Origin: a virus
Length of the DNA stretch: 47,813 nucleotides
IMG/VR virus record: IMGVR_UViG_3300031696_000011
Reading direction: 5' to 3' (one strand)
Shown here: positions 1 to 47,813 of the stretch, in pieces
Layout: the number at the start of each line of letters is the position of its first letter
Position numbering within the stretch: position 1 is the stretch's first letter
Notes under the pieces: model-generated
Databases searched by the model: none
Told to the model about the DNA's origin: nothing
Seen by the model: only the letters and a program-made list of their open reading frames with translations
Translations under genes and position numbers: made by a program

Positions 1-127
1 AAACGATTCAGCAAATATACAACCTACGTCCCCGGTGAGAAACTCATCGTGCGACTAGATCCATCCACGTTTGCAATCTCTGACTGCGAGCGTGAGCTTG
101 AGCTAGGCAACCTGTTAGGTTGGGTGG
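1..127. repeat. Left copy of exact 127-nt terminal overlap (identical to 47687..47813)
   Basis: Read directly: bases 1-127 (aaacgattcagc...ttaggttgggtgg) recur exactly as the last 127 bases. An ORF runs through the junction, so the sequence closes into a 47,686-bp unit. Confidence 0.95.
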
Positions 128-954
128 AGAAAGTATCGTCGCACAAAATGGAATACGGTTCTGCGATTCACAATGCGGCGGCGGAATTTGTCAGCAAGAA
201 GTGCACGGTCATGCAAGCGGTGCAAGTTGCGATGGAATACTTTCGTGACTGTGGTTGTGATCCCGGCAAAGACTGGCGTAACGCTGGGCATTTGCTAATG
301 ACCACGAACGGATACCTGACGAAGTATATCAACGATCCATTTCAACCCGCAACACTGGAGTTAACAGATGCCGAAGGAAAGAAATTCAAACACATCGCCG
401 TTGAGTTACCCTACGAAATACCGTTTCGCTCTTACCCGCACGTTGACATTATCCTCTGCGGAGTCATCGATTCATACGGCACGATGGATGGTGTCAAATG
501 TTTCAAAGACATTAAGTCCACGGCATCATGGGACATACCTAAGTTCTTTGAGAAGTATCGCACCAGCATTCAGCTGATGATATATGCGTGGGCAATGCGA
601 CACCTAGGTTGGGTGGACTACTACCCGCCAGCGATGATCGACGGGATATTTCTGCGAGACAACATCAACAAGACTGCGAAGTTTGAACGGTCAGGGTTTA
701 TAGACTTCGAGGATTCGCAAGTCGAGGACACAATGGATTGGGTGCGTGATAGGTGCGACAGGATTGCGACGTTGCTAGAAGAAGACGCACCATTCCTAAA
801 GAACCCGACACGGTGCGAGAAACTATTTGGCAAGTGTAAGTTTATGAACGTCTGCTGGGAGAACAACGAGACGCTACGTGATGTGCATATGCGGCGATTG
901 AAGCAAGTGATCTACGACCCGAAAACATTCGGCACACCGAACAACCAGAAATAA
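1..954 (+). CDS. PD-(D/E)XK Cas4/RecB-like exonuclease (true start is the ATG at 47678, across the junction)
   Basis: Frame 1 is open from base 1 and continues the ORF that starts at the ATG at 47678. Motifs: GVIDSYG...FKDIKS (D...D/ExK), SIQLMIYAW (QxxxY), a C-terminal Cys cluster CEKLFGKCKFMNVC and an N-terminal Cys (ISDCE), as in Fe-S Cas4/AddB nucleases. Confidence 0.75.
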   Translation, partial: KRFSKYTTYVPGEKLIVRLDPSTFAISDCERELELGNLLGWVEKVSSHKMEYGSAIHNAAAEFVSKKCTVMQAVQVAMEYFRDCGCDPGKDWRNAGHLLMTTNGYLTKYINDPFQPATLELTDAEGKKFKHIAVELPYEIPFRSYPHVDIILCGVIDSYGTMDGVKCFKDIKSTASWDIPKFFEKYRTSIQLMIYAWAMRHLGWVDYYPPAMIDGIFLRDNINKTAKFERSGFIDFEDSQVEDTMDWVRDRCDRIATLLEEDAPFLKNPTRCEKLFGKCKFMNVCWENNETLRDVHMRRLKQVIYDPKTFGTPNNQK

Positions 955-956
955 CT

Positions 957-1190
957 ATGAGCAACGAACAACCAGAGAAGCACAAGTGTGCAAGATGCAA
1001 AGGTGAACGTGTGTGCAGACATTACGCCAAACAGACTGTGGGTAGCAAAGCACAACATGTGTTTGTGTGCATACCATGCCTGGCTGACCTTGGCGAGAGT
1101 GTTATCGCGCGCAACATAAGTCGTATTGTAAACAAAGGCTACGGAACAGCTAATGACATGATTAAGAGAGCGGCAAGGAAAATAATATGA
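957..1190 (+). CDS. Small Cys-rich (zinc-ribbon-like) protein, 77 aa
   Basis: ORF packed tightly after the nuclease gene. Contains CARCKGERVC...CIPC Cys pairs. The next gene starts with an ATGA overlap. Confidence 0.6.
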   Translation: MSNEQPEKHKCARCKGERVCRHYAKQTVGSKAQHVFVCIPCLADLGESVIARNISRIVNKGYGTANDMIKRAARKII

Positions 1191-1468
1191 GCAACTCACG
1201 TAACGATCCAGACAGCAATGACAACCGTGAAGAGACGAAAGCTAATGAAGCATACATCAAAGGTTTGCAATGGCCAAACAATGATGTCCAATATGACACC
1301 GACGAACCTAGCCCTGACTATGTCGATGCGCCATTCGAAACCTATTGTATCAACGTCCACATCGAAGAGACCAGAACCTGCCACAGCGAGGAAGAGCTTG
1401 CGGAGTTTGTTCTGCTACGCAGCAATGACATGCCTCATGATCTCGACGAGCGTTACGGCGAGCACTAA
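1187..1468 (+). CDS. Acidic hypothetical protein, 93 aa
   Basis: ATGA overlap with the upstream gene. Coding-like composition. No recognisable motif. Confidence 0.55.
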   Translation: MSNSRNDPDSNDNREETKANEAYIKGLQWPNNDVQYDTDEPSPDYVDAPFETYCINVHIEETRTCHSEEELAEFVLLRSNDMPHDLDERYGEH

Positions 1469-1763
1469 ACCCTACATCAACTTTGAAAAACTTGCCGATG
1501 CAATCTACTGGGCAGAAGGCGGAAGGAAAGCTAGGGTTCCTTACGGGATACTTAGTGTGCCGGTTTCTGGACACAGGGACGCTAGACGAATCTGTATCAA
1601 CACTGTGCGAAACTCTTATCGCAGATGGGACGGAAGCGGACGATTCATTGTGCATCTCAGCAATACATACTGTCCGCGAAGTGTTAGCAAAAAGGGCAAC
1701 GACAACTGGAATAAGAACGTGAGACACTATTACTTTAACCCAAAACAAATACCAGCACAATAA
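1437..1763 (+). CDS. Hypothetical protein (~108 aa; C-terminal part of ORF 1218..1763), weak muramidase-like EGG...YGI signature
   Basis: Only the part of the ORF downstream of 1468 is free of overlap. Sequence KLADAIYWAEGGRKARVPYGIL...NDNWNKNV. Its stop overlaps the next ATG (TAATG). The start (1425 or 1437) is uncertain. Confidence 0.45.
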   Translation: MISTSVTASTKPYINFEKLADAIYWAEGGRKARVPYGILSVPVSGHRDARRICINTVRNSYRRWDGSGRFIVHLSNTYCPRSVSKKGNDNWNKNVRHYYFNPKQIPAQ

Positions 1764-2560
1764 TGTATCAATCATCATTCGCCGAACCACTTAACAAAGA
1801 CGACAAGACTATCAAGCTCGCACTTGTTGGTCCGCCGGGATCAGGCAAAACTTACTCGGCGCTTACCACATTTCCCAATCCAATCCTTGTCGACATTGAC
1901 AACAACTTGCCAACTGAACTGCAAGACAAGGGATATCCTACGATCAAATTGTGGGACGAGGATTGGCGCAAGGCTAAGTTCGGTGCTGACGGAGCGCGTG
2001 TGCTTAGATCGCTGGTAGCTTTCATGGCCAAAGAGGGCAGGTTCTTTACCGAAGAACAAACACTTATCTTCGACTCGATGTCTGCGATCAACGATCATCT
2101 TGAAGCTGATACCGAGACTGACACACCACGTCAGCCTGAAGGCGACAGAAACTTTCGCTACTGGAAAGCGCATCAGATGTGGTTGTCGATGTTTCTGCAA
2201 GCGATCCGTGCACTTAGTTGCAACGTGGTTGTGATCTGTCACGAAGATGAGCTACGTGATCCGAACACGAACATGATTAAAGCGCGACGTATTCAACTAC
2301 CGGGCAAGAAGACTTCGCCTAGGTTGCCGTCGTTCTTTAACAATGTGTTCCGTCAAGTCCGTATAGCGCTGAAAGTCAGGAAGGTTCCGATTATACCTGC
2401 GCCTAAGACTGGGCCGAAAGAGACAGAGAAGTATGACATCGCATACCTGTGGCTTATCAAACCATACGACAACTTTGATATCGCCCGCACCACAATTGTC
2501 ACTGACAAAAAGATGGTGTTGGCAACATACGAATCCTTTGGCTTAACCAAGCCTGAATAA
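1763..2560 (+). CDS. RecA-fold AAA ATPase (Sak4-like recombination/replication ATPase)
   Basis: Walker A LALVGPPGSGKTYSA near the N-terminus. Walker B-like VVVICHED. Size (265 aa) and position between a nuclease and a putative SSB match phage Sak4-type modules. Confidence 0.7.
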   Translation: MYQSSFAEPLNKDDKTIKLALVGPPGSGKTYSALTTFPNPILVDIDNNLPTELQDKGYPTIKLWDEDWRKAKFGADGARVLRSLVAFMAKEGRFFTEEQTLIFDSMSAINDHLEADTETDTPRQPEGDRNFRYWKAHQMWLSMFLQAIRALSCNVVVICHEDELRDPNTNMIKARRIQLPGKKTSPRLPSFFNNVFRQVRIALKVRKVPIIPAPKTGPKETEKYDIAYLWLIKPYDNFDIARTTIVTDKKMVLATYESFGLTKPE

Positions 2561-2618
2561 TTTTCGCAGGCACTAACGTCTGCGAGATCAAGACCGCAAC
2601 CTAAGATAGCATAAAGTT

Positions 2619-3200
2619 ATGAGTGTAGAAGAAGAAGCATTGGCCGCAGCAACAGCAGCCGCAGAGACACAATCCGAAGCAACCAGTCAGTCGAGCGAAG
2701 TCGTCAGCATTGACTTGGATGCAGCACCTGTTTCGAGTGGAGCAAGTGAAACGGACAAACCCAACATCCCTCGCGTTCCGAAATCGACGTATCAGCTTCG
2801 GTGCAAGAACGTGAAGTATGCCACGTCCAGAGCGGACAAGCCCATGCTCGTGTTTGAGTTCGAGCTTATCGCACCTGCAACCCGCATGGTTGAAGGCGTG
2901 GAGTATCGAATCGCTGGCATGGAATTCCTGTTCTATTGCTCGCTGGAGAACACGCGCAACCTCAAGACGGTTCACAAAGCGATGGATCTGCCGTTGAAGA
3001 TCGACCTCGATCCTGCGAGCGGTGTCCCTATGGGAATCGAATACATCGGCAAGGAAGTCTGGGGTGTGTGCGAATCGAAACTCGTCGAAGAGATGGGTGA
3101 GAACGAGGCTGGAGAACCCGAAGTCATGGTCAACCCAGTGACTGGCAAAGCGATGACGCGACAGATCTCCCGAATGGAGAGCATCATCACTGCTGACTAA
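2619..3200 (+). CDS. Putative ssDNA-binding/annealing accessory protein (DUF669-like), 193 aa
   Basis: Called from its position after the Sak4-like ATPase, an acidic low-complexity N-terminus and a core YQLRCKNVKYATSRADKPMLVFEFELI that resembles DUF669-type phage proteins. Judged by eye only. Confidence 0.4.
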   Translation: MSVEEEALAAATAAAETQSEATSQSSEVVSIDLDAAPVSSGASETDKPNIPRVPKSTYQLRCKNVKYATSRADKPMLVFEFELIAPATRMVEGVEYRIAGMEFLFYCSLENTRNLKTVHKAMDLPLKIDLDPASGVPMGIEYIGKEVWGVCESKLVEEMGENEAGEPEVMVNPVTGKAMTRQISRMESIITAD

Positions 3201-3220
3201 TTGTCATTGCCCTGTGACAC

Positions 3221-3260
3221 GTCCGTGACTGTGACAATTCCGTTGCAGTCACGGACTTTT
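3221..3260 (+). terminator. Intrinsic terminator
   Basis: Perfect 11-bp stem gtccgtgactg (3221-3231) / cagtcacggac (3246-3256) followed by tttt. Confidence 0.75.
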
Positions 3261-3286
3261 AGCAAACAGAGAAACAGAATAACATC

Positions 3287-4156
3287 ATGAGTAACGAACA
3301 ACGAGAACCAAGTAATCCACCTGCATACAATACGGGTGACAAATCTATGCCATTCGCTCAACGTGTCGAGAGCGATGCACCTGTTAAAGTTGCTGACATT
3401 GTGGCACCTAAACCTGTCGCGGCGACTACGACAAAACCTGCTGAACAAGGGAGTATCAAGAAGTCTGTGCCTGTTCCCAAGCCAGTGGTCCCGGTTCCTA
3501 TTCCTGGTGGTGACAGCGCAAAGGTTGACCCAATCGCTGCCGCACATGAAGCGCAGGTCACAGCAAAGTCCAGCCCGAACGCAATCACATCCGCACCTGT
3601 TGCGAACGAAGTGGTGAACCAGCGTAAAGATAATCAGCCTGTGAATATTCCTGCTAAGGTTCCCGGACCTTCGGCTGGGTTGGATCAGCAACGTGACTCA
3701 CATGCGCCACATACACGCGACGTTGACGACGATGCTGCGTTGCCTGAACAGGATCTTGCCGCGCTGCAAGTGATGTTGGAAAAGTTCGGCATGACAGTCG
3801 TGCCTACTAAGGACGCAGTTGTCTACGCCGCAGAAGAGAAGCTCGAACTGAATGTCGATGGCAAGACCGTGACAGAAGCGATGGAATATCTGCAACGTGT
3901 CGAAGAGCATGTGAAACAATTCATCGGACACAAAGGATGCAACCCGTTCTTCTTTGTCAAAGAGCGGATCACTCCGTTGCGTATGCGATTCGCAGAAGGT
4001 GAGAACAATGAGAACTTCCTCAAGGAATGCTTTCTCGTTCCGATGGACAACCAACCCACTACGTCGTGTATTAGTGGACCGCAGACGATCGAGACAGTCA
4101 TGACCACGTTGCCTGACGGTAGCAGAGGCGTCGCGCACAAAGTGCACAAATCCTAG
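3287..4156 (+). CDS. Hypothetical protein, 289 aa (Pro/Ala/Val-rich N-terminal half)
   Basis: Long ORF in the plus-strand arm. The antisense ORFs have low-complexity shadow composition. Confidence 0.6.
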   Translation: MSNEQREPSNPPAYNTGDKSMPFAQRVESDAPVKVADIVAPKPVAATTTKPAEQGSIKKSVPVPKPVVPVPIPGGDSAKVDPIAAAHEAQVTAKSSPNAITSAPVANEVVNQRKDNQPVNIPAKVPGPSAGLDQQRDSHAPHTRDVDDDAALPEQDLAALQVMLEKFGMTVVPTKDAVVYAAEEKLELNVDGKTVTEAMEYLQRVEEHVKQFIGHKGCNPFFFVKERITPLRMRFAEGENNENFLKECFLVPMDNQPTTSCISGPQTIETVMTTLPDGSRGVAHKVHKS

Positions 4157-4187
4157 ACCTAACATACAGCGTGTCAGAAATGGCGCG

Positions 4188-4475
4188 TTGTTTGATATGC
4201 CTAAACCCATAGACAATAACGAGGCTGCACAGCAAGTAATGCTGGAGCAGGATGTAATAATTAAAAACCTAAACCGTGAGGTCAGCATGCTTAAAGCGTT
4301 TACGTATATAATCATCCGTGACTATACTAAGTGTAGCATGCACAAACCGATCACAGTATCACACGATGATATCGTCAGCGTTACAGAAAGCAAGCCTGTG
4401 TTCTTGATCGAACCTAACAACGAAGTTCCTGAGAAATCCACCGGGTTCACAGTCAACATCAAACGTGAGGACTGA
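4188..4475 (+). CDS. Hypothetical protein, 95 aa
   Basis: ORF fills the gap between flanking genes and overlaps the polymerase start by 11 nt. Confidence 0.5.
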   Translation: MFDMPKPIDNNEAAQQVMLEQDVIIKNLNREVSMLKAFTYIIIRDYTKCSMHKPITVSHDDIVSVTESKPVFLIEPNNEVPEKSTGFTVNIKRED

Positions 4476-6930
4476 ACCACTACCCGGTTTCTATTGCGGC
4501 GTGACTTTGGTATTGTCAAAGCCGTCGCGATTCGATATCAAAGAAGACGAGCTAATGACTGGCATCGCTGGGACATTTGTAGACAATTGCCTACACCCAT
4601 ATGCACGTCACGAGATGGACATTCGAACCATCGACGAAGGAACTGAACTATTGCAAGGCACAAAGGTTGTGCTGCTCATGGGCCTAGAGTCGTTACGCTT
4701 TCTTGAACTCAAGGGCGTAAGTCTCAACCAGATGCGAGGCCATCCACATGAGCGCAATGGTGTTGTGTTCATACCAACCGTTCACCCACAAGATACACAA
4801 GACCTACGAGATTATGAAAGTGGTTCTGATCCTAGTATTGTTGATGCTCCTGAAGATAGTCAGAACGTCCAGGAGGAAGCGAACTCTGTTCATGCGACAA
4901 AAAACAAAGCCTCCACTGCGAGACGGAACTACAGATTCTGGTTCAAGCAAGACGTCACGAAGGCATTCCGTATTCTTCGAGATGGACTGACGCAGTATGA
5001 ATGTGTGTATCGGATTCGTCCCGCGGATTTCGTGTTCACCGAATGGGCGAGTGCACAAACTGGCGAGGACATATCGTGCGACATAGAAACCAACCCCGAG
5101 ACGTTGCGAATGACAGTGATCTCATTTGCTACAACAACAAGCGAAGTCTGGTGCATACCAATCACCGACCACAAAGGAGAACTGTGCTATGATATCGAAG
5201 TTACTGCTGAAATTTTTAAATCTATCTGTGGTCTGTTTCGTCGGAATACTATTGTGCTTCATAACGCCAGTTATGATTTGTTTGTATTGGCTTTCATGTA
5301 TCGTATTCCGCCACCACCGTATAGACAAATAAAAGACACGATGCTTATGCATCACCGACTGTTTCCTGATGTGGAAAAATCGCTCGGTCATTGTATCAGC
5401 CTATACACGGACAAGTCATACCACAAAGACGAAGGTATGTTCTTTCCGAAGAACTCAAAGCAAGACCAACAACTGTGGGTGTATAACGCAAAGGACGTTG
5501 AGACCACGTTGCTTGTGTATAACGAACTAAAGCTACGCACCGCTCGCACTCCCGGTGCCGCAGAATCTGGCGAGCAAGCATGTGAATTCATACGCACCTC
5601 GTTGCTGATGACACTACGCGGTGTGCGTGTAGACCACAGTGAACTGATTGCAAAGATCACGGAGCTTGCAGCGCGGATCGGTATCGCGGAGTATAAGATT
5701 CTCCCGATTCTTGTCGGCTACTATATCAACCCGGGTTCGCCGCAACAAGTCGCACGATACCTGTATCAGGATCTCAAGCTCAAGGCGCCGTCTAAAGATC
5801 TGACTGGCAAGAAAACACTATACAGATTCCAGACTCGCAAGTATCGCGCTTCTATTCAAGTGATCCTAGACACTCGCCGTAAGCGCACAGAGATTGGCAA
5901 GCTCAAGTCACGGCTGTATGGCGAAGGTCATACGCGAATAACTGGCGCATACAATATCGCAGGCACCAAATCAATGCGGCTATCTTCCACCAAACTTCTG
6001 GGTGTATGGGGAACGAACATGCAGAACTTCAACAAGAAGATCAAGCGGTTCATCATACCTGATCCGGGAATGGAATTGTGGCAAGTCGATCTCGCGGGCG
6101 TAGAAGCTGTGATCGTGTCACGCCTGACTAGACCGGGCAGTAACTTTCGCGAACTGTTCCGTGTTGGAATCAAGCCGCATGTGTATGTAGGGTTCAGATT
6201 GTTCTACGATCACTGGTGTGAAGTGTTCGACCAAGACCTAAGCGAGCTGCGTGAGTCTGAGATTAAAGACTTAGAGAAGTTTGATGTGTGGAAAGAGTTG
6301 GTCAGTGTGATTAAAGCATCTGACAACGACATTCCGTCACGGCGGTGGTATTACTTTGCAAAGCAGACATGCCATTCCGCGAACTATGGAATCCGCGCAC
6401 CTACGTTTGCAATGAACGTGCTAGACAAATCAGAAGGTGAAGTCGTGCTAGAAGTTCGTGACGCTACACGATTTCTGTCAGTGTATCACTCGCTATTCCC
6501 TGAGATACGTATGGACTTTCAACAAGGTGTAGCTGCGTCGCTTGAATACGACATGACACTTGTGAACTTCTTCGGCTACCCACGACTGTTCTACGGTTCG
6601 TCTGTCAACGACGCTATGCTGCGTGACGGGTATTCGTGGATACCACAATCGACTGGTAGCGGCATTACGGCGCAAGTTGCCGGTGCAGAACTACAAGCCG
6701 AACTAGACGAAGGACGTAGCGAGCTAGAATATTGTATCATGCAAAACAATCACGACTCGCTGATGGGACAAGCTCCTATTGGCACGGGTCAAGCTGTGTG
6801 TCAACGTGTAACAGATGCGATGAACGTCGAACTCACCTCACCGTTCGGTGAACAGTTCAAGCTCAAGTCTGAAGCACAAGTTGGACGTAACTGGAAAGAG
6901 ATGATCGAAGTAGATGTAATTAACAGATAA
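4465..6930 (+). CDS. Family A DNA polymerase with 3'-5' exonuclease and an N-terminal UDG-family-4-like domain
   Basis: Exonuclease motifs: ISCDIETN (Exo I), LHNASYDLFVL (Exo II), YNAKDVETT (Exo III). Polymerase motifs: QVDLAGVEAVIV (A), RRWYYFAKQTCHSANYG (B), QNNHDSLM (C). The N-terminal ~130 aa end in VVFIPTVHPQD, which resembles the UDG motif B HPS. GTG start. Confidence 0.9.
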   Translation: MRTEPLPGFYCGVTLVLSKPSRFDIKEDELMTGIAGTFVDNCLHPYARHEMDIRTIDEGTELLQGTKVVLLMGLESLRFLELKGVSLNQMRGHPHERNGVVFIPTVHPQDTQDLRDYESGSDPSIVDAPEDSQNVQEEANSVHATKNKASTARRNYRFWFKQDVTKAFRILRDGLTQYECVYRIRPADFVFTEWASAQTGEDISCDIETNPETLRMTVISFATTTSEVWCIPITDHKGELCYDIEVTAEIFKSICGLFRRNTIVLHNASYDLFVLAFMYRIPPPPYRQIKDTMLMHHRLFPDVEKSLGHCISLYTDKSYHKDEGMFFPKNSKQDQQLWVYNAKDVETTLLVYNELKLRTARTPGAAESGEQACEFIRTSLLMTLRGVRVDHSELIAKITELAARIGIAEYKILPILVGYYINPGSPQQVARYLYQDLKLKAPSKDLTGKKTLYRFQTRKYRASIQVILDTRRKRTEIGKLKSRLYGEGHTRITGAYNIAGTKSMRLSSTKLLGVWGTNMQNFNKKIKRFIIPDPGMELWQVDLAGVEAVIVSRLTRPGSNFRELFRVGIKPHVYVGFRLFYDHWCEVFDQDLSELRESEIKDLEKFDVWKELVSVIKASDNDIPSRRWYYFAKQTCHSANYGIRAPTFAMNVLDKSEGEVVLEVRDATRFLSVYHSLFPEIRMDFQQGVAASLEYDMTLVNFFGYPRLFYGSSVNDAMLRDGYSWIPQSTGSGITAQVAGAELQAELDEGRSELEYCIMQNNHDSLMGQAPIGTGQAVCQRVTDAMNVELTSPFGEQFKLKSEAQVGRNWKEMIEVDVINR

Positions 6931-6934
6931 TATC

Positions 6935-7153
6935 ATGAACAAAAATTGCGATAATCCTATGTGTATGTGGCACCACAAGCACAAACTAATCAAATCAAAA
7001 CAAGAAGACTACCCCGGTGACGACAAGATTAGCGAGTGGCAAGTTCGTGTGCCTGATGCTAAAGGTGCGATGCACACGCTTACATTTTGCGATGCCTGTG
7101 CGGACCCTATACGTGTGTTAAGAGAATTCGTAAAAACGATAGGCGCTGTCTAA
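6935..7153 (+). CDS. Small Cys/His-rich protein, 72 aa
   Basis: CDNPMCMWHH...CDAC Cys/His pairs. Tightly packed between the polymerase and helicase genes. Confidence 0.55.
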   Translation: MNKNCDNPMCMWHHKHKLIKSKQEDYPGDDKISEWQVRVPDAKGAMHTLTFCDACADPIRVLREFVKTIGAV

Positions 7154-7154
7154 G

Positions 7155-8477
7155 ATGTCTAAGACGAACTTACAACGGTGGCAGCATTTCTGCAAAGACT
7201 TGCCTTCCCCGGATATGTTCATCGAGTGGACGTGGTATTCAACCGTCGCTGCAAGTCTTGAGCGGCGTGTTTGGATTGGGCCAGATGGGATGAATCCTAT
7301 CTATCCTAACATGTTCATCATCTTTGTTGCAGAACCCGGAGGTGGCAAATCATTCGCGGCGAATCAAGCCCGAGACCATTTACTAATCCCGCTCGACAAA
7401 GTAGACGAGGCAGGTGTAGAACAGGAAGTAATCAAACGCGGACCTGATAGTGTCACACTCGCGCGACTAATCGAATACCTAAATGAACATGCCAAAGATA
7501 AACAAGTCGGAGTCCTCGACAATGGCAAGCCCAAAATCTACTCCTACGCAGGTCTATACTTCTGCGCGGGTGATGAGCTTGGGACTTTGCTTGCATCTGA
7601 TACACACGACCTCGTTACATTCCTCAATAAGTCGTGGGACGGAGGCACGTTCAAGAAGGAAACCAAGTTCGCGGGTAAAGACACTGTAAGAAACATCTGC
7701 GTCTCGCTGCTTGGTAGTTGCACACCGGAATGGATGCGCGCGAATTGTGATTCACGGATCATGAACGAAGGGTTCTCCGCTCGCACAATCTTCACTTGGG
7801 GTGGGCCTTCACGACCTGCGCCTATGTATCTTGACTATGCACAATCACAGCTCGACGACATGCTTCACCTACGCGCACATATCAAAGAGCTGACTGAGAT
7901 TTATGGTCGTATAAAGATGACTCCCGAAGTCAACGACTGGTGTAACAACTGGTCATACAAAGAGTCGAAGAAGCGGATCAACAATGACCGCAAGCTGGCA
8001 TACTACTACGGGCGTAAAAACCAACACATCCTAAAGCTTGCGATTGCAATGCGATTCAGTGACACCTACGACAGCCTCAAGCTGCGTGTGGAAGATCTTG
8101 AACGTGCATGTAACTTGCTAATGCGGACTGAGGTCCACATGTCCGATGCGCTAGCGGCAGTGACTAAGAATCCAATCGCAGCTGTGGCCGCAGAGCTTGA
8201 ACGATTCATCGTGGATAACAAACGCGTATCGTGGCAAGTGATTCTTGTCCAGTGTTTCACACTAGGCGAAGAGTGGCAACTGAAAGCTGCGCTTAGTTAT
8301 CTCACAGACTCAGGCAAAGTTTGGAAGAGCAAGGTCAGTGAAGAATGGTTCTCGAACAAGGAGAAAACCGCCGTAGTTGCTGAACCTGAATCAACTGTGG
8401 GAGATGCGCCCGTCGAACACGTAGAAGCAAAACCCACAACATCACAATCTATCACGTCAATCAACATGGAATCATGA
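7155..8477 (+). CDS. P-loop NTPase, putative SF3/D5-like replicative helicase (no primase domain recognised)
   Basis: Walker A FVAEPGGGKSF. Walker B FCAGDELG. Sensor-like LLGSCTP. 440 aa and adjacent to the polymerase. Confidence 0.55.
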   Translation: MSKTNLQRWQHFCKDLPSPDMFIEWTWYSTVAASLERRVWIGPDGMNPIYPNMFIIFVAEPGGGKSFAANQARDHLLIPLDKVDEAGVEQEVIKRGPDSVTLARLIEYLNEHAKDKQVGVLDNGKPKIYSYAGLYFCAGDELGTLLASDTHDLVTFLNKSWDGGTFKKETKFAGKDTVRNICVSLLGSCTPEWMRANCDSRIMNEGFSARTIFTWGGPSRPAPMYLDYAQSQLDDMLHLRAHIKELTEIYGRIKMTPEVNDWCNNWSYKESKKRINNDRKLAYYYGRKNQHILKLAIAMRFSDTYDSLKLRVEDLERACNLLMRTEVHMSDALAAVTKNPIAAVAAELERFIVDNKRVSWQVILVQCFTLGEEWQLKAALSYLTDSGKVWKSKVSEEWFSNKEKTAVVAEPESTVGDAPVEHVEAKPTTSQSITSINMES

Positions 8478-8695
8478 GCGAAAAAATACCAGACGCAATC
8501 AATCCGTCACACTACACTAGCCATCCTTCGGGTGTTGAGTGTATCCAAATCACAGAGCACATGGGATTTAACCTTGGCAATGCGATGAAGTATATATGGC
8601 GCGCGGATTTGAAGCACGACACAATCGAAGACCTAAAGAAAGCGAGCTGGTATCTAGCCCGTGAGATCAGCAAGCGTGAAAGACTTACGCCCTAA
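8474..8695 (+). CDS. DUF3310-family phage protein, 73 aa
   Basis: Characteristic NPSHY...GVECIQI...GNAMKYIWRA..K...EDLKKASWYL pattern. ATGA overlap with the upstream gene. Confidence 0.8.
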   Translation: MSEKIPDAINPSHYTSHPSGVECIQITEHMGFNLGNAMKYIWRADLKHDTIEDLKKASWYLAREISKRERLTP

Positions 8696-11600
8696 CGCAA
8701 CTCCGGCACTTGCACTCGTGGCACTAGACCTTTCTTCGCATCGTTTAGCAACTGCTGTTGTTGGTATTCCTCTACCACACGCTGCATTTCGTCTCTGCCC
8801 TTTGTCGCTTCCAGAAAGTCGAGCACACGATTGTATCGCATCGGATTGTTTTCTGGGTCAGGCAATGTTGACGACGAGATATTCCGCAAGCTGTTCACAT
8901 TCTTCGCAACTTGAATAGGATTGTTACCTCCCATTCTCATCTGTTCTGCAATCGCCGCGTCTAGGTGTGCATTCGCTCCCTGTCCAGTTCGTGCATTCTT
9001 AAACGCTCGTGTCTGCGGGCTAAGCATCGGGTTGTTATCGCCCAGACCTAACTGTGTGCTGCTACCTTCAGTTCGGATCAACGCCTGTCGCACATCACGA
9101 CGCACGTCTTTCTGCCGCATCTCTTCTTCATGCAAGAAGTTATAGAACAACCTTCCCGATTGTGCGATGTCTTTGTAGACCTCAGCCACGAAGATTGTGT
9201 ATGCGTCATACGGTGCAGTCCCACGATCAATTGCTTCGCTTAGGTTTGCAATGTTCTTTGCAAGCCCGTCTTGCAACACAGTCTGCAACGGAAAGTCAAA
9301 CCCTCGCATCATGTCGCCTTCGCTGACAGAACTCATTGATGCAAGTATGTCGCTCATGATTCCGCCAGTTCCTGACAGTTGCATTAAGTGAACCAGCGTT
9401 TCTACCTTGTCACCCACCGTGGACATTTCCGGCGCCTCGATACTCAGCTCAATCTCTTCGGTCAACCCAGCAGCTTGATTGGCTTTGTTGTTCATGATCT
9501 CGCTAAGCTGATGAATCACTTCTCCACCCAGCACTGAACCAAGTGTGTAACCCATCAACCTCTTCCACGCGCCGGGTTGTGCACCGCCGCTTCCTTTCTT
9601 CAAACCTAGCGGAGCAATCACGTCTTTATAAATCGTGTTACTCTTCTCAATGCTCCAGCGAGCCAAGCCAAAGAATGGCTGACCTACACCACTCGCAGCC
9701 CAGCTAGGAATTCCCCGCTCATCATATGAGCCTTGTATCCGCTCAGTAAACGCAGCGCCCATTTCGCCTGACTCTTTCGGCAACAACGAACCACGCTGTT
9801 TGAAAGCGTCAATGTCAAACCCTGGCCCACCAAACTCTTTCAACCACTGAATAGCTTGTGCGTCACCGCCACGTGCTCGTCCAGCGTTTGCGTGTGCAAG
9901 CATCTCACCGTGCACGAATGTCAGTGCGCGCGAAAGTTGCTCACCTTTATTCCGTAGTTGAAATGTGCTAATCATGTTCGCGATGTTGGTGAACTTGTTT
10001 GTCAAGTTACTAACCGCGCTTGCCTGATACTCCCGCGACAACGCGCTGCTGCGATTCACACCGAACTCAAACGACTTACGCCATCCGCTGCTAAGACTAC
10101 CGATCGCCTTAATAAACAAGTGCGTATCTTGCAACCGCATATACGGCAAGCTGTTACTCCAACTCGACACAACGTCTCGCATCACCGACACTGGCCCAAG
10201 AAACGAAGCCACTGCCACACGATTCGCAGACATCACAACGTCATCAAACCCGCTGGTTTCACGAGTCAAATATCGCATCAAGTCTTTCACTTCCCGTGTG
10301 CCTTCGTATCGAGTTAGCCCCGAGGGATTATCAGTTCGTAGACCTTTCTGGTCTGGCAGATTTAACATCGACCTAACACGTGGGTTGTCTTGCAATGCTT
10401 TGAAGTATGCAAGATCATGCGCTGCACGACTACCGTATCGTGTCATGCTTGACATACCAGACTTGTCTACCATCTTCCACGGTAGTCCTAAACCTTGTGC
10501 CATACGCAACGCATTAAAGTGTTCGTGCGTGAACCCATCACGATTCACACCAAGCGCGATAAAGTAGTTGTCAACATCTTCCTGTGCCTTGCTAAGTGTG
10601 TAAGGCTCCTTCGTCTTTCTTCCAATAGCTTCACTACGCTTCACCCAGAACTCTGCAAGCTCTTCTTTCAGCTTTACTGTTTCAGCAGACCTCGGATTGT
10701 CGCGTATCTGTTTGCCTACTTCTACATCCAACATCGAGTTCTCATACTCTTTGTTAAATCCACCCTCACGAAAGTTCTCTCCGTCCTTAACCGTAAGTCC
10801 AGCTTCGTTCTGGAATTGTCGTGATTTCAAATACTGCGCCTCGACATGGTTCTCCATGATCGACAACTCAGTAGGCGTGAGTCTGATATCTGACTCCTCA
10901 CCTGTCCAACGCTTCTGCCGGAATTCACGAATCCTATCTAGCGCAGGTCCAAGCTCGCCACGTTTCAACGGCAAGTGTTCCATGTCATACACAACCACGT
11001 CCACTAGCTCGCCAGTATATCGCACTTGCAATCTCGCGCGTTCGCCAAACGCTTCACCAAGCTCTACGTTCTGCTTGCCTTTAACTTTGTCAACCATCGA
11101 CTCGAGCACTTCGAAGAATCCGAATTTCTGTTTTTCTGGCACGCCGTCTCTTGCAGCGTAACTCAACTTGCTACGTGAGCCTGCGTTAGCCCCAGTTGCC
11201 CAACCCGGCGCTTCACGATTCACACGTGACCCAAGTGAATACATGATGTTAGGGTTATCCAGTTTGGCAAACTCACCCTGCATCGCTCTGTCCGCAGCAC
11301 TCAGCTTAGGCGTAGGTTTACCCGCGTCATCTGGAGTAGCTGGCTTTGCTTCTTCAGTCTTTGCTCGCATCTTAGCGAACCCTGACTTGCTTTTAGCATC
11401 AGACGCTCGGGAGCCATCCTGAAACCGCATGTTAGATTTCCCCAACTCTTCCACGGTTGTGGGTATGCCTAGTTTTTTAGTGAGGCTGTCTATTGGAGAA
11501 TCGCCCACAGATTCCAATGCTCCAGTTTCCGGGTTCTCTGTTCTGGCTCTAGTATCTAAATCATCTATCTGACCTATGCCCACGCGCTTCCTATAGCTCT

Positions 11601-13968
11601 GTAAAGTCTCGCCTGCAATTGGTCTAGGTCCTTTGCTAGCCTCCCCTCCTATAATATTAACTCTTGATAGGTCATCGTAAAGACGAGCAGTATCAAGTCC
11701 ATGCCTTCCTAGAAGGTTCATAACCTCAGTAGCGGGCAATTCGTCTAACACACTTCTTACGCCGCCTAGTTCTGGCAATGATCGTGGAAGTCTGTTACCT
11801 CTGCCTGCATCTACTAGTTGACTTGACCTCTCTATAATAACAGATTCAATCCCACCACCACCTTGAAACTTTGCATCGCTGACCAAGATATTCTTCCCTG
11901 TCTGTGTCTGCAAATGCTCAAGCCCTTTGATAAAGTCACCGCGACTTTCGCGAATCTGCTCCGCGATAAACGCATCTGCGTCTGCTTGATTCTTCGCCGT
12001 GGCAATCAGATCACCGTTCTCTCGTATCTGGAATCCCTTGATTTCAACACGCTTACCTCCTTGAGCAACCACGTCTACGCCTTTGGTAACACTGTAGTCT
12101 TCGAACATTTTGTGCCGCACAATGTTACCATCGACAGTAAAGTGATCTAGAAATTTCGCACCCAATGCGCCACTAGGCACACGGTCAACGTCAATATGTG
12201 CAATCCGCATCTTGTTGTGATCGAACGCAGGATCATCCAACACCTTACGTGACAGCAAACGATTGATATCTTTGTCGCTGCCTTTACCGAATCGCACTTT
12301 CACATGCGACCAGAAGTCCTTTAGAAATTCAAGCGGCCCATCACCTTTCAACAAGTTGCTGGTTCCTTTTAGCCCAATACCTTCAACAAGAGCTTCTTCG
12401 CCGCCGAATGCTTTGATCCCTTGCTCGACAAGTTTGCGTTCGAATCGTGAACCACCCTCTTGCAAGTCACGCAAAAATACATGTGCAACCTCGTGCAACT
12501 CTGTGTCAGGACCGAAAAGCGGATGGTCAGGATCAATCAGTGCAAGACGTTCTCTAAGAAACGCTGCGCCCGTAGCATCTGTGCCTGTTGCTGCTTTCAC
12601 ATTACCTTCTAGCACAACTACTTCACGCTTAGCTGCAACCGCGACCATGAGATCACGAACAGTCATCGTCGATGCGCCGTCAAGATCCAAGCCTAGCGCG
12701 TCAAGCAATTTACGAATAGACTCGCTTTGCAGGTTCCCGCGTTCTTGAAAGCGAACACCGTCAACACCATCGCCATGTTGCCGACTAAGAAACTCTGCCT
12801 CAGTTTGTGCAACACTTGGATCTGCCACAGGCTGTCCTTCAACAGGCAATTTAGCACCAGTCTGTCCGCTAATCTTGTTCCATTCAGTAGCATCATCCAA
12901 CACACCTCTTGGAACTCCCGGAGGCGCAGTTTCATTTGTCTCAACTTCAAATGCTTTTTGCTCAAACGTCAACTCTTTATCTCGCACAGGTTCTTTTCTT
13001 CCGAACCTGTTGAACTTCGGTTTCGCATCTCCAGCGTTTCCTTCAAGAGCCTCAGCATTACCACGCACACCTGCCGCGTCAGCTTCTGCTTGCTCGAATG
13101 CTTTCTGTCTAACAGCACTCTCTTCTGCTCGCACAGCTTCGTCCAGTTTAACTTTCTGAGCATTCTTTACCATCGTAACAAGCTGTTCTCTGTGCTCCGC
13201 GTCTCTAGGAACAACCACTTCACCATCCGCCATAGTCACTGGCTCAAACGGTGTAGGCTTTGCTTGCACACGAACCTTCGATGGATCACCAAGCGTGGGG
13301 AATCCCATCTTCTTGCCAATCGCTGTCGGTGTGGTCATTAGTCCACCACCTAGTGTCGCGGCAAGAACACGTTTCGCATCCACGCCTTCACCTAATGTTG
13401 CTCCAAATCCTGCTTCAAATGTGCCACCAAGCGCAGCACTCACGCCCATGTTTGTCAGATGTGCTTTTTCAGTGTTCAACAACTTACGTCCACCTCGCAA
13501 CTTTCCTGCCACGCCCGTGAATGCCGATTTGATACCGCTCGGTGAAGGCCGCAACGCAAGTGCCGATGGCAAAATCTCACCCACAACCTGCCCGACTGGA
13601 TGCGCTGCACGATCCGCTAGCATCTGTCTGATCTCATCTTCTGTCAACGGATCAATCTTATCCTGCGCCATGCCCAGACCAACACCTGACGCAATAGCTG
13701 CGGCAATAACTGGTATCGTGCCTACGCCAGATGCGAGCGCAACACCTGTCACAGCAAGACTTCCTATCGAAGGAATCGCAGAACGCAATGCGCTACGTTT
13801 TATCGTGCCACCCAGTGTCGACTCCAATGGAGCTTCAACAACAGGCTTGATGATCTTACGCTTGACAGGTAGTGATTGCTTCCACACAGTTCCGTCAGGT
13901 CGGATTGTGTGATACTGGGGATCAAACCCCATTTCTTTTAGTCGTGTAATTTCTCCGGGAACAGGCAT
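8692..13968 (-). CDS. Giant internal virion/ejection protein (1758 aa) with an HExxH zincin motif and Gly/Ala-rich hydrophobic N-terminal segments
   Basis: Last gene of the late operon. HEVAH lies at residues 492-496 (nt 12481-12495). Residues ~60-100 and ~170-215 are hydrophobic and G/A-rich. Confidence 0.7.
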   Translation of the reverse strand: MPVPGEITRLKEMGFDPQYHTIRPDGTVWKQSLPVKRKIIKPVVEAPLESTLGGTIKRSALRSAIPSIGSLAVTGVALASGVGTIPVIAAAIASGVGLGMAQDKIDPLTEDEIRQMLADRAAHPVGQVVGEILPSALALRPSPSGIKSAFTGVAGKLRGGRKLLNTEKAHLTNMGVSAALGGTFEAGFGATLGEGVDAKRVLAATLGGGLMTTPTAIGKKMGFPTLGDPSKVRVQAKPTPFEPVTMADGEVVVPRDAEHREQLVTMVKNAQKVKLDEAVRAEESAVRQKAFEQAEADAAGVRGNAEALEGNAGDAKPKFNRFGRKEPVRDKELTFEQKAFEVETNETAPPGVPRGVLDDATEWNKISGQTGAKLPVEGQPVADPSVAQTEAEFLSRQHGDGVDGVRFQERGNLQSESIRKLLDALGLDLDGASTMTVRDLMVAVAAKREVVVLEGNVKAATGTDATGAAFLRERLALIDPDHPLFGPDTELHEVAHVFLRDLQEGGSRFERKLVEQGIKAFGGEEALVEGIGLKGTSNLLKGDGPLEFLKDFWSHVKVRFGKGSDKDINRLLSRKVLDDPAFDHNKMRIAHIDVDRVPSGALGAKFLDHFTVDGNIVRHKMFEDYSVTKGVDVVAQGGKRVEIKGFQIRENGDLIATAKNQADADAFIAEQIRESRGDFIKGLEHLQTQTGKNILVSDAKFQGGGGIESVIIERSSQLVDAGRGNRLPRSLPELGGVRSVLDELPATEVMNLLGRHGLDTARLYDDLSRVNIIGGEASKGPRPIAGETLQSYRKRVGIGQIDDLDTRARTENPETGALESVGDSPIDSLTKKLGIPTTVEELGKSNMRFQDGSRASDAKSKSGFAKMRAKTEEAKPATPDDAGKPTPKLSAADRAMQGEFAKLDNPNIMYSLGSRVNREAPGWATGANAGSRSKLSYAARDGVPEKQKFGFFEVLESMVDKVKGKQNVELGEAFGERARLQVRYTGELVDVVVYDMEHLPLKRGELGPALDRIREFRQKRWTGEESDIRLTPTELSIMENHVEAQYLKSRQFQNEAGLTVKDGENFREGGFNKEYENSMLDVEVGKQIRDNPRSAETVKLKEELAEFWVKRSEAIGRKTKEPYTLSKAQEDVDNYFIALGVNRDGFTHEHFNALRMAQGLGLPWKMVDKSGMSSMTRYGSRAAHDLAYFKALQDNPRVRSMLNLPDQKGLRTDNPSGLTRYEGTREVKDLMRYLTRETSGFDDVVMSANRVAVASFLGPVSVMRDVVSSWSNSLPYMRLQDTHLFIKAIGSLSSGWRKSFEFGVNRSSALSREYQASAVSNLTNKFTNIANMISTFQLRNKGEQLSRALTFVHGEMLAHANAGRARGGDAQAIQWLKEFGGPGFDIDAFKQRGSLLPKESGEMGAAFTERIQGSYDERGIPSWAASGVGQPFFGLARWSIEKSNTIYKDVIAPLGLKKGSGGAQPGAWKRLMGYTLGSVLGGEVIHQLSEIMNNKANQAAGLTEEIELSIEAPEMSTVGDKVETLVHLMQLSGTGGIMSDILASMSSVSEGDMMRGFDFPLQTVLQDGLAKNIANLSEAIDRGTAPYDAYTIFVAEVYKDIAQSGRLFYNFLHEEEMRQKDVRRDVRQALIRTEGSSTQLGLGDNNPMLSPQTRAFKNARTGQGANAHLDAAIAEQMRMGGNNPIQVAKNVNSLRNISSSTLPDPENNPMRYNRVLDFLEATKGRDEMQRVVEEYQQQQLLNDAKKGLVPRVQVPELR

Positions 13969-13972
13969 AATG

Positions 13973-16129
13973 TTAAATGAAGAATTTTGTCAGCAAGTTC
14001 ATGAAGTTTTTACCTCCATCACCAGAAGAAGAAGCATCGAGTTGTGCTTTGCTTCCAAGCTTGTCTTTGAGTTTACGTTGTGCTGCTGCTTTGACCATTC
14101 CGTCTCCGCCAGCATTTGCTGCAGCACCGCCTTGTATAAGTTTGCTAAGCATACCAGAAGGCTCACCGCCACCACCACCTAGACCACTCAGCATACTACC
14201 TATCGCAGCCTTAAATTTCTCTTGCCCTAGCTCTTTAACAGAACCAGCATTCACAACCTGCCCAAATAGTCCATCGCTATCAACAGCACTCTTCGCAGCA
14301 TCTTGACCCATAGCTTTAACAGACCCAGCTTGCATAAGCTTTTGAAGCAAACCAGCAGGTTCCGCACTTGCCGAATCGGGAGCTGTGGGCACGGGGACTA
14401 CCTGCACACCACTGTCCCGCGGTTCCAATCCCCCGCCGCGAATGATGGCAGGCTGACCAGTAGGTAAAGGCCCCGGCACCATTGCAGGACTACGAGAAGG
14501 CGGGATAGGCTGGGAAGGTAGCGTAGCAGGTGTGGGAATTGCAGGAATAGGAATAACCTTCCGCTCTCTAGCAGGTGCAACGAATGGGGGCGGTGCAACG
14601 AATGTGGGCGTTGTAGCACTTTTTCCAATCTGTGACTCTATCGCTTTAATCTCAGCTTCGACTGCTAGACTTTGTTGCATAAGCCCGTCGATTCTCTGGC
14701 CTTCATTCCTAATCTGCACCGGATGATTAGGGTCTGGAGCATAACCAGGTAAAAACGATAACGGATTAAAGATTGTAGGTTCTGGGCCAGGTTTACGTTT
14801 TGCTTCAGCACCAAGCTCTTTAGATTTCTCCTTGAGCTCACGTAGCTTAGCATCTAGTTTTACTCTGGTTTGTTTACGCACAACTTCTTCGTGCTTATTT
14901 TGCGCTTTGAAAACATCATTTAGCCGTGGCGAAGGTGAAGTTTCGCCAACCACACTTCGCGGATCAGCACCCGGCACACCACCTCCAGCATCCGGTGAGC
15001 CCGGAATCGGCACTCGTGGTTTGTCTTGCCTGTTGTAAAAAACTGTAAATGGATCTTGCGCTTCCACAACTTCCGTTGTGAGATTACCCTCAGAGTCTGT
15101 CACAGTAGTGGTTGACGGATTCACCCCAGGACGAGTGACAACTTGGCTACCAAAAATTTTACCTGCATTAAGATCAGGGTTGACGGTTAGGATATTTTCA
15201 CCAAGTGCGTCTGACGTGTTGCGATTAACATCGTTTCTGTATGAGTTGTGCTCCTCATCTTCGTTCTCTGTCGTCTGTTTTATACGCGTCCCAGTCAGGT
15301 TCTGCGTTCTAGTAGACGCCCGATTCAAGTCGTTCACAACTCCCGCCGCATTGTGTTTCTCAATTACACTATCTTCATACGCTTTTTTTCCTTCGGGCGA
15401 ATTAAGCACTCCAACTTCAGCACTGTCCTTCAGGGCTGATATCATCTTAGGCCCAAGCTCATTCATTTTGTTAAACTGCCTGCCAGAATTTTCCAGGTCC
15501 TTTAGCTCCATCGACTCCACGACACCAACAGCAGCTTTTAGACTAATCCCCTTATCAGTTCGAAGCTTTCTTATAGCCAAAGCACGACCTGTAGCCATGT
15601 TAACTATGCTATCAGCTTCTTTTGCTTCTTTGATTTTTTCCGCGCGTATTGCTTTCTCTATATCACGCTTGTCTTTGAGCTGTTTCTTTTTCTCTTTAGT
15701 AGTATTCTCTCCAGCAGTTTTTGCAAGCTTTGCATTAAGATTTGTAAGCCTCCTGTCACTTTTCGCGAGCTGTCTATTTGTCTCACGACGATTGTCCGTG
15801 GCAAGATCGATGTTATTGACAGCATTAGTCTGTGCCAGCTTCGCAGCAGCTAGCCGTCGCGTTTGCAATTTGTTAGCTACTTTCTCAGCTTTATCATCCG
15901 AGAGTTTATTCAGCTGCATGCTACTTCGCAAATTTCTCGCATTCGCACCTGCGCTACCAAGCGAGAAGAAATTCTTCATCTTGCTAGGTTGCTCAACGAC
16001 AAGCTTGCCGTCCACGATACGCGTTTTTGGTGTAGCCAAAGAGTTCATTAGCAACTGGCGCATAGCACCATTCGCTGAACCTGCTCCGCTTCCACTACCC
16101 TTTGCTGGTCGTCTTGGTCTTCCTGCCAT
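13973..16129 (-). CDS. Internal virion protein, ~718 aa, Lys-rich coiled coil, Pro-rich middle, Gly-rich repeated C-terminus
   Basis: Long ORF upstream of the giant protein. The ATG at 16129 lies just past the upstream stop; the alternative ATG at 16147 overlaps the upstream gene by 17 nt. Compositionally biased. Confidence 0.65.
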   Translation of the reverse strand: MAGRPRRPAKGSGSGAGSANGAMRQLLMNSLATPKTRIVDGKLVVEQPSKMKNFFSLGSAGANARNLRSSMQLNKLSDDKAEKVANKLQTRRLAAAKLAQTNAVNNIDLATDNRRETNRQLAKSDRRLTNLNAKLAKTAGENTTKEKKKQLKDKRDIEKAIRAEKIKEAKEADSIVNMATGRALAIRKLRTDKGISLKAAVGVVESMELKDLENSGRQFNKMNELGPKMISALKDSAEVGVLNSPEGKKAYEDSVIEKHNAAGVVNDLNRASTRTQNLTGTRIKQTTENEDEEHNSYRNDVNRNTSDALGENILTVNPDLNAGKIFGSQVVTRPGVNPSTTTVTDSEGNLTTEVVEAQDPFTVFYNRQDKPRVPIPGSPDAGGGVPGADPRSVVGETSPSPRLNDVFKAQNKHEEVVRKQTRVKLDAKLRELKEKSKELGAEAKRKPGPEPTIFNPLSFLPGYAPDPNHPVQIRNEGQRIDGLMQQSLAVEAEIKAIESQIGKSATTPTFVAPPPFVAPARERKVIPIPAIPTPATLPSQPIPPSRSPAMVPGPLPTGQPAIIRGGGLEPRDSGVQVVPVPTAPDSASAEPAGLLQKLMQAGSVKAMGQDAAKSAVDSDGLFGQVVNAGSVKELGQEKFKAAIGSMLSGLGGGGGEPSGMLSKLIQGGAAANAGGDGMVKAAAQRKLKDKLGSKAQLDASSSGDGGKNFMNLLTKFFI

Positions 16130-16130
16130 A

Positions 16131-16568
16131 TTAATTCCTGTGTGCAACAGCGCGTGCTTCGCTGCTAATTTCTCTTACAAAGTTATATCCTGCGACGATT
16201 CGCAAGACGGTTAAAATCATATCATACCCTGCATGCCGTAACACATCTGCGTGTTCGCGCTTCCATCGTGTTCCGCCTTGTTCCCATTCAACACTATCTG
16301 CATACGTGTTAACAATGATAAGAAACACCGGCGCCAAAGTCTCTTTGTGCTGTTGATAAAATGCTGACGAGAACACTCGTTCCGCGCGGATGAAGCTTTT
16401 GAGAAACGTTTCATTCTTCGCTCTAAGTATATCGTCTGTGTCTGTTCCGCGAATCGGCTCGTCGATAACGTCATCAATGTCGTGCACAAACGCTGTCCAC
16501 TCAAGCACAAACGCTTTCGCATCTGGGAATTCATTAAGCTTCGCATCGACTTTTTCTTTCCAGCTCAT
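16131..16568 (-). CDS. Hypothetical virion-module protein, 145 aa
   Basis: ATGA overlap with the upstream gene. Predicted helical. No known motif apart from an Asp-rich DIDDVIDE stretch. Confidence 0.55.
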   Translation of the reverse strand: MSWKEKVDAKLNEFPDAKAFVLEWTAFVHDIDDVIDEPIRGTDTDDILRAKNETFLKSFIRAERVFSSAFYQQHKETLAPVFLIIVNTYADSVEWEQGGTRWKREHADVLRHAGYDMILTVLRIVAGYNFVREISSEARAVAHRN

Positions 16569-17524
16569 AACGATCCGATACTACCTGCAACGGAGCTAAC
16601 AGCGCCGAGTCCTACATCCAAACCGCTGCGCCTGTTCGCATTGATGTTCGCAGAGTTTTGTGCGATCTGCTGGTTCCCACTGTTCATCGCCGAACCTGAC
16701 TGAAATATTTGCGACGGATCAGATTCGCGCGACTTAAATTGTCCAGCACCTTGATTGTTCGTGCTCGGTCTACCGGTCGCAACTTGAAACGGATCAACCC
16801 CACTACGGCTGGAGTTCATAAACGACGACGCAGTATTCAACACTTCGTTCATCTCAGTCCTGCTCTGCGCCTCACGCTGCTGTTGTGCGCCACCAAATGT
16901 CATCGCACTACCCACAGCCTCAGAACTAGACGGTGCATTCTGCGTCCCACGTTGTGTGTCCTGTGCTGCAAGACCACGCTCAATCTCAGCACGCTCACCG
17001 CCTGAAAGATCTCCACTCGCACCAATCTCACCGAACAGATTGAGCAAATTCTCTAGTCCTGCTTCACGTGCCTGAAAGAGTTCAGGATCATTTTCACGCC
17101 GCAGTTCACGTGCAGCTCTGACCAAATCAGTGCCAGGTCCTTGCAACACATCAAGCTCACCCTCAGCTTGTGCAATCGCGTTCTGGTTAATGATCTTCTG
17201 TCCCGCGGCGTTAAATCGCGGCGTGAACTCTTCGAAGTTTTTAAGGTTCGCTTCGTTAAACTGCGGCGTGAAATTCTTCGTGACATCAAGTAACGCCTGT
17301 TCCAGGTTCGGAATCTCTGCAAGCTGCACACCAATATAGTCAGAAAAGTTGTCGATGAACGCACGATTAACTGAGCTTGCCGATTCTTGCACAGTCGGCG
17401 CAGGTGGGTCGCCATTGACAGCATCGTCCACGATACCATTCGGTGACAGCTCTTGCTTCGTTTCGTAAACCATCGAATGCGCCATCATCGTGGCGACACT
17501 TGCATTAAATTCAATATCGTTCAT
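16565..17524 (-). CDS. Putative internal virion protein, 319 aa (Gln/Asn/Ser/Gly-rich)
   Basis: ORF in the late operon between tail and ejection genes, with a low-complexity C-terminal half. Confidence 0.55.
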   Translation of the reverse strand: MNDIEFNASVATMMAHSMVYETKQELSPNGIVDDAVNGDPPAPTVQESASSVNRAFIDNFSDYIGVQLAEIPNLEQALLDVTKNFTPQFNEANLKNFEEFTPRFNAAGQKIINQNAIAQAEGELDVLQGPGTDLVRAARELRRENDPELFQAREAGLENLLNLFGEIGASGDLSGGERAEIERGLAAQDTQRGTQNAPSSSEAVGSAMTFGGAQQQREAQSRTEMNEVLNTASSFMNSSRSGVDPFQVATGRPSTNNQGAGQFKSRESDPSQIFQSGSAMNSGNQQIAQNSANINANRRSGLDVGLGAVSSVAGSIGSL

Positions 17525-17531
17525 GATATAC

Positions 17532-17897
17532 CTAAGTAACCTTGCCTAATCGTGCGACTAATTTAGCCGAATAAAGTTTAAGTTTCCCATCGCGGGTGCC
17601 TGTGATCGTTGTTTCGTTGTTGAACATTTGGTAAAACTTCTTCATCAACACCTGAATCACAACCCGACTCGGTGCATCGCTATGTGCAAGCACATTCGAT
17701 ATGTGCAAGTTGTTTGTGTCTTTATCATACTTACCAAAAATCACACCAACGAGTTTATCACCGTCTAGCATCGTTGCCATTCCGTCGTTCTGACTAGATA
17801 CTAACACATGTTGCACAACCTGAAGCTGTGTCCAATCTTTGAATGCACCGTCACGTCTATGCTCTAGGACAAACTTCGCTATGCCAAACACGGTCAT
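17532..17897 (-). CDS. Hypothetical protein, 121 aa (weak GNAT-like beta-strand pattern)
   Basis: ATGA overlap with the upstream gene. GDKLVGVIFGKYDKD...LHISNVL only loosely resembles acetyltransferase cores. Confidence 0.45.
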   Translation of the reverse strand: MTVFGIAKFVLEHRRDGAFKDWTQLQVVQHVLVSSQNDGMATMLDGDKLVGVIFGKYDKDTNNLHISNVLAHSDAPSRVVIQVLMKKFYQMFNNETTITGTRDGKLKLYSAKLVARLGKVT

Positions 17898-19522
17898 GCT
17901 TTAACTCCTATCGGCACCGTTGGTTGCGTGGTCTCACCGCTTAGTGTTGCGCTTGCAAGTGACCCTTGAAAGTCCCATTCAATAAACACACCAACTCGTT
18001 TCCCTGCCAGAATGTCCGGTGTTGGTATAACCACACTGACTAAACTTTTCGCATCGCTGCCCGGAAATGGTTTGGTATCAGTAGATACGAATGTCGATGC
18101 CTCAATCGCACGACTTCGTGTCGCAGCTTTCTTTCCATCTACCTGATACGTAGCATAAACCATACCACCGGTTCGAACGTTGTCAAAAGTCAGCGTGATC
18201 TTTTTCGGAACTTGCTGTTGGTCAGGGTGTGCAGCGGTAAAATCACCCAGATAAATCTGTGCACGTTCAACACCATCACCTGCGTCGAACTCATACAGGC
18301 TGTTGTCTTCTGTGATAAATAGCAACCTACGCTTACCTGCCACTTTAATCTCCGAGAACATCTTGATCTGGTCGACACCTTCTAGCGTATCGACTGACAC
18401 AAACCCGTTTGTCTGCTCGTCAAATATCACAACCACAGGCCCGTGAATGCTGTTCATCGCGAACATTCCGTAGTTGTCATGTTTGATCGTGGCGGTAACA
18501 TTCTGGTCGATCTTGCGAAACAACTCATTCACTGATCTTGAAAACGATGCGTTCTGTCCTTCGTTCTTTGTGCTTCTAATCGCATTAAAGCTACGCACAC
18601 CCAACTCGTCGATGAAAGCATTGTCACCTAGCAGCTCCACAAATGAGAACTGATTAAATGCGCCTGTCGAAAACAAGAATGTGTTATTGAATCGTGGCTC
18701 GCCGAAGATTCGCAACTCAGGATTCGGTGTCACAAAATGTGATATGCGTCCCGATGAAACAAAAATCGAATTGTCTTGCAGCCCAACAGAAGCGAGGCAT
18801 GTGATCTTTTCAAAATCAACCGCATGCGAAACTTGCGCCGCACCACCTTCTGCTTCGTTGTCCAGTCTGTTACCATCCGGCTTGATGATAACCATAAAAT
18901 CCAGCGGACGTCCTGTCAACGATCGCAACAGCTTGTTCCCTTCTGCATCGACAATATACAACACACTCCCGCTGTGCACCATACGTGAACCAATAGGCAC
19001 ATACTCACGCTTGTCTGGTGTCCACGACGTATAGCCTTGCGCCAATCGTGCATTCCCTTGCGAGTCAATAATCCACGGCTGGTTGATTCCATCTTGCACG
19101 ACCACAGATTGCGGCGTGCCTGTAATTCCAGACACTAATGTAATCGCATCGCTTGGGTTCGTGCCTGCTTCACGCCCGTGATTCATCGACGACGCAGGCA
19201 CAAGTGCGGCGTAGATATATTCCACATCCGGATCAAGAGCCAAGTTTTTAATCTGGTAGTAGTTAGATCCTTCAATAGCGAAGTTTTTAATCCACGCCTT
19301 GCCGTCGATAAACACCAAACTAAAAACAGACGCTGCGTAGTTCCCTTGGTAGTTACCTTCAGGCAAACCTAACGTCAGCTTCTTGGGCTTGTTGATCGGC
19401 TCAACCAGACCATCTCGCACACGCACATTGAATGCGATAGGATAGAATCCCGGCCGCTTGCCCACTTTACGTGGATGCACACCGAAGTCCAGTCCTGTGA
19501 AATCTTCAATAACGTGTTCCAT
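17894..19522 (-). CDS. Virion structural protein, putative tail tube/nozzle, 542 aa
   Basis: Called on position (after fibre genes, before internal proteins) and size. No motif recognised. Confidence 0.5.
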   Translation of the reverse strand: MEHVIEDFTGLDFGVHPRKVGKRPGFYPIAFNVRVRDGLVEPINKPKKLTLGLPEGNYQGNYAASVFSLVFIDGKAWIKNFAIEGSNYYQIKNLALDPDVEYIYAALVPASSMNHGREAGTNPSDAITLVSGITGTPQSVVVQDGINQPWIIDSQGNARLAQGYTSWTPDKREYVPIGSRMVHSGSVLYIVDAEGNKLLRSLTGRPLDFMVIIKPDGNRLDNEAEGGAAQVSHAVDFEKITCLASVGLQDNSIFVSSGRISHFVTPNPELRIFGEPRFNNTFLFSTGAFNQFSFVELLGDNAFIDELGVRSFNAIRSTKNEGQNASFSRSVNELFRKIDQNVTATIKHDNYGMFAMNSIHGPVVVIFDEQTNGFVSVDTLEGVDQIKMFSEIKVAGKRRLLFITEDNSLYEFDAGDGVERAQIYLGDFTAAHPDQQQVPKKITLTFDNVRTGGMVYATYQVDGKKAATRSRAIEASTFVSTDTKPFPGSDAKSLVSVVIPTPDILAGKRVGVFIEWDFQGSLASATLSGETTQPTVPIGVKA

Positions 19523-19524
19523 TA

Positions 19525-20472
19525 TTAATACCGGCCATTAAGCCACCTACCGTCCATCATTTCTGACACCGGATTTGCTGCGAAGTTCATTCCTTGCTTG
19601 TCATTCTTCCGCGCTTGTGCGTTCAAATCGTCTGCAAGATCTTTACCCATACCATTCAATATCAATGCTGCTTGCGAACCAGAACTATCTTGTCCTTTTG
19701 CTCGCGCAACTGCAAGCTGAATGATCGCCTCGTCGTATAGGTCACCGGCAGGAAATATATCCTCGTCGTTAACGAATGGCAACCACCGCATTTTGTATGA
19801 ATACTCATACACCTCGTTCTCTGTCAAGCCTTGTCGCCCGTCAGACACTTGCACTAGCAGAAAGTCTGTCCTAAGCAATGCATTGTGCAACGACGAAACC
19901 TCCGTGCCTTCAACGTCAGACACTTTGATGTCCACCGCAGTGATCTTATCTTTCGACAAGTTATCCACACGCACCCATGACTTCGACGAACTCACACTAG
20001 TCACACCTGCAGCTAGCACAACCAACTCCCGCGACTTGCTTGCATCGGGTGTCTCACCGATAATCGCCATCGTCACATCTTCACTCAACGCTTCTTCCAC
20101 GCTGAATGTGAGCACACCTTTGTTCGTGGTATGCGTGTGAAATACAGACTTGCCCTTCACACGCCACCGATATCCGCCCACATCAATCCGCTGTTCGACA
20201 TACCGTGGTCCGGTATATTCGTGCGGAATCTGCGTCAACGAATCACGATGCAGGATGTTCCACAACTCGCCCACTTCTGCAGGTAGTGTGATCTGGTCCT
20301 GTTGTGACGGCAACACAAGCATGGCTTCACGATGAGACCATTTCAAGTCACGTGTGTCATACAGTGTCTTTGCTGCAGCGTTAACTTGCCGCAACAAAAA
20401 CGACCTGTCTCGTGCATCGTCTAGGGAATATCCCATCGACTCCGCCATCTCAGTGAGTATATATTTAAGCAT
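19525..20472 (-). CDS. Virion structural protein, putative tail adaptor/tubular protein, ~315 aa
   Basis: Positional call. The ATG at 20472 gives an 8-nt overlap with the upstream gene; the ATG at 20493 gives 29 nt. Confidence 0.45.
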   Translation of the reverse strand: MLKYILTEMAESMGYSLDDARDRSFLLRQVNAAAKTLYDTRDLKWSHREAMLVLPSQQDQITLPAEVGELWNILHRDSLTQIPHEYTGPRYVEQRIDVGGYRWRVKGKSVFHTHTTNKGVLTFSVEEALSEDVTMAIIGETPDASKSRELVVLAAGVTSVSSSKSWVRVDNLSKDKITAVDIKVSDVEGTEVSSLHNALLRTDFLLVQVSDGRQGLTENEVYEYSYKMRWLPFVNDEDIFPAGDLYDEAIIQLAVARAKGQDSSGSQAALILNGMGKDLADDLNAQARKNDKQGMNFAANPVSEMMDGRWLNGRY

Positions 20473-21613
20473 TGTGTCTAACGAATGCCTCAATTACGAG
20501 GTCGAAATCTACACTCAGGGCAGTTGTGCTTCCGCTATATGCGGTGCTTCGTGTGCCGTCTGCCTTAAGTATATGCCAGTTACCAAACGAGTTATCAAAA
20601 ATTGTAACGTCCACGTTGGTCGCACTCATCATCAAACTATGACCACCGAACCTGTCGTCACTTTCACCTGCAAGATTGTTCAAGGGTATTCTGTCACCAA
20701 ATGTATAATCGTGCGTGCCAAAATTAGCCTTGACTTGTAGGTATGCGAATGCAAAATCAGGCATCACAGCAACGCCCACTGCATTCGTTAACCCGTGCAA
20801 AAATGGTGTGGTTTTGTGTGTAGCAACACTTCCCGTATTCGCTGCTGTCGGATCATACCAATCAGTAATCAAACCTGTGGAATACTTCTTCAACGGTGCA
20901 ACCCACTCGACCTCGTTCACTCCAACTTTCTTCACTGCGAACATCCTGTCTGTCACAGCAATCACGTTCAGCTTGTTCGGGTCGATTGTGTTATCCGCGA
21001 TCTTCGCATTAGTCACGGCCAGATCTTTGATCTTGTCTTCCTCAACAGCGTCAATCAGAATCTTACTCGCGTCCACACTATTAATAGCTAACGTCTCCAA
21101 CGTGACCTGCAACAAACCAATCTTCGGCGTGGTGACTGCCAAGTCTGCAATCTTATCTGTGGTAACGTTCAAGATCTTAATGTGTGCTGACACCACAGCG
21201 TTCGTTGCTATCTTATTCTCACTCACCGAACCATCACCTAGCTTCGAGTTCACCACAGACATGTCATCAAGCTTCGTCTCGTCAACTGCAAGCGCCGCAA
21301 TCTTAGATCGTGTAACCGCACCATTGGCAATCAACGCCTCAACAATCGTGCCTGCACCCACTGCTCCCGGTGCCCATGTTGCGAGAACTGGGCTGTAAAC
21401 CTTTGCAACATATGGCTCAGCGCTTGTGTCAATCCACACATATCGCTTGAACTTGGCATCCGCCCCTGTCACGCTTGGCTCAGTTGTCTGAACGATAACC
21501 AGTCCCCTATCTGCAGCAGGTTCAAGACCTTCTTGCATCGTGTTAAGGTCAGCTTTGGATGCTCCACGTCGGGTGTCGTAGTCGATTGCTTTGGTAAAAT
21601 CTAAAGATGGCAT
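20465..21613 (-). CDS. Tail fibre protein with periodic ~11-aa K(I/L)-x-x-x-A(V/I) repeats
   Basis: Residues ~95-215 are SKIAALAVDETKLDDMSVVNSKLGDGSVSENKIATNAVVSAHIKILNVTTDKIADLAVTTPKIG...KIKDLAVTNAKIADNTIDPNKL, typical of fibre shaft repeats. Confidence 0.65.
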   Translation of the reverse strand: MPSLDFTKAIDYDTRRGASKADLNTMQEGLEPAADRGLVIVQTTEPSVTGADAKFKRYVWIDTSAEPYVAKVYSPVLATWAPGAVGAGTIVEALIANGAVTRSKIAALAVDETKLDDMSVVNSKLGDGSVSENKIATNAVVSAHIKILNVTTDKIADLAVTTPKIGLLQVTLETLAINSVDASKILIDAVEEDKIKDLAVTNAKIADNTIDPNKLNVIAVTDRMFAVKKVGVNEVEWVAPLKKYSTGLITDWYDPTAANTGSVATHKTTPFLHGLTNAVGVAVMPDFAFAYLQVKANFGTHDYTFGDRIPLNNLAGESDDRFGGHSLMMSATNVDVTIFDNSFGNWHILKADGTRSTAYSGSTTALSVDFDLVIEAFVRHNA

Positions 21614-21625
21614 AGTCTATATTGG

Positions 21626-22972
21626 TTATTGGTTAGGAATAACGTTGTTTACTCCGTAAAGTTTTGGATCAAAATGTGCGCCGTTGCTTTGAAGGGGCGG
21701 TTCTTCGTCATAGAGTGCGCCAAGACCTAGCACCCATGTGGAATACTTGCCTCGAAGAAACTTCCACAACCTCTCAGCTTCGTCATCAGTGAAAGTCTCG
21801 AGTGATGTAGCTAAAAACTTAACATTGTTCGTCCCTTCCCAGCCTGCAACACTGCCATTGCCATTATAATAACCTACAATGTTCTGAGAGAACGCAACCT
21901 TATCAGCAAGATCACGGATCTCAAGCCTAAAAGTAGTCTCATCCCAATCTCCATATCCACTATCAGGACCGAGATCTACAATATGAAAGCGGGCAATGAA
22001 CCATGTATCGTCATCAAGCCCTGCAACAACCTTCGCAGGATCTCCAAGATATTGAATGCCGCCGTTCCAGTACAAGCTAGCACCAGAGTAACCGATCTGT
22101 GCGACACTAGTGGATGCAAGAGTGATCCCAGATTTAACGCCTGTCACTGTCTGGAACATGAACCACATCTCTGTTTGGTTCTTAAGTCCTCCCGGATGCT
22201 CAACCGAATTCAGATGCATGCGCTGAGCTGAGCCATCACTATTCAAAACAGTTCCTGGAGTTGCATTAGTCTCAACTATGCCAATACCAATCGCAGGTGC
22301 TTGACCTGTGACGAGGTTTTTCAAATCAAGAATACCCACTTCGTCACGTAAGTAATAGTCAGCAGCAGGCAATTCGAGCTGTGCCCTCCATACATGGATA
22401 AATCTCGGCTCAAAAATTTCCATCTCAGCATCCGGCATGTAGGGTTGTGCGAGCACATCGTCACCTGTCACCGCTACCTCGTTCGCAATAGCCACATCGC
22501 TAATCGTATAGTTCTGCGCGGGTGTTATATTGATCGAAGTCTCGATAACAACAGGCTCGATACTTCTGTAAAACGTAGTAGGATTGGTGATATACACATC
22601 AAATATACACTCCTTATGAATCACTTGCCCATCGTATAGCTTGTAACTCCACTTCGTCACGTCGTCAGCGTAAAGCATATACGCATGATTCGTGTTCACC
22701 GACAGTCCATCAACCCACTCAGTCGTGATCCACCGCACAACGATATTGAAGAACTGATCCCCAAGCCGCTTGGGCAGCTTGACAATATTGAACTTCTTTC
22801 CTGCATCTAGCGTGTAGGTAGCGACATGTTTGTGCTGCCCACCCTCAAACAACGTTCCACTCAACAGCGTGAGGCTTGCTGTTGGGACACTAATTAAACT
22901 CTTACGCAACCCTGCCTCCGACACAGGTGTCGCAGTTTTCCAATCAGTGTTATTGAAGTTGTCTGTTGACAT
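21626..22972 (-). CDS. Putative receptor-binding/fibre protein with a C-terminal concanavalin/LamG-like region, 448 aa
   Basis: Position next to the fibre gene. The C-terminal WFIARFHIVD...FTDDEAERLWKFL resembles the ends of LamG-type jelly rolls. Confidence 0.45.
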   Translation of the reverse strand: MSTDNFNNTDWKTATPVSEAGLRKSLISVPTASLTLLSGTLFEGGQHKHVATYTLDAGKKFNIVKLPKRLGDQFFNIVVRWITTEWVDGLSVNTNHAYMLYADDVTKWSYKLYDGQVIHKECIFDVYITNPTTFYRSIEPVVIETSINITPAQNYTISDVAIANEVAVTGDDVLAQPYMPDAEMEIFEPRFIHVWRAQLELPAADYYLRDEVGILDLKNLVTGQAPAIGIGIVETNATPGTVLNSDGSAQRMHLNSVEHPGGLKNQTEMWFMFQTVTGVKSGITLASTSVAQIGYSGASLYWNGGIQYLGDPAKVVAGLDDDTWFIARFHIVDLGPDSGYGDWDETTFRLEIRDLADKVAFSQNIVGYYNGNGSVAGWEGTNNVKFLATSLETFTDDEAERLWKFLRGKYSTWVLGLGALYDEEPPLQSNGAHFDPKLYGVNNVIPNQ

Positions 22973-22976
22973 TATT

Positions 22977-23378
22977 TTATTTCAGCGGGCTTTTAAGTTT
23001 GGCCGCTTCTGTAATCACGTTACTCAGTCGCTCTTCCGTGGCAACACCCTTGGCTTTCACACCCGAGTCGTTCTTGTATGTTCCCTTTCGGTTACCAACA
23101 AGCTCGTCAGCTTTGCTCTTTGCAATAATGCTCAAGCCTTTTGCCCGCGACAAGTCAGCAACATCCACGCTATACGCGTTCGTAGTGTAGTATGTGATCT
23201 TATATAGTTCACCATTCGTATAGTGAACCTCAAGAGCTGACACATTGTTTGTTCCGTCTTTGGGGAACTTAGCATGGAAACCAGACTCCTGACCATACCA
23301 TAGTCCACCGCAACCCGTTAGCATCGCAGCAGCAACCGCCACCGCAGCTATGATTAGTTTTTTATTTATCTTTTTCAC
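22977..23378 (-). CDS. Lipoprotein, 133 aa (lipobox LTGC)
   Basis: N-terminus MKKINKKLIIAAVAVAAAMLTGCGG is a signal peptide II with a lipobox. GTG start. Confidence 0.7.
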   Translation of the reverse strand: MKKINKKLIIAAVAVAAAMLTGCGGLWYGQESGFHAKFPKDGTNNVSALEVHYTNGELYKITYYTTNAYSVDVADLSRAKGLSIIAKSKADELVGNRKGTYKNDSGVKAKGVATEERLSNVITEAAKLKSPLK

Positions 23379-23389
23379 AATGTCCTTGT

Positions 23390-23405
23390 AGCAATTCGCA
23401 TGCCA
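23390..23405 (-). promoter_or_regulatory. Sigma-54 type -24/-12 promoter candidate (TGGCATGCGAATTGCT)
   Basis: The minus strand reads TGGCATG-CGAA-TTGCT with canonical GG/GC spacing. It fills the 30-nt gap between the stop at 23409 and the GTG at 23378. Confidence 0.6.
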
Positions 23406-23408
23406 CTA

Positions 23409-23753
23409 TTATCTGCTGCCTGCAATTTTCAGCTCTAGCTTGTGCATCGCATTGGTGTGAACCTCGTTGTGGTCATAAAACGTCTCCACATGCTTGTCCA
23501 TTCTCCCAACGAAATCCCTTTGCTCCTTACCCATCGCAACCACAGCAGCACAAACACGATCAACTGCGCTAGTGACTTCAGTTTTATCTGCTTTTTTATC
23601 CACAATGCTCTCCAGTCTCTTGATCTCTCTGAAGATCTTTTTGTCTCTGCGATCCAAGATCATGTTGATGAACTTGTATGCAGTGAATACTCCGCCGAGG
23701 ACAGTGAAGAATCCTATCAACACCATCCATAATATCTGATCTTGTTCTGGCAT
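23409..23753 (-). CDS. N-terminally anchored membrane protein, 114 aa (i-spanin- or holin-like)
   Basis: Single TM segment ILWMVLIGFFTVLGGVFTAYKFI, then a charged helical region. Immediately upstream of the lipoprotein gene. Confidence 0.55.
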   Translation of the reverse strand: MPEQDQILWMVLIGFFTVLGGVFTAYKFINMILDRRDKKIFREIKRLESIVDKKADKTEVTSAVDRVCAAVVAMGKEQRDFVGRMDKHVETFYDHNEVHTNAMHKLELKIAGSR

Positions 23754-23796
23754 TACTCATGACTTCCGTATTTGTATTTAGTCGCTGCGGCTTTCA

Positions 23797-24207
23797 TTAA
23801 CTACCGGGCTGCTGCGGGTTTTCATCGACTTCCGACCATGCCTGATCTCGATCGGTGAGCGGGCCGAAATTGATTGATCGTTGCATTAGCACCCCCGCCT
23901 CGCGGACCTGAACTACCAGCACGAACCCATTTCCGTCTGGTCCGTTGTATGTGTCAACGCGCCCCCGAGCAGTCATTAACGTGGCCGAAATATCAGCCAG
24001 ATCAACCCAGCCCGCAGCCTGATCGGATGGTTTGTCGGCAAGAGTGTCAGGCAGGACTTTGGCGCCGTCTTCAGGAGCCGCGGCATGACTCCAAAGGGTT
24101 TGTGCGTAGGTTCCATTTTGTGCAAGGTGGTTAGCTTGAGTCGCTGTGAGCAATGCCCTCCACTTCGACTCGATCTCTGCGTCTATGCTTTCAGTTAATG
24201 TGCTCAT
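23797..24207 (-). CDS. Hypothetical protein, ~136 aa
   Basis: The ATG at 24207 forms an ATGA overlap with the stop of the LamG gene. The longer ORF (to 24282) would overlap by 79 nt. Confidence 0.5.
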   Translation of the reverse strand: MSTLTESIDAEIESKWRALLTATQANHLAQNGTYAQTLWSHAAAPEDGAKVLPDTLADKPSDQAAGWVDLADISATLMTARGRVDTYNGPDGNGFVLVVQVREAGVLMQRSINFGPLTDRDQAWSEVDENPQQPGS

Positions 24208-24947
24208 AATTGCGAATATTTTAGCCCGGCTCCCGAGTTGTGCAAGGTAGTAATCTCCGAAGAAGTTAGAACCCTGTTCCAAAAGCTTACAGGGCCTGCG
24301 GCGCCATCCATGAGTGAGATGGGAGATGAATTGCTATAATATGCCCCGATCCCGAACAGACCTGTCGAAGTTTTAAGAGACTTTGTCACCGCGAGTACGG
24401 CAGGAGTTCCGTTGTTGATGATTAACTGAAGCTCATTTTGGTCGTCAACTGTCACCACGATGTGATACCAGTTCCCAACGACCATCGGAGTCACAGCAGA
24501 AGCCGGTTGTGATACCGTTCCGTCTGGATGGTAGACTGCCCAATAAAGCTTCGCGGTTGGTGCGTAGTAATATAGCAGGTAGGACTGCTGAGTTCCCACC
24601 GAATCGTGCTTACTCAGAAAAGGTATAACCCCACCTGTCAATATATCTGGTTTCACCCACATGGAGAACGTCAGGGACAAAGGCTGCAACAACGAGTTGG
24701 ATGCGTGGGATAGATATTCGCTTTGAGCCGCTACAAAGTCAGCAGCATTCGCGTAAGTGTTTCCCGTAACTTGCCCTACGGTATTGTTGTCAGTCAGATC
24801 CAGCGAGTTGGTATGCGAATCCGCCCTCGTCCCACTGGCCTCATCCAATGCCCAATACGCAACCAAGCCAGTAAAGAGCGAGCTTGGTGCTGGTCCTGCT
24901 GCCGAACGACTCGACGCAATCACTCCATGTCTTACGAGATTGTTCAT
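24204..24947 (-). CDS. LamG (Laminin_G_3/concanavalin-like) domain protein, ~247 aa
   Basis: LVAYWALDEASGTRADSHTNSLDLTDNN...FSMWVKPD...WYHIVVTVDD...VSFWNRVLTSSEITTLHNSG is the classic LamG_3 pattern. ATGA-coupled start at 24947. Confidence 0.8.
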   Translation of the reverse strand: MNNLVRHGVIASSRSAAGPAPSSLFTGLVAYWALDEASGTRADSHTNSLDLTDNNTVGQVTGNTYANAADFVAAQSEYLSHASNSLLQPLSLTFSMWVKPDILTGGVIPFLSKHDSVGTQQSYLLYYYAPTAKLYWAVYHPDGTVSQPASAVTPMVVGNWYHIVVTVDDQNELQLIINNGTPAVLAVTKSLKTSTGLFGIGAYYSNSSPISLMDGAAGPVSFWNRVLTSSEITTLHNSGAGLKYSQL

Positions 24948-26050
24948 GCTTTGAGTGATCCGATCAGATACCAAGTATCGGTTGCTTCTTTGACTAGAGT
25001 CGCAGCAGCGAACTGTGCGTTCAGTTTCCGCTCGCTCGCTTCAGAGTTGATCGTAACGCCCACACCTGCTGCGAAGCTGGTTTCGCCCACGCCCTTCCAT
25101 ATCCCTGTGATCTGTGTACCAACAGGAAACGCGACGGATGAGTTTGGCGGGACTGTAATCACGTTCGCGCCTGCGTTGGACATCGTGACGACATTGTCAG
25201 TCAGGACGAGGGTGTAAGCTGCCAGTGTCTGCGCGTTGATCGTGGCGATGATCGTTTTGTTCGTCAGCGTTTCCGCGCTGCTCGCAGTGATAAGTGTGGC
25301 AGGATCAACCGATGAAGGCGTCAAATTATTCGACGCATCCCAGTAGAGCAATCGGTCCTGCGTCGGAGATCCATTGTGAGTGAAGCCGTTAGCGGATGCT
25401 CCGTGGGTCTGCGCGTCGATAGGAGCCTCGAAACTCACAATGCCGCCCATCGTGTCTCCGATGGCGAATCCGTTGGTGTCCAGTGTTGCTGTCAACTGAG
25501 GTGCAGCGTCTTGAGCAAGCGCGTTTAGATACCCAGCATTTGCATGGTTGTTCCAGTTGAAAGCTGTATTCCAGTCCGCCGCCGCGTTCGCGGGACCACC
25601 AACCAGATCGCCGTCGACGTTCCAAACCGCCAAGTTGCCGTTACCTCCCTCCGTTCCAGTGACGAGCTTGAGATCCAAACCAGTCTTCAAGAGTGCCGCT
25701 TCAGTATTGTCAACTTTCTCCCACGCTGTGCCGTTATAGATTACCCAATCGTTGACTTTCCAATCAACAATCCCATCTAGGTTTGTCGCACCGTCAACAG
25801 AGACTTTGTAGTAGAAGCCTTTTGTCCCTGCTCCTGTTGCAAGTGCCGGAACATTCGTGCTCGCATTCCACACGCCTTGATAAATCACAGCACCGATCAA
25901 ACCACCCACAAGATTCGCCCGGGTGACATACTTCGTCGTGCCACCAAGACCATGCGAGAGGTCATCGATGTCTTTAATAACAAGCACATCACCTGCTGCG
26001 GGTGTTACCGCAAGTTCTGTGAATCCTCCAAACTTTTTTCCTGTAGCCAT
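24944..26050 (-). CDS. Fibre/appendage-like structural protein, 368 aa
   Basis: Gly/Thr/Asn/Ala-rich beta-type composition. Lies between the capsid-proximal gene and the LamG protein. Confidence 0.5.
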   Translation of the reverse strand: MATGKKFGGFTELAVTPAAGDVLVIKDIDDLSHGLGGTTKYVTRANLVGGLIGAVIYQGVWNASTNVPALATGAGTKGFYYKVSVDGATNLDGIVDWKVNDWVIYNGTAWEKVDNTEAALLKTGLDLKLVTGTEGGNGNLAVWNVDGDLVGGPANAAADWNTAFNWNNHANAGYLNALAQDAAPQLTATLDTNGFAIGDTMGGIVSFEAPIDAQTHGASANGFTHNGSPTQDRLLYWDASNNLTPSSVDPATLITASSAETLTNKTIIATINAQTLAAYTLVLTDNVVTMSNAGANVITVPPNSSVAFPVGTQITGIWKGVGETSFAAGVGVTINSEASERKLNAQFAAATLVKEATDTWYLIGSLKA

Positions 26051-26233
26051 ATATTTATTCCTCCGAGAGAATTACTGAATCGTCTTCTGCTAGAAACCAG
26101 TTAAGCGCTTCCTCAGATATGATCGCGGTTGTGTGCCCAGCCGGTGGCGCAGTCGTAGTCGCAACCTCGCCATGCCCGGGAAACCTGAACGACGCGCTCA
26201 AAGGAGCATTAAAAATTGGTGCAGATTTTACCA

Positions 26234-26635
26234 TTACGCAGCCCGAAATCCTTGTGCACGTAAGACTGCGCCGCCAACAGCGTCGTCAATCCACAATGCG
26301 TCGATAAATTCTTGTTTAGTCAGCCACACATTTGAGCCTTTCGCAAGTGCGAGTCCCAAACCTCCTGCAACTGGTGTCTGTCCATCAAGCGTATACTTGA
26401 CAGCGCTTGTCGACTCCGAAGCAACCTCGACTAAAAACATCGTAGCCGCATGTTCAATCGTTGGTGTTGCACCACCGAGATACGCCGCAATCGCAGTCGC
26501 TGCAAGCGTGGTTGAAATCATTGGTCCCACTGTGGAAACCTGCCCCGCGTTCATGCGGTGCGCGTCAGTTGTGTCCACTCCCGAAGCAAGTGTGACACGA
26601 CGTGGAACGTAAAGATGAGCTGTTTCTGCTGGCAT
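26234..26635 (-). CDS. Hypothetical structural protein, 133 aa (possible capsid accessory)
   Basis: First ORF after the capsid gene and its hairpin. No motif recognised. Confidence 0.5.
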   Translation of the reverse strand: MPAETAHLYVPRRVTLASGVDTTDAHRMNAGQVSTVGPMISTTLAATAIAAYLGGATPTIEHAATMFLVEVASESTSAVKYTLDGQTPVAGGLGLALAKGSNVWLTKQEFIDALWIDDAVGGAVLRAQGFRAA

Positions 26636-26659
26636 AATAAAATTTTAATTGAAATTGGT

Positions 26660-26696
26660 AGAAAATGTGGTGGGTTTGATGTTATCTCACCCACCA
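26660..26696 (-). terminator. Hairpin/weak intrinsic terminator after the capsid gene
   Basis: 9-bp stem acccaccac / gtggtgggt (26666-26674 and 26688-26696), followed on the minus strand by attttct. Confidence 0.45.
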
Positions 26697-26722
26697 CAAT
26701 GATGTCACTCTTGCCCTGTGAC

Positions 26723-28024
26723 CTAGGCCGCAACCCTAGTCCGACGGAATATAACCGCGAATGCATGACGACGATTCACAGGCAGAATCCCGTGAACGGT
26801 GTCGGCAATAAGCTGCACGAATTCACCGTATTTATTCGTCTCCAACACCGGAGTTCCTGCTGTGCCGTAGTTCACGAGGAAGTCCGAAGTAAGGCGAACC
26901 TCACCATTCCAGCGAAGCTGGGAGAACTTCCGCGCATCCATACGACCTGTTCCGAATTCTTTGGGAGGTGCGCCAACGTCGATTGACTCATACGCACCAC
27001 CACCAATGCAGAATGCAACCTCGAACGGTGCATCGACATACGCAGGATTCGGAATCGTCTCGCCCAAGTTGAACGTGCCACCAACGGCATTCTCAATCTG
27101 CGGCGCAGGAAACTCTCCACCTGCGTCAATACGCAACGGGAAACGTTCCGTCTTCCAAACTCCCTTGCTTCCGATCAGACCAGAAAAGTCCTCACCGGTG
27201 TAGTCCTTGTCGTTGGATCGCAACGCAAGAACGTTCGCATCGTGCTCGAAGTATTCGAATGCTTCGTTCGAACCGACCCAGCACAGTTTGCCCTTGATCG
27301 TTTCGTTCGGAGAAGGCATACCTTGCATCTGTTCGAAACCAGGCATCTGCAAGTCCTCGGTCGCAATCGTCTGCGCCTTCTTGGCGAGGTTGAACTTCAA
27401 CGCACCAGAAGCTCCAGCAGGGATCTCTGCAATCGCACCTTGAATCCACGCCGTAGTTTTCGCAGCAGTTCCAGCGATGTTGCCAATCCCAGACGGTGCA
27501 GCAACAAAGTCATCACCGATGTATCCGCCAGTAGTCGTGGTGCTCTTACCAGCAAGCAACACATACGGGCAGTAATGAAACAGCATTGTGCGAATGAACT
27601 GATCGTTCGCAATCGCAATCTGCTGAGTGAGGTCCGCCATGTTGTGCGGAATTTGCTGGCGACGAAAGTCCGCGAACGAACCATTGAAACGAATATACTT
27701 CGTCTCATACTGATGCCTGTAAACAACCGCATCTTCAGTCCGCTCACCAGTTTGATGCACGTCACGATTCGGTGCCGCGGCAGTGATCGCATTGGGGAAG
27801 AACTGCTGACGACCAACAGGACTGAACTCAGCGTTGACACCTTTCAGTGTATCACCCTGATTCGCTTCCCATTTTCGTTTGCCGAAGAGTTTGTTGAACA
27901 CATGCCATCGCGGAAACAATCGCGAGGACATCAGCGCCAAATGATATGGCAGCTTGTTATAGAGCGTAGTGCTCTGTGAATCCCAGATATCTGGGGTTTT
28001 GGGTAGATCGTATGTGCTAGGCAT
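26723..28024 (-). CDS. Major capsid protein (positional call), 433 aa
   Basis: Gene order is TerL-portal-small ORF-scaffold-this gene. It has its own promoter-like element upstream and a hairpin downstream. Size is typical of HK97-fold coat proteins. Confidence 0.7.
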   Translation of the reverse strand: MPSTYDLPKTPDIWDSQSTTLYNKLPYHLALMSSRLFPRWHVFNKLFGKRKWEANQGDTLKGVNAEFSPVGRQQFFPNAITAAAPNRDVHQTGERTEDAVVYRHQYETKYIRFNGSFADFRRQQIPHNMADLTQQIAIANDQFIRTMLFHYCPYVLLAGKSTTTTGGYIGDDFVAAPSGIGNIAGTAAKTTAWIQGAIAEIPAGASGALKFNLAKKAQTIATEDLQMPGFEQMQGMPSPNETIKGKLCWVGSNEAFEYFEHDANVLALRSNDKDYTGEDFSGLIGSKGVWKTERFPLRIDAGGEFPAPQIENAVGGTFNLGETIPNPAYVDAPFEVAFCIGGGAYESIDVGAPPKEFGTGRMDARKFSQLRWNGEVRLTSDFLVNYGTAGTPVLETNKYGEFVQLIADTVHGILPVNRRHAFAVIFRRTRVAA

Positions 28025-28201
28025 TACTTTATTCTTTCAAGGGTTCGCAAACAAAAGCCTGTGACGTTGCGATGCCCTTCGCGAAAGAAGCTGGTCATGC
28101 CCTTGACCGATAAGAAGCGTTTGGGAAGTTTGAAAAGCTCTCCGGCTTTCAATTTGCGGTGTTTTCTTCACCATTCACAGGCTCATAACAATACAACATA
28201 A

Positions 28202-28217
28202 AGCACATACCATGCCA
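28202..28217 (-). promoter_or_regulatory. Sigma-54 type -24/-12 promoter candidate (TGGCATGGTATGTGCT) upstream of the capsid gene
   Basis: The minus strand reads TTGGCATGGTATGTGCTT, matching the plus-strand element at 44186-44203 at 16 of 18 positions. It is intergenic, directly after a terminator. Confidence 0.65.
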
Positions 28218-28231
28218 ACGCTGCAAGCAAG

Positions 28232-28265
28232 AAAAAAAGGAACACCCATTTCTGAGTGTTCCTTT
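28232..28265 (-). terminator. Intrinsic terminator after the scaffold gene
   Basis: Perfect 10-bp stem aaaggaacac (28236-28245) / gtgttccttt (28256-28265), followed on the minus strand by a run of 7 T. Confidence 0.75.
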
Positions 28266-28316
28266 CTCCTCATGTTTGTGCAGCGTTCAACTTGCACAGC
28301 CTTAGTCCTAACCTCC

Positions 28317-29576
28317 TTACATGGGATTTCCGTCTTCGTCATCCCAACCTATACTATCAAGCATGTGTTCTGCTCCACCTGTTTGACCAGCAACGTGATT
28401 GCCAGTTGGTCCCGCCGCTTGCATTTCTGCATTTACAGTTTGCGCGGGCTGCCCTGCTGCCGTTTGCTGTTGTTGATTTTGTGTTCCTGCCGGTGCGAGT
28501 GCGCCGAATCGTTTATGATACGTCTGCAACTGCGCCGTGACTGACGACAATGTGATAAACATTTTCGACACCGTCGGCATGAGCGGATCATTCCTAAACG
28601 ACGAAGGCATCATCTCGGTAAACTGCTCTGCCTGTTTGGCACCTGTGGTTTTCCAATACTCACCGTCTGACTTCAGATTGGAAAAATACCGATCTTCCAA
28701 CGCATGGATCATACCCAGATCTTCGTTGTATTTTTCCACATGCCCAGTCTCAATGCTCTTCAACACAGCCAACTCACCCTCACGCTCACTGTTCGTCGTG
28801 GTGTGCGATTGTGTCAGGTGCTGTATCGCAGCCTCACGTGTTGTCTGTCCAGCTTCCTCACCAATCGGATGTTGCGAATACTGCGGCTCACCTGCGTCAT
28901 TGTAACCAGAGATCGTGTAAAACGACACCTGATCTGGATTACCCACCACAGCGTTCAACTGATTCTCATAGAACGTTGCCTGTGTGTTCGCTGCTTGATA
29001 CTTATCAAGCCCTGACTGATACGCTGGCGTAAGTGTGTATGCCTGATCGTGGCTTTGATAACTCGCCGGCACTCCTGCAGAATCTGTCAACTGCGCTGCA
29101 ACAGCTTCCGCATCAGTCACTCGCTTCTGCAATGCTGGCAGTCGTGTTTTGAAATGGTCAAACGCCGCGTTCGGCATCCCGCGCAACGCAGCACGATCAC
29201 CTTCTTCAAACACATCAAGCTCACGCCCTTGTGCTTCAGGAAGCGGTGCAATAGTTACTGGGGCCTGCGGCGCTGCAACTACAGCTTCCGCAGCAGTTCG
29301 TGCAGCAATTTGTTCCGCAGTCAGTCCAGTTGTATCTGGCGCAAGCTCAGGCTCAACAACCGGTGCAGGTGCAGGTGCAGGTGTGCTTCCCATGAAGTCT
29401 TCGAAATCTCCCATATCGAGGATCTCTCCTTCTCCACCTAGCATCGCGTCGTTACCTCCACTATTGGGCAATGCTACTGCTGGTGGTGCACCGTTTGCAC
29501 CGCCTGGGATTGTTGTTGTGACATCTTTCGGAGGGCTAGCTCCGAAGTCTGGTAGTGGTGTAGTCGGTGTTGACAT
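28317..29576 (-). CDS. Scaffolding protein (positional/compositional call), 419 aa
   Basis: Between portal and capsid genes. Ala/Gln/Pro/Glu-rich, helical, low-complexity sequence. Confidence 0.6.
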   Translation of the reverse strand: MSTPTTPLPDFGASPPKDVTTTIPGGANGAPPAVALPNSGGNDAMLGGEGEILDMGDFEDFMGSTPAPAPAPVVEPELAPDTTGLTAEQIAARTAAEAVVAAPQAPVTIAPLPEAQGRELDVFEEGDRAALRGMPNAAFDHFKTRLPALQKRVTDAEAVAAQLTDSAGVPASYQSHDQAYTLTPAYQSGLDKYQAANTQATFYENQLNAVVGNPDQVSFYTISGYNDAGEPQYSQHPIGEEAGQTTREAAIQHLTQSHTTTNSEREGELAVLKSIETGHVEKYNEDLGMIHALEDRYFSNLKSDGEYWKTTGAKQAEQFTEMMPSSFRNDPLMPTVSKMFITLSSVTAQLQTYHKRFGALAPAGTQNQQQQTAAGQPAQTVNAEMQAAGPTGNHVAGQTGGAEHMLDSIGWDDEDGNPM

Positions 29577-29853
29577 ATTTTTTCAGGGCGTTAAGTGTTC
29601 GTGCTTTGTTTAGTTTGTATCTCAGCTCATCGGAGTTGCGGCCGATGTTATCTGATTCTTCTGTGGTTTCGTCGACAAGTTCAAGATACTCAATTTGAAT
29701 ATTCAGCATGAGTAACTTAAACAAAGGGTTTGCTTCAAGCATCGCACGTAGGCGTAGCTTTTCATTTGCAATTTGTGCACGGTCTATGTCGGTCAACCCA
29801 ACCAGTCCGTGCTTTTTAATCAGCGCACTAAGCTCCTCCATCTTGGCCTCCAT
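29536..29853 (-). CDS. Hypothetical protein, 105 aa
   Basis: ORF between portal and scaffold genes, overlapping both. Predicted helical. Confidence 0.45.
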   Translation of the reverse strand: MEAKMEELSALIKKHGLVGLTDIDRAQIANEKLRLRAMLEANPLFKLLMLNIQIEYLELVDETTEESDNIGRNSDELRYKLNKARTLNALKKYVNTDYTTTRLRS

Positions 29854-31741
29854 CTTCGCCAGCGGATTTCATATGCTCTTGTGCGCCTGCTAGAACATCT
29901 TGGACTTTTTGCATCGCCTCGGGCGGTAAGTTCGCGTTTTGCGAGACCGCTTGTAGAGTCGTAGCAAGTGCTTGTATAATCCCGCCAGTGGGCTTCTCGG
30001 TCCGTAGAATCTTTTCATATCTATCAGCTTGGTCAGGCAACGCTTGCTTGAGCATATCAATCATAAACTCCAGCTTCAGTGACGTCGCACTAGCCACAGG
30101 CCAGAATTCTTGCATCACGGACAACATACGTTGCTTTTGCACAACGTCGTTTTCACCTGCTGACTTTATCACAAACGAACACTCCAATAGTGTCAATCGT
30201 TCTTGCGACTTGTCGTTTGCTTTAAATGTATCGGTTGTCTCATCTTCGCCCGGTTCGACTACTCGCAGAAAGTTCGGCAGATCACCTTGTCTTGCACGTG
30301 CCTGAGCAATCGCCCAACTGCGCCGCACAATCGCTGTCTGAAACGTAGACCATCGCGTAACTGAAATCCCATCCAGTCCACTTTGCGCGCTTTCAGCTAC
30401 TTCAAATTCTTTCTTCGTCTTACGCGCATCCTTACGGTTCAACACGCCCACATTAAGCGCACCTGTCTCTTGTGAGTTTTCACCTGCAAGTGCCTGCGCC
30501 GCAAGTATAGCAGTCCCGTCTGGCGAAGGCGTCGACCAGAAGTCCACAGCCTTGTCATACATATGATCCGGGCGTAGTTCAGAATTCTCCAACACACTCG
30601 GTGCGCCTGCTCGTGTCGTGTTTGCTGCTTTAGGCGATGCGTAAATGTTAGAGCTACGCACAAGTTTATTAATAAACCCAGTCCACATCGACGTCTGCGC
30701 CTCCTGCGTGTGGTAGTCGTAAAATGCACGCCCGCGATTCTCCACAATCGACGACTCTTCTGTCCCGTGGCTAACGAATATGTCAATCGGAAACTCTGTC
30801 TCATACAACGGGCCACCGTCCTCATTCAAATCACTCGCTTTAAACGCAGATTGTATCTCACCTAGTCGCACGTTGCTTCCTAACTTCTTCCCTAGGAACA
30901 ACGGCTTCGGCACTTTCAACCACTCCATACAGCTCTCGTGATACCACGCCGTATACACAGTCCCGTTGTCAGCCTTATACAACAACTGATACACTTGCAA
31001 CACAGTATCACCATACTCTGCCGAAGACTTCTGCGCCAACATATCGACTTGATCTGCGTCGAATCCGAACTTCTTCACCCAGCTCTTGAGCTTCGACACC
31101 GTAGTATCCACGATCACAGACACATACTCCGCCATCTGAATGTCCGTGATCCCAATCGGAAACATGAACTTATCCGTTGCAAGAAACTTGTGCGAGAAAT
31201 GTCCAGGCTTGTCAGGATCGAATAGTGTCTGCAACCCAGCCCACCCAGATAACCACGCCGCATCGAGACATTTAAAGTGAGGCTCTTCCCAACCTTCAAA
31301 GCGGGACACGCGTGTGAAATCTACTTCGAGCTTGTCTGTGTTGATACCGAAACGATCTTCACATTCAAACAATGCAGTCCGTGTAGGTAGCTTTAGGTAT
31401 GCCACAAATGGCGGCTTGGCTCGTTCGATATTGGTATCGACAATACGTCGCGGATACATTCCCGCGTCTTTGGCGATCTTGCCGCTAGCACGCATGTCTT
31501 TGACATTGACATCGGCTTTGCGAACTTCGCGGTCGTTGGCGACTTGGGTGTGGATCTTTCCCCAGTCTTGGTGTAGTCGTGCGAGTTTCTCTTTGTGGTC
31601 TGCCCACGGCCAGATGAACGTGTTGCTCGTGGAGAATTCCGGCGCGAATCTTTGCTTCTCGTCTTGTTCAGGCGTAGTCAGGAGTTGTCCCGCCATCGCA
31701 AAGGTTTCTTCTACTGATTGAAGTGTAGTTGCTTTCGGCAT
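29828..31741 (-). CDS. Portal protein (positional call), 637 aa
   Basis: Immediately downstream of TerL. Size typical of portals. Acidic Gly-rich C-terminus. Confidence 0.7.
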   Translation of the reverse strand: MPKATTLQSVEETFAMAGQLLTTPEQDEKQRFAPEFSTSNTFIWPWADHKEKLARLHQDWGKIHTQVANDREVRKADVNVKDMRASGKIAKDAGMYPRRIVDTNIERAKPPFVAYLKLPTRTALFECEDRFGINTDKLEVDFTRVSRFEGWEEPHFKCLDAAWLSGWAGLQTLFDPDKPGHFSHKFLATDKFMFPIGITDIQMAEYVSVIVDTTVSKLKSWVKKFGFDADQVDMLAQKSSAEYGDTVLQVYQLLYKADNGTVYTAWYHESCMEWLKVPKPLFLGKKLGSNVRLGEIQSAFKASDLNEDGGPLYETEFPIDIFVSHGTEESSIVENRGRAFYDYHTQEAQTSMWTGFINKLVRSSNIYASPKAANTTRAGAPSVLENSELRPDHMYDKAVDFWSTPSPDGTAILAAQALAGENSQETGALNVGVLNRKDARKTKKEFEVAESAQSGLDGISVTRWSTFQTAIVRRSWAIAQARARQGDLPNFLRVVEPGEDETTDTFKANDKSQERLTLLECSFVIKSAGENDVVQKQRMLSVMQEFWPVASATSLKLEFMIDMLKQALPDQADRYEKILRTEKPTGGIIQALATTLQAVSQNANLPPEAMQKVQDVLAGAQEHMKSAGEDGGQDGGA

Positions 31742-31745
31742 AAAT

Positions 31746-33356
31746 TTAGTTTCGTGTTGCGCCCATGTAACCGTAGACTGGTGCAGATTTTCGCGACTCT
31801 CCGCGCGCGTCTACGCCAGAGAAAGAATATTTGCTTTTATCGTATTCCGCAATAATATCTTTAGTGGTTCTGCGACGAAGCAGACGTGAATTTTTAACTA
31901 GGTGTTCGTTTGAATAGAGCGGGTATTCCTTATCAGCAAGAGCAAGAACTGTGCCATCAGCACGGTCAGGAGATCCGTGACCTTTCGCACGTGCAACACG
32001 TTTTGACTCAAGCACAATTTTTCCGTGAACCGCGCCTTGCATATAGTATCGTGTCGCAAGTTGCCGCTTGAGTGCGTCGTCGTCGAACAACACAAGGTCT
32101 AGGTTCTTGAGGAATATTGCAAAGTTAAACCACATCTCTGCGCCGCGATTACCGTATGTCGAATTGTCAATCGCCCGCGCTTGGTTCAATACTCGGTTAA
32201 CTTGAAACCCGTCCTTCCACAACTGATCTATCATAGACTTGCCCACGCCGCCGTCGTCAGCGTTGATATTTTCTGGCGGAATCTTATACCTATTTATCAA
32301 ACCCTTCACATGATCCACCGCATCGGTCGTGTCGTCATACCTAAAGCAAGGCATCGCAATCTGTTTGTTGCCATCAAATATACTGAACACATTTTCGTCA
32401 CCTCCCGCCGCAAGATCAAGCCCACCGTATCGTATGCCTGTCGGTATCACAACCGGAGGTTTTCGATACGCGCGCATGACCTCTTCAAATGTCATCACTA
32501 GCATCTCGTCTATGCTACAAAATTCGGCTAGGTATGCAGACCTAAACCACGCGGAATTTTCACCGAATCGTTCTCGCGCTTCGTCTACTTCGTCCTGTGA
32601 TATGTGCGGACAGTCACGATACGTGACTTTGAACCGATGCCAACGCTCTGACTCGAAACAACCATAGAAATGCCCGGATGGGGAACCTGGTGAAGACACA
32701 TCCAACCGCCGAGTGAGATTATTACACCGGGCGAGAGCTTCGAAAATGGGCTCCGTGACAGTTTTTGCTTCGTCAACAAAGATTGCAAATTCGCCATCGG
32801 GTCGGAGAGTGTGATAACCTTCAGCCAAGCCCGCGTCGTCGGTAGCAAAGAGTTGGATCTTAGATTTGGTTGGGATAAATGTGAGACTGCGGTAGTTGAT
32901 CTTCCAGAGGATTTCGCCATGGAGCTCATTGATAAATCTGCACAGCCGTGAAACTGCGTAGAAGGTTTGTCTGTCAAGTTGCGTGCCTGACGCGGAAGTA
33001 ATCACACAATTCGCTTCCACGTGCGCCATCGCAAGCCACACTGCACACGGTGCAATTAAAAACTGCGATTTTCCCGAACCATTGTTCGCGCACGTCGCAA
33101 TACGCAACACTTTATCCGGCAGCTTGCCATGTGCAAACAACGTCATGACTTGAATCTGCCATGTGTGCACTTTTACGTCGTGATCGCGGATGTATGGGTC
33201 GTAGATGTGCAACAACATCAACGGATCTTTGATCTTGAACCCATTTGCGCCAGCCCAACCCTTCGCATCGGTAATCGACGCTTTAGGCAAGCGCGATTCC
33301 TGGTCGACAGTGGCGTTTTTGATCTGTGCTTCTACTGTTTGTCGAAAAGGCGCCAT
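31746..33356 (-). CDS. terL: Terminase large subunit
   Basis: Walker A-like CANNGSGKSQF. Walker B FAIFVDEA. C-terminal RNase H-like nuclease Asp motifs GGLDLAAGGDENV, ADDGGVG and SPDRADG. Confidence 0.85.
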   Translation of the reverse strand: MAPFRQTVEAQIKNATVDQESRLPKASITDAKGWAGANGFKIKDPLMLLHIYDPYIRDHDVKVHTWQIQVMTLFAHGKLPDKVLRIATCANNGSGKSQFLIAPCAVWLAMAHVEANCVITSASGTQLDRQTFYAVSRLCRFINELHGEILWKINYRSLTFIPTKSKIQLFATDDAGLAEGYHTLRPDGEFAIFVDEAKTVTEPIFEALARCNNLTRRLDVSSPGSPSGHFYGCFESERWHRFKVTYRDCPHISQDEVDEARERFGENSAWFRSAYLAEFCSIDEMLVMTFEEVMRAYRKPPVVIPTGIRYGGLDLAAGGDENVFSIFDGNKQIAMPCFRYDDTTDAVDHVKGLINRYKIPPENINADDGGVGKSMIDQLWKDGFQVNRVLNQARAIDNSTYGNRGAEMWFNFAIFLKNLDLVLFDDDALKRQLATRYYMQGAVHGKIVLESKRVARAKGHGSPDRADGTVLALADKEYPLYSNEHLVKNSRLLRRRTTKDIIAEYDKSKYSFSGVDARGESRKSAPVYGYMGATRN

Positions 33357-34096
33357 ACTAGTCTCTTATATTTACTCATATCGTGGTCTTGAACTGGGTT
33401 AAAGTTAAATTGGCGTATTGCACTCCACACTCCTTGGAATAAATCACGCAATAGAAACATGCGCGAAGGATTTACGTGGAACTCGCCACGTGTATCGAAG
33501 TGAATAAGCGGGACTGCAATACGCCGAAAATTAATCACAGGAATCCACGTCACAATATCGTTGTTGTCCCGAAACGTGACCGCATGCTTGTCGCCAGCGA
33601 ACCTACGTGCGTATTTTCCGTTCCCTACTCGAGGACTAGCGAACGCGCACAGGTAAATTGCCGGGTTTGTGGTTGGGAATCCGTATGTTTTCGTGTTCGA
33701 ATACATAATCGTCGCTATCGCCGCGCCTAGACTATGCCCTGTGAACACAATTCTGTCATACGTAGGTTGGCGACGCAAGATTTCAACCAACAACCCTAAC
33801 CACACCCCTTGCACACGTCGCATAAACCCACGATGCACGCGACTTCCATCTTTGTCGAACTTCACTTTCCTCACCATCACGTTCGCAACCCAGTCTCGCG
33901 CCGCAAGCGTGCCGCGCACTGCCACATACAACGTCCTGTCTTTGTTGTCTAGGTGCAGTATCGCATGTGTGCCGTGAGTTCCGTCGAACTTCATATACAG
34001 GCTTGAATCGCCATATGCCTCAACACACAAATCTGCCGCGCAAGTGACCCATCGTGACTGTAGATGCGCGTGTTTGTATATCGGGTTAGACATCAA
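33332..34096 (-). CDS. Class 3 lipase-family alpha/beta hydrolase (Lipase_3)
   Basis: VAVRGTLAARDWVANV, HRGFMRRV, the nucleophile elbow FTGHSLGAAIA, FASPRVGN and DIVTWIP occur in the order typical of PF01764. Confidence 0.85.
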   Translation of the reverse strand: MMSNPIYKHAHLQSRWVTCAADLCVEAYGDSSLYMKFDGTHGTHAILHLDNKDRTLYVAVRGTLAARDWVANVMVRKVKFDKDGSRVHRGFMRRVQGVWLGLLVEILRRQPTYDRIVFTGHSLGAAIATIMYSNTKTYGFPTTNPAIYLCAFASPRVGNGKYARRFAGDKHAVTFRDNNDIVTWIPVINFRRIAVPLIHFDTRGEFHVNPSRMFLLRDLFQGVWSAIRQFNFNPVQDHDMSKYKRLVWRLFDKQ

Positions 34097-34505
34097 CTGG
34101 TTGCCCTTTCGTAATTCGCTCGTTGAGTCGCAACATATCTTTCTCGTAGCTGCTATTCGCTTCCACGATCACAGTGTTGAACACCGCCGCCGTCATTTCG
34201 CTTTCACGCTCGCCTGGATTGAAACATCCGTGCGCGAGTTTGATAATAAACTCACTTGCCCGCTGCGCCACACCCGGCGATTCTTCTTCCAGATACGTCA
34301 AGTTCTGCATCGTCCGCAACGCTCCTGGCGCAAGCTTCGCCGCCTCTTCTTGCAAGTCTAACGTCGGCGCCTTACGCCCTTTCGCAGACATCAAACATAT
34401 CTGCGTCACCGCCTCTGGCGTCATTCCCATCGCATCGGCAATACTTTCTATCGGCATCCCTTGTTGGTGATGCATCGCCGAGATTCGCTTTTGATCGCTG
34501 TTCAT
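34086..34505 (-). CDS. HTH-containing protein, possible terminase small subunit, 139 aa
   Basis: Helix-turn-helix-like MPIESIADAMGMTPEAVTQ near the N-terminus. Lies upstream of TerL, separated from it by the lipase gene. Confidence 0.4.
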   Translation of the reverse strand: MNSDQKRISAMHHQQGMPIESIADAMGMTPEAVTQICLMSAKGRKAPTLDLQEEAAKLAPGALRTMQNLTYLEEESPGVAQRASEFIIKLAHGCFNPGERESEMTAAVFNTVIVEANSSYEKDMLRLNERITKGQPVDV

Positions 34506-34723
34506 ATTGTTACGCCAGTAAACTGTTCCACCAACATTCTTTCGCTCTCCCTCGCTTCACCTTTGATGTCTGCGTCGTGCGCCGCAGGCCTACGGCTCGC
34601 ACATTCGCCCTCTTCTCCTTTCCACCTCCACTGCAACATCTTATTCATCGGCGCCGTCGTCGCACTTCTAATCGTTGCACTCCCAAACCCTACTTCTTTT
34701 CCTCTATGCTTGTGTGTATTCAT
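34502..34723 (-). CDS. Hypothetical protein, 73 aa, first ORF of the late operon
   Basis: ATGA overlap with the downstream gene supports translation. Its ATG lies 14 nt downstream of the C of the -12 GC of the promoter-like element. Confidence 0.4.
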   Translation of the reverse strand: MNTHKHRGKEVGFGSATIRSATTAPMNKMLQWRWKGEEGECASRRPAAHDADIKGEARESERMLVEQFTGVTI

Positions 34724-34735
34724 TCTCTATCTTAT

Positions 34736-34751
34736 AGCAATTCCCATGCCA
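34736..34751 (-). promoter_or_regulatory. Sigma-54 type -24/-12 promoter candidate (TGGCATGGGAATTGCT) at the head of the late operon
   Basis: The minus strand reads TGGCATG-GGAA-TTGCT with correct GG-N10-GC spacing. It sits at the upstream edge of the ~26-kb minus-strand gene array. Confidence 0.65.
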
Positions 34752-35151
34752 TGCTTCCGTGCGTCGTTTCGTGTACCACGTTTTCACAATCAAATATGTC
34801 AAGTCGATTCGTAATTTTGGTCATTTTGTAAGATATACACTGTTCGGATGCCGAACTCAGATCGGGCTTTTTATTTCCGCGGCGTAGGATTAGATCGCCT
34901 AATGGTTAGCATAAGGAAAACTAATCATAAGTGAATTACTTATATATGTTAAGCGCGCGGGAAGTTAATACATACGCCAAGCGGGGACGCCGTGAATCCT
35001 TAACAACTTTGGTTAGGAATTGAATCGCCAGTGTGAAAACCCTAGAAAATCGCCGGAGGATCAGAGAGCACGACGAGAGGGCAAACATGAAACGCATATG
35101 TCTTTTCAGAATATCCGGTTTGGTCTGGGGAATGGGCGGTTACTCTTTTCC

Positions 35152-35182
35152 GTGGAATGTGAAGAGAACCTTTCCATTCCAC
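35152..35182 (+). repeat. Hairpin element R1 containing the 18-nt repeat gtgaagagaacctttcca
   Basis: 8-bp arms gtggaatg (35152-35159) / cattccac (35175-35182). The 18-mer at 35159-35176 recurs exactly at 35306-35323. Confidence 0.8.
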
Positions 35183-35305
35183 CCCCCCGCTCTCGAATGG
35201 GCAAATGGGCAATTCCACATTAAAGAGGATTTAATAAAAAAAACATATATACCAAATACTCTCTTTTGTGGTCTACCAAAGTTGCTAACAGTCGACGGAG
35301 AAGTA

Positions 35306-35334
35306 GTGAAGAGAACCTTTCCACATTCCACATT
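35306..35334 (+). repeat. Second copy (R2) of the 18-nt repeat, followed by tandem ccacatt-ccacatt
   Basis: Exact 18-nt match to 35159-35176, with flanking ttccac similarity. Confidence 0.8.
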
Positions 35335-35409
35335 CTCTCCCTTGTCCCTTGTCCGGTTCATGGTTCATACGGTTCCACGCTTTGCTTTGATTCACGCCAG
35401 AGGATGAAG

Positions 35410-35503
35410 GAATGAAGGAGCGGGAGAGTGAAGGAGCGCACGACGCAAGGGAATGGACAAGGGAAGGAGCGCGGAGAATGGGAGTGAATGAAGGAGCGCG
35501 GAG
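35410..35503 (+). repeat. Direct repeats: GAAGGAGCG x4 (35414, 35430, 35463, 35490); 14-mer gaaggagcgcggag x2; 13-mer gaatgaaggagcg x2
   Basis: Counted directly in the sequence. A fifth degenerate copy, aaaggagca, is at 35521. Confidence 0.85.
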
Positions 35504-35612
35504 GTAATAGGTAAAGGGGAAAAGGAGCATGGGAAAAGAATCAGAAGAAAAAGCGAATAGGGGTTGACGGGAAAAGGGAAAGAGTCCATTCTCTCCGTGT
35601 CGCCAATTGGTG

Positions 35613-35637
35613 ACCCGGATTTATCCGGTTGTTTTTT
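35613..35637 (+). terminator. Weak intrinsic terminator candidate
   Basis: 5-bp GC-rich stem ccgga / tccgg (35615-35619 and 35624-35628) with loop ttta, then ttgtttttt. Confidence 0.35.
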
Positions 35638-35861
35638 GACAGGTTCGCAGTTGAGACGGTTTCCATGAAACCAGATTGACTAGAACAAATTGAATAGGTG
35701 AAAGGAAAACCTTTCACGCCGGTGGAGTATCGGCACAAGTCCTAAGCTTGCGAATGAGTTCATTGCCTTCGAAAATTCAGGGTTACAAGCCAAAGTAGAG
35801 TTGTGTCTAACGTTCAAGATCGGCGGTGAAATGGAATGGCCGGAAACTTAGAGAAATTGGG

Positions 35862-35890
35862 TTTACATAGGAGAATCTCTGGATTCTAAT
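35862..35890 (+). promoter_or_regulatory. Sigma-70 type early promoter candidate (TTTACA-N17-TCTAAT)
   Basis: -35 TTTACA at 35862-35867, a 17-nt spacer, and -10 TCTAAT at 35885-35890, directly upstream of the first plus-strand gene. Confidence 0.5.
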
Positions 35891-35938
35891 ATGTGGATTC
35901 GCCCGGTAATAATGCCACGAATTCACATTTTAAAACCT

Positions 35939-36697
35939 ATGTCAAACACACAAACATTGGAAATTCCAACCAAACGCAATGTCAAGTCTGCCGATATTGC
36001 AACGGGAAAAGGTATCACTGGCGCCGACGCTAAGAACCAAAGCTCTGTGAAATATTGGGACGAGGGTGGAGCATTCAACACGATCGCAGTTGCAAGACTC
36101 GTCCGTGAAATTGCTACCAAGTCTGCAAAGCGTGGATACAATATCAATGTGACCAGTCTCGCTGCTGCCGCTGCAAAACGGATCAAAGCGACTGTTGGCA
36201 AAGATATGTTGACTCGGGAAGAGTTCTACGCTGTGACGGATGCTGCTAACGTGTTACTTTTCAATCTCATCAGTGATATTGAAAACGACACCGACGGTGG
36301 ATTCGTCAACGAGGACGGTTCACGCTGCGGATACGAGCGCGAGTCGTTCTCTGCCGAGAAGATCAACGTCAACCATAAATTGGAGAAGGTGCATCTCACC
36401 AAGACTGCAACGTGGCGCAAGTTGCTCGACCGTGTGACGGAGATTGACAAGCTGGAAGAGGCTATTGCGAACAAAGTCGCGAGCCTCCGCAAGCTGCGTG
36501 AACGTCAGAACGATTCGTTCGATGCCGACAAGATCGACGAAATGGGATTGCAAATCCTGTCCGGCGAGGAATGGTTGGAGCGAAGTGATTCGCTACTCGC
36601 CAAAGACGGTTGGAAGCCTGTGCAAGACGACGCACACTATGTGAACCCATCTTCCCGGAACTACTGGGAAGAATTCGGCAACACCATTGCCGAGTGA
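35939..36697 (+). CDS. Early hypothetical protein, ~252 aa
   Basis: The ORF is open from 35891, but that ATG lies inside the promoter candidate. In-frame ATGs at 35912 and 35939 are more plausible starts. A strong terminator follows. Confidence 0.55.
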   Translation: MSNTQTLEIPTKRNVKSADIATGKGITGADAKNQSSVKYWDEGGAFNTIAVARLVREIATKSAKRGYNINVTSLAAAAAKRIKATVGKDMLTREEFYAVTDAANVLLFNLISDIENDTDGGFVNEDGSRCGYERESFSAEKINVNHKLEKVHLTKTATWRKLLDRVTEIDKLEEAIANKVASLRKLRERQNDSFDADKIDEMGLQILSGEEWLERSDSLLAKDGWKPVQDDAHYVNPSSRNYWEEFGNTIAE

Positions 36698-36703
36698 AGC
36701 AAA

Positions 36704-36740
36704 GCGGGAGAGGACTTCAAACTCTCCCGCACTTTTCGTT
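36704..36740 (+). terminator. Intrinsic terminator
   Basis: 9-bp stem gcgggagag (36704-36712) / ctctcccgc (36722-36730), followed by acttttcgtt. Confidence 0.7.
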
Positions 36741-37003
36741 CCTTCAAATCTGCGTTGCATTGCATTGCAGCATAGATTTGAGCGAATCATATTCGTTCTA
36801 CTGCGGACCATTGCACACACTGTGCATAGCCAGCCGCAACGCTAGCTAGTAGGTCACAAGAGTTCTTGTGCAATCACTGTATTGCATACCCTCTTCGTCT
36901 ACAATAGCGAGATACGCCCGGCAGAACTAGACTGAAAACTACGGGATAGACGACAGAACACAAGAACTGTGTATTGTGCTCGTGATACTACGAAAGGAAT
37001 ATC

Positions 37004-37270
37004 ATGAAAAAACTTATATTGCAGGCTGAACAGTTGCGTCAAGAATGCAACATGGCTATCTCCAATATCAGAGCACGTCTATCCCATGTCCCTTGGGAAC
37101 AAGGGTTGCGGATGGACTCAGAACTCACTGAATGTCATTTGCACAGATGCGCGAATATGTTGCGGAACATTAGCGACGACTGTGCAAACAACAGAGTCAG
37201 TGAGGTGTCAGCGCAAGGCGACATCGCAGGTGTTGAAAAGCACATGACGGTGATTGCGAAATACTTGTAA
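37004..37270 (+). CDS. Early hypothetical protein, 88 aa
   Basis: Preceded by aaaggaatatc-ATG, one of the few clear SD-like sites in the window. Confidence 0.6.
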   Translation: MKKLILQAEQLRQECNMAISNIRARLSHVPWEQGLRMDSELTECHLHRCANMLRNISDDCANNRVSEVSAQGDIAGVEKHMTVIAKYL

Positions 37271-37592
37271 CCCTATCTCACGGGCACACTACACGGTTCT
37301 TGGATGTGAAAGATCTGTCAGCGGCAATCTATGGGACCGCACAGTCAAGAACGAGCGGATAAATACAGTGTTGGGAATCGCGATTGCGCCGCAGGCTTGT
37401 GATACTACGCAAGCCACGGAGATGCAAAACCTACCCGACACAACTTCTGGGACGACTACTCTAGTATTGGCTGAAGGGAGACGAAGCATTAGAAACGGCA
37501 GAGAGTGGAGAGAAATCCATGTGACAAACTCTGTTTATGACCGTTCCGCGTATAGGTTAGCGGCTATTGGCAAGGTAAATGCTCCCGTGTAG
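37254..37592 (+). CDS. Doubtful ORF, 112 aa (an internal start at 37422 is possible)
   Basis: It is the only ORF filling 37.27-37.6 kb. Overlaps the upstream stop. No motifs. Its 3' end contains a promoter-like element. Confidence 0.3.
   Translation: MRNTCNPISRAHYTVLGCERSVSGNLWDRTVKNERINTVLGIAIAPQACDTTQATEMQNLPDTTSGTTTLVLAEGRRSIRNGREWREIHVTNSVYDRSAYRLAAIGKVNAPV
37568..37583 (+). promoter_or_regulatory. Weaker sigma-54 type -24/-12 match (TGGCAAGGTAAATGCT)
   Basis: Correct GG/GC spacing. Shares TGGCA-GGTA--TGCT with the elements at 28202 and 44187. A terminator follows about 50 nt downstream. Confidence 0.35.
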
Positions 37593-37631
37593 GACAATGG
37601 TTCTACAAGATAAACCCGAATTACACGATTG

Positions 37632-37675
37632 GGAGCGCACAGTTTACAGACACTCTGTGCGCTCCTTCTCTTTTT
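37632..37675 (+). terminator. Intrinsic terminator
   Basis: Perfect 11-bp stem ggagcgcacag (37632-37642) / ctgtgcgctcc (37655-37665), followed by ttctcttttt. Confidence 0.8.
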
Positions 37676-37719
37676 CATATCTCAATTCAGACTAGGGATA
37701 GCATAGCTTGAATTCAGAT

Positions 37720-37878
37720 ATGAAAGAATACAAACATCACCGTTTATGTGGGCATGGTGGAATCAAATGCCCTTGCTGTTCGCCGATGAACACAGTCAAG
37801 AAATCACGTGTTATGATTAACCGCCGATACCGGCGCACGTGCAAACAAGAACTGCATACCTATGACGAAAGCGAATAA
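37720..37878 (+). CDS. Small basic Cys-rich protein, 52 aa (below the ORF-track cutoff)
   Basis: Translated by hand: MKEYKHHRLCGHGGIKCPCCSPMNTVKKSRVMINRRYRRTCKQELHTYDESE. Has a CxH...CPCC zinc-knuckle-like pattern and a basic tail. Confidence 0.45.
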   Translation: MKEYKHHRLCGHGGIKCPCCSPMNTVKKSRVMINRRYRRTCKQELHTYDESE

Positions 37879-38053
37879 GATCAGAGATGGCCCTGTCATG
37901 GGCTAATATTCTCAATCACCGAAGTTGGCCCGGTAATAATAGGCCAACACATACTTCAATTCAGGAGGAAGTGTAGACCATCGGCGAAATGTTTGATTAT
38001 GACCCAAACTACTGACGGTAACGCTAGGTGGAGCCTTCCTTCTGAATTGAATT

Positions 38054-38149
38054 ATGAACAAAACTGATAGAATCCTTATCGTCCTGTGCATCATGCTTGC
38101 GCTACTTGTGGTCATGGCAAATGTTGCAGGCTACATCACTCACCGATGA
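38054..38149 (+). CDS. Possible 31-aa single-pass membrane peptide
   Basis: Translated by hand: MNKTDRILIVLCIMLALLVVMANVAGYITHR. Its TGA overlaps the ATG at 38146 (ATGA). Confidence 0.3.
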   Translation: MNKTDRILIVLCIMLALLVVMANVAGYITHR

Positions 38150-38502
38150 TTGCTTGCCCTGAATGCGCCGCAGGCTTGGTCTTGCCGAGTTACGTGGACG
38201 GAATTGTCAAGTGTCCAGAGTGTGACATGCTGTTTCAATACACGAAACCTGTGCCGTCACAACCACCCACACCCACATACGATGGGATAGGTAGACGTGT
38301 GAATCGTAGGATGCGGCAAGTAGACATGGACATCGCATGTGAAAAACTTTACGACAAGCATGTTGCAAGGCTAGGATACGTCCCTGAGCGTATGGAACTT
38401 TACTTGTTGTTGAAGTCGATGGAGAATGCAGTGCGCGGACGTATGATTGCGCGAATGTGGGACGAGGAATTGCGGAGGACATTTCACGAGGTATTACAAT
38501 GA
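38146..38502 (+). CDS. Zinc-ribbon protein, ~118 aa (the ORF is open from 38086)
   Basis: CPEC...CPEC pairs (MIACPECAAGLVLPSYVDGIVKCPECDMLFQY). The start is either 38146 (ATGA-coupled) or 38086. Confidence 0.55.
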   Translation: MIACPECAAGLVLPSYVDGIVKCPECDMLFQYTKPVPSQPPTPTYDGIGRRVNRRMRQVDMDIACEKLYDKHVARLGYVPERMELYLLLKSMENAVRGRMIARMWDEELRRTFHEVLQ

Positions 38503-38705
38503 ACGCGAAAGAGTTTGAAGAAGCAACAGGTGATGAGCCACGTCAGGATGATTTGGAGCGTGCAAACTGCATTCTTGCAGGTGCCAGTGGGCATCAAGAT
38601 TGTGGCATATGTGAACCGCACGGTTTGCCTATTAGCAAATGCGCGCTCTGCTTTATCCTTCCTGCTAAGGATGTCAAAAGAAAACCAAACAAACAAACGG
38701 AATAA
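38499..38705 (+). CDS. Small Cys-rich protein, 68 aa
   Basis: The ATG at 38499 overlaps the upstream TGA (ATGA). Contains HQDCGICEPH...CALC. Confidence 0.5.
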   Translation: MNAKEFEEATGDEPRQDDLERANCILAGASGHQDCGICEPHGLPISKCALCFILPAKDVKRKPNKQTE

Positions 38706-38707
38706 AC

Positions 38708-38989
38708 ATGAACGAAATACTAAATGACTTGAAAGATCTCTATCATGCAGCGATAGACAATCGTAACCTCTTTGCTGCGCGTGCTGCTGCTGCGCCATGT
38801 GAAGACATGGTGTTGCACAACAACCTTATGTCTGTGTCGGAATCGTATGCTGCAATCGCGCTGCGTATCGGGGACATCATTAGCAAGTATGACGAGGTTG
38901 ATCCTGAAGTTGCACCTGTCACATCCACGCGGGAACATTGCCATGACAAGTTCAACAACATTGGCGAAGCAATTGATGATGCATCATAA
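38708..38989 (+). CDS. Hypothetical protein, 93 aa
   Basis: Tightly packed ORF. The antisense ORFs look like shadows. Confidence 0.5.
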   Translation: MNEILNDLKDLYHAAIDNRNLFAARAAAAPCEDMVLHNNLMSVSESYAAIALRIGDIISKYDEVDPEVAPVTSTREHCHDKFNNIGEAIDDAS

Positions 38990-38994
38990 ACGTG

Positions 38995-39010
38995 TGGCAT
39001 GGTTCTTGCT
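38995..39010 (+). promoter_or_regulatory. Sigma-54 type -24/-12 promoter candidate (TGGCATGGTTCTTGCT)
   Basis: TGGCATG-GTTC-TTGCT sits in the 78-nt gap between the genes ending at 38989 and starting at 39068. It matches the consensus TGGCACG-N4-TTGCW at all but one position. Confidence 0.65.
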
Positions 39011-39067
39011 ACACATTCATTGCCTAGTCCAACCCTTTCCACCCTTTAGTGTATCACACATATCGTT

Positions 39068-39433
39068 ATGACAATCAAGCACACACAAACACGTGCGCCA
39101 GTTAGGGTTGCTAACCACTTTCGCGTTGCTAAGTATCGCGAGACACTGTGGATAGTGTATACACTGACTGATCTCATTGCCAAGATCAAAGCGTCGATGC
39201 TAGCATCAGGTAAACACAGGCATATTGTGGTCGTGACACACTTCGATCATGTCAGTGTGGACAGTGATGGTGTGACGTTTCACAGGTATGAAAGTATCAG
39301 CACAGGACATTCGTATATGAATAACGAAATCATTATACCATCGTGCGAACTTACGGCAGGTGCATTAGAGAGGCTTGAACATATGCAAGAACACTCTGCA
39401 CTATGCAGTCAAGTTGATCGACAACAATCATGA
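39068..39433 (+). CDS. Hypothetical protein, 121 aa
   Basis: First ORF downstream of the promoter-like element. ATGA overlap with the next gene. Confidence 0.55.
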   Translation: MTIKHTQTRAPVRVANHFRVAKYRETLWIVYTLTDLIAKIKASMLASGKHRHIVVVTHFDHVSVDSDGVTFHRYESISTGHSYMNNEIIIPSCELTAGALERLEHMQEHSALCSQVDRQQS

Positions 39434-39678
39434 ACACAAGAAATAAACCTTGCCCCTGTGGAAGCGGGAGCAAACACAAGAAGTGTTGCTTAGCTAAGCA
39501 GCAAGAACAACGGAAGCTTGATAGCGAACCCGAAGGGTTGCGGCGTAATCGTAAACACAAGAAGTCACTTGTCCCTGCGGCAATTACACTAGCTGCAACA
39601 GATCAACTGCTAGACTGTGGCCCGAAGTCTACGCTTCCGAACTTCAACATCAACGCATTCAACACTGACAATGAGTGA
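39430..39678 (+). CDS. SEC-C motif protein, 82 aa
   Basis: N-terminal KPCPCGSGSKHKKCC is the SecA C-terminal metal-binding (SEC-C) motif. Confidence 0.7.
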   Translation: MNTRNKPCPCGSGSKHKKCCLAKQQEQRKLDSEPEGLRRNRKHKKSLVPAAITLAATDQLLDCGPKSTLPNFNINAFNTDNE

Positions 39679-40327
39679 CCATATTCCATCGCACAACCCA
39701 ACACCGTTGCCTACCGTGCTCAAGGTGCCGGGATACAGTGTTGCTGTGTCTCGTTTGATCGACTGGATCATTGCACCGGGCGAAATTGTGGGTGCAGGTG
39801 GGTTGCTTGAACCGCGCGAGATTAACATCGTGCTTGCAGACTTCATGCTACGGCATTCCAAGTTCCACGAATACGGAATGATCCACGCTGTTGAACAAAT
39901 GGGCGAGCACACACGCTACTGGCTGTGGCGTAAACGTGACTGGAGCGAGCGAGCACATGTGCATCGTATCGACAAGGCAAAGAACGACATTGAACGAACA
40001 CGGAGTATGCGTAGCACCAAGACACGCGACACAATCTTTAGTCGGTTGTGTAAAATGTTCCCGAAGTTTCTGACTGAGCGTAAGCTGGGTATGGAAATGG
40101 TTCGGATGTGGATCAGTGAACACGACGACAACGACGAGTTCAAGTATTGGCTGAACAAGATGGGATACTTTGAACTGTCGGAAACTGATAGAGCTGCGGT
40201 TGAAGAGGCAGCGGATGAAGCAGACGAGATTGAAGCAGCAGATCCGTTCGATCCGAATTGGATCAGCGAGATAGACGCAGGACTACTTGCACGAATGAAG
40301 AAGGAATACAGCAAACCATTATCATGA
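39671..40327 (+). CDS. Hypothetical protein, 218 aa (acidic C-terminus)
   Basis: The ATG at 39671 gives an 8-nt overlap with the upstream gene. The ORF track's longer form would overlap by 62 nt. Confidence 0.55.
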   Translation: MSDHIPSHNPTPLPTVLKVPGYSVAVSRLIDWIIAPGEIVGAGGLLEPREINIVLADFMLRHSKFHEYGMIHAVEQMGEHTRYWLWRKRDWSERAHVHRIDKAKNDIERTRSMRSTKTRDTIFSRLCKMFPKFLTERKLGMEMVRMWISEHDDNDEFKYWLNKMGYFELSETDRAAVEEAADEADEIEAADPFDPNWISEIDAGLLARMKKEYSKPLS

Positions 40328-42468
40328 CACCTGAACAGATCAAAGCATCGCTATTCAAGCTGATGCCTAAAGCAGCACCGGGCAATGCGCTTGCACGTGC
40401 TGAAGAACAAGCGAAAGTTGACGCGGAGAAACGACAACGTGCACGTGCTGTGCTAGAAGCAGAGGTTGCTAAGTTCGTTGGCGAATCAGCTGCGTCTAAC
40501 ATGGGTGAGAAACGACTTCGCGAGATGCGAGACATTGGACGCAAGGCTGCGGAAGATGCGACGTTCCATGCTGCACTTGCCGATGCGAAAGATAACCCTG
40601 TTGATACTGTTGACGAACAGATCGCCGCGCTGACTAGCATTCACGAGAACAAAACACCTGCTCGTGGACGTATGACACCTGCTACTCACGACAAGATGTC
40701 TGCTGTTATCAAGTTCGAGCCTGAAGTATTGGACATGTATGCCATGCGATACGGCAGCGACGAGAAGAAATCGTTCCGCATTGATTTGGAAAACCGAATG
40801 CTTCCATGCTTGAAACAGTTCAATCGTGGCCCGAAGTTACTGCACTTTCAAACACATCCGTTACCAAGGGCATTGCGTTTGCTTGGAGACGAGCATCAAT
40901 CAGCATTGTTGATCGCGCCGACAGGTGCGGGCAAGACATACTTCTTTGCGACGTTGATTAAATATCTGCGACTATACTTTCCCGAAGACTATCCGAAAGA
41001 TAGACAGATCATGGTTGTCACGAAGCCAACGGTGGTTAAGCAGACACAGCGTGTGTTGTTCGGTGAGTTTGGGATTACGAATGTGATGGTGACGTCGTAT
41101 CCAGAGATGACACGGTCGCAGATTAGTGGGATATATGTATCATGGGAGACACGGGTTACGAGAGATGGTGAGGTGAAAGAGGTTCCGATATGGAATCCAG
41201 TGTTCAGGCCGTCACTAATCATATGGGATGAGTGTCAGTGTCTCAAGAATTTCGGCAGCACACAGAGCATAATTGCAGCAGCGTATGGGCAACGATTGAA
41301 TCCGACAGGACATGTGGCAAGTGCAGCGGATTGGGAAGGTGACCCGATTAGTTTGAGTGTGTCTGCCACGCCATACTCACGTCCGCAGAATGCGAAGGTT
41401 GTGATCTCGTTGCTAGGCCCAGTGATTAACAATCGCAAGGTAACACTTAACAACTTCAACGAGTGGGCACGGGATATATGTGCAAGACACAACACAGACT
41501 TAGATAAGTGGAGTCCGGTTGCGATGAAGAGTATTCAGGATTCGATTGAACACCTTACGATTAGGTTCGACAGGATTCAGTATCGGAAGCGGACACTTAT
41601 CAAACAGAAGGTGATTGAGTTCGAGACGGTGGAAGAGAAGAGCGAATACGGTGAAGCGTTTACTGAATACATGAAGAAGCGCGAGGAGTTGGAGGCGAAA
41701 GAACTGTCGTCAGGAACTGAGATACTAGTGGCGATGATGATGTTTCGCAAGAAGGCAGAGATCATTCGTGCACCGCGGCTTGCACAGATGGGACTGGATA
41801 GTATGGACTTGAGCAACAACGTAATCATTGCGTGTGCATTTCGTGAGACACTTGAAACAATCAACGAACTGTTGCTAGACGTTGGTGTAGGTAGTGACAA
41901 GATTGCACAGATCAAAGGAGGACAAACAGCAGATGCCAGACAAAAACAAATCGACGGATTCCAACGGGACGAGCGTCATATTATGTTGCTTATGTTTAGT
42001 GCAGGTGGAGCGGGACTTTCGTTACATCAATCAAACACTGGAGATTTCCCGAACAAACGTCCACGAGTTGTGTATCTGCCACCAGTGTGGAACGCAGAGG
42101 AACTCGTTCAAGTCCTTGGTCGAGCACATCGCGTTACTTCTGATAGCACAACTCGACAATACATAGTCTGGTATAAGGACACGATCGAGAGCGAGGTTGC
42201 TGAGAAAGTTAAGAAGAAGTGTAGCGCACTTAAAGAAGTTGTCGGGAAGAAAGAAGACTGGAGTATTGCATTCGCAGGCAAGGAGATTGGTGAAGGGATA
42301 GAAGATCAGATGGAGATAAATTTCAAAGGTGTGCGAGACAAGAGCGACGAAGAAGTGAATGACGACGACGACGAGAATGAAGTGGCATCAGACTTCGAGG
42401 TCATGGATTCTGAGGAAGAACTCAAGCGAGCCGAGGTTGCGGATGCTATACTTGAACATACATTATGA
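40324..42468 (+). CDS. SNF2/SF2-family helicase, ~714 aa
   Basis: Motif I LLIAPTGAGKTYF. Motif II IIWDECQCLKN. Motif V MFSAGGAGLSLH. Motif VI QVLGRAHRVTS. ATGA-coupled start at 40324. Confidence 0.85.
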   Translation: MTPEQIKASLFKLMPKAAPGNALARAEEQAKVDAEKRQRARAVLEAEVAKFVGESAASNMGEKRLREMRDIGRKAAEDATFHAALADAKDNPVDTVDEQIAALTSIHENKTPARGRMTPATHDKMSAVIKFEPEVLDMYAMRYGSDEKKSFRIDLENRMLPCLKQFNRGPKLLHFQTHPLPRALRLLGDEHQSALLIAPTGAGKTYFFATLIKYLRLYFPEDYPKDRQIMVVTKPTVVKQTQRVLFGEFGITNVMVTSYPEMTRSQISGIYVSWETRVTRDGEVKEVPIWNPVFRPSLIIWDECQCLKNFGSTQSIIAAAYGQRLNPTGHVASAADWEGDPISLSVSATPYSRPQNAKVVISLLGPVINNRKVTLNNFNEWARDICARHNTDLDKWSPVAMKSIQDSIEHLTIRFDRIQYRKRTLIKQKVIEFETVEEKSEYGEAFTEYMKKREELEAKELSSGTEILVAMMMFRKKAEIIRAPRLAQMGLDSMDLSNNVIIACAFRETLETINELLLDVGVGSDKIAQIKGGQTADARQKQIDGFQRDERHIMLLMFSAGGAGLSLHQSNTGDFPNKRPRVVYLPPVWNAEELVQVLGRAHRVTSDSTTRQYIVWYKDTIESEVAEKVKKKCSALKEVVGKKEDWSIAFAGKEIGEGIEDQMEINFKGVRDKSDEEVNDDDDENEVASDFEVMDSEEELKRAEVADAILEHTL

Positions 42469-42779
42469 ACAAAGATCTAGCACTAGAAGATGCGATTGAA
42501 TTGATCGACGCGATCATGAAGGGTGAGATAAACCCGGAGGATGAGTGTGAGAAATGGCTGAGGGCATATGCACCTAAGCGATTACGAGATGCTACGAGCC
42601 ACGACAAGGACAAGATAGCTGAACACAATGTGAGAATCATACACATTATGCAGAAGATAAATTGGCTTGAAGGACAGTGGGACAGGAACGACAACAACAA
42701 CAAATGTAACAAGTTTGTTCAAGACAAGCTGACGAAACTACACACAGAACTAACCAAACTACAAACAAAAGATGAGTGA
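42465..42779 (+). CDS. Hypothetical protein, 104 aa
   Basis: ATGA overlap with the helicase gene. Confidence 0.5.
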   Translation: MNKDLALEDAIELIDAIMKGEINPEDECEKWLRAYAPKRLRDATSHDKDKIAEHNVRIIHIMQKINWLEGQWDRNDNNNKCNKFVQDKLTKLHTELTKLQTKDE

Positions 42780-43200
42780 TACAGACCTGACCAAAGAAGA
42801 GATTGCGGACGGCGACGACTACATTGCCGAGACAATCGCGCAACAAGCGCGAGACAAAGCTGCGGCAAAGAAACCACCAGCACGACAGCTTGAATTGTAT
42901 GTGATCTTCGCGTGGAAGACACCGCAGTATAGGCTGCACGAATGGTGTCAGACTGGTGAGACGGCACCTAACGACTCTCAGTGTGTGCATTGTGATCGCA
43001 CGATGGGTGACGCTGATGATCGTGTATGTGATTCAGGCATGGCTGGTGCGCTTGGTGGATGGAACGACTACAAAGGTGGTAGTGGAAACTTCGGCATTGC
43101 GATGTTGAAGTGGCAGACATTGAAAGCGCAAGGACATAACAACTGTCAGGTGTTGAACATACACAGCGGCAAGCTAGAGTTGGAGGTGTATGATGCTTAG
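42772..43200 (+). CDS. Hypothetical protein, 142 aa
   Basis: 8-nt overlap with the upstream gene. Contains CVHCD...C Cys residues. Confidence 0.5.
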   Translation: MSDTDLTKEEIADGDDYIAETIAQQARDKAAAKKPPARQLELYVIFAWKTPQYRLHEWCQTGETAPNDSQCVHCDRTMGDADDRVCDSGMAGALGGWNDYKGGSGNFGIAMLKWQTLKAQGHNNCQVLNIHSGKLELEVYDA

Positions 43201-44176
43201 CACAGAGGAGTTGGCGCGGATAAATGAGGCGACCAAACGGCAAGCGGCAACTGTTGAAGCGAACAAGGCGCGGTTGCTAAATCAACCACCGAACCCTAGC
43301 GGAGTGGATCACGGTGCGATCAAACGTAAGCTAGAAAAGATGGGACTGTTTGAGTTGGCGAATGATCTCAAGGTCTGTCGTCCAGCAAGTCTTGCTTCGC
43401 TTGATGAGTTTATCACAGATGACGCGGCGATGTTGCGGCTCAAGAAACAGGTTGAGTATCTGTGCGAGATGGATGACCCAGTGTTGATTCACGGTGAGAG
43501 TGGGACAGGCAAGGAGTTGATAGCTCGTGCGTTGCATGGACGAAAGTCAGCGCCGTTTATCGCAGTCAACACGACAGCACTACCACTTCATCTGATGGAG
43601 AGTGAGTTATTTGGTCATGCGAAAGGATCATTCACCGGTGCAGATGCGAACAAGATCGGGATACTTGAAGGCGCAGGTAACGGGACTGTGTTTCTGGATG
43701 AGATAGGTGACATGGAGTTGACGCTGCAATCGAAGTTGTTGCGTGTGTTGCAAGAGAAAGTAATCAGACCTGTCGGCACGAATGCTGAGCGTGAGATACA
43801 TTGTCGAGTAGTGGCAGCCACGCATCAGGTGATACGACGTGAGGAAACAGTTCATGGAACTAAGTCAGTCACGTGGAAGAAAGGTTTCCGTCAGGATTTA
43901 TACTGGCGTCTTGCTACACACACGCTTCACATCTCACCGCTTCGTGATCGTCCAGATGATATCCGTGAGATACTAGATGCGGTCATAGATCCTGACCAAC
44001 GATTGCCTGAATCATTCCGTGACGAGATGGTAACGATGCAACTGGAAGGCAACTTCCGTGAACTCAATGCGTTGTGTCAGCGTAAGTTTCTTGCAATGAA
44101 AGTGGACGATACGCAGGGTGAACTTTATATACCCGGTGTTGTGACACACGCAGCCTACGTCCACACAAAAGAGTAA
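43190..44176 (+). CDS. Sigma-54 interaction-domain AAA+ ATPase (minimal bacterial enhancer-binding protein; no sensory domain or HTH seen)
   Basis: VLIHGESGTGKELIARALH (Walker A), FGHAKGSFTGA (GAFTGA loop, nt 43625-43642), GTVFLDEIGDM (Walker B), LQSKLLRVLQE, FRQDLYWRL, ISPLRDRPDDI and GNFRELNA. About 95 aa precede the module and about 30 aa follow it. Confidence 0.9.
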   Translation: MMLSTEELARINEATKRQAATVEANKARLLNQPPNPSGVDHGAIKRKLEKMGLFELANDLKVCRPASLASLDEFITDDAAMLRLKKQVEYLCEMDDPVLIHGESGTGKELIARALHGRKSAPFIAVNTTALPLHLMESELFGHAKGSFTGADANKIGILEGAGNGTVFLDEIGDMELTLQSKLLRVLQEKVIRPVGTNAEREIHCRVVAATHQVIRREETVHGTKSVTWKKGFRQDLYWRLATHTLHISPLRDRPDDIREILDAVIDPDQRLPESFRDEMVTMQLEGNFRELNALCQRKFLAMKVDDTQGELYIPGVVTHAAYVHTKE

Positions 44177-44186
44177 CGCAACCTGT

Positions 44187-44202
44187 TGGCACGGTATGTG
44201 CT
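44187..44202 (+). promoter_or_regulatory. Sigma-54 type -24/-12 promoter candidate (TGGCACGGTATGTGCT)
   Basis: TTGGCACG-GTAT-GTGCTG begins 11 nt after the activator gene's stop and lies 28 nt upstream of the ATG at 44230. Confidence 0.65.
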
Positions 44203-44229
44203 GTATAAGAACTGTCCACCTCCCCGAGT

Positions 44230-44463
44230 ATGAACAAGAAAATATTTAGAAATTCTGTCGGCTGGATTGTTCTGGTATGGAATCGTGCTGACTGGGAGTT
44301 CATCGCAGTCCATGAGAACGGTTGCTGTAAGGACATACCGTGGACAGCAGTGGAAGAGAAAGATAAAAGTCTTGCGATTGATACGATCATCGGCAAGCTG
44401 ACAAGACGTGAGTTCAAATACCAACAAGAACTCCAACAAGATTTGCCCAACGCTACTTCGTAG
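44230..44463 (+). CDS. Hypothetical protein, 77 aa
   Basis: First ORF after the promoter-like element. Confidence 0.5.
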   Translation: MNKKIFRNSVGWIVLVWNRADWEFIAVHENGCCKDIPWTAVEEKDKSLAIDTIIGKLTRREFKYQQELQQDLPNATS

Positions 44464-44523
44464 CACGGCATTAACAAACGAGCATAATGCTCATCGACAA
44501 GAACAGTTAGAAAAAGCAAAGTT

Positions 44524-45171
44524 ATGAGTAACGAAGCCGCAGACCAAAACGTTGAGACCGAAGTTGCCGATGCCCCGGCACAAGCCATCGACCTGAGCAA
44601 CGACAGCGCTGCTGAAGCGAACAAAGCCGTGGTCATCATCGACCCTGAGACTGGTAAGGACAACACTTACCTGACTGACGACGACGGCGACAACTACTTG
44701 GAGTTCGAAGGACTCCGTGTGTATGTCACCACATTCGGCGGCGCATTGAAGGGTGTGCTGTATCACTACAAACAGTTCACCTCGCTTGACAAGGCGATTG
44801 AAGTGCACGGCGCAGACAAAGTCCTCGCTGCGTTGAACGACAACCTGAATGCCGGAACCCGTAACAAGGTGAAGTCGTCCAAGATTCCGAAGTTCGACGA
44901 CAGCAAGGCGCAGGAGTCCGCGATTCGCACGATGCTTACGGAACATCCTGTTCAGTTCACCATCAACGAAGCGATTCGTTACGAGCCGGGTGAGCGCGAT
45001 CAGACGTCTGGTCAGATCCTCGCCGTGCTGAAGGCAGCGCAGAAGGATGGTGTCGGAACGACCAAGATCGCCGCGATCATGCAGCGTTTGATGGCCGTGA
45101 TGGCGAAGGAGAACTTGCGTCGTGGTATCGACGACGGACAGGTTCACGTTGCCGACGACGACGAGCAGTAA
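44524..45171 (+). CDS. Acidic hypothetical protein, 215 aa
   Basis: Clean ORF with acidic termini (ends DDGQVHVADDDEQ). A strong terminator follows. The long antisense ORFs are compositional shadows. Confidence 0.65.
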   Translation: MSNEAADQNVETEVADAPAQAIDLSNDSAAEANKAVVIIDPETGKDNTYLTDDDGDNYLEFEGLRVYVTTFGGALKGVLYHYKQFTSLDKAIEVHGADKVLAALNDNLNAGTRNKVKSSKIPKFDDSKAQESAIRTMLTEHPVQFTINEAIRYEPGERDQTSGQILAVLKAAQKDGVGTTKIAAIMQRLMAVMAKENLRRGIDDGQVHVADDDEQ

Positions 45172-45183
45172 GAAGTCACATGT

Positions 45184-45214
45184 TGGGGAGGACATCCACT
45201 CCCCAGCATTTTTT
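45184..45214 (+). terminator. Intrinsic terminator
   Basis: 7-bp stem tggggag (45184-45190) / ctcccca (45199-45205), followed by gcatttttt. Confidence 0.75.
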
Positions 45215-45318
45215 AAATCGAACACACTAGCAAGCACAACGCAATGGCGATTTCGTTTATTGGTTTAGCTGGATCGCAGGTCGTGACTAAACACCATGAT
45301 GTTAGTGTGTTCGATTTA
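45214..45318. repeat. 16-bp perfect inverted repeat (taaatcgaacacacta / tagtgtgttcgattta) enclosing 73 nt
   Basis: Arms at 45214-45229 and 45303-45318, extendable to 18 of 19 bp. Located between a terminator and the gene at 45342. Confidence 0.85.
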
Positions 45319-45341
45319 GAAAATGCAAACAGGAAATAGAT

Positions 45342-45995
45342 ATGAGTATTGACCCAATCAAGTTAGCGATAGGTGACAATGAAGGCCACGAAGGTCAGTG
45401 GAAGCAACGCAGGTTGAAGCGTAGCACATACACGGTGAAGAATGCAATGAAATTTCAAGCATACTTTGACCTGTCTATACGTGACAAGAAGCCTGTGTTG
45501 ATACCAGCAAGACCATACAATGTGAAGCTAGACACGTTGTATAAAAAGGTATGCGATGGTTTGTTGTGGCTAGTGCAGAACATGCAACAAGGTGCAGCGC
45601 AGCAAGCGTATGCGTTGCTCAAGTCGCAGTCGCAGTTTACTAGAGTCGAGGGACATGCAGGCGGCGTGAAGATTACATGGGATGTGCACGAAGAGATACT
45701 TTCACCAGAATCAATCAAAGCTGTGACAGGTGTTGCGCCTGTTGGGATATTACAATCAGCTACGACGCAAGAGCAGATGTCGGATGCAGTAGCGGACATC
45801 AAACAAGTCGGGTTGACTGACAGAATCAGGACGCATCTGGAGAGCACAAGCGACACTGGTATATTCAACGAGCAAGGACTGAACCTGTCACCGGAAAAGG
45901 TGCGGGACATAGCGCGACTTCTCACAGACGCAGGTGTGCCACCGGCATTGGCTGTGATCGAACCGACGCAAGTAAGATTCTTCAAACCATCGTAA
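45342..45995 (+). CDS. Hypothetical protein, 217 aa
   Basis: Preceded by an aggaaatagat-ATG SD-like site. Confidence 0.6.
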   Translation: MSIDPIKLAIGDNEGHEGQWKQRRLKRSTYTVKNAMKFQAYFDLSIRDKKPVLIPARPYNVKLDTLYKKVCDGLLWLVQNMQQGAAQQAYALLKSQSQFTRVEGHAGGVKITWDVHEEILSPESIKAVTGVAPVGILQSATTQEQMSDAVADIKQVGLTDRIRTHLESTSDTGIFNEQGLNLSPEKVRDIARLLTDAGVPPALAVIEPTQVRFFKPS

Positions 45996-45996
45996 C

Positions 45997-46197
45997 ATGG
46001 ACATGATTAACAAACTGGTTGACACACCTGCAGGTGTAGGGTTGTGCAGGATTATAATTAATGGGCAAGCTATTGTCTATTATCTTGACAAGCCATTCTT
46101 TGCGTATGATGTTGGCGATATCAAACTGTGCGACATGCAAGATGAAATGTTGTATGCACAGATTGAAGCTAAAGCAATCGAGGAACTATCGAAATGA
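45997..46197 (+). CDS. Hypothetical protein, 66 aa
   Basis: Tightly packed. ATGA overlap with the ligase gene. Confidence 0.5.
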   Translation: MDMINKLVDTPAGVGLCRIIINGQAIVYYLDKPFFAYDVGDIKLCDMQDEMLYAQIEAKAIEELSK

Positions 46198-47027
46198 AAC
46201 CACCGTTTAAGTCAATGCTCTTTTGTAACGAAGAGTGGGAGTGGAGTGATGTGATGTTGCCTGCGATGGTGCAGCCTAAGCTAGATGGTGTGGCTGCGTA
46301 TAAGGCAGGCGGTGAGATATGGACGAAGCGAGGTAAGTTGTTTCCGAACAATCGCATACGCACATACTTGCGCGAAGTTCTTGAAGAAGGAATGGACTGT
46401 GAGATATGGCATCCGCACATGACATTTCATCAGATCTCTGGGTTCTGTCGGAGGATAAAAGATACACCACCAATTGGTTGGCTTGCGATGGTGTATGATC
46501 GTAGTCGTCCGTATATGTCGGAGGCGTATGTGATAAGGTATCGCAAGCTGCTTGAGTGGTATGACGACTCGCCGCATGTGAACGAGCAACAGACAGTTCG
46601 AATCATGGACAGTGTATTGTGTCACACGCAAGAAGACATAGAAGCAACTCACTTTGAGAACACACTACAAGGACAAGAAGGTAGTATGATACGTGCGTTG
46701 CATGCGCCATACTATCACGGGCGGACTGGGATTAAAGATGGGTTCGGATTCAAGTTCGTAGGACTGGAGTATGACACGGCGATGTTCACTGGAACTACCG
46801 CGAATTCCAACAGCGTCAAAGCTGCGACGATGATAGGTGCGATAGTGTGCGAACATAAAAAGTGGGGCAGGCTACATATAGGAAGCGGGTTCGACCATAC
46901 GCTGTCCAAAGATATGTATGACAACCCTGCTCGTTACACAGGCCAAGTGGTAAGATTTAAGTATAAGAAACATGGAACAGAAGAGAAGCCACGTCAACCT
47001 ATCTTCGTGAGCTTCGAAGGGAAATAA
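46194..47027 (+). CDS. lig: ATP-dependent DNA ligase, 277 aa
   Basis: Motif I adenylation lysine VQPKLDGVAAY (KxDG). Motif III-like DCEIW. Motif IV EGSMIR. C-terminal VVRFKYKKHG...PRQPIFVSF, typical of small phage ligases. Confidence 0.8.
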   Translation: MKPPFKSMLFCNEEWEWSDVMLPAMVQPKLDGVAAYKAGGEIWTKRGKLFPNNRIRTYLREVLEEGMDCEIWHPHMTFHQISGFCRRIKDTPPIGWLAMVYDRSRPYMSEAYVIRYRKLLEWYDDSPHVNEQQTVRIMDSVLCHTQEDIEATHFENTLQGQEGSMIRALHAPYYHGRTGIKDGFGFKFVGLEYDTAMFTGTTANSNSVKAATMIGAIVCEHKKWGRLHIGSGFDHTLSKDMYDNPARYTGQVVRFKYKKHGTEEKPRQPIFVSFEGK

Positions 47028-47031
47028 GATT

Positions 47032-47319
47032 ATGGTCATAACAGAACTGAAGGTGCGACTGGTTAGATTCCAGAATGCATGGATGGCGATACCATTGGTG
47101 AGACATGCGGAAGTGGTAGGTCACACTAAAAGTTATCTGCCTGCACAAATCGAACATCGTAAAGGCTACGGCGATTCACCGCATGAGGCACTTGGCCACT
47201 TGCTATCGTTGTTCAACAAAGACACGATCCAACTTACCCGTGCGTTTGTTGATATCAACGACGAGGCGACAATGCGACACTGTGTGTTCACTTGCAGATC
47301 TGAATACGAACTGATATGA
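47032..47319 (+). CDS. Hypothetical protein, 95 aa
   Basis: ORF in the plus-strand arm. ATGA overlap with the next gene. Confidence 0.5.
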   Translation: MVITELKVRLVRFQNAWMAIPLVRHAEVVGHTKSYLPAQIEHRKGYGDSPHEALGHLLSLFNKDTIQLTRAFVDINDEATMRHCVFTCRSEYELI

Positions 47320-47681
47320 ATCCGATCGCATCGAACATCGACGAGCTGCTTGGACATTCGCTAGCAGACTTGGAGCGTATGACCACGGCGCAGATGGTAT
47401 TGTTTCTCACGCCAGCATTGTTGGATCAGCCAGCGATGAACATGAAAGAGCTGGAGAAAAGCGCGAGTGAGACTAAGATCACGATACCTAAGAACATCGA
47501 CATGTCCGGTGTGACGCGTAGACCTAGCGCGAAGAAAGGTCCGAGCGATTTGAAGAAGAGCGTGAAGAAACGTGGCTCGCTGGTGAGAGGGAAGAAATTC
47601 CTAGACAACAAAGACTTCGACCAGCTGTGTAAAGAAACTGGATTTGATCCTGAACTGATAGACGACCCAAACCAAGAATGA
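47316..47681 (+). CDS. Hypothetical protein, 121 aa (Lys-rich C-terminal half)
   Basis: Its stop overlaps the ATG of the nuclease gene, which crosses the junction. Confidence 0.5.
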   Translation: MNPIASNIDELLGHSLADLERMTTAQMVLFLTPALLDQPAMNMKELEKSASETKITIPKNIDMSGVTRRPSAKKGPSDLKKSVKKRGSLVRGKKFLDNKDFDQLCKETGFDPELIDDPNQE

Positions 47682-47813
47682 GCCTTAAACGATTCAGCAA
47701 ATATACAACCTACGTCCCCGGTGAGAAACTCATCGTGCGACTAGATCCATCCACGTTTGCAATCTCTGACTGCGAGCGTGAGCTTGAGCTAGGCAACCTG
47801 TTAGGTTGGGTGG
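47678..47813 (+). CDS. First ~45 codons of the same Cas4-like nuclease gene (continues at base 1..954)
   Basis: The ATG at 47678 overlaps the TGA of the preceding gene (ATGA). Reading MSLKRFSKYTTYVPGEKLIVRLDPS... joins frame 1 at base 1 through the 127-nt overlap. Confidence 0.7.
   Translation, partial: MSLKRFSKYTTYVPGEKLIVRLDPSTFAISDCERELELGNLLGWV
47687..47813. repeat. Right copy of exact 127-nt terminal overlap
   Basis: Identical to 1..127. A length of 127 nt is what a k=127 assembler leaves on a circular contig. Confidence 0.95.

Follow-up and report, generated by a model that had tools for sequence, protein, structure and literature searches.

The minus-strand element at 28218-28202, which a preliminary description of this DNA had presented as a sigma-54 promoter in front of the major capsid gene, retains that interpretation, which is supported by four independent lines of evidence: the phage genome encodes a sigma-54 activator; eight sites of the same type are enriched in it and share the orientation of the local genes; related phages have a site of this kind at a conserved position ahead of their capsid gene; and no phage polymerase or sigma factor has been detected. 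The overall explanation, in which a sigma-54 promoter and a viral activator program are combined with an insulated capsid mRNA and a leader element, appears to us highly probable.

The window, i.e. the whole stretch of 47,813 nucleotides that was analyzed, represents a complete, circularly assembled marine phage genome of ~47.7 kb, for which no cultured relative was found; neither megablast with the region nor tblastn with the capsid protein matched any of the 50,697 GenBank phage records searched. The samples from which the genome was recovered are listed as ENA ERZ3422244, SRR8862143 and JGI 3300031143. The features considered here are collected in table 1. The activator gene, six further promoters and the conserved RNA motif of the leader were absent from the preliminary description.

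Table 1. Positions in the window of the promoters, genes, hairpins and leader elements considered in this work
Feature	Position	Strand	Evidence or remark
Sigma-54 (-24/-12) promoter of capsid gene	28202..28218	-	19.4 bits in PWM scan
Sigma-54 promoter, twin of capsid promoter	44186..44202	+	20.0 bits in PWM scan
Sigma-54 promoter, top score	38994..39010	+	21.8 bits (PWM)
Weaker sigma-54-like site	37567..37583	+	16.9 bits (PWM); conserved in L157
Sigma-54 promoter, head of structural arm	34736..34752	-	18.9 bits (PWM)
Sigma-54 promoter in 3' end of terminase-sized ORF	31941..31957	-	20.6 bits (PWM)
Sigma-54 promoter before lipoprotein-like ORF 22977-23378	23390..23406	-	17.0 bits (PWM)
Sigma-54-like site in 3' end of DNA polymerase gene	6779..6795	+	17.1 bits (PWM)
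Sigma-54 activator gene, 328 aa	43190..44176	+	PF00158, E 1.6e-53
Upstream ORF, 419 aa ("scaffold" in the preliminary description)	28317..29576	-	ORF list
Intrinsic-terminator-like hairpin + T7, before capsid promoter	28232..28265	-	Sequence, RNAfold, terminator scan
Predicted 5' leader of capsid mRNA, ~167 nt	28025..28191	-	Predicted +1 to ATG at 28024
Leader motif unit 1	28093..28118	-	27.4 bits, E 1e-4
Leader motif unit 2	28069..28091	-	17.2 bits
Major capsid protein gene, 433 aa, HK97 fold	26723..28024	-	AlphaFold + Foldseek
Terminator-like hairpin after capsid gene	26662..26697	-	9-bp GC-rich stem, 13-nt loop, ATTTTC

Predicted Sigma-54 Promoters in the Phage Genome

The capsid promoter reads TTGGCATGGTATGTGCT, with GG at 28216-28215 and GC at 28204-28203; the resulting GG-N10-GC spacing agrees with the consensus for sigma-54 and is identical in all eight sites of the genome and in the relatives; transcription is predicted to start near 28191. 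As previously noted, this element has a twin on the other arm: TTGGCATGGTATGTGCTT at 28218-28201 (minus strand) and TTGGCACGGTATGTGCTG at 44186-44203 (plus strand) are identical at 16 of 18 positions, a likeness that is indeed beyond chance, since the 17-mer finds three matches with up to three mismatches against 0.14 expected, and none of 100 shuffled sequences reaches three. Measured against the extended consensus YTGGCACGrNNNTTGCW, the site at 28202 matches 12 and that at 44186 matches 13 of the 14 specified positions, the -12 element of both twins being GTGCT where most relatives have TTGCT. The capsid promoter is identical in the close relative L157. Its twin lies 10 nt past the stop codon of the activator gene and heads the rest of the plus arm, the genes of which include ligase, nuclease, DNA polymerase A and primase.

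A scan of the genome with a position-weight matrix (PWM) returned eight sites of at least 15 bits, versus 0.31 expected and a maximum of two in 100 shuffles, all of them co-oriented with the local genes. The matrix was trained on consensus-picked sites, which renders the absolute bit scores somewhat circular, but not the positional and strand enrichments. The site with the top score (38994) separates ORF 38708-38989 from ORF 39068-39433 and precedes the helicase and activator genes, and the site at 37567 is followed about 40 nt downstream by a strong terminator hairpin (fold z = -4.3). On the minus strand, the promoter at 34736 is conserved at the same relative position in L157, that at 31941 (~200 nt upstream of a portal-sized ORF) is identical in this relative, and that at 23390 occupies a 30-nt gap and is also conserved there; position is conserved in all five of the sites that were checked in L157. 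The site at 6779, which precedes the next ORF by ~140 nt, is the least canonical of the eight, with AAGCT as its -12 element. The predicted starts of the sites at 23390 and 34736 fall 1-3 nt from a start codon, and thus either leaderless translation or another start codon would be needed.

Conservation in Related Phages

The relatives of the capsid protein in viral contigs were found with an alignment query, a single-sequence search having retrieved none, and their capsid identity lies between 28% and 40%. In 58 of 79 related contigs the capsid ATG is preceded, at a distance of 124-281 nt, by a sigma-54 site, whereas about three of the 79 would be expected if the 139 same-strand matches were uniformly spread. 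Sites on the same strand also cluster in the relatives at 5-9 kb ahead of the capsid gene. No match was found when GTDB genomes were scanned with the capsid pattern.

The Phage-Encoded Activator

The product of the gene that precedes the twin promoter matches the AAA+ domain PF00158 with 181.3 bits (curated cut-off 20.2) and contains the motifs GESGTGKE, ESELFGH, GSFTGA, FLDEIGD, FRQDLYWRL and GNFREL, Walker A, Walker B, arginine-finger and sensor II motifs all being present. The loop contacting sigma-54 is GSFTGA (about residue 157), a variant that is also found in 29 of the 49 full-length cellular homologues retrieved and is common in the phage-type group too. FleQ, NtrC, ZraR and PspF are its relatives in the PDB, and the predicted model of the protein (pLDDT 91) has the fold of the AAA+ domains of FleQ, FlrC, NtrC1 and PspF, with a TM score of 0.80 to that of FleQ. 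The AAA+ domain is preceded by a helical N-terminus of ~75 aa, predicted as a long helix plus short ones (pLDDT 83-94 over most of residues 1-75), and only ~35 aa follow sensor II. Searches with Pfam profiles found no HTH_8 domain in the protein, even at E up to 10, and no receiver, GAF, PAS or V4R domain. A stretch of the N-terminus that resembles an HTH by eye (..GAIKRKLEKMGL) was rejected for want of profile support. The protein thus resembles the AAA+ core of bacterial enhancer-binding proteins (bEBPs) in its working parts but is not a classical enhancer-binding protein, since it lacks HTH_8, its tail is short and the promoters share no upstream motif. No k-mer is shared above chance by the sequences upstream of the eight promoters, a result that would be expected if there were no enhancer, although the test, with eight sequences only, is weak.

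Homologues of this phage type have 243-330 aa, contain PF00158 only, without PF02954, and vary in the length of their N-terminal extension; the median length of their tail past sensor II is 17 aa, whereas the cellular homologues have 440-490 aa with receiver and HTH_8 domains. Of 54 distinct IMG/VR loci with short activator genes, 33 have a promoter 1-44 nt past the gene, an arrangement seen at no locus with a long, cellular-type activator. The tblastn matches of the activator in GenBank phage records were mainly bacterial contigs mislabelled as phage. Three candidates from this search were inspected and discarded: L279 encodes a 304-aa homologue of the activator but has no sigma-54 site in 38.7 kb, and L280 and L281 carry long regulators of the cellular type.

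The Capsid Gene and Its Flanking Hairpins

The gene behind the promoter had been called the major capsid gene from the start, and structural prediction agrees: the AlphaFold model (pLDDT 80) is matched by Foldseek to the capsid proteins of N4, DEV, B2, T7 and HK97 with probability 1.0 and E-values down to 8e-12, the nearest being N4-like. The sequence of the protein has no match in Pfam or PHROG. The same holds for the supposed scaffold, an ORF flanked by the capsid gene and the portal-sized ORF, as it is also in the relatives L155-L157.

The hairpin between this ORF and the capsid promoter conforms to its initial description, with a perfect 10-bp stem formed by AAAGGAACAC (28265-28256) and GTGTTCCTTT (28245-28236) around TCAGAAATGG, and a run of seven T at 28238-28232. 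RNAfold extends the stem to ~16 bp, and the 102-nt stretch containing it folds with -37.2 kcal/mol (z = -4.2), a value equaled by none of 200 shuffles; an independent terminator scan also recovered the hairpin. The succession of terminator and promoter is as first reported, except that the gap between them measures 13 nt, from the end of the T run to the first T of the motif, and not 15 nt. A hairpin occurs at this position in five of 53 distinct relatives, against a background of 3.6%; the upstream terminator appears to be specific to a lineage and not a family-wide trait, and insulation is not essential to the system, most relatives lacking it.

Downstream of the gene, the second hairpin proposed to bound the transcript is real, with GTGGTGGGT (26697-26689) and ACCCACCAC (26675-26667) separated by 13 nt and followed by ATTTTC. 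Strong terminators after the capsid gene are found in one marine clade (L123-L152), not in other clades. Two flanking terminators would lead one to expect a discrete, abundant capsid mRNA of ~1.5 kb, as had been suggested; the layout of the window and of L157 fits such a message, but the flanking terminators are not a family-wide trait, and the ends of the transcript are inferred. A search of the whole window against Rfam gave nothing at gathering score, only sub-threshold noise of microRNA type on the terminator hairpin.

An RNA Motif in the Predicted Capsid Leader

The predicted leader, which measures 107-281 nt in the relatives, contains tandem covarying hairpins with an invariant 6-nt loop, AGGGCA, closed by an A-U pair. 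Unit 1 consists of the box GCTTCT (28118-28113) and the hairpin GGTCA-AGGGCA-TGACC (28108-28093), unit 2 of the same box (28091-28086) and the hairpin GCGA-AGGGCA-TCGC (28082-28069). A box of the form GCYWCW is located 1-7 nt upstream of 59 of the 62 hairpins with this motif, which is confined to capsid leaders and does not appear at other operon starts. Judged from its sequence, the motif is a new, strongly covarying cis-RNA, the role of which is inferred. The leader as a whole folds no better than shuffles (z = +0.25), so that the local hairpins alone are supported, by their covariation and not by a global fold.

Pattern scans for the tandem motif yielded one true member in IMG/VR among the matches listed, which were mostly coding sequences or tandem repeats, and one among 80 stretches of GTDB genomes. 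The latter resides on a contig of 4.6 kb assigned by binning to a Terracidiphilus MAG and does not provide a usable host assignment. A 45-aa ORF within the leader (28037-28174) was rejected, no peptide or ORF being conserved there in the relatives. The AGGGCA in a hairpin just past the capsid stop codon (about 26720-26700) is likely due to chance, for none of 66 relatives has a 3' AGGGCA.

Alternative Explanations

Phages commonly possess their own polymerases or sigma factors with short repeated promoters, and the 17-mer repeated in this genome could be the promoter of a phage RNA polymerase, or of a sigma-70-family factor, with an accidental likeness to sigma-54 sites. An unrecognized polymerase is not strictly excluded, as no domain could be detected in two very large ORFs of 1758 and 724 aa. 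However, domain searches of about 50 ORFs detected no RpoN domain and none of an RNA polymerase or sigma-70-family factor, a bona fide sigma-54 activator is encoded in the genome, its gene being of the kind that is directly followed by a promoter in 33 of the 54 IMG/VR loci, and the positions that are invariant in >100 phages, within TTGGCAYG-N4-TTGCT, are exactly the GG and GC of sigma-54 at a distance of N10. We consider such a polymerase or sigma factor very unlikely to account for the repeats. It is barely conceivable that the two 18-mers are a repeat without promoter function, such as a signal for recombination or packaging, or the product of a recent duplication. Their 16/18 identity does exceed what the consensus requires, and the spacer GGTATG is common to the twins only, being different in the other six sites; yet the similarity stops at the borders of the motif, each copy points toward its adjacent gene, and the positions upstream of the capsid gene and downstream of the activator gene are independently conserved in distant relatives with differing spacers.

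While accepting the sigma-54 sites as real, one may regard the hairpin at 28265-28232 not as a terminator but as an element of RNA processing or stability, or as a protein site, with read-through feeding the capsid gene. In most relatives the promoter directly follows the upstream stop codon without any hairpin, which indicates that termination is dispensable, and the A-tract on the 5' side of the hairpin pairs with the T run, something that can weaken termination. We nevertheless find this explanation improbable, because the hairpin has the canonical anatomy of a GC-containing stem of 10-16 bp followed by T7, and because in L157, a close Tara relative with nearly identical flanks, the stem sequence differs by compensatory changes that keep both the pairing and the T run, pointing to selection on a hairpin at the RNA level rather than on a double-stranded DNA site. 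A further possibility concerns the activator, which might depend on enhancers near each promoter if its ~75 N-terminal residues formed a novel DNA-binding domain. bEBPs with non-canonical DNA-binding domains exist, and the N-terminus, confidently predicted as helical and otherwise unexplained, could bind DNA or a partner. Yet no HTH family is matched at E up to 10, the extension varies in length among the phage homologues, the k-mer comparison, weak as it is, provides no candidate site, only coding sequence lies upstream of 44186, and the terminator lies just ahead of the capsid promoter. Dependence on enhancers is improbable in our judgment.

Proposed Mechanism and Its Implications

At its promoters, RNA polymerase with sigma-54 forms a closed complex that remains silent as long as no ATPase acts to open the promoter. 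In the mechanism proposed here, which rests on observed sequence features, domain content and the enrichment, orientation and conservation of the sites, without RNA or protein data, the element at 28218-28202 would be the capsid promoter among about eight promoters served by the sigma-54 RNA polymerase of the host. Dependence on host RpoN is inferred, no phage sigma-54 having been detected; the host is unknown and its rpoN is assumed, although the scarcity of Shine-Dalgarno sequences, which are nearly absent, predicts that it is Bacteroidota-like. The 328-aa activator would be made from the early (plus) arm, a timing that is equally inferred, and would act from solution without enhancers, again by inference, firing all the sigma-54 promoters of the phage together: that behind its own gene, for replication, one upstream of it, which would provide positive feedback, and the four promoters of the structural arm. 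The capsid promoter would be insulated by the upstream intrinsic terminator, with the second terminator after the gene, and the two leader hairpins presumably bind a factor controlling the translation, the stability or the terminator read-through of the capsid mRNA.

Extending this mechanism to the relatives, we lean slightly toward the view that a widespread lineage of uncultured phages of ~45-55 kb, from marine, freshwater and soil samples, runs its middle and late genes via the sigma-54 RNA polymerase of the host, the switch being a viral AAA+ activator without sensor or DNA-binding domain that acts from solution. The same view includes an undescribed RNA element of the capsid leader, with tandem AGGGCA-loop hairpins each placed after a GCYWCW box, that would recruit an unidentified factor, perhaps in the manner of a nut-like antitermination complex or of a translational operator.

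The known ways of timing phage gene expression are own RNA polymerases, replacement factors of the sigma-70 family, and classical activators or antiterminators; a sigma-54 program would, if confirmed, constitute a fourth strategy. Late genes would then be tightly off until one small phage protein appears, and on together thereafter. Host range would be restricted to bacteria carrying rpoN, the loss of which would be a route to resistance, and infected cells would be expected to switch on their own sigma-54 regulon as well. The activator, natural, compact and independent of enhancers if our interpretation is correct, might serve together with its promoters as an orthogonal expression module, whereas the clear genetic context of the leader motif makes its function directly testable. 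Full-text searching of the literature turned up no work on a sigma-54 or bEBP program in a phage, nor any on phage gene timing by such means; the sole trace is a "sigma-54-type regulator" gene mentioned in passing for Bdellovibrio phage phi1422 (PMC3391216). Another lead (PMC7693777) proved to be an unrelated HHpred guess.

Comparison with Known Systems

The leader motif is reminiscent of lambda nut (boxA + boxB) and HK022 put, in which a short pyrimidine-rich box starting with GC also precedes, by a few nt, a small hairpin whose loop is conserved, in a promoter-proximal and sometimes duplicated arrangement. It differs from lambda boxB in having the 6-nt loop AGGGCA instead of a GNRA-like pentaloop, and from lambda boxA in that its box is GCYWCW and not GCUCUUUA; the resemblance of the box to boxA is partial. 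No N-like protein was identified in the phage genome, and membership of the motif among nut-type sites is not established.

The promoters have the GG/GC spacing, within TTGGCAYG-N4-TGCT, of bacterial sigma-54 systems such as those of NtrC, PspF, FleQ, ZraR and NtrC1, and the activator shares PF00158, Walker A and B, a GAFTGA-type loop, arginine fingers and sensor II with bacterial enhancer-binding proteins, its identity to FleQ and NtrC1 being 33-38% (rmsd ~2.3 A). Unlike these proteins, it is a viral gene product, lacks receiver, GAF, PAS and HTH_8 domains and works with no detected enhancer, and its targets would be replication and virion genes rather than the nitrogen, flagellar and stress genes of the bacterial activators. 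Helicobacter FlgR and Chlamydia CtcC are natural bEBPs without a DNA-binding domain that keep a phosphorylation-controlled receiver. The engineered fragment DctD(141-390), or DctD250, an AAA+ core without DNA-binding domain, engages E-sigma54 from solution as we propose for the phage activator, and activates any sigma-54 promoter with no enhancer required (PMC3844500). Compared with FlgR, CtcC and DctD250, the phage activator appears to be natural, always active and controlled only by the time of its synthesis.

The arrangement around the capsid gene recalls that of T7, where the phi10 promoter, gene 10 and T-phi likewise provide the capsid gene with a strong promoter of its own, an extended and structured 5' leader and a terminator directly behind it. 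The T7 cassette produces an abundant monocistronic capsid message with the single-subunit RNA polymerase of the phage, whereas the present phage would rely on host polymerase with sigma-54, and its cassette is closed by a terminator on the upstream side too. Late transcription in T4 depends on gp55 and gp33 together with the gp45 sliding clamp as a "mobile enhancer". In both phages the late promoters would be silent until a phage-made, ATP-linked activator meets the promoter-bound polymerase, thus providing a tight temporal switch; the proteins involved are unrelated, however, and T4 replaces sigma, while this phage would borrow a minor sigma factor of its host.

Probable Twin Sigma-54 Promoters and Their Conservation

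The two elements that the preliminary description had paired, one ahead of the capsid gene and the other after the activator ORF on the opposite strand (see table), share 16 of 18 positions when compared as 18-mers, and the 17-mer has three matches in the window at up to three mismatches against 0.14 expected, so that their near identity is indeed beyond chance. Both copies lie within TTGGCAYG-N4-TGCT with GG and GC exactly 10 nt apart, namely the -24/-12 consensus of sigma-54, and their assignment as sigma-54-type promoters is thus supported; the distance between the capsid promoter and the T run of the preceding hairpin is 13 nt, not the 15 nt previously given.

A position-weight matrix (PWM) built from the sites of relatives retrieved eight sites of at least 15 bits in the window versus 0.31 expected, with a maximum of two in 100 dinucleotide shuffles, and the orientation of all eight matches the local gene direction. 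No common sequence beyond chance was found upstream of these sites, and in none of ~50 window ORFs was an RNA polymerase, sigma-70-family or RpoN domain detected.

Coordinates of the features discussed in the text (sigma-54 sites are named by their lower coordinate)
Feature	Coordinates	Strand	Sequence or content
Plus arm	35891 through junction to 8695	+	
Minus arm	about 35700 to 8692	-	terminase-sized, portal-sized, capsid, tail ORFs
Sigma-54 promoter, capsid gene	28218-28202	-	TTGGCATGGTATGTGCT
Sigma-54 promoter, twin copy	44186-44202	+	TTGGCACGGTATGTGCT
Sigma-54 sites of at least 15 bits (PWM scan)	38994, 44186, 6779, 37567	+	
Sigma-54 sites of at least 15 bits (PWM scan)	31941, 28202, 34736, 23390	-	
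Upstream hairpin, arms	28265-28256, 28245-28236	-	AAAGGAACAC, GTGTTCCTTT
Upstream hairpin, T run	28238-28232	-	T7
Leader unit 1, box	28118-28113	-	GCTTCT
Leader unit 1, hairpin	28108-28093	-	GGTCA-AGGGCA-TGACC
Leader unit 2, box	28091-28086	-	GCTTCT
Leader unit 2, hairpin	28082-28069	-	GCGA-AGGGCA-TCGC
Activator, Walker A			GESGTGKE
Activator, sigma-54-contacting loop			GSFTGA, preceded by ESELFGH
Activator, Walker B			FLDEIGD
Activator, arginine-finger region			FRQDLYWRL
Activator, sensor II			GNFREL

Alignment of capsid homologues yielded 80 IMG/VR loci (28-40% identity), and 58 of 79 capsid loci have a capsid-strand site scoring 15 bits or more at 124-281 nt before the ATG, a zone that represents 2.4% of the sequence searched but holds 58 of the 139 same-strand matches. 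A second same-strand cluster marks the head of the structural arm, 5-9 kb upstream; the opposite-strand matches fall beyond it, on the other arm. In a separate set of 72 IMG/VR contigs with activator homologues, nine of which double as capsid loci, such a site follows the activator stop codon by 1-44 nt in 33 of 54 distinct loci, all 33 with short activators, and in no locus whose activator measures 450-640 aa. The close Tara Oceans relative L157 (~90% capsid identity) has a capsid promoter identical to that of the window, and counterparts of the 34736, 31941, 23390 and 37567 sites all occupy matching positions in it. In four loci of one clade (L106, L128, L132 and L147) the palindrome TCTCAA-NN-TTGAGA, which might serve as a regulator site or form a short hairpin, directly abuts the promoter on its upstream side.

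The 37567 site (16.9 bits), which is kept in L157, overlaps the end of ORF 37254-37592, and is followed after ~40 nt by a GC-rich 12-bp hairpin that has a U tract (region 37567-37675, plus strand; z = -4.3); either this region gives rise to a short (~80-nt) sigma-54-dependent RNA or the early operon ends in it. The predicted start is only 1-3 nt ahead of the start codon at the 23390 and 34736 sites (23378-23406 and 34723-34752, minus strand), a spacing that points to leaderless mRNAs or to starts that were mis-called. ORF 22977-23378 opens with a lipoprotein signal peptide (…AAAMLTGC).

The Predicted Capsid Transcript and Its Leader RNA

The 433-aa product of the capsid gene has no match in Pfam, PHROG or GenBank phages but 106 metagenomic homologues; the model built on these homologues (pLDDT 80) matches the major capsid proteins of N4, DEV, B2, T7 and HK97 with probability 1.0, bearing out the view that the promoter precedes the major capsid gene.

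Upstream, a minus-strand hairpin begins about 50 nt past the end of ORF 28317-29576. RNAfold lengthens its stem to about 16 bp, and the 102-nt stretch containing it folds at -37.2 kcal/mol (z = -4.2, with 0 of 200 shuffles as good), in agreement with the hairpin and 7-T run initially noted. In L157 the stem is altered (GCGGAGCAT / GTGCTCCGC) while pairing and T run are kept between almost identical flanks, a comparison of sequences which indicates that the hairpin is under selection as an RNA-level structure. It is rare family-wide (5 of 53 distinct relatives vs 3.6% background), and in most relatives the promoter is placed directly after the upstream stop codon. The hairpin proposed at 26660-26696, downstream of the capsid gene, is located at 26697-26662 and is common to one marine clade of relatives, not to others. 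The full series, from the first terminator through promoter, leader and capsid gene to the second terminator, is thus a feature of this sub-lineage, its invariant parts being promoter and leader. The discrete capsid transcript earlier envisaged is retained for the window as a prediction, with an expected mRNA of about 1.53 kb, but its flanking terminators do not extend to the family.

With transcription predicted to start near 28191, 12 nt past the -12 C, the leader would be about 167 nt long. It contains a new, strongly covarying tandem RNA hairpin known only from capsid mRNA leaders. Its stems in relatives are of 4-6 bp and variable in sequence, whereas the 6-nt loop AGGGCA is invariant, with an A-U closing pair; 59 of 62 hairpins are preceded, at 1-7 nt, by a GCYWCW box, two copies are seen in 27 of 53 distinct leaders and the final loop is 46-102 nt ahead of the ATG. 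In an alignment of 49 units, pairing holds for 94.3% of cells, versus 50% when shuffled and 25-35% with partners slid; double changes occur in all five pairs, with a covariation score of 1.03 versus 0.17 (0/500 shuffles reach 1.03). A covariance model matches only the two leader copies in the window, and each of its 57 matches in 1.35 Mb of capsid loci closely precedes the capsid gene, on the strand of that gene; there is no match in 0.4 Mb of activator loci, nor any Rfam match for the motif. Carriers are the window (28069-28118, minus strand) and the capsid leaders of loci L086-L152 and L155-L158; in roughly half of the relatives, the predicted transcript has the first box at +1 to +4. The leader also includes a small ORF, which was rejected because it is not conserved in relatives.

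The Virus-Encoded Activator

The stop codon of ORF 43190-44176 (plus strand) lies 10 nt ahead of the twin promoter, and its product has a sigma-54 interaction AAA+ domain (PF00158, 181 bits, E 1.6e-53) and matches a PHROG family labeled 'unknown function'. The nearest solved structures by sequence are FleQ, NtrC, FlrA, ZraR, NtrC1, LuxO and PspF; the model (pLDDT 91) superposes on the AAA+ domain of FleQ with rmsd ~2.3 A and TM 0.80. Only ~35 residues extend beyond sensor II, and even a cutoff of E<=10 reveals neither an HTH_8 nor a receiver domain. The homologues of this protein (n=120) split cleanly into a short class (243-330 aa, PF00158 only, on ~45-55 kb contigs) and a long class (440-490 aa, receiver plus HTH_8, on cellular contigs), with GSFTGA common to both. 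Compared with FleQ there is an insertion of ~9 residues at residues ~213-230 (window ~43826-43880), modeled as a beta-hairpin directly ahead of the arginine-finger helix; residues 1-75 are confidently predicted as a long N-terminal helix of unassigned role. The gene is one of the few in the window with a good GGAGG ahead of it.

Genome Organization and Host

Positions 1-127 exactly repeat 47687-47813, so the window is a complete, circularly closed genome of about 47,686 bp. It consists of two divergent arms, the plus arm carrying helicase, activator, ligase OB domain, PD-(D/E)XK nuclease, DNA polymerase A and a DUF3987 primase-like protein. Between them, the largely non-coding ~1.1-kb stretch 34753-35890 contains four purine-rich direct repeats GA(A/G)TGAAGGAGCGC (35410-35499), an exact 18-nt repeat GTGAAGAGAACCTTTCCA at 35159 and 35306, and also several inverted repeats; its role may be that of an origin, packaging site or early-control region. 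Directly upstream of the terminase-sized gene, ORF 33332-34096 (minus strand) has a class-3 lipase domain (PF01764, E 1e-22), unusual for a virion/packaging module and kept in L157 and the related locus L158. The structural arm is closed by two minus-strand ORFs without Pfam or PHROG match, 8692-13968 (1758 aa) and 13973-16147 (724 aa), which, in view of the N4-like capsid fold and of a weak match to an SU10 adaptor at 19525-20493, may encode large proteins of the tail or for ejection.

Shine-Dalgarno sequences are all but missing, a core of at least 4 nt preceding only 8 of 62 genes (vs 8.7% of random windows), and the regions upstream of genes are A-rich; the combination hints at a host of Bacteroidota type, although GTDB genome scans provided no usable link to the host, which is unknown.

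Proposed Mechanism and Comparison with Known Systems

Binding of sigma-54 holoenzyme as closed complexes is an established property, and we infer, without having observed it, that the host enzyme would occupy the phage promoters in this way. The AAA+-only activator would be made by early plus-arm transcription and, since it lacks sensor and DNA-binding domains, would be expected to be active at all times and to work from solution. It would then switch on replication genes via the 44186 and 6779 sites, its own upstream promoter at 38994 in positive feedback, and virion genes via the 34736, 31941, 28202 and 23390 sites. The enhancer-free, solution-borne mode proposed here resembles that of the engineered DctD(141-390), which fires any sigma-54 promoter without enhancer, from solution (PMC3844500).

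Nothing like the capsid is present among GenBank phage records, none of which shows the activator-plus-promoter module. The full-text literature yielded no more than a brief reference to a sigma-54-type regulator gene of Bdellovibrio phage phi1422 (PMC3391216), a description in subscription journals not being excluded.

The box and hairpin of the leader motif recall the layout of lambda nut (boxA + boxB), from which the motif differs in loop, box and capsid-leader specificity. Its role is unknown, a translational operator or mRNA stabiliser being at least as likely as a nut-like element. A sigma-54 promoter by itself is a known type of element, and we rate the novelty as lying at the level of the system: a virus-encoded, enhancer-independent activator that, by an inferred mechanism, would drive a phage program via host sigma-54, together with a new capsid-leader RNA motif.

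Follow-up and report, generated by a model that had tools for sequence, protein, structure and literature searches.

Predicted sigma-54 promoter at the head of the late genes of an uncultured marine phage, and the sigma-54 activator that the phage encodes

The DNA considered here (the window, the whole analysed stretch of 47,813 nucleotides) is a complete circular phage genome of 47,685 bp, whose first 128 nt recur at position 47686. A site at the head of its leftward late genes, on the minus strand from 34751 to 34736, is best understood as part of a sigma-54 programme that spans the phage and its family, with a phage-encoded, putatively enhancer-independent activator. That this site is a working sigma-54 promoter, opened by the phage's own activator, is considered probable. 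A broader proposal is offered tentatively, at somewhat less than even confidence. It holds that a widespread uncultured clade of virulent phages, mostly of 45–55 kb, would express all its post-early genes by way of host sigma-54 and one self-encoded, enhancer-independent activator in positive feedback, without an RNA polymerase, sigma factor or anti-sigma factor of its own, and that the late mRNA would be essentially leaderless, with ribosomes passing from the AUG of a micro-protein to the terminase genes by coupling.

The late-head region contains the following features.

34736..34751, minus strand: predicted −24/−12 promoter of the sigma-54 type, heading the leftward late arm (TGGCATGGGAATTGCT; identical in the related phage L001)
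34723..34727, minus strand: predicted transcription start zone (from the −24/−12 convention and the 19-bp rule, PMC4591121; ATG at 34723)
34502..34723, minus strand: first late ORF, 73 aa, a member of a conserved family of micro-proteins with the motif GFSxxTIxxCxxxP[LM]..W (profile and relatives)
34086..34505, minus strand: small-terminase-like protein of 139 aa (weak helix-turn-helix at the N-terminus), joined to the first ORF by an ATGA junction (from sequence)
34796..34880, no strand assigned: block (−45 to −125 relative to the promoter) that L001 shares, between diverging flanks

The minus strand reads TGGCATGGGAATTGCT from 34751 to 34736, a GG-N10-GC arrangement in which the GG lies at 34750/34749 and the GC at 34738/34737, with a spacing of exactly 10 nt; the initial annotation had placed this arrangement, with this exact spacing, on the same strand and positions, and both sequence and coordinates agree on re-reading. 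Compared with the sigma-54 consensus TGGCAC-N5-TTGCW, all 12 of the 12 specified positions fit when Y is permitted at position 6. The site is intergenic, heads the leftward arm in the same orientation as the genes downstream, and ends 12 nt before the ATG (34723) of ORF 34502..34723. When the C of the GC is set as −12, +1 falls at 34725, and the rule of Bonocora et al., by which the start lies 19 bp downstream of the motif centre, gives 34724–34725 (PMC4591121), so that the leader of the late mRNA is predicted to be 1–2 nt. The earlier estimate, with the C at 34737, a start at about 34725 and about 2 nt left before the ATG, agrees with this predicted geometry, and the coupling of the first ORF to the next is also as had been described, the TGA of 34502..34723 overlapping the ATG of 34086..34505.

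It had further been claimed that no sigma-70 pair is present there. Taken literally this does not hold: about 170 nt upstream, at 34952..34924 on the minus strand, there is a sigma-70-like pair that matches 10 of 12 positions (TTAACA-17-TATGAT). Such pairs are, however, no more frequent than in shuffles, and the 93%-related L001 lacks this one; for these reasons the pair was rejected as a late promoter. A hairpin in the block 34796..34880 is no more stable than in shuffled sequence on either strand, and it is therefore not called a terminator.

The motif is enriched in the genome as a whole. A search with TGGCAYGNNNNTTGCW, allowing at most one mismatch, gave 7 matches against 1.35 expected, and none of 100 shuffles reached 7. 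For graded scoring, GG and GC were fixed and the remaining ten positions were scored, for a total of 12, with shuffles as the comparison. Three sites score 12/12 (TGGCAYG-N4-TTGCT; 23390 and 34736 on the minus strand, 38995 on the plus strand) against 0.03 expected per shuffle, and three score 11/12 (28202 and 31941, minus; 44187, plus) against 0.46. At 10/12 the count is about twice expectation (6 against 2.92), and at 9/12 it is background (11 against 13.7). The best six sites are all co-oriented with the local genes, and five of the six are intergenic, although intergenic DNA makes up 7.5% of the genome. The check that the initial annotation had proposed, motif scoring against shuffled sequence with attention to intergenic density, was thus carried out with a consensus pattern and came out in its favour. 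Besides the late-head site, the best-scoring sites are these.

38995..39010, plus strand: sigma-54 site (12/12) before the eight-gene block 39068..44176, which ends with the activator gene; equivalents in L001 (6451) and L004 (6217)
44187..44202, plus strand: sigma-54 site (11/12), 10 nt past the activator stop codon and before the replication genes (motif score)
28202..28217, minus strand: internal late sigma-54 site (11/12; motif score)
23390..23405, minus strand: sigma-54 site (12/12) within the late array; the GTG start of a lipoprotein gene follows 11 nt later (motif score)
31941..31956, minus strand: candidate intragenic sigma-54 site (11/12) in the terminase-like ORF; the next gene lies 200 nt further on (motif score; function uncertain)

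Intragenic sigma-54 sites are common in Escherichia coli (PMC4591121).

The same organisation recurs in related viruses. At least 146 IMG/VR contigs encode relatives of the activator (ORF 43190..44176), and the protein database contains many short activators (260–360 aa) without a DNA-binding domain, on contigs of 45–55 kb. In a set composed of the window and 84 related loci (85 sequences, 1.19 Mb), the strict motif TGGCAYR-N4-NTGCW is present in 136 copies against 2–9 in shuffles, an enrichment of about 20-fold; 78 of the 85 sequences carry at least one copy, and across the family the base 5′ of the motif is preferably T. A sigma-54 site follows the activator gene in 69 of 79 related loci, at most 62 nt from the stop codon in 60, and another is typically found 4–7 kb upstream of the activator gene, the position taken in the window by 38995..39010.

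The late-head site, on the strand opposite the activator, is identical to that of the window in L001, although the DNA identity of the two phages in the late-head region is 78%. It is also found in L004, L165, L166 and L167, whose activators are 50–55% identical, in L009/13, L024, L038, L054, L056, L060, L076 and L081, and with one mismatch in L023/25/27. The 93% relative is present in the Tara samples ERZ2783055 and ERZ2783057, and L166 in assembly GCA_041438375.1. Its position is kept where the activators share only about 40–55% identity and the flanks are scrambled. When the late-head sites of 10 lineages are aligned, no columns except TGGCA, G and TGCT are invariant, and spacer and flanks are unalignable; invariance limited to two elements is the footprint that would be expected of a −24/−12 promoter.

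Among 50,697 phage records, megablast with 30000..38000 and tblastn with the portal-sized ORF gave no match, the DNA polymerase matched at merely 23–25% identity, and tblastn with the activator returned nothing but mislabelled bacterial contigs and some fragments from metagenomes, with no cultured phage. The genome is that of an uncultured marine phage, whose cultured relatives were not found in this collection. The terminase-like ORF alone, used as a query in viral contigs, recovered no related loci, and a search of genome contigs with the activator alignment gave, among the matches listed, only cellular activators, from many phyla and at no more than 48% identity. The Bacteroidota-type −7 box (TAnnTTTG), with just three intergenic occurrences, was dropped as a host indicator.

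Downstream of the late-head site, two further features bear on how the late array is organised.

31746..33356, minus strand: large-terminase-like ORF, 536 aa (Walker A-like NNGSGKSQ, Walker B-like IFVDEA)
28229..28271, minus strand: intrinsic terminator hairpin with U7, directly upstream of the site 28217..28202 (−24 kcal/mol, z = −4.3)

Pfam matches in the leftward arm include tail fibre, minor tail, virion structural and SU10-adaptor proteins, and those in the rightward arm a helicase, a ligase, a PD-(D/E)XK nuclease, AAA_24/Sak4 and a family A DNA polymerase. The 536-aa ORF shares 56–57% identity with syntenic ORFs of L004 and L167, and its syntenic counterpart in L165 matches Pfam Terminase_6N. 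Given the structural matches and a terminase-like ORF with a Terminase_6N counterpart, the leftward arm can reasonably be labelled the packaging and structural arm. ORF 34086..34505 has a syntenic counterpart of 138–182 aa in L001, L004, L165 and L167. No Rfam family was matched in the window, and no tRNA genes were found in it.

According to the initial annotation, the promoter heads a late operon of about 26 kb. It does lie at the head of the leftward arm, but the array appears to be composed of several units, because the strong intrinsic terminator 28271..28229, which none of 200 shuffles equals in folding, is followed by the site 28217..28202, and further predicted sites lie at 23405..23390 and possibly, within a gene, at 31956..31941. 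In the first late unit the genes overlap or abut from 34723 down to 28317, so that coupling could carry ribosomes from the 5′ AUG as far as the terminase genes.

The first late ORF stays open between the window and L001, with one in-frame deletion of 30 nt, and the ATGA junction is kept. The small ORFs that follow late-head sites in other lineages share approximately GFSxxTIxxCxxxP[LM]..W, and a profile built from nine small ORFs picks up, by hmmsearch, the non-seed members L023, L025 and L027 (E about 1e-9) as well as L056. On the strength of the shared motif and the non-seed profile matches, the first late ORF is counted as a predicted conserved micro-protein of 29–73 aa. The distance between the end of the motif and the ATG is distributed as follows.

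10 nt: L166
12 nt: the window, L001 and L081
13 nt: L004 and L009/13
14 nt: L076
15 nt: L038, L060 and L023/25/27
16 nt: L167
47 nt: L024
50 nt: L054

L165 has merely a GTG at 13 nt past the motif, and in L056 the small ORF is far from the late-head site. About 10 of 14 lineages have an ATG 10–16 nt past the motif, which corresponds to a predicted leader of 0–6 nt, and the start codon is ATG in every near-leaderless lineage. Both the sequences and the lengths of the spacers vary between lineages, and the ATG stays inside a 7-nt window. Among unique sites, an ATG at 12–15 nt is found in 13 of 21 leftward sites and in 6 of 95 rightward ones, the latter being the chance rate (Fisher p = 6e-8, a value that overstates independence because the lineages are related). 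The "almost leaderless" geometry, as predicted from the motif, is real and recurrent in relatives. A minimal leader is not obligatory, since the homologues of the small ORF in L024 and L054 begin 47–50 nt past the motif.

Whether the late mRNA would be translated as an essentially leaderless message is evenly balanced on the sequence evidence. Shine-Dalgarno sequences are barely used in this genome (9 of 54 genes, against a background of 11%), and the regions upstream of genes contain 39% A. The predicted 5′ ends are weakly structured, yet no different from shuffles, and this property does not discriminate. Krishnan et al., in 2010, reportedly found that a few extra 5′ nucleotides already lower leaderless translation in E. 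coli.

An unlikely alternative accepts that the 34751 site fires with E-sigma54 and proposes that the first ORF is read from a longer transcript, which would originate in or beyond the 1.1-kb gene-free region upstream; the sigma-54 transcript would then serve only the downstream genes, and the short distance to the ATG would simply reflect a ribosome-binding region packed into the promoter. Something of this kind seems to occur at 23405..23390, which precedes a lipoprotein gene (signal peptide ending LTGC): an AAGGA lies inside the promoter and the GTG start 11 nt after the motif, so this gene would have to be read from a longer transcript. The closeness of promoter and start codon need not always mean leaderless translation, and 34751 could resemble 23405. 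In L011, L012, L014 and L020, moreover, AAGGA is well spaced before an ATG 16 nt past the motif, several late-head spacers are G-rich right before the ATG, and the sigma-70-like pair at 34952..34924 lies upstream. That pair, however, has the chance-level frequency and the lack of conservation in L001 mentioned above, five relatives have no called genes upstream, and only 0–1 nt separates the G-rich runs from the ATG, less than a Shine-Dalgarno sequence needs, in a genome that hardly uses such sequences. A longer transcript would also leave unexplained why the ATG is held at 10–16 nt in about 10 lineages with changing spacers.

The protein that would open these promoters is encoded in the rightward arm.

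43190..44176, plus strand: predicted sigma-54 activator (bEBP) with a helical N-terminus of about 70 aa and an AAA+ domain, without a DNA-binding domain (Pfam, alignment, AlphaFold)

This ORF had been put forward earlier as a putative activator, an assignment strengthened by a match of its residues 75–246 to Pfam Sigma54_activat (E = 1.6e-53) and by a GSFTGA loop. The GAFTGA-type loop is the part of an activator that contacts sigma-54. In an alignment of the protein with 19 homologues, Walker A (GESGTGKE), Walker B (DEIGD), the GSFTGA loop and several arginines are invariant, and the AAA+ domain aligns with FleQ (E = 8e-45), NtrC1, ZraR and PspF. In the AlphaFold model (mean pLDDT 84.7), the AAA+ fold extends from residue 79 to 308 and is followed by 20 disordered residues, and the N-terminus is composed of one long helix and three short helices. 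Residues 1–70 gave no Pfam match and contain no REC, GAF, PAS or V4R domain; the C-terminus gave no match to HTH_8, the protein ending about 20 disordered residues past the AAA+ lid. A k-mer comparison of five upstream regions of the sigma-54 sites in the window found no 6–9-mer in common. Since HTH_8 is absent, the protein ends right after the AAA+ lid and no k-mer is common to the upstream regions, the ORF is assigned, as a prediction, to the enhancer-independent bEBP subclass and not to the classical architecture; the lack of a common upstream element fits activation from solution. DctD250, an AAA+-only fragment, activates many sigma-54 promoters without an enhancer and is promiscuous (PMC3844500). 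The location of the activator gene, within the putatively sigma-54-driven block 39068..44176, implies positive feedback.

It is highly improbable that the motif is read not by host sigma-54 but by a phage-encoded factor, such as a very divergent sigma-54-like protein among the early ORFs. Most early ORFs are without annotation, one of them (39068..39433) contains RVAKYRETL, which resembles an RpoN box, and in the Pectobacterium phage Q19 an early protein with weak HHpred similarity to sigma-54 has been suggested as sigma-54-like (PMC7693777). ORF 39068..39433, however, has no match to a Sigma54 family even at E = 10 and is not conserved in L001, and the RVAKYRETL-type motif is absent from the 84 related loci; the resemblance is probably a coincidence, and RVAKYRETL was rejected as an RpoN box. 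The 53 other proteins of the window gave no match to sigma-54, sigma-70 or RNA polymerase families in Pfam. Recognition by the host's sigma-54 is also what the DNA and the activator suggest, the motif being the cellular sigma-54 consensus base for base and the activator retaining the loop that contacts the cellular protein.

Hardly probable either is the proposal that the activator mainly turns on the sigma-54 regulon of the host, while the phage sites act as sigma-54 sponges or roadblocks. An activator without a DNA-binding domain should indeed be promiscuous and fire host sigma-54 promoters too (PMC3844500). Sponges, however, would need neither orientation nor placement, and the phage sites have both: they are intergenic, co-oriented with the genes and located at operon heads, one of them just past a terminator, and 69 of 79 loci retain the one that follows the activator gene. 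The probability that the late-head motif is a functionless chance match is negligible, since a single 12/12 match may arise in a large enough sequence, but three perfect matches are present against 0.03 expected per genome, the site is conserved across lineages where only its two elements are invariant, and the motif is enriched about 20-fold in 85 sequences.

The near-perfect −24/−12 match, the enrichment, the intergenic placement, the conserved position in relatives and the cognate activator gene in the same genome support the late-head site as a sigma-54 promoter as far as sequence can take it. At that level the initial annotation's reading of the site as a promoter is borne out by enrichment, conservation and the cognate activator.

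The best explanation of these observations is that 34751..34736 would be the first of at least three promoters that drive the leftward packaging and structural genes. Host RNA polymerase bearing sigma-54 would bind the site and be held there as a closed, silent complex. As the activator 43190..44176 accumulates, it would meet the polymerase from solution, having no DNA-binding domain, and use ATP to open the promoter, and the same activation would take place at the phage sites 38995, 44187, 28217 and 23405. With the activator gene inside a sigma-54-driven block, the switch would be self-reinforcing. Transcription from about 34725 would produce a late mRNA with just about 0–4 nt before the AUG of the 73-aa micro-protein; ribosomes may load at this 5′-proximal AUG without a Shine-Dalgarno sequence and then move down the overlapping genes, through ATGA-like junctions, to the terminase genes.

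To redirect host transcription, phages are known to use polymerases, sigma factors, anti-sigma factors and antiterminators of their own. No description was found of a phage that contributes nothing but an ATPase to unlock sigma-54 and has a sigma-54 promoter before every middle and late block. Because the sigma-54 holoenzyme is silent until activated, a phage relying on it would have a very tight off-state, and a sharp, self-reinforcing switch independent of sigma-70 would let the phage shut sigma-70 down. A natural activator that is close to an AAA+ core and acts without an enhancer would be promiscuous, and it would probably also fire the host sigma-54 regulon during infection. With its conserved first late AUG near the predicted start, this Shine-Dalgarno-poor system would lend itself to testing leaderless translation from a sigma-54 promoter. 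In terms of applications, the short activator and its 16-bp promoters could become compact, orthogonal expression parts, and the combined motif and gene signature would allow this phage group to be recognised in metagenomes.

The proposed system varies known themes, namely sigma-54/bEBP activation and the redirection of host polymerase by phages, and is not a categorically new mechanism. Two later papers, which cite Ceyssens et al. 2008, report that the Pseudomonas aeruginosa phage YuA strictly requires host sigma-54 for its development, and that it has a sigma-54-like promoter, P015, found by promoter trap and ONT-cappable-seq (PMC5053324, PMC10914365). YuA resembles the system proposed here in relying on host sigma-54 with a sigma-54-like promoter; one such promoter is described for YuA, whereas five or six are predicted here, over middle and late genes. 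YuA appears to rely on host activators, since tblastn of the activator against the 50,697 phage records gave no match in a Pseudomonas phage. A 'sigma-54-type regulator' gene of phage phi1422, a phiPLPE-like myovirus, is noted in passing as a co-opted cellular regulator, in a passage that, unlike the present analysis, carries neither promoter analysis nor a proposed transcription programme (PMC3391216). The full-text literature covered, with most subscription journals outside its coverage, contained no report of a phage with a sigma-54 activator plus sigma-54 promoters on its own genes.

Natural activators without a DNA-binding domain include FlgR of Helicobacter pylori and CtcC of Chlamydia, which are controlled by receiver domains. 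The activator of this phage differs from them in its helical N-terminus of about 70 aa, in which no regulatory domain is recognised. The engineered DctD250 and PspF(1-275) share with it an AAA+ core with a GAFTGA-type loop, and they act on E-sigma54 from solution, enhancer-free and promiscuously (PMC3844500). All four are cellular or laboratory proteins, whereas this one is phage-encoded and lies inside its own putative regulon.

A different comparison can be drawn with late transcription in phage T4. In T4, gp55/gp33 and the gp45 sliding clamp, that is, the phage's own sigma-like proteins, are used, and activation is coupled to replication forks. The two systems are comparable in that a phage-encoded, enhancer-like step makes the host core polymerase read late promoters independently of sigma-70; here, unlike in T4, host sigma-54 would be used as is, and the sole phage input detected is the ATPase. 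For the predicted 5′ end, the cI mRNA transcribed from PRM of phage lambda is a leaderless phage message, and leaderless mRNAs have been mapped genome-wide in Sinorhizobium meliloti (PMC3616915). These mRNAs resemble the predicted late message in having the AUG at or beside the 5′ end and no Shine-Dalgarno sequence, but they come from promoters of the sigma-70 family and start exactly at the A, whereas the promoter proposed here is of the sigma-54 type, with a predicted leader of 0–6 nt.

The first 128 nt of the window (1..128) are an exact copy of its last 128 (47686..47813), and because of this terminal duplication it is a complete circular genome of 47,685 bp. Its leftward and rightward arms meet at one end and part at the other, and two features mark these boundaries:

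8692..13968, minus strand, ORF of 1,758 aa, last gene of the leftward arm
34752..35890, gene-free, purine-skewed region of 1.1 kb between the two divergent arms

The long ORF and the end of the rightward arm converge at 8692/8695. The gene-free region, whose counterpart likewise lacks genes in the 93%-related phage L001 and in four further viral loci that encode relatives of the activator (L004 and L165-L167), holds about five copies of GAAGGAGCG, at 35407..35503, and two copies of GTGAAGAGAACCTTTCCA, and it may be an origin or control region. Within it, a block at 34796..34880, corresponding to positions -45 to -125 of the predicted late sigma-54 promoter, is about 90% conserved relative to L001, with diverged sequence on both sides. 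The block contains a hairpin, GTTCGGCATCCGAAC, which carries a compensatory double change in the L001 version; its stability is not out of the ordinary, and a proper U-run is absent on the minus strand.

Downstream of the late promoter, the gene between the small-terminase-like and large-terminase-like genes encodes a lipase. Relatives carry other genes in this slot: RNase_T in L004 and L165, and a methyltransferase in L167.

33332..34096, minus strand, class-3 lipase gene, matching the Pfam family Lipase_3 with E = 1e-22

Further elements lie along the leftward arm and on the rightward one:

31941..31956, minus strand, sigma-54 motif TGGCACAGTTCTTGCT (11 of 12 positions), within a terminase-like ORF and 200 nt ahead of the next gene
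28229..28271, minus strand, strong intrinsic terminator with a hairpin of -24 kcal/mol (z = -4.3) and U7
22977..23378, minus strand, lipoprotein gene, VKKINKKLIIAAVAVAAAMLTGC
37568..37583, plus strand, weaker sigma-54 motif TGGCAAGGTAAATGCT (10 of 12), at the 3' end of ORF 37254..37592

The first of these motifs has the same sequence as a rightward site at 6451 in L001, and the last precedes a gap of 494 nt. The terminator, which a simple terminator scan did not detect, adjoins the sigma-54 site 28217..28202 on its upstream side. The lipoprotein gene begins with a GTG 11 nt downstream of a perfect sigma-54 site (23405..23390), and AAGGA is found within the -7 to -3 region of that promoter.

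Another predicted site, at 38995 (+), is followed by a gene whose product bears a peptide similar to the RpoN box of sigma-54 (ARRTVAKYRESL):

39068..39433, plus strand, first gene after the site, encoding RVAKYRETL

This likeness is probably a coincidence: a Pfam scan of the ORF at E = 10 came back empty, conservation of the gene does not extend to L001, and the motif was not found among the 84 related loci.

For three relatives, automatic gene calling puts the ATG of the first late ORF within or upstream of the sigma-54 motif, which lies at:

L004, 2094..2109
L166, 278..293
L167, 2277..2292

The conserved first-late protein starts in all three from an ATG 10-16 nt past the motif, and the public models of this gene are probably overlong. 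Across the window, Shine-Dalgarno motifs precede 9 of 54 genes, against a background of 11%, and the 20 nt preceding start codons are 39% A; the paucity of such motifs and the A-rich upstream regions point to a host that would initiate translation without Shine-Dalgarno pairing.

What the first reader, a model, noticed from the sequence alone, without database searches (positions are those of the whole stretch)
35320..35640. Purine-rich GGA/AAGGAG repeat element with complementary CU-rich flanks: candidate regulatory RNA or R-loop origin
Bases ~35400-35580 are almost pure purine on the plus strand. They contain four exact GAAGGAGCG copies, a duplicated 14-mer (gaaggagcgcggag), a duplicated 13-mer (gaatmaaggagcg written here as gaatgaaggagcg) and about 13 GGA triplets. 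Only low-complexity shadow ORFs cover the region.

The upstream flank (ctcccttgtcccttgtcc, 35335-35352) and the flank copies of cattctctcc (35330-35339 and 35587-35596) are complementary to the core segments ggacaaggg and ggagaatg/gggagag. A short hairpin plus U-tract follows at 35613-35637. This fits a ~300-nt plus-strand structured RNA.

Three hypotheses, all unproven:
- It is a GGA-motif sponge of the CsrB/RsmZ type that titrates a CsrA/RsmA-like host regulator.
- It is an SD-mimic (AAGGAG) or, on the other strand, an anti-SD-like (CUCCUU) RNA. Such an RNA would bias translation toward phage mRNAs, most of which lack obvious SD sequences.
- It is a purine-rich transcript forming a stable R-loop that primes replication, given that no primase gene is recognisable.
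Basis: partly seen in the sequence, partly recalled or inferred. Interest (0 to 1): 0.7.

Follow-up and report, generated by a model that had tools for sequence, protein, structure and literature searches.

The report
Purine-rich repeat tract before phage early promoters
A 170-base, 82-83% purine stretch of short repeats is real and sits just before the likely early-gene promoters of an uncultured marine phage; it most likely acts as a DNA control element, not as the folded regulatory RNA first proposed.

Summary
Bases 35395-35563 are 82% purine, the most extreme stretch in the genome, with four exact GAAGGAGCG copies against 0.3 expected in the whole window.

The window is a complete circular phage genome of about 47.7 kb. 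The tract lies in a 1.2-1.6 kb gene-free region between the leftward late genes and the rightward early genes.

Two diverged relatives (a TARA Oceans phage and a metagenome-assembled contig) have a purine tract at the same place. In all three it ends exactly at a conserved TTGAC, the likely -35 box of the first of three tandem promoter-like sites.

- The plus-strand fold is no better than shuffled sequence.
- The CU-flank complementarity is neither significant nor conserved.
- AAGGAG is absent from the relatives, and GGA follows base composition.
- No Rfam family matches.
- A primase-like gene does exist.
- No promoter was found upstream of the tract.

Best reading (confidence 0.37): a cis-acting DNA element made of an A-rich promoter-proximal segment plus degenerate factor-binding repeats. 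A transcript-primed (R-loop) origin is not excluded.

Two side findings are more striking: a phage-encoded sigma-54 activator with five sigma-54 promoters, and a structured-RNA candidate at 37275-37685.

The parts
35395..35563 (+). Polypurine-rich tract (82% A+G), the core of the finding. It ends exactly at the conserved TTGAC.
   Evidence: equivalent tracts in L005 (~2546-2806) and L090 (~865-1347)
35410..35503 (+). Degenerate direct-repeat array: 4 x GAAGGAGCG (35414, 35430, 35463, 35490), 2 x a 14-mer and 2 x a 13-mer. GCG islands recur about every 27-28 nt.
   Evidence: shared degenerate cores GAGCG(C/G)GGA and AATGGGA with the relatives
35525..35563 (+). A-rich promoter-proximal segment. 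It is the only part of the tract alignable with the TARA relative. UP-element-like position (-36 to -75 relative to the inferred start).
   Evidence: (local alignment z=4.9)
35564..35592 (+). P1, a sigma-70-type promoter-like site: TTGACG, 17 nt, CATTCT. It is followed by the conserved CTCCGTGTCG (35593-35602).
   Evidence: the TARA homologue TTGACA-16-TAAATT with TG scores 10/12; TTGAC is also present at the tract end in L008 and L090
35599..35637 (+). Two tandem small hairpins (GTCGCCAATTGGTGAC; CCGGATTTATCCGG) followed by TTGTTTTTT. Either a terminator-like element or a 5' stem-loop of the P1 transcript.
   Evidence: z=-3.5; analogous hairpin(s) plus T-rich run before TTGACA in L005 and L090
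35636..35641 (+). Second conserved TTGACA (P2 -35-like box).
35676..35681 (+). Third conserved TTGAC box (P3 -35-like).
   Evidence: L005 TTTCCA-17-TAGAAT nearby
35319..35354 (+). Short tandem duplications TTCCACA x2.4 and TCCCTTG x2.4. TTCCACATTCCAC is identical in the TARA relative. The CT-rich part is specific to the window.
35230..35259 (.). Conserved AT-rich block TTTAATAAAAAAAACATATATACCAAATAC. Candidate unwinding or bending element.
   Evidence: conserved in window, L005, L008, L090
35152..35182 (.). Inverted repeat GTGGAATG...CCATTCCAC, the same half-site as the TTCCAC repeats.
34737..34751 (-). Sigma-54-type promoter TGGCATGGGAATTGC of the leftward late operon. It forms the left boundary of the control region.
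34506..34736 (-). Late-operon leader. It is purine-rich in the sense (minus) strand and forms a mirror image of the finding.
34800..34875 (.). 76-nt block strongly conserved with the TARA relative. Its hairpin GTTCGG/CCGAAC carries one compensatory change. High-identity homology ends at 34875.

Best explanation
The tract is a cis-acting DNA element of the phage's early control region, not a gene and probably not a structured RNA.

**Anatomy**
- It is a polypurine/polypyrimidine stretch built from degenerate direct repeats of roughly 27 nt. In the window the repeat core is GAAGGAGCG. Across relatives the shared cores are GAGCG(C/G)GGA and AATGGGA.
- It runs right up to the -35 box (TTGAC) of the first of three tandem sigma-70-type early promoter-like sites.

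**Proposed mechanism (inferred)**
- The conserved A-rich last ~40 nt act like an UP element, or upstream contact or bending region, for host RNA polymerase at P1.
- The more distal, fast-evolving repeats are multiple binding sites for a DNA-binding factor. That factor is co-inherited with the hypervariable early gene module, or is a host factor. It sets early-promoter strength or shuts it off. It may also mark the nearby AT-rich block as the replication start zone.

**Shown versus inferred**
- Shown: composition, repeats, position, non-coding status, and conservation of the architecture.
- Inferred: promoter identity, protein binding and regulatory role.
For: **Position and conservation**
- The tract lies in a gene-free region between the late genes (minus strand, up to 34505/34723) and the early genes (plus strand, from 35891). 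The source annotations leave about 1.58 kb without a called gene.
- In three phages the purine tract stops exactly at a conserved TTGAC.
- In the TARA relative that site is TTGACA-16-TAAATT with an upstream TG. At 10/12 it is the best promoter-like site of its region.
- Downstream, CTCC(G/T)TGTCG is conserved in the window and the TARA relative. Two more TTGAC boxes are conserved in all three phages.
- Only the promoter-proximal ~45 nt align between window and TARA (z=4.9). The TARA and L090 tracts align with each other (z=5.0).

**Evidence for selective constraint**
- High-identity homology with TARA stops at 34875.
- The adjacent first early protein is only 36% identical, against 96% for TerL and 93% for the sigma-54 activator.
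- Retention of a purine tract with shared motifs across that divergence argues for constraint.
- GCG islands recur with the same ~28-nt period in window and TARA, above the 95% null.

**Evidence against the RNA alternatives**
- There is no upstream promoter.
- There is no significant plus-strand structure.
- There is no Rfam hit.
- There is no coding frame.
Against: - No binding protein is identified. The early proteins have no informative Pfam or PHROG hits, and the AlphaFold model of the adjacent 268-aa protein was unusable (pLDDT 41).
- Repeat spacing (16, 33, 27 nt; period about 27-28) is not a multiple of the helical repeat, unlike classic iterons. A-tracts show no 10.5-nt phasing.
- The extreme strand asymmetry has the polarity expected for a sense strand. 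It mirrors the purine-rich, certainly transcribed leader of the late operon. This fits an RNA-level or R-loop role at least as well.
- P1 in the window itself is weak (-10 is CATTCT), and L090 has no convincing -10.
- Hairpins plus a T-run just after the tract could be the terminator of a transcript that crosses it.
Confidence: 0.37

Rival explanations
1. Transcript-primed (R-loop) replication origin. Under this model the tract is transcribed rightward. The purine-rich RNA stays hybridised to the pyrimidine-rich template and primes the rightward leading strand. The mirror-image purine-rich late leader, made from the sigma-54 promoter, does the same leftward. The conserved AT-rich block between them melts under the negative supercoiling produced by divergent transcription.
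For: - With published nearest-neighbour values (recalled from memory), plus-sense RNA over 35413-35562 has the most favourable RNA:DNA-minus-DNA:DNA energy of any 150-nt window in the genome (-39.8 kcal/mol, against a mean of -2.2 +/- 7.2).
- The late leader (34544-34693) ranks second for minus-sense RNA.
- The mirror-symmetric purine loading is present in all three phages.
- The AT-rich block is conserved in four phages.
- The cumulative GC-skew minimum is near 35000.
- Hairpin(s) plus a T-run follow the tract.
- There is a precedent. In lactococcal c2-type phages the origin is a non-coding, promoter-containing stretch between the divergent early and late modules. It supports plasmid replication without phage proteins (PMC7150918, which cites Schiemann et al. 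2004 on the essential early transcript).
Against: - No sigma-70- or sigma-54-type promoter is detectable upstream of the tract in window, L005 or L090.
- The best promoter-like site (P1) lies after the tract, not before it.
- The GC-skew switch is confounded by the switch in gene orientation.
- A>T together with G>C is the signature of a sense strand, not of a leading strand.
- There is no replication data.
Confidence: 0.22
2. Iteron-type origin. The repeats are binding sites for a replication initiator that opens the nearby AT-rich block, as in lambda ori, P1 oriR or P4 ori/crr.
For: - Several distinct direct-repeat families lie in a long non-coding region next to a conserved AT-rich block.
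- The location is at the strand switch.
- The replication genes (DUF3987 primase-helicase, PolA, SNF2 helicase) are phage-encoded.
Against: - No initiator gene is recognisable.
- The DUF3987 protein is 95% identical in the TARA phage although the repeat units differ.
- There is no DnaA-box cluster.
- Spacing is irregular and not helically phased.
- The tract is about 140 nt away from the AT block and abuts a promoter instead.
Confidence: 0.15
3. Functionless simple sequence. Under this model the tract is a variable-length spacer between two conserved elements (TTCCAC repeats and TTGAC), filled by replication slippage of purine-rich seeds.
For: - The interval 35319-35510 is a chain of short tandem duplications: TTCCACA, TCCCTTG, GGTTCAT, GCTTTG, ATGAAGGA and GAAGGAGCG.
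- The spacer length varies from about 110 nt (L008) to about 230 (window), 300 (TARA) and about 390-400 (L090, measured from its own CGCCACTAGTCA repeats).
- The unit sequence is not conserved between window and TARA.
Against: - Purine richness, GCG periodicity and shared degenerate motifs persist between lineages whose neighbouring early protein is only 36% identical. Neutral sequence would be randomised at that distance.
- The tract always has the same strand polarity and the same sharp end at TTGAC.
Confidence: 0.12
4. Sponge RNA. A GGA-rich or AAGGAG-rich transcript titrates CsrA/RsmA, or titrates 30S subunits through the anti-Shine-Dalgarno sequence.
For: - The window tract has 18 GGA, 7 AGGA and 5 AAGGAG.
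- Most phage genes lack an obvious SD.
Against: - GGA is explained by base composition. It is under-represented in the closest relative (z=-1.25).
- AAGGAG is absent from the L005, L090 and L008 tracts.
- A sequence this poor in pyrimidines cannot present GGA in hairpin loops, and the predicted 3' half is unstructured.
- No Rfam CsrB/Rsm family hit appears even at E<=10.
- No upstream promoter is found.
- The host, and hence whether it has CsrA, is unknown.
Confidence: 0.04
5. Enhancer (upstream activating sequence). Under this model the repeats are bound by the phage's own sigma-54 activator to drive the late promoter at 34751.
For: - The phage encodes a sigma-54 activator and has a sigma-54 late promoter 650-750 bp away.
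- In relative L009 a GTGGAAT/GGTGGAG repeat array sits roughly 40-220 nt upstream of a plus-strand sigma-54 promoter.
Against: - The activator ends right after its AAA+ domain and has no C-terminal helix-turn-helix, as do its 20 aligned relatives.
- The repeat motif is not found upstream of the other four sigma-54 promoters.
- The activator is 93% identical in the TARA phage, whose repeat units differ.
- The distance is unusually long.
Confidence: 0.04

Closest known systems
UP elements and upstream activating regions of strong sigma-70 promoters (e.g. rrnB P1 with its UP element and upstream Fis sites; from general knowledge)
   Same: - An A-rich segment lies directly upstream of a TTGAC -35 box.
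- Further repeated sites extend to about -200.
- The promoter-proximal part is conserved.
   Different: - The tract is A+G-rich rather than A+T-rich and is extremely strand-asymmetric.
- No binding factor is known.
- The promoter itself is only inferred from consensus and conservation.
Non-coding origin of lactococcal c2-type (Ceduovirus) phages, located between the divergent early and late modules and dependent on an early transcript (PMC7150918; Schiemann et al. 2004 as cited there)
   Same: - It is a non-coding region between divergently oriented early and late gene blocks.
- It lies next to tandem early promoters.
- It has no ORF and no ribosome-binding site.
   Different: - There the origin lies between PE1 and PE2 and is transcribed from PE1.
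- Here the purine tract lies upstream of the first promoter-like site, and no transcript or replication activity is shown.
- There is no sequence similarity.
Iteron arrays of phage and plasmid origins (lambda ori, P1 oriR, P4 ori/crr; from general knowledge)
   Same: - Multiple short direct repeats lie in a non-coding region near an AT-rich block.
- The repeat sequence differs between relatives.
   Different: - Spacing is irregular and not helically phased.
- There is no adjacent initiator gene.
- The candidate helicase-primase does not co-vary with the repeats.
CsrB/RsmY/RsmZ-type protein-sponge RNAs
   Same: Many GGA/AGGA motifs are packed into a few hundred nucleotides.
   Different: - The motifs are not in hairpin loops.
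- They are not enriched beyond composition.
- They are not conserved in the relatives.
- There is no covariance-model match and no identified promoter.
R-loop-forming purine-rich primers (ColE1 RNA II, retroviral polypurine tract, mitochondrial CSB; from general knowledge)
   Same: A purine-rich RNA on a pyrimidine-rich template would form an unusually stable hybrid. The tract is the genome's thermodynamic extreme for this.
   Different: There is no evidence here for transcription, for RNase H processing or for priming.

Membership tests
CsrB/RsmZ-type sponge RNA | Multiple GGA motifs presented in loops of short hairpins | tested here: not met
   The tract is 82-83% purine and cannot form local stems. 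In the MFE and centroid folds its 3' half is unpaired, and the fold is no better than shuffles.
CsrB/RsmZ-type sponge RNA | GGA enrichment beyond base composition, conserved in relatives | tested here: not met
   z = +1.6 (window), -1.25 (L005), +2.05 (L090).
CsrB/RsmZ-type sponge RNA | Match to a curated covariance model | tested here: not met
   There is no Rfam hit at gathering threshold. At E<=10 only chance hits to unrelated families appear.
CsrB/RsmZ-type sponge RNA | Host encodes CsrA/RsmA | not testable with these tools
   The host is unknown. The genome-collection scan gave only generic bacterial activators.
SD-mimic / anti-SD RNA | SD-like AAGGAG (or its complement) conserved as the repeated unit | tested here: not met
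   AAGGAG occurs 5 times in the window and 0 times in the L005, L090 and L008 tracts.
Iteron-type replication origin | Three or more direct repeats with regular, helically phased spacing | tested here: not met
   Four exact 9-mers are spaced 16, 33 and 27 nt apart. The dominant period is about 27.5 nt, with no 10.5-nt signal.
Iteron-type replication origin | Adjacent AT-rich unwinding element | tested here: inconclusive
   A conserved AT-rich block is present at 35230-35259 in four phages. It lies about 140 nt from the repeats, and unwinding is not testable.
Iteron-type replication origin | Cognate initiator protein that co-varies with the repeats | tested here: not met
   No Rep-like gene was found. 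The DUF3987 primase-helicase is 95% identical in the TARA phage, whose repeats differ.
Iteron-type replication origin | DnaA boxes | tested here: not met
   TTWTCCACA with up to 1 mismatch gives 27 sites genome-wide against 23 expected. Only one lies in the region.
Transcript-primed (R-loop) origin | Promoter upstream of the hybrid-forming segment | tested here: not met
   No sigma-70-like site and no sigma-54-like site (PWM from 67 sites) is found upstream of the tract on the plus strand in three phages. These are consensus scans only.
Transcript-primed (R-loop) origin | Purine/G-rich non-template strand giving a stable RNA:DNA hybrid | tested here: met
   The tract is the most favourable 150-nt window in the genome, about 5 sd from the mean.
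Transcript-primed (R-loop) origin | Replication initiates there | not testable with these tools
   This needs coverage-skew, 2D-gel or DRIP data.
Upstream (UP-like) element of a sigma-70 promoter | Lies immediately upstream of a -35/-10 pair with correct spacing | tested here: met
   The window has TTGACG-17-CATTCT. L005 has TTGACA-16-TAAATT with TG, 10/12. TTGAC is conserved in four phages. Matches are to consensus only, and the host's promoter type is unknown.
Upstream (UP-like) element of a sigma-70 promoter | A/T-rich sequence at about -40 to -60 | tested here: inconclusive
   35540-35560 is A-rich (AAAAA at 35549-35553) but T-poor. The segment is conserved with L005.
Sigma-54 enhancer (UAS) | Activator has a DNA-binding domain, and its sites recur upstream of its promoters | tested here: not met
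   There is no HTH after the AAA+ domain. The repeat motif is not upstream of the other sigma-54 promoters.
Intrinsic terminator | GC-rich hairpin followed directly by a U-run | tested here: met
   35615-35628 is a stem-loop followed by TTGTTTTTT, with a tandem hairpin fold z of -3.5. This is a pattern match only: about 2 such sites are expected by chance in the scanned region.

The most novel reading that the evidence does not exclude
The tract and the mirror-image purine-rich late leader are the two arms of a bidirectional, transcript-primed origin. Divergent transcription (sigma-54 leftward, an unrecognised start rightward) melts the conserved AT-rich block. It also lays down unusually stable purine-RNA:pyrimidine-DNA hybrids that prime both leading strands. 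This would be an R-loop origin design not described for phages that depend on host sigma-54.
Probability: 0.1. Interest if true: 0.7.

Novelty: new variant of a known kind. Interest (0 to 1): 0.33.

Why it matters
- The tract marks the control hub of a previously uncharacterised lineage of marine phages, with several contigs from TARA Oceans data.
- These phages appear to run their middle and late genes through host sigma-54 and a phage-made activator.
- Knowing whether the tract tunes the early promoters or starts replication would define how this lineage switches on.
- By itself, a repeat-rich non-coding stretch next to early promoters is an ordinary kind of phage feature. Only its extreme purine asymmetry is unusual.

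Tried and rejected
**Searches for relatives**
- A near-identity DNA search of the region against 50,697 phage records found nothing.
- Searches of IMG/VR with the flanking proteins and TerL found nothing.
- The GTDB genome scan with TerL found nothing. The second scan, with P0006, returned only generic bacterial activators and gave no host clue.
- The 268-aa early protein has no homologue beyond itself in 5.8 billion proteins.

**Motif and structure tests that failed**
- A DnaA-box cluster was not found.
- The TTCCACATTCCAC motif as a general sigma-54 enhancer was rejected, because it occurs only in the control region.
- An inverted-duplication origin for the late leader and the tract was rejected (z 1.2-1.6).
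- A-tract helical phasing, which would indicate curved DNA, was not found.
- Coding potential on either strand was rejected.
- A plus-strand sigma-54 promoter near 35729-35751 was rejected. By eye on the sequence the GG-GC spacing is 2 or 6 nt too long in the window and 1 nt too long in L005. The PWM scan also gave no positive-scoring plus-strand site there.
- The fifth GAAGGAGCG copy (37660, minus strand) is simply the 3' arm of a terminator stem.

**Other**
- The AlphaFold model of the 268-aa protein was too poor to search with (pLDDT 41.5).
- Literature searches for phage-encoded sigma-54 activators and for polypurine phage origins returned nothing relevant.

Full report
**Context**

- The window has identical 127-bp ends, so it is a complete circular assembly of about 47.7 kb.
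- Genes form three blocks:
  - Plus strand 1-8477 carries replication genes: exonuclease, a Sak4-like annealing protein, family-A DNA polymerase, and a DUF3987/primase-type protein at 7155-8477.
  - Minus strand 8692-34723 carries structural and packaging genes, including the large terminase at 31746-33356.
  - Plus strand 35891-47813 carries early genes, an SNF2-type helicase, a sigma-54 activator at 43190-44176, and a ligase.
- The finding therefore lies in the divergent control region between the late and early blocks. Independent annotations of identical contigs leave about 1.58 kb here with no called gene.
- No tRNA and no Rfam family was found anywhere in the window.

**The observation**

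- It is correct. See the observation check for the numbers.
- The tract is the most purine-rich stretch of the genome and carries significantly repeated words.
- Two parts of the description do not carry weight:
  - The GGA count is close to what the composition gives.
  - The flank/core complementarity is matched by 6.7% of shuffled flanks.

**Relatives**

- Nothing similar exists among isolated phages.
- Identical genomes occur in several public assemblies.
- A TARA Oceans phage (L001/L005) is 82-87% identical in DNA over most of the genome. Its TerL is 96% identical, its sigma-54 activator 93%, and its DUF3987 protein 95%.
- High-identity homology stops at window position 34875 and resumes only in islands until about 39700.
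- The first early protein is only 36% identical. The early module, including the finding, is therefore a much older divergence than the rest of the genome.
- Three more distant syntenic relatives were recovered through the activator: L008, L009 and L090, with activators 50-56% identical.

**Comparative anatomy**

Reading rightward, the window, L005, L008 and L090 share the following order:
1. A sigma-54-type promoter pointing left. L009, whose control region is arranged differently, also has one.
2. A conserved AT-rich block. In the window this is TTTAATAAAAAAAACATATATA..., at 35230-35259.
3. Short direct repeats. These are ATTCCAC x2 in window, L005 and L008, and a different 12-mer x2 in L090.
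4. A C-poor, repeat-bearing stretch of variable length. It is about 110 nt in L008, 230 in the window, 300 in L005 and about 390-400 in L090.
5. A conserved TTGAC.

Purine content:
- The stretch in item 4 reaches 79-83% purine over 150 nt in the window, L005 and L090. In all three the purine content drops abruptly at TTGAC.
- No window of at least 78% purine occurs in about 1.26 Mb of 80 more distant activator-bearing viral loci.

Conservation of the repeats:
- The repeat unit differs between phages. The degenerate cores GAGCG(C/G)GGA and AATGGGA recur.
- The L005 and L090 tracts are alignable (z=5.0).
- Window and L005 align only in the last ~45 nt plus TTGAC (z=4.9).
- GCG islands show the same ~28-nt period in window and L005.

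**What follows the tract**

- In L005, TTGACA-16-TAAATT with an upstream TG is the best sigma-70-like site of the region, at 10/12.
- The window has TTGACG-17-CATTCT. In both phages this is followed by CTCC(G/T)TGTCG.
- One or two small GC hairpins and a T-rich run then lead into a second TTGACA, and a third TTGAC box lies 40 nt further on.
- The phage encodes no RNA polymerase. These are therefore the likely host-polymerase early promoters, which places the tract upstream of them.

**Tests of the RNA hypotheses**

- The plus-strand fold of 35320-35640 has z = -0.77.
- The minus-strand fold is better than shuffles (z = -3.3). It rests on the same flank/core pairing, which is specific to the window. 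The flanks of L005 and L090 are not pyrimidine-rich (0.43 and 0.38, against 0.72), and their longest complements are 6-7 nt.
- AAGGAG is absent from all relatives.
- GGA is not consistently enriched.
- Rfam gives nothing even at E<=10.
- No promoter-like site precedes the tract on the plus strand in three phages. This was checked with the sigma-70 scan and with a sigma-54 matrix built from 67 sites of this phage family.
- All plus-strand frames are closed. The minus-strand open frames are compositional shadows.

**What keeps an RNA or R-loop role alive**

- The asymmetry has sense-strand polarity.
- The leader of the late operon, which lies downstream of a conserved sigma-54 promoter, is purine-rich in its own sense strand in all three phages.
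- Plus-sense RNA over 35413-35562 would form the most favourable RNA:DNA hybrid of the genome. This used nearest-neighbour parameters recalled from memory.
- A hairpin plus U-run follows the tract.
- In lactococcal c2-type phages a non-coding origin sits between the divergent early and late modules, among the first early promoters. It functions without phage proteins (PMC7150918).

I therefore keep a transcript-primed origin as the main rival.

**Other rejected readings**

- Sigma-54 enhancer:
  - The activator and its relatives end right after the AAA+ domain, with no helix-turn-helix.
  - The motif is not upstream of the other sigma-54 promoters.
- Classic iteron origin:
  - There is no initiator gene.
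  - The DUF3987 protein does not co-vary with the repeats.
  - There is no DnaA-box cluster.
  - Spacing is not phased.
- Neutral slippage spacer:
  - The chain of micro-duplications and the variable length fit this reading.
  - Retention of composition, polarity, periodicity and motifs across a divergence that leaves the neighbouring protein at 36% identity argues against it.

**Verdict**

- The tract is a real, lineage-restricted, non-coding element. Its architecture is conserved while its sequence turns over.
- Most likely it is a DNA-level upstream element of the early promoter cluster, made of an A-rich proximal part plus repeated factor sites. It may be coupled to replication initiation at the adjacent AT-rich block.
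- The function is inferred, not shown. Strand-specific transcript and coverage mapping would settle it.

Noticed in passing
window 43190-44176 (+); promoters at 23391-23405 (-), 28203-28217 (-), 34737-34751 (-), 38995-39009 (+), 44187-44201 (+): The phage encodes a short sigma-54 activator. It has an AAA+ domain with a GSFTGA loop, no receiver domain and no DNA-binding domain (PF00158, E=1.6e-53). Five TGGCAYG-N4-KTGC sigma-54-type promoters are present against 0.22 expected; the pattern was chosen after seeing the candidates. All five lie between ORFs and point the same way as the genes downstream. At least 146 IMG/VR viral contigs, typically 45-55 kb, carry relatives. These often have a sigma-54 promoter just after the activator gene. 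No isolated phage carries it, and no paper describing it was found. This looks more noteworthy than the finding itself.
   Followed up: partly
window 37275-37685 (+); L005:4563-4935: This is a candidate structured non-coding RNA of about 400 nt in the early region. It is 76% identical to the TARA relative, while the flanking early genes are unalignable. Its indels are not multiples of three, which rules out the 112-aa ORF 37254-37592. It has a long-range helix enclosing a variable insert and 7 pairs kept through changes on both sides. It ends in a strong terminator (about 37641-37684) that itself shows two compensatory changes. No Rfam match was found.
   Followed up: partly
window 34876-39700: The early module is hypervariable relative to the rest of the genome. 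The first early protein is 36% identical to its TARA counterpart, against 93-96% for TerL, the activator and the DUF3987 protein. This suggests module exchange or strong diversifying selection.
   Followed up: partly
window 34800-34875: A 76-nt block 50-125 nt upstream of the late sigma-54 promoter is almost identical in the TARA relative. It contains a hairpin GTTCGG/CCGAAC with one compensatory change and a T-run. L005 has a plus-strand promoter-like site (TTGAAT-17-TAAAAT) in the homologous stretch. It could be a small RNA, a packaging site or a bending site.
   Followed up: no
L009:3518-3751: In a distant relative, an array of GGTGGAAT/GGTGGAGTAC repeats lies roughly 40-220 nt upstream of a plus-strand sigma-54 promoter (TGGCATACTTCTTGC). 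The repeats share their half-site with the window's TTCCAC repeats. The TTCCAC motif may therefore be an activator-related site even though the activator lacks a recognised DNA-binding domain.
   Followed up: partly
window 1-127 and 47687-47813: An identical 127-bp terminal overlap indicates a circular assembly, that is, a complete genome.
   Followed up: yes
window, start codons of called genes: Most genes lack a recognisable Shine-Dalgarno sequence and have A-rich upstream regions instead. The terminase is closest to those of Akkermansia phages (33% identity). The host is unknown.
   Followed up: partly
L090:520-700: A second purine-rich array, 5 x AGTAATAC at about 23-28-nt spacing, lies on the other side of the AT-rich block in the MAG-derived relative. 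L008 has related GGATAATACAT repeats. Each phage of the clade carries several distinct direct-repeat families in this control region.
   Followed up: no

Follow-up and report, generated by a model that had tools for sequence, protein, structure and literature searches.

Does a phage-encoded sigma-54 activator drive its own synthesis? The question is raised by a 16-nt element at positions 38995-39010 (+ strand) of a 47,813-nt viral DNA, which we analysed in full and refer to as the window. A sequence-only reading of this DNA had proposed that the element is a sigma-54 promoter and that the operon it heads contains the activator gene itself, creating the potential for positive feedback. We asked whether the promoter, the activator, and the connection between them are borne out by comparison with related phages, protein families, and shuffled sequence.

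The window is a complete phage genome of ~47.8 kb: the alignment to its closest relative, the Tara Oceans scaffold L073, continues past position 47811 into position 1. Rightward genes run from 35891 to 47681 and then from 49 to 8477, and include those for a helicase, the sigma-54 activator, a ligase, an exonuclease, a Sak4-like protein, DNA polymerase A, and a primase. Leftward genes occupy the interval from 34505 to 8692. Most of these belong to no known family, the exceptions being a class-3 lipase domain and a weak SU10-adaptor match; a 536-aa gene occupies the place of a gene that matches Terminase_6N in the relative L078. The window contains no tRNA genes or Rfam matches. As no large open reading frame (ORF) matches the sigma-54 family, the sigma factor must be supplied by the host. 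The phage is without a cultured relative: a near-identity DNA search with positions 38000-45000 gave no match in 50,697 phage records, and no DNA polymerase of a cultured phage exceeds 25% identity to that of the window over most of the length of the protein.

The element at 38995-39010 reads TGGCATGGTTCTTGCT. Its GG (38996-7) and GC (39008-9) have the canonical -24/-12 spacing of sigma-54 promoters (TGGCAC-N5-TTGCW), and the only departure from the consensus core is a T for C at position 6; where the sigma-54 sites of related phages depart from C, they most often have this same T. The element lies in a 78-nt gap between the stop codon of ORF 38708-38989 and the ATG at 39068, beginning 6 nt past the former and ending 57 nt ahead of the latter. 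Two mechanically called ORFs (38772-39071, + strand; 38743-39042, - strand) span the site. Since the window and L073 differ by a 2-nt indel inside 38995-39061, however, the region is not conserved as coding sequence. From standard sigma-54 geometry, transcription is predicted to start at 39019-39023 (+ strand), ~12 nt past the -12 GC. We rejected a sigma-70 reading of the element, for which the best -10 sequence at the right spacing in the window is TCATTG. L073 alone gives an accidental TTGGCA-16-TATGTT.

To judge how often such an element would arise by chance, we compared the window with shuffled versions of itself. The motif TGGCA-N6-TTGC occurs six times versus 0.58 expected, a count reached in none of 100 shuffles. 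As bare GG-N10-GC is not enriched (310 versus 288), the signal resides in the extended motif. We also scored the window with a 24-column weight matrix, constructed from related phage contigs (72 unique sites, none from the window), and derived expected counts from 300 first-order shuffles. Six matches reached at least 16 bits (0.23 expected) and four reached at least 20 bits (0.007 expected). The site at 38995 scored 22.4 bits, the highest value in the window, versus 20.4 bits for the best match in the 300 shuffles. The motif that had been described ahead of the gene at 39068, as TGGCATG-GTTC-TTGCT, is thus present, exceptional relative to shuffled sequence and, as shown below, conserved.

The five other matches are distributed over both strands. 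A second + strand promoter sequence, TGGCACGGTATGTGCT, lies at 44187-44202 (20.5 bits), 11 nt past the stop codon of the activator gene; the sequence-only reading had overlooked it. On the - strand, a site at 34736-34751 (21.0 bits), identical in L073 at 2017, heads the leftward structural operon. Another, at 31941-31956 (18.6 bits), is within the 3′ end of the 536-aa gene and ahead of a 637-aa gene, and is the sole site of the six in coding DNA. The remaining two are intergenic: 28202-28217 (22.3 bits) is in the gap before a 433-aa gene (26723-28024), and 23390-23405 (16.9 bits) is in a 30-nt gap before the gene at 22977-23378. All six sites point in the direction of their downstream genes, and five fall wholly within the 8.6% of the genome that is non-coding, defined as the sequence outside our own gene list (binomial estimate ~3e-5). 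Upstream of the six sites, we found no candidate enhancer motif in the form of a 9-mer common to at least five of the six regions, with one mismatch allowed. Sigma-54 enhancers, to which activators bind, lie ~80-150 bp upstream; for an activator with no DNA-binding domain, no shared upstream motif would be anticipated.

Comparison with L073 revealed that the element is conserved where its surroundings are not. The two phages are closely related, with activators that are 93% identical in amino acid sequence and genomes that are 82-89% identical in blocks at the nucleotide level. Window positions 37696-38995 and 39061-39707 have no alignable counterpart in L073, while positions 38995-39061 align with L073 6451-6518 as an isolated 69-nt island of 79.7% identity. 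Within the island, the L073 element (6451-6466) reads TGGCACAGTTCTTGCT and matches 14 of the 16 nucleotides in the window; the two differences in the core (T/C and G/A) are both at degenerate positions of the consensus. The adjoining stretch, 16 nt in one phage and 18 nt in the other, differs between them, with an indel, and contains the predicted transcription start. It is followed at 39027-39056 (+ strand) by a C/T-rich 30-nt leader element, GTCCAACCCTTTCCACCCTTTAGTGTATCA, in which 29 of 30 nucleotides are the same in L073 although the flanks are non-homologous (consensus of the two, GTCCAACCC(T/A)TTCCACCCTTTAGTGTATCA).

In L073, the leader abuts the homolog of the third gene of the window operon (MSD..., 83% amino acid identity). 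In the window, a 603-nt cassette of two genes (39068-39670), which L073 lacks, is present between the leader and the ATG of the third gene. No Shine-Dalgarno sequence is found after the leader and ahead of the first gene; most genes of this genome have none. We rejected the leader as an attenuator or riboswitch, since it folds no better than shuffled sequences. Scanning metagenomes with the leader element recovered only the two known haplotypes and one chance match. From the sequence, geometry, and conservation of the element, we conclude that this uncultured marine phage very probably has a genuine sigma-54 promoter at 38995-39010.

We next consider the protein that would act on this promoter. 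The gene at 43190-44176 (+ strand) encodes 328 amino acids and had been read as a sigma-54 activator, an assignment upheld by a match to PF00158 (E = 1.6e-53) and by a complete set of catalytic motifs of bacterial enhancer-binding proteins (bEBPs). These are Walker A (GESGTGK), the L1 loop (GSFTGA), Walker B DE (FLDEIGD), and sensor II (GNFREL); ELFGHAKGSFTGA, RVVAAT, FRQDLYWRL, and PLRDR are also present. The protein aligns to the AAA+ cores of FleQ, NtrC1, ZraR, NifA, LuxO, and PspF (E = 1e-32 to 1e-45), with residues 74-299 matching PspF residues 8-236 (PDB 2bjw and related entries). It ends at residue 328, 29 residues past the equivalent of PspF 236, and contains neither a C-terminal helix-turn-helix (HTH) nor a match to HTH_8; the lack of a DNA-binding domain had gone unnoticed in the sequence-only reading. 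No N-terminal receiver, GAF, PAS, or V4R domain was detected, and residues 1-74 match no Pfam domain. This N-terminal extension is poorly conserved except for an LDxFIT motif.

The same architecture is found in the homologs. All 22 phage-type homologs end 5-30 residues past sensor II, and an alignment of 23 phage-type sequences shows invariant catalytic residues and a variable N-terminal stretch of 20-75 residues. By these alignments, which settle its domain content, the activator is an AAA+-only bEBP. DctD250, which also consists of the AAA+ core only, activates unrelated sigma-54 promoters without an enhancer, at a level ~10-fold below that of the bound cognate activator (PMC3844500). By analogy, we infer that the phage protein would act from solution and independently of an enhancer.

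We also examined the distribution of the activator. When it was compared with 50,697 phage records by translated search, the listed matches were all below 60% identity and were mostly records with host-type bEBP genes (glnG, zraR, atoC, prpR) or short unannotated contigs; judged from this listing, none was an annotated isolate-phage genome with the gene order of the window. Genome scanning with the activator as query gave 80 bacterial bEBP loci, and not one of them (0 of 80) has a second gene in common with the window. Homologs with 35-52% amino acid identity were found on 72 IMG/VR contigs, and ~50 of the 72 carry at least a second gene in common with the window. The usual gene order on these contigs is helicase, activator, exonuclease, DNA polymerase, and primase. 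IMG/VR searches with the first operon gene (39068) and with the helicase recovered no close relatives. We found no description of a phage-encoded bEBP in the full-text literature searched, the coverage of which leaves out many papers in subscription journals.

A site of the 44187 type is present 3′ of the activator match in 47 of the 72 IMG/VR loci, mostly within 36-90 nt, and also in L073-L078. The motif in the IMG/VR loci is usually TTGGCAYGnnTCTTGCTTTATATA, and no other sigma-54 site is as well conserved across the phage group as 44187-44202. With the motif downstream of the activator in 47 of 72 loci, this phage group clearly uses sigma-54 promoters. A conserved activator followed by a promoter is no isolated case, as the arrangement recurs on 47 or more IMG/VR contigs and on several from Tara and Logan.

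Since feedback requires that transcripts from 38995 reach the activator gene, we examined the intervening DNA. The operon begins with the two cassette genes, 39068-39433 (121 aa, no known family) and 39430-39678 (82 aa, with an N-terminal SEC-C zinc motif), the second of which starts in an ATGA overlap with the preceding stop codon. The third gene, 39671-40327 (218 aa; corrected start, ATG 39671), has homologs directly 3′ of a sigma-54 site in L073, L076, L077, and L078. It is followed, through another ATGA overlap, by a Superfamily-2 helicase gene at 40324-42468 (714 aa; corrected start, ATG 40324) that is syntenic across most related loci. Two small genes, 42465-42779 (104 aa) and 42772-43200 (142 aa), each overlap both neighbors and lead into the activator gene. 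Apart from the SEC-C motif, the small genes of the operon match no PHROGs or Pfam family. The earlier description of these genes as mostly overlapping or abutting was an understatement: all six junctions between 39068 and 44176 overlap (39430/39433, 39671/39678, 40324/40327, 42465/42468, 42772/42779, and 43190/43200). The activator gene, 4.2 kb from the promoter, has a good ribosome-binding site, GGAGGTG.

A terminator scan and a second, stricter scan detected no convincing + strand terminator between 39010 and 44176, in agreement with the claim that none separates the element from the activator gene. The only + strand match before the activator stop codon is weak and lies inside the activator gene itself (44068-44084). 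The first strong intrinsic terminator past 38995 is at 45180-45209 (+ strand; 11-bp stem, T6 tail), downstream of two genes (77 aa and 215 aa; 44230-45171, + strand) that follow the second promoter. This terminator is kept in L073 (11991-12020) with one loop change and is likely the 3′ end of the transcription unit. We therefore take the unit to span 38995 to 45209, a predicted extent that includes the activator gene and places the 44187 promoter in the last kilobase. As the genes overlap and the first strong terminator appears only at 45180, the proposed positive-feedback wiring is real at the level of sequence: the promoter is upstream, on the same strand, and joined to the activator by an unbroken series of overlapping genes that ends with the activator gene.

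We asked whether this wiring is shared by related phages. The activators of L076, L077, and L078 are 50-56% identical in amino acid sequence to that of the window. In all three, a + strand site of 19-24 bits directly precedes a homolog of the 218-aa gene, followed by the helicase and then the activator, even though these homologs are only ~22-24% identical (E = 4e-8 to 3e-16). No strong terminator separates the site from the activator in L073, L076, L077, or L078. The feedback wiring thus recurs in the four closest relatives.

More distant phages vary. Ten IMG/VR loci (L001, L002, L006, L010, L012, L019, L033, L034, L050, and L070) carry a + strand site ahead of the activator, 2-7 kb away from it, where the site precedes a different conserved gene family of ~186 aa without a counterpart in the window. 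In L001 and L050, a strong hairpin and T-run follow the first gene past the upstream site, and the site may mainly serve that one gene. These hairpins indicate that the clean feedback topology is a feature of the branch containing the window rather than of every relative. Eight other loci (L005, L007, L025, L027, L041, L044, L053, and L068, four of which were scanned at a threshold of 9 bits) have no + strand sigma-54 site before the helicase-activator block. In the four loci scanned at 9 bits, the divergent control region marks the beginning of this block, which extends from the gene ahead of the helicase to the activator. With no upstream site in these eight relatives, the loop is dispensable in the phage group.

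A self-amplifying loop also needs a source of the first activator molecules. For this, the sequence-only reading had invoked a sigma-70-type early promoter at 35862-35890, which proved to be a poor candidate. It reads TTTACA-17-TCTAAT, with a C for the key A at the second position of the -10 sequence, and was not reported by the promoter scanner. Since the candidate ends against the ATG at 35891, its transcript would start within the ORF. We found no good sigma-70 consensus in 34750-39000. Possibly, the host uses promoters that do not resemble the E. coli consensus; the Bacteroidota-type motif TAnnTTTG is not enriched. As we found no + strand terminator between 35891 and 38995, transcription could read through from the upstream genes into the operon. 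The further proposal that the circuit forms a bistable switch is speculation. For a lytic phage in which early transcription enters the loop, a one-way amplifier is more likely, and the eight relatives without the upstream sigma-54 site indicate that the loop is inessential to this type of programme.

Taken together, the sequence comparisons make it fairly probable that 38995-39010 works as a sigma-54 promoter and that the activator gene is part of the resulting transcripts. We infer a circuit that depends on sigma-54 and the phage activator, is primed by read-through, operates from solution, and serves as an amplifier. Host RNA polymerase carrying sigma-54 would bind 38995-39010 as a closed complex, and the activator encoded at 43190-44176 would open this complex from solution with no enhancer. 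The promoter would head a unit of ~6.1 kb, from 39068 to the terminator at 45180-45209, that holds the two-gene cassette, the 218-aa gene, the helicase, the two small genes, and the activator, with the 44187 promoter near its end. Early transcription from further upstream would pass unstopped into this unit and yield the first activator; once activator is present, the 38995 promoter would fire and produce more activator mRNA. Since activation by an enhancer-free, AAA+-only protein is inefficient, a self-amplifying loop would have a rationale, as it could help an enhancer-independent, ring-forming activator reach the high level it needs. The activator would then drive the other five sigma-54 promoters, 44187 and the four in the structural operon. 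In this way, the phage probably reinforces the transition from its early genes to the later ones.

Other roles for the element have to be weighed against this one. That the element is a chance match without function is effectively refuted: although short degenerate motifs arise randomly and bare GG-N10-GC is not enriched, a site this good appeared in none of 300 shuffled genomes, the island is conserved in L073, and its position is conserved in L076-L078. It is also improbable that the element binds sigma-54 holoenzyme, or is conserved for some other reason, without being productive, acting as a roadblock or insulator between early and middle genes or as a recombination junction for cassette exchange. 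The island does lie exactly at a mosaic boundary, with upstream genes that differ between the window and L073 and an extra two-gene cassette downstream, and the leader is better conserved (29 of 30) than the promoter core (14 of 16). Moreover, sigma-54 holoenzyme is known to bind at many sites that yield little transcription (PMC4591121), such that non-productive sites are common in bacteria. However, distant relatives keep the sigma-54 motif in place when all else, including the leader, has diverged; both core differences from L073 spare all but degenerate positions; and a recombination junction would have no need of exact -24/-12 geometry. The element is, in addition, one of six sites, all co-oriented and most of them intergenic, and the genome that carries them also encodes a sigma-54 activator.

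A different possibility, which we regard as unlikely, is that the promoter is real and sigma-54 dependent but serves the nearby replication genes, namely the 218-aa gene and the helicase. Activator levels would then be set essentially by early read-through, as in the relatives without the site, and any feedback would be incidental or negligible, for example through polarity, RNA processing, or weak translation of the distal genes. This explanation would account for the eight relatives that have the helicase-activator block without the upstream site, for the terminator-like hairpin after the first gene in L001 and L050, and for the 4.2 kb that separate promoter and activator gene. The far more widely conserved 44187 promoter, just past the activator, likewise suggests an ancestral regulon boundary at that point. 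The explanation fits less well with the window and its four closest relatives, in which neither a terminator nor a gap intervenes between promoter and activator. The overlapping stop and start codons favor coupled expression along the block, and the activator gene has its own good ribosome-binding site.

Transcription by sigma-54 is usually described as cellular, enhancer-requiring, and responsive to signals. Here, a virus appears to carry a stripped-down sigma-54 activator, with one promoter wired to the gene for that activator. We judge the chances to be even that a widespread, uncultured, mostly marine lineage of ~47-55-kb phages runs all of its post-early genes on host sigma-54 through a self-encoded, enhancer-free minimal activator, with a self-sustaining loop in the branch that contains the window. 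If so, this would be the first virus-encoded bEBP circuit to be described and a natural counterpart of engineered, promiscuous AAA+-only activators, and infection would be predicted to turn on the entire sigma-54 regulon of the host. Confirmation would add a new strategy for timing phage gene expression to the known use of phage polymerases, sigma factors, anti-sigma factors, antiterminators, and DNA-binding activators. It would also provide synthetic biology with a small, naturally enhancer-independent activator-promoter pair, and would predict that host range and resistance run through rpoN.

The closest precedent for the wiring is the glnAp2-glnL(ntrB)-glnG(ntrC) operon of enteric bacteria, in which a sigma-54 promoter reads into the gene for its own activator. 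There, other promoters provide basal levels of the activator, and activation then raises activator synthesis, the same wiring that we propose for the phage operon. NtrC, however, is controlled through phosphorylation of its receiver domain and binds enhancers with a C-terminal HTH, whereas the phage activator has neither domain and we found no enhancer-like motif. The phage circuit is viral, and its input would be the timing of infection in place of a metabolic signal.

Cellular proteins offer partial parallels to the activator. PspF of E. coli also lacks an N-terminal sensory domain, which renders it intrinsically active, and the phage protein aligns over PspF residues 8-236. PspF has a C-terminal HTH, binds enhancers, is inhibited by PspA, and represses its own gene; by contrast, the phage protein is without an HTH and its wiring implies positive autoregulation. 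H. pylori FlgR and Chlamydia CtcC are bEBPs that lack a DNA-binding domain and keep the receiver domain. The engineered DctD250 has the same minimal content as the phage activator: its AAA+ core alone suffices, acts from solution without an enhancer, and is promiscuous (PMC3844500). FlgR, CtcC, and DctD250 are cellular or engineered, however, while the phage protein, the activity of which is predicted, has a 74-residue N-terminal extension in place of a receiver domain.

Among phages, Pseudomonas phage YuA has sigma-54-dependent promoters (Ceyssens et al., 2008, as cited in PMC10914365). YuA is a tailed phage in which part of the transcription relies on host sigma-54, as predicted here for the window phage. 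Since the translated search of 50,697 phage records identified no Pseudomonas phage record that matches the activator, YuA-type phages appear to be without a bEBP of their own. The window phage is unrelated to them, as judged from the lack of a DNA match and from a polymerase no more than 25% identical, over most of its length, to that of any cultured phage, and it differs further in having sigma-54 sites ahead of both its replication genes and its structural genes.

A second sigma-54 promoter lies just behind the gene for the phage sigma-54 activator. This site, TGGCACGGTATGTGCT (44187-44202, + strand), begins 11 nt 3′ of the activator stop codon. We found an equivalent site 3′ of the activator gene in 47 of the 72 IMG/VR relatives, mostly within 36-90 nt, and also in relatives L073-L078. 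No other regulatory element of the phage group is as well conserved. Approximately 1 kb past the promoter is a strong intrinsic terminator (45180-45209, + strand), which is kept in L073, the closest relative, with one loop change. The genes past the terminator, from 45342 onward, include those for a ligase, an exonuclease, and a polymerase. The 170-nt gap before 45342 lacks any recognisable promoter dedicated to these genes.

In ten distant relatives, a different gene follows the upstream sigma-54 site. A conserved protein family of ~186 amino acids, seen in L001 (3453-4082), L050 (3949-4419), and eight other IMG/VR loci, is always encoded 3′ of this site; the family has no homolog in the window. 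In both L001 and L050, a strong terminator immediately follows the gene, which suggests that it is a highly expressed single-gene unit.

The six sigma-54 sites that score at least 16 bits in the window form three pairs, with near-identical spacers within each pair. The spacer GTTCTTGCT is shared by the sites at 38995 and 31941, GGTATGTGCT by those at 44187 and 28202, and G(G/C)GAATTGCT by those at 34736 and 23390. These pairs might represent promoter classes or result from copying between sites. The L073 site 3′ of the activator gene has a different spacer.

Weaker matches were also detected. One, TGGCAAGGTAAATGCT (37568-37583, + strand; 13.2 bits), falls in the 3′-terminal part of gene 37254-37592 and persists in L073 (at 4812, 15.0 bits). 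It may be an extra sigma-54 promoter in the "early" region; a second + strand site, further upstream, is present in the more distant relatives L076 and L078 as well. Another match, at 13496, has a low score, lies inside the 1758-amino acid ORF that ends the leftward operon (8692-13968, - strand; no Pfam match), and is probably due to chance.

The product of the gene directly after the 23390 site (22977-23378, - strand) opens with VKKINKKLIIAAVAVAAAMLTGCGG, a lipobox-containing lipoprotein signal. Its GTG start codon is only 12 nt past the -12 element, so unless this start is miscalled, the mRNA would have almost no leader. In the leftward structural operon, the second gene (33332-34096, - strand) codes for a protein with a class-3 lipase domain (PF01764, E = 1e-22) and is conserved in L073.

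The divergent operons are separated by 1.4 kb of non-coding DNA (34506-35890), which does not align with L073. Within it, GAATGAAGGAGCGC occurs four times (35410-35499) and GTGAAGAGAACCTTTCCA twice in perfect form (35159 and 35306), alongside several long-range inverted repeats. The region may serve as an origin or as a regulatory array.

Most genes in the window have no Shine-Dalgarno sequence, and the DNA 5′ of their ATG is A-rich. The activator gene, by contrast, has a clear GGAGGTG. The closest relatives were recovered from marine metagenomes, including Tara Oceans.

Behind the 38995 promoter, a 30-nt C/T-rich leader (39027-39056) is more conserved than the promoter itself. A two-gene cassette (39068-39670), encoding a 121-amino acid unknown protein and an 82-amino acid protein with a SEC-C zinc motif, is inserted exactly between this leader and the ATG of the 218-amino acid protein gene. 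L073 (at 6517) lacks the cassette, and the promoter-leader junction seems to be a place of gene exchange. Exact copies of the leader core, CCTTTCCAC, are present at three positions in the window (34617, 35316, and 39034), compared to an estimated expectation of ~0.4; all three are + strand copies located in non-coding control regions. The 44187 leader contains the similar GTCCACCTCCCC. An association with translational insulation has been reported for CT-rich tracts downstream of sigma-54 promoters (bioRxiv 10.1101/086108).

Follow-up and report, generated by a model that had tools for sequence, protein, structure and literature searches.

Bacteriophages are known to take over host transcription with sigma factors of their own, sigma appropriators, antiterminators, and inhibitors of host RNA polymerase. 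Among cellular activators of sigma-54, FleT of Rhodobacter (Cereibacter) sphaeroides is a type Ic protein, without signal and DNA-binding domains (Francke et al. 2011, PMC3162934), and FlgR and CtcC are grouped as type Ic in the same work (PMC3162934). The Pseudomonas aeruginosa phage YuA has been reported to depend on host sigma-54 (PMC5053324). One sigma-54-like promoter of YuA was confirmed by promoter trap and ONT-cappable-seq (PMC5053324; PMC10914365), and its promoters are mostly of another, phage-specific type (PMC10914365). Full-text searches of the literature turned up no report of a sigma-54 activator encoded by a phage.

The window analyzed in this study, meaning the whole 47,813-nucleotide stretch of IMG/VR virus record IMGVR_UViG_3300031696_000011, contains such a candidate. 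As judged by its sequence and modeled structure, the gene at 43190-44176 probably encodes an AAA+-only activator that drives host sigma-54 at phage promoters and acts as the early-to-late switch.

Genome context

The ends of the source contig share a 127-bp terminal overlap that closes it into a circle of 47,686 bp, and the window covers the entire circular genome (~47.7 kb) of an uncultured marine phage. It encodes TerL, tail fiber, PolA, primase, helicase, Sak4, and ligase, the tail fiber matches in PHROGs belonging to ORF 20465-21613. No cellular housekeeping genes were found in the 47.7-kb genome, nor were any tRNAs, and an Rfam scan found no RNA families. It is scarcely credible that the contig is a cellular fragment or other mobile element carrying an ordinary truncated activator: short AAA+-only activators do occur in cellular genomes, P0067 being an example, but circular closure, TerL, tail fiber and virion proteins, replication genes, and viral relatives speak for a phage.

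In agreement with the initial annotation, Pfam and PHROGs recognized no RNA polymerase or sigma factor gene among the 41 ORFs, and the genome does not present as a phage-encoded sigma/RNA polymerase system; since about half of these ORFs match no family, a very divergent RNA polymerase or sigma factor may be among them. Megablast of positions 40000-47813 against a collection of GenBank phage records, cultured isolates included, gave no match. The 433-aa and 637-aa structural ORFs likewise had no match in this collection, and no record in it shows comparable similarity for PolA or TerL. Tblastn of the activator against the collection returned few matches, all below 46% identity and mostly to bacterial contigs mislabeled as phage. 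Among genome contigs, TerL had no match in a single-sequence search and a single irrelevant 25% match in an alignment search. The TerL searches pointed to no host, and a host with rpoN is an assumption of the model developed below.

Activator protein

The 328-aa ORF is exactly as described in the initial annotation, and all of the motifs quoted for it there are present. The features of the gene are as follows, with the basis for each in parentheses.

43190-44176, + strand: minimal sigma-54 activator gene, AAA+-only, 328 aa (ORF, PF00158, PHROG, PDB, AlphaFold, Foldseek)
43190-43411, + strand: N-terminal extension, residues 1-74 (Pfam search, alignment, model)
43412-44122, + strand: AAA+ sigma-54 interaction domain, residues 75-311 (Pfam, alignment, model, Foldseek)
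43493-43516, + strand: Walker A GESGTGKE, residues 102-109 (motif)
43625-43642, + strand: GSFTGA L1 loop, residues 146-151 (motif)
43688-43705, + strand: Walker B VFLDEI, residues 167-172 (motif)
43886-43912, + strand: R-finger region FRQDLYWRL, residues 233-241 (motif)
Residues 250-258: PLRDRPDDI (motif)
44048-44071, + strand: sensor II GNFRELNA, residues 287-294 (motif)

The Pfam family PF00158 (Sigma54_activat) matches residues 75 to 246 over profile positions 2 to 167 of 168, with an E value of 1.6e-53 and 181.3 bits against a gathering threshold of 20.2 bits. PF14532 also matches (E=1e-13), as does phrog_7998, a family annotated "function unknown" (E=5e-42). Even at E<=1, the protein has no Pfam match to HTH_8, Response_reg, GAF, or PAS, none of which had been seen in the earlier reading of the sequence. 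Its sequence matches in the PDB are FleQ, NtrC1, ZraR, and PspF (E values from 1e-45 to 1e-32). The AlphaFold model has a pLDDT of 90.9, and its best 50 Foldseek matches in the PDB are all sigma-54 activator AAA+ domains (E values from 1e-21 to 1e-17), superposing with a target-normalized TM of ~0.8 and an rmsd of 2.2 to 3 A; these neighbors include FleQ, FlrC, NtrC1, NtrC4, ZraR, PspF, LuxO, NifA, and DmpR. Neighbors in BFVD are generic AAA+ proteins only, with 12 to 20% identity. Domain content and fold are established in silico. With the domain, ATPase motifs, L1 loop, and AAA+ fold all present in sequence and model, the predicted product has the features of a bacterial enhancer-binding protein, and its ATPase activity and contact with sigma-54 are predicted from homology.

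Across 40 aligned proteins (the window protein and 39 homologs), G105, G107, K108, D170, E171, R240, and R290 are invariant and R234 is nearly so. Among the homolog matches, 28 of the 48 full-length cellular activators have the GSFTGA variant, as do 44 of the 72 short activators. A clade-specific beta-hairpin insertion lies at approximately residues 216 to 229 of the AAA+ domain. One short homolog, P0067, is encoded among LPS genes on a 327-kb cellular contig of 73% GC.

The initial annotation counted about 95 residues before the module and about 30 after it. The first figure is right up to the strand that precedes Walker A, but 74 residues precede the Pfam domain, and the fold ends at approximately residue 311, leaving ~17 residues (312-328) that are predicted to be disordered. 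Apart from this tail, the flanking structure is predicted to consist of a few N-terminal helices (residues 5-30, 41-50, 54-59, and 66-72) that form no known domain. The N-terminal extension shows little conservation and is reduced in length in most of the family, and among short homologs Walker A starts anywhere in residues 40 to 115. A reading of these helices as an HTH was set aside; they have no net charge, are poorly conserved, and are absent from most family members. From the start of GNxREL to the C terminus there are 18 to 42 residues in short homologs, against a median of ~100 in long ones, and the long homologs from the same search have both a receiver and HTH_8. On sequence and model, the window protein has the type Ic, AAA+-only architecture, with neither an N-terminal signal domain nor a DNA-binding domain.

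Predicted sigma-54 promoters

The pattern TGGCAYNNNNNNTGCT (TGGCAY-N6-TGCT) occurs in 6 exact copies in the genome, compared with 0.27 +/- 0.57 in shuffled sequences; none of 100 shuffles reached 6. The near-consensus -24/-12 promoters that the initial annotation had placed before the operons are thus well in excess of expectation. A looser canonical pattern, with 2 mismatches allowed, was not enriched (38 versus 32.8 expected), so the signal sits in near-perfect sites. All six exact sites, and all nine best-scoring candidates, point in the same direction as the surrounding genes. Five of the six exact sites lie between genes, in a genome of which 11.5% is non-coding. Motif enrichment and the placement and orientation of the sites are established in silico, and the sites are putative cognate -24/-12 promoters.

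44187-44202, + strand: predicted sigma-54 promoter TGGCACGGTATGTGCT, 11 nt past the activator stop, preceding g77 (44230) and g215 (44524)
38995-39010, + strand: predicted sigma-54 promoter TGGCATGGTTCTTGCT, the best match in the genome, heading the helicase-activator operon
34736-34751, - strand: predicted sigma-54 promoter TGGCATGGGAATTGCT, heading the leftward late block (73-aa ORF, g139, esterase/lipase, TerL onward)
31941-31956, - strand: predicted sigma-54 promoter TGGCACAGTTCTTGCT, within the TerL gene 3' end, 200 nt before a 637-aa ORF (portal candidate)
28202-28217, - strand: predicted sigma-54 promoter TGGCATGGTATGTGCT, upstream of the 433-aa ORF 26723-28024 (capsid candidate)
23390-23405, - strand: predicted sigma-54 promoter TGGCATGCGAATTGCT, in a 30-nt gap before ORF 22977-23378
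37568-37583, + strand: weaker candidate TGGCAAGGTAAATGCT, early region; may match an extra early-region site of relatives L076 and L077
6780-6795, + strand: weaker candidate TGGCACGGGTCAAGCT, PolA gene 3' end, upstream of the primase gene
18152-18167, - strand: weaker candidate TGGTATGGTTTATGCT, inside ORF 17894-19522

The operon that follows the promoter at 38995 comprises g121, g82, g236, the helicase gene, g104, g142, and the activator gene. As this promoter heads the activator's own operon, it would give positive feedback. A terminator-like hairpin with a T-run (~28232-28262) lies just upstream of the promoter at 28202, and the block headed by the promoter at 23390 extends through the tail-fiber-like ORF to a 1758-aa ORF. 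A strong predicted terminator at 45180-45209, after g215 and 1 kb past the promoter at 44187, makes control of the full replication module by that promoter uncertain.

Sigma-70-type sites showed no enrichment in the genome (11 versus 15.9 expected), nor did the Bacteroidota -7 motif TAnnTTTG (29 versus 22.5). With neither early-promoter type enriched, the origin of the first activator molecules is conjectural. The stretch from the early ORFs to the activator gene contains no predicted terminator. Sharing of k-mers among the regions upstream of the six promoters, a comparison of low power, was no greater than in shuffles and gave no sign of a common upstream activator site.

Conservation in the phage family

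About 50 IMG/VR contigs of one divergent phage family encode short activators (25 to 45% protein identity, conserved gene order). The relatives are viral contigs of 45 to 55 kb with the same layout, and the family locus runs helicase, activator, promoter, g215, g217, PDDEXK nuclease, PolA, and primase (25 to 45% identity). One relative belongs to MAG GCA_041438375.1.

The exact motif was found 3 to 46 nt past the activator stop in 45 short-activator IMG/VR loci. Following de-duplication at 90% identity, it lay within 80 nt of the stop in 15 of 28 short-activator clusters and 0 of 11 long-activator clusters, the related contigs with long cellular-type activators having no post-stop motif. A one-base variant occupies the post-stop position in two further loci, and in four the motif lies 216 to 689 nt downstream of the activator. 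A predicted -24/-12 element directly past the activator stop is found in nearly all short-activator family loci, exact in just over half of the de-duplicated clusters. Motif density in family loci is 0.119 per kb, as against 0.013 per kb in loci outside the family. A scan of IMG/VR with TGGCAYGNTTCTTGCT gave mostly unrelated contigs among the matches listed, and an activator was present in the fetched stretch in 1 of 120, a yield that carries no information in so large a database.

In 79 unique family sites, the free positions of the motif are also canonical for sigma-54 (T before TGG, G after TGGCAC, and T before TGC), and the spacing is exactly GG-N10-GC. These observations bear on whether the protein acts on sigma-54 at all. 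Members of this fold that work without sigma-54 include TyrR, and Rhodobacter NtrC with sigma-70, and such sigma-54-independent members have lost GAFTGA. The window protein could accordingly be a degenerate homolog or a remodeling ATPase, with the motif bound by some other factor; in keeping with this, a GxFTGA match is absent in 5 of 72 short homologs. We regard this reading as extremely unlikely, in that the phage protein retains GSFTGA, both R-fingers, and sensor II, all of them invariant, and the motif fits the -24/-12 consensus at positions that the search left unconstrained, with the exact spacing.

Sites equivalent to those of the late block, the helicase operon, and the activator's downstream side, the only three promoter positions that fell within the fetched stretches of relatives, recur in relatives with activators 93%, 56%, 55%, and 50% identical. 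The site upstream of the helicase operon is present in L073, L076, L077, and L082, and equivalents of the late-block site are present in L076, L077, L082, L025, L027, and L053. In L073 the late-block 16-mer is unchanged, although the DNA next to it on the upstream side differs and includes an indel; the post-activator site is similarly kept in close relatives while its spacer bases vary. The site in the TerL 3' end has a counterpart in the distant relative L050. Family conservation is thus established in silico, with the -24/-12 elements of related phages at conserved positions, and the proposal in the initial annotation that the phage redirects host RpoN-holoenzyme gains support in silico from motif enrichment and the family comparison. 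The linkage of activator and promoter appears to be a conserved hallmark of a large phage family and no one-off.

The divergence upstream of the late promoter also informs the question of whether the protein needs a partner. FleT, the sole characterized cellular activator without both accessory domains, works only as a FleQ/FleT hetero-oligomer. By analogy, the phage protein might be inactive alone and form mixed rings with a DNA-binding host activator, redirecting that activator or its specificity, and the modeled N-terminal helices could mediate the contacts. We consider such a co-activator unlikely. The six promoters share no upstream sequence that could serve as a site for a host activator, and close relatives differ freely in the stretch directly preceding the late promoter. 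The N-terminal extension is all but missing in most of the family, and no gene for a partner activator was seen in the phage genome or nearby. Family GC spans 34 to 56%, which suggests many hosts, so that relying on a single particular partner from the host would be precarious.

Proposed mechanism

We favor an activator that works alone. Host RNA polymerase, still unmodified, would transcribe rightward early on, read through into the helicase-activator operon, and yield the first activator molecules. The activator would then form an AAA+ ring whose GSFTGA loop and ATP hydrolysis, by homology to known activators, would open host sigma-54 closed complexes parked beforehand on at least six phage promoters with the TGGCAY-N6-TGCT pattern. 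The initial annotation described the protein as constitutive and working from solution; we infer that it most likely does act from solution, because it has no DNA-binding domain and no common upstream activator site was found, and its activity would in that case be set by concentration rather than by a signal. From the replication block, the post-activator promoter would drive g77 and g215 at a minimum, and four promoters would lie at the head of the leftward block of packaging, head, and tail genes. Under this model, the activator would act as the switch by which early expression gives way to middle and late expression, and the phage would need an rpoN-bearing host.

A broader formulation seems to us evenly poised between true and false: that a widespread family of tailed phages from the environment, most of them marine and as yet uncultured, depends for its whole post-early program (the helicase/activator operon, at least the first replication-block genes, and the packaging/head/tail block) on host sigma-54 through a self-amplifying solo activator acting from solution, with neither a sensor nor a DNA-binding domain. 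Such an activator, if real, would make a novel class of transcriptional takeover by phages.

The model has consequences for the host. Work on NtrC and PspF with the DNA-binding domain deleted is the basis for expecting untargeted action on sigma-54 complexes, and an activator without that domain should act on any closed sigma-54 complex, the host's included. Other phages target sigma-54 holoenzyme with inhibitors, namely Xp10 P7 and T7 Ocr. It is conceivable on these grounds that the activator serves chiefly to switch on or jam the host sigma-54 regulon (nitrogen assimilation, motility, stress), with the phage motifs secondary. As the principal explanation this is very unlikely, for it accounts neither for the 20-fold excess of sense-oriented phage promoters nor for the post-gene promoter across the family; host reprogramming is quite possibly a further effect and not a competing explanation.

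If the solo-activator model is correct, every poised host sigma-54 promoter would fire during infection, because the activator is untargeted, and nitrogen, motility, or envelope genes would be rewired. Infection would then be predicted to perturb host sigma-54 regulons in the environment. These abundant phages would be limited to rpoN-bearing lineages; cyanobacteria and actinobacteria are, to our knowledge, examples of hosts that the need for rpoN would exclude. The locus may also offer a natural minimal system for examining whether an AAA+ domain alone suffices in vivo, the question left by FleT, and compact, orthogonal activator and promoter parts for synthetic biology.

Comparison with known systems

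Among cellular activators, FlgR of Helicobacter pylori and CtcC of Chlamydia, the analogs proposed in the initial annotation, resemble the phage protein in having no C-terminal HTH, and action from solution is the accepted model for them. That part of the analogy stands, but each retains an N-terminal receiver and is regulated by phosphorylation, whereas the phage protein has no receiver. The closest cellular analog is for this reason FleT, which also consists of the sigma-54 AAA+ domain only and whose gene is itself under a sigma-54 promoter, a feed-forward arrangement in a temporal hierarchy. FleT differs in being chromosomal, in serving flagellar class III genes, and in being inactive without its DNA-binding partner FleQ; the phage activator is viral, its promoters have no detectable common upstream site, and no partner is encoded nearby. 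The protein does not belong with the NtrC-type response regulators, as the receiver (PF00072) and HTH_8 (PF02954) were undetected in the phage sequence. PspF and HrpR/HrpS resemble the phage protein in having no cis regulatory domain, their activity being set by expression level or a trans partner, and the phage AAA+ domain aligns over PspF residues 8 to 236. These proteins keep a C-terminal HTH and bind upstream activator sites, while the phage protein ends ~17 residues after the AAA+ lid, has no HTH, and serves promoters with no common upstream motif, which places it outside their class.

Among phages, YuA is a partial precedent in that its transcription program uses host sigma-54. No homolog of the activator was found in Pseudomonas phage records at E<=1e-5, so that YuA must depend on an activator of its host or on some unrelated means. 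The phage described here, by contrast, brings its own activator, and predicted sigma-54 sites head most of its transcription units. A wider likeness is to T4 gp55/gp33/gp45, SPO1 gp28, Mu C, and lambda Q, early phage factors that retarget host RNA polymerase to middle or late promoters. T4 late activation is also described as enhancer-like (PMC2988020). Those factors replace or modify sigma-70-family factors, or antiterminate. The present phage would instead supply only the ATP-driven activator and borrow an alternative sigma factor that the host already has, a route of takeover for which our literature searches found no earlier description.

The phage activator

The open reading frame at 43190-44176 (+) is real and encodes, as the initial annotation held, a product of 328 amino acids, here called the activator. 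A Pfam search aligned residues 75-246 with nearly the whole of the Sigma54_activat profile (PF00158; E=1.6e-53), returned Sigma54_activ_2 at 1e-13, and gave no match to the HTH_8, receiver, GAF or PAS models even at E<=1, bearing out the predicted absence of accessory domains. All the motifs listed in that annotation were found, in the same order. The protein was assigned to phrog_7998, a PHROGs family of unknown function. Its matches among PDB sequences were the AAA+ domains of FleQ, NtrC1, NtrC4, ZraR, LuxO, FlrC, NifA, and PspF (E values from 1e-45 to 1e-32), with an alignment spanning PspF residues 8-236 and one to LuxO that extends to query residue 321. The GSFTGA variant of the L1 loop is ordinary: of the full-length cellular activators matched in the database, 28 of 48 use it.

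An AlphaFold2 model built from an alignment of the window protein with 39 homologues (40 sequences in all) had a mean pLDDT of 90.9, and outside the AAA+ fold it contained only helices at the N terminus and disorder at the C terminus.

Structural features of the activator
Residues 1-74: one long helix (5-30) and three short helices (AlphaFold2 model)
Residues 75-311: AAA+ fold (AlphaFold2 model)
Residues about 216-229: short beta-hairpin, a clade-specific insertion (alignment)
Residues 312-328: disordered tail (AlphaFold2 model)

In a Foldseek search of the PDB, the top 50 matches were all AAA+ domains of sigma-54 activators (target TM about 0.8, rmsd 2.2-3 A), and the predicted viral structures of BFVD yielded nothing beyond generic AAA+ neighbours at 12-20% identity. 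At the hairpin site, the homologous activators P0002 and P0004 (the latter encoded at 10001-11074 of the related locus L077) carry a longer insertion, which in P0004 holds four cysteines in a zinc-ribbon-like pattern (C..CLYC..C).

The phage genome

The exact 127-bp direct repeat at the ends of the window (1-127 and 47687-47813) indicates that the assembly overlaps itself and that the genome is complete, either circular or circularly permuted, with 47,686 bp of unique sequence. Gene content and the circular 47.7-kb genome rule out a non-phage origin. Products of the + strand include a PD-(D/E)XK nuclease, a Sak4-like ATPase, PolA, primase, an SNF2-type helicase, and an ATP-dependent ligase; those of the - strand include TerL, a lipase/esterase, tail-fibre-like and virion proteins, and a 1758-aa protein. 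As had been claimed, no RNA polymerase or sigma family was recognized among the 41 open reading frames scanned, about half of which match nothing at all. The region 40000-47813 has no nucleotide similarity to GenBank phage records, and PolA and TerL share at most 25-34% identity with their best matches there.

The 1758-aa frame (8692-13968, -) has a hydrophobic, glycine- and alanine-rich N-terminal region, matches nothing in Pfam or PHROGs, and lacks a D-x-D-x-D motif; its conservation, in three relatives, is confined to the C-terminal part. The divergent late (-) and early (+) blocks are separated by 1.1 kb of noncoding sequence (34752-35890), a possible replication origin or early regulatory region, in which a GAAGGAGCGC-like repeat occurs four times (35410-35499) and an 18-nt sequence is repeated exactly (35159-35176 and 35306-35323). 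Palindromic, operator-like TTTCATATCTCAATTCAGA repeats in the early region (37673-37725, 37950-37971, and 38035-38056; repeat families I2, I3, and I6) may be binding sites of an early regulator.

Sigma-54-type promoters

The near-consensus -24/-12 promoters reported before the operons withstood a statistical test: TGGCAYNNNNNNTGCT occurs six times in the window against 0.27 expected, a count reached in none of 100 shuffles.

Predicted promoters and terminators
23405, -: sigma-54-type site, before the tail block
28217, -: sigma-54-type site, before the block of a 433-aa frame
31956, -: sigma-54-type site, before the block of a 637-aa frame
34751, -: sigma-54-type site, ahead of the leftward late block
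38995, +: sigma-54-type site, ahead of the operon that begins with frame g121, includes the helicase, and ends with the activator gene
44187, +: sigma-54-type site, 11 nt past the activator stop, ahead of frames g77 and g215
6780, +: next-best candidate site
18167, -: next-best candidate site
37568, +: next-best candidate site
About 28232-28262, -: strong intrinsic-terminator-like hairpin, immediately upstream of the 28217 promoter
45180-45209, +: strong intrinsic-terminator-like hairpin, directly after g215, about 1 kb past the 44187 promoter

The GG-N10-GC spacing is exact in all six sites, every exact site and all three next-best candidates run with the local genes, and five of the six lie in noncoding DNA, which makes up 11.5% of the genome. 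The strong terminator right after g215 makes g77 and g215 the certain targets of the predicted 44187 promoter and leaves uncertain how far this promoter controls the remaining replication module. Transcripts from the 34751 (-) and 23405 (-) sites are predicted to begin within 0-2 nt of the following start codon and would thus be leaderless.

Conservation across relatives

A database search recovered a 93%-identical activator on contigs from Tara Oceans, each about 47 kb long, many homologues of 240-330 aa with PF00158 only on contigs of 45-55 kb, and longer homologues with receiver and HTH_8 domains. Among 72 loci from an IMG/VR scan, 53 share the window's order of helicase, activator, g215, g217, PD-(D/E)XK, g193, PolA, and primase, at 25-45% identity; the other 19, nearly all of them with long activator frames, have no gene in common with the window.

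In 45 loci with short (AAA+-only) activators, the activator stop is followed after 3-46 nt by an exact TGGCAYN6TGCT in the same orientation. Relaxing the last base adds two more, four others have a site 216-689 nt downstream, and sites are entirely absent from only three of the examined family loci with short activators. After clustering at 90% identity, an exact site was found within 80 nt of the stop in 15 of 28 short-activator clusters versus 0 of 11 long-activator clusters, and motif density was 0.119 per kb in family loci versus 0.013 per kb elsewhere. Positions that the motif leaves unconstrained are also canonical for sigma-54 across the 79 unique family sites (T before TGG, G after TGGCAY, T before TGC). 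The relatives L073, L082, L076, and L077, whose activators are 93%, 56%, 55%, and 50% identical to that of the window, match the window in three site positions, one preceding the late block, one preceding the helicase operon, and one following the activator. The late-block 16-mer is identical in the window and L073, even though numerous substitutions and an indel separate their sequences just upstream; in the post-activator site, the GG and GC elements are conserved and the spacer bases vary. The -24/-12 elements of related phages, chosen beforehand as the point on which the interpretation could fail, are thus present at conserved positions. A sigma-54-independent role for the activator is unlikely, given the intact GSFTGA and canonical promoters.

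An unrelated gut phage contig of 31.5% GC, Phage DP SC_2_H4_2017 from human faeces, encodes an activator-like protein about 300 aa long that has GAFTGA and lacks an HTH (MT121960.1 22340-23263; L079); no TGGYAY-N6-TGC lies within 6 kb, and the contig may represent an independent instance of an activator carried by a phage. A cellular 303-aa AAA+-only activator lies among LPS and MreB genes on a 327-kb contig of 73% GC (GCA_964394665.1; L081 10001-10912), its start overlapping the 3' end of a UvrD-type helicase gene, with no phage-type sigma-54 motif nearby. Many GenBank phage records matching the activator are large bacterial contigs, mislabelled or contaminating, with ordinary NtrC, ZraR, AtoC, PrpR, or RtcR genes (AGRM01000002/4/5, AFYI01000005/6, CAKLQH02..., CAKLQF02..., OR85xxxx). 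In unrelated contigs of IMG/VR, TGGCAYGNTTCTTGCT is present as two or three tandem copies within 50-250 nt.

Tandem TGGCAYGNTTCTTGCT copies
L083, 241-497
L154, 374-478
L086, 8132-8211
L098, 3235-3291

No activator gene accompanies these copies within the short stretches examined; other viral elements may use such putative clustered sigma-54 promoters.

Proposed mechanism and host

The observation on 43190-44176 is confirmed and its interpretation as a sigma-54 activator supported in silico. The best-supported reading of the domain content, fold, promoter statistics, and conservation shown here is a phage AAA+-only enhancer-binding protein that would open host sigma-54 closed complexes on phage promoters, acting as a switch from early to middle and late expression. 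Early rightward transcripts that read through to the gene might supply the first activator; between the early frames and the activator gene no + strand terminator was predicted, and window searches identified no early promoters. The protein probably works from solution, because it lacks a DNA-binding domain and a low-power search found no k-mer common to the upstream regions of the window sites. Positive feedback is likely, since the 38995 site heads the operon that ends in the activator gene. Manipulation of the host sigma-54 regulon is more likely an additional consequence than an alternative.

The window has no tRNA genes, and genome searches for a host gave no informative match. Only 6 of 43 predicted genes have GGAG, GAGG, or AGGA upstream, a weak clue hinting at a host lineage poor in Shine-Dalgarno motifs; many start codons are preceded by A-rich sequence. 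The GC range of the family, 34 to 56%, suggests several host groups.

Comparison with known systems

A phage-encoded sigma-54 activator was not described anywhere in the full texts searched, a set poor in subscription journals; the phage proteins encountered were the sigma-54 holoenzyme inhibitors Xp10 P7 and T7 Ocr. Development of the Pseudomonas phage YuA depends on host sigma-54, and YuA has one sigma-54-like promoter (PMC5053324; PMC10914365); Pseudomonas phage records hold no activator homologue. Francke et al. 2011 assigned such proteins to type Ic and listed PspF, HrpR/S, and LafK as lacking the signal domain, CtcC and FlgR as lacking the DNA-binding domain, and FleT as lacking both (PMC3162934). 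FlgR and CtcC, initially named as comparators, are therefore not the nearest: FleT alone among these lacks both domains, as the phage activator does. FleT, the only activator of this form to be characterised, is inactive alone, and the most serious rival to direct opening of host complexes is a FleT-like obligate partnership with a host DNA-binding activator. The phage activator would be a variation on an established mechanism, placed in a biological setting that is new, and it is conserved across a large family of uncultured phages.
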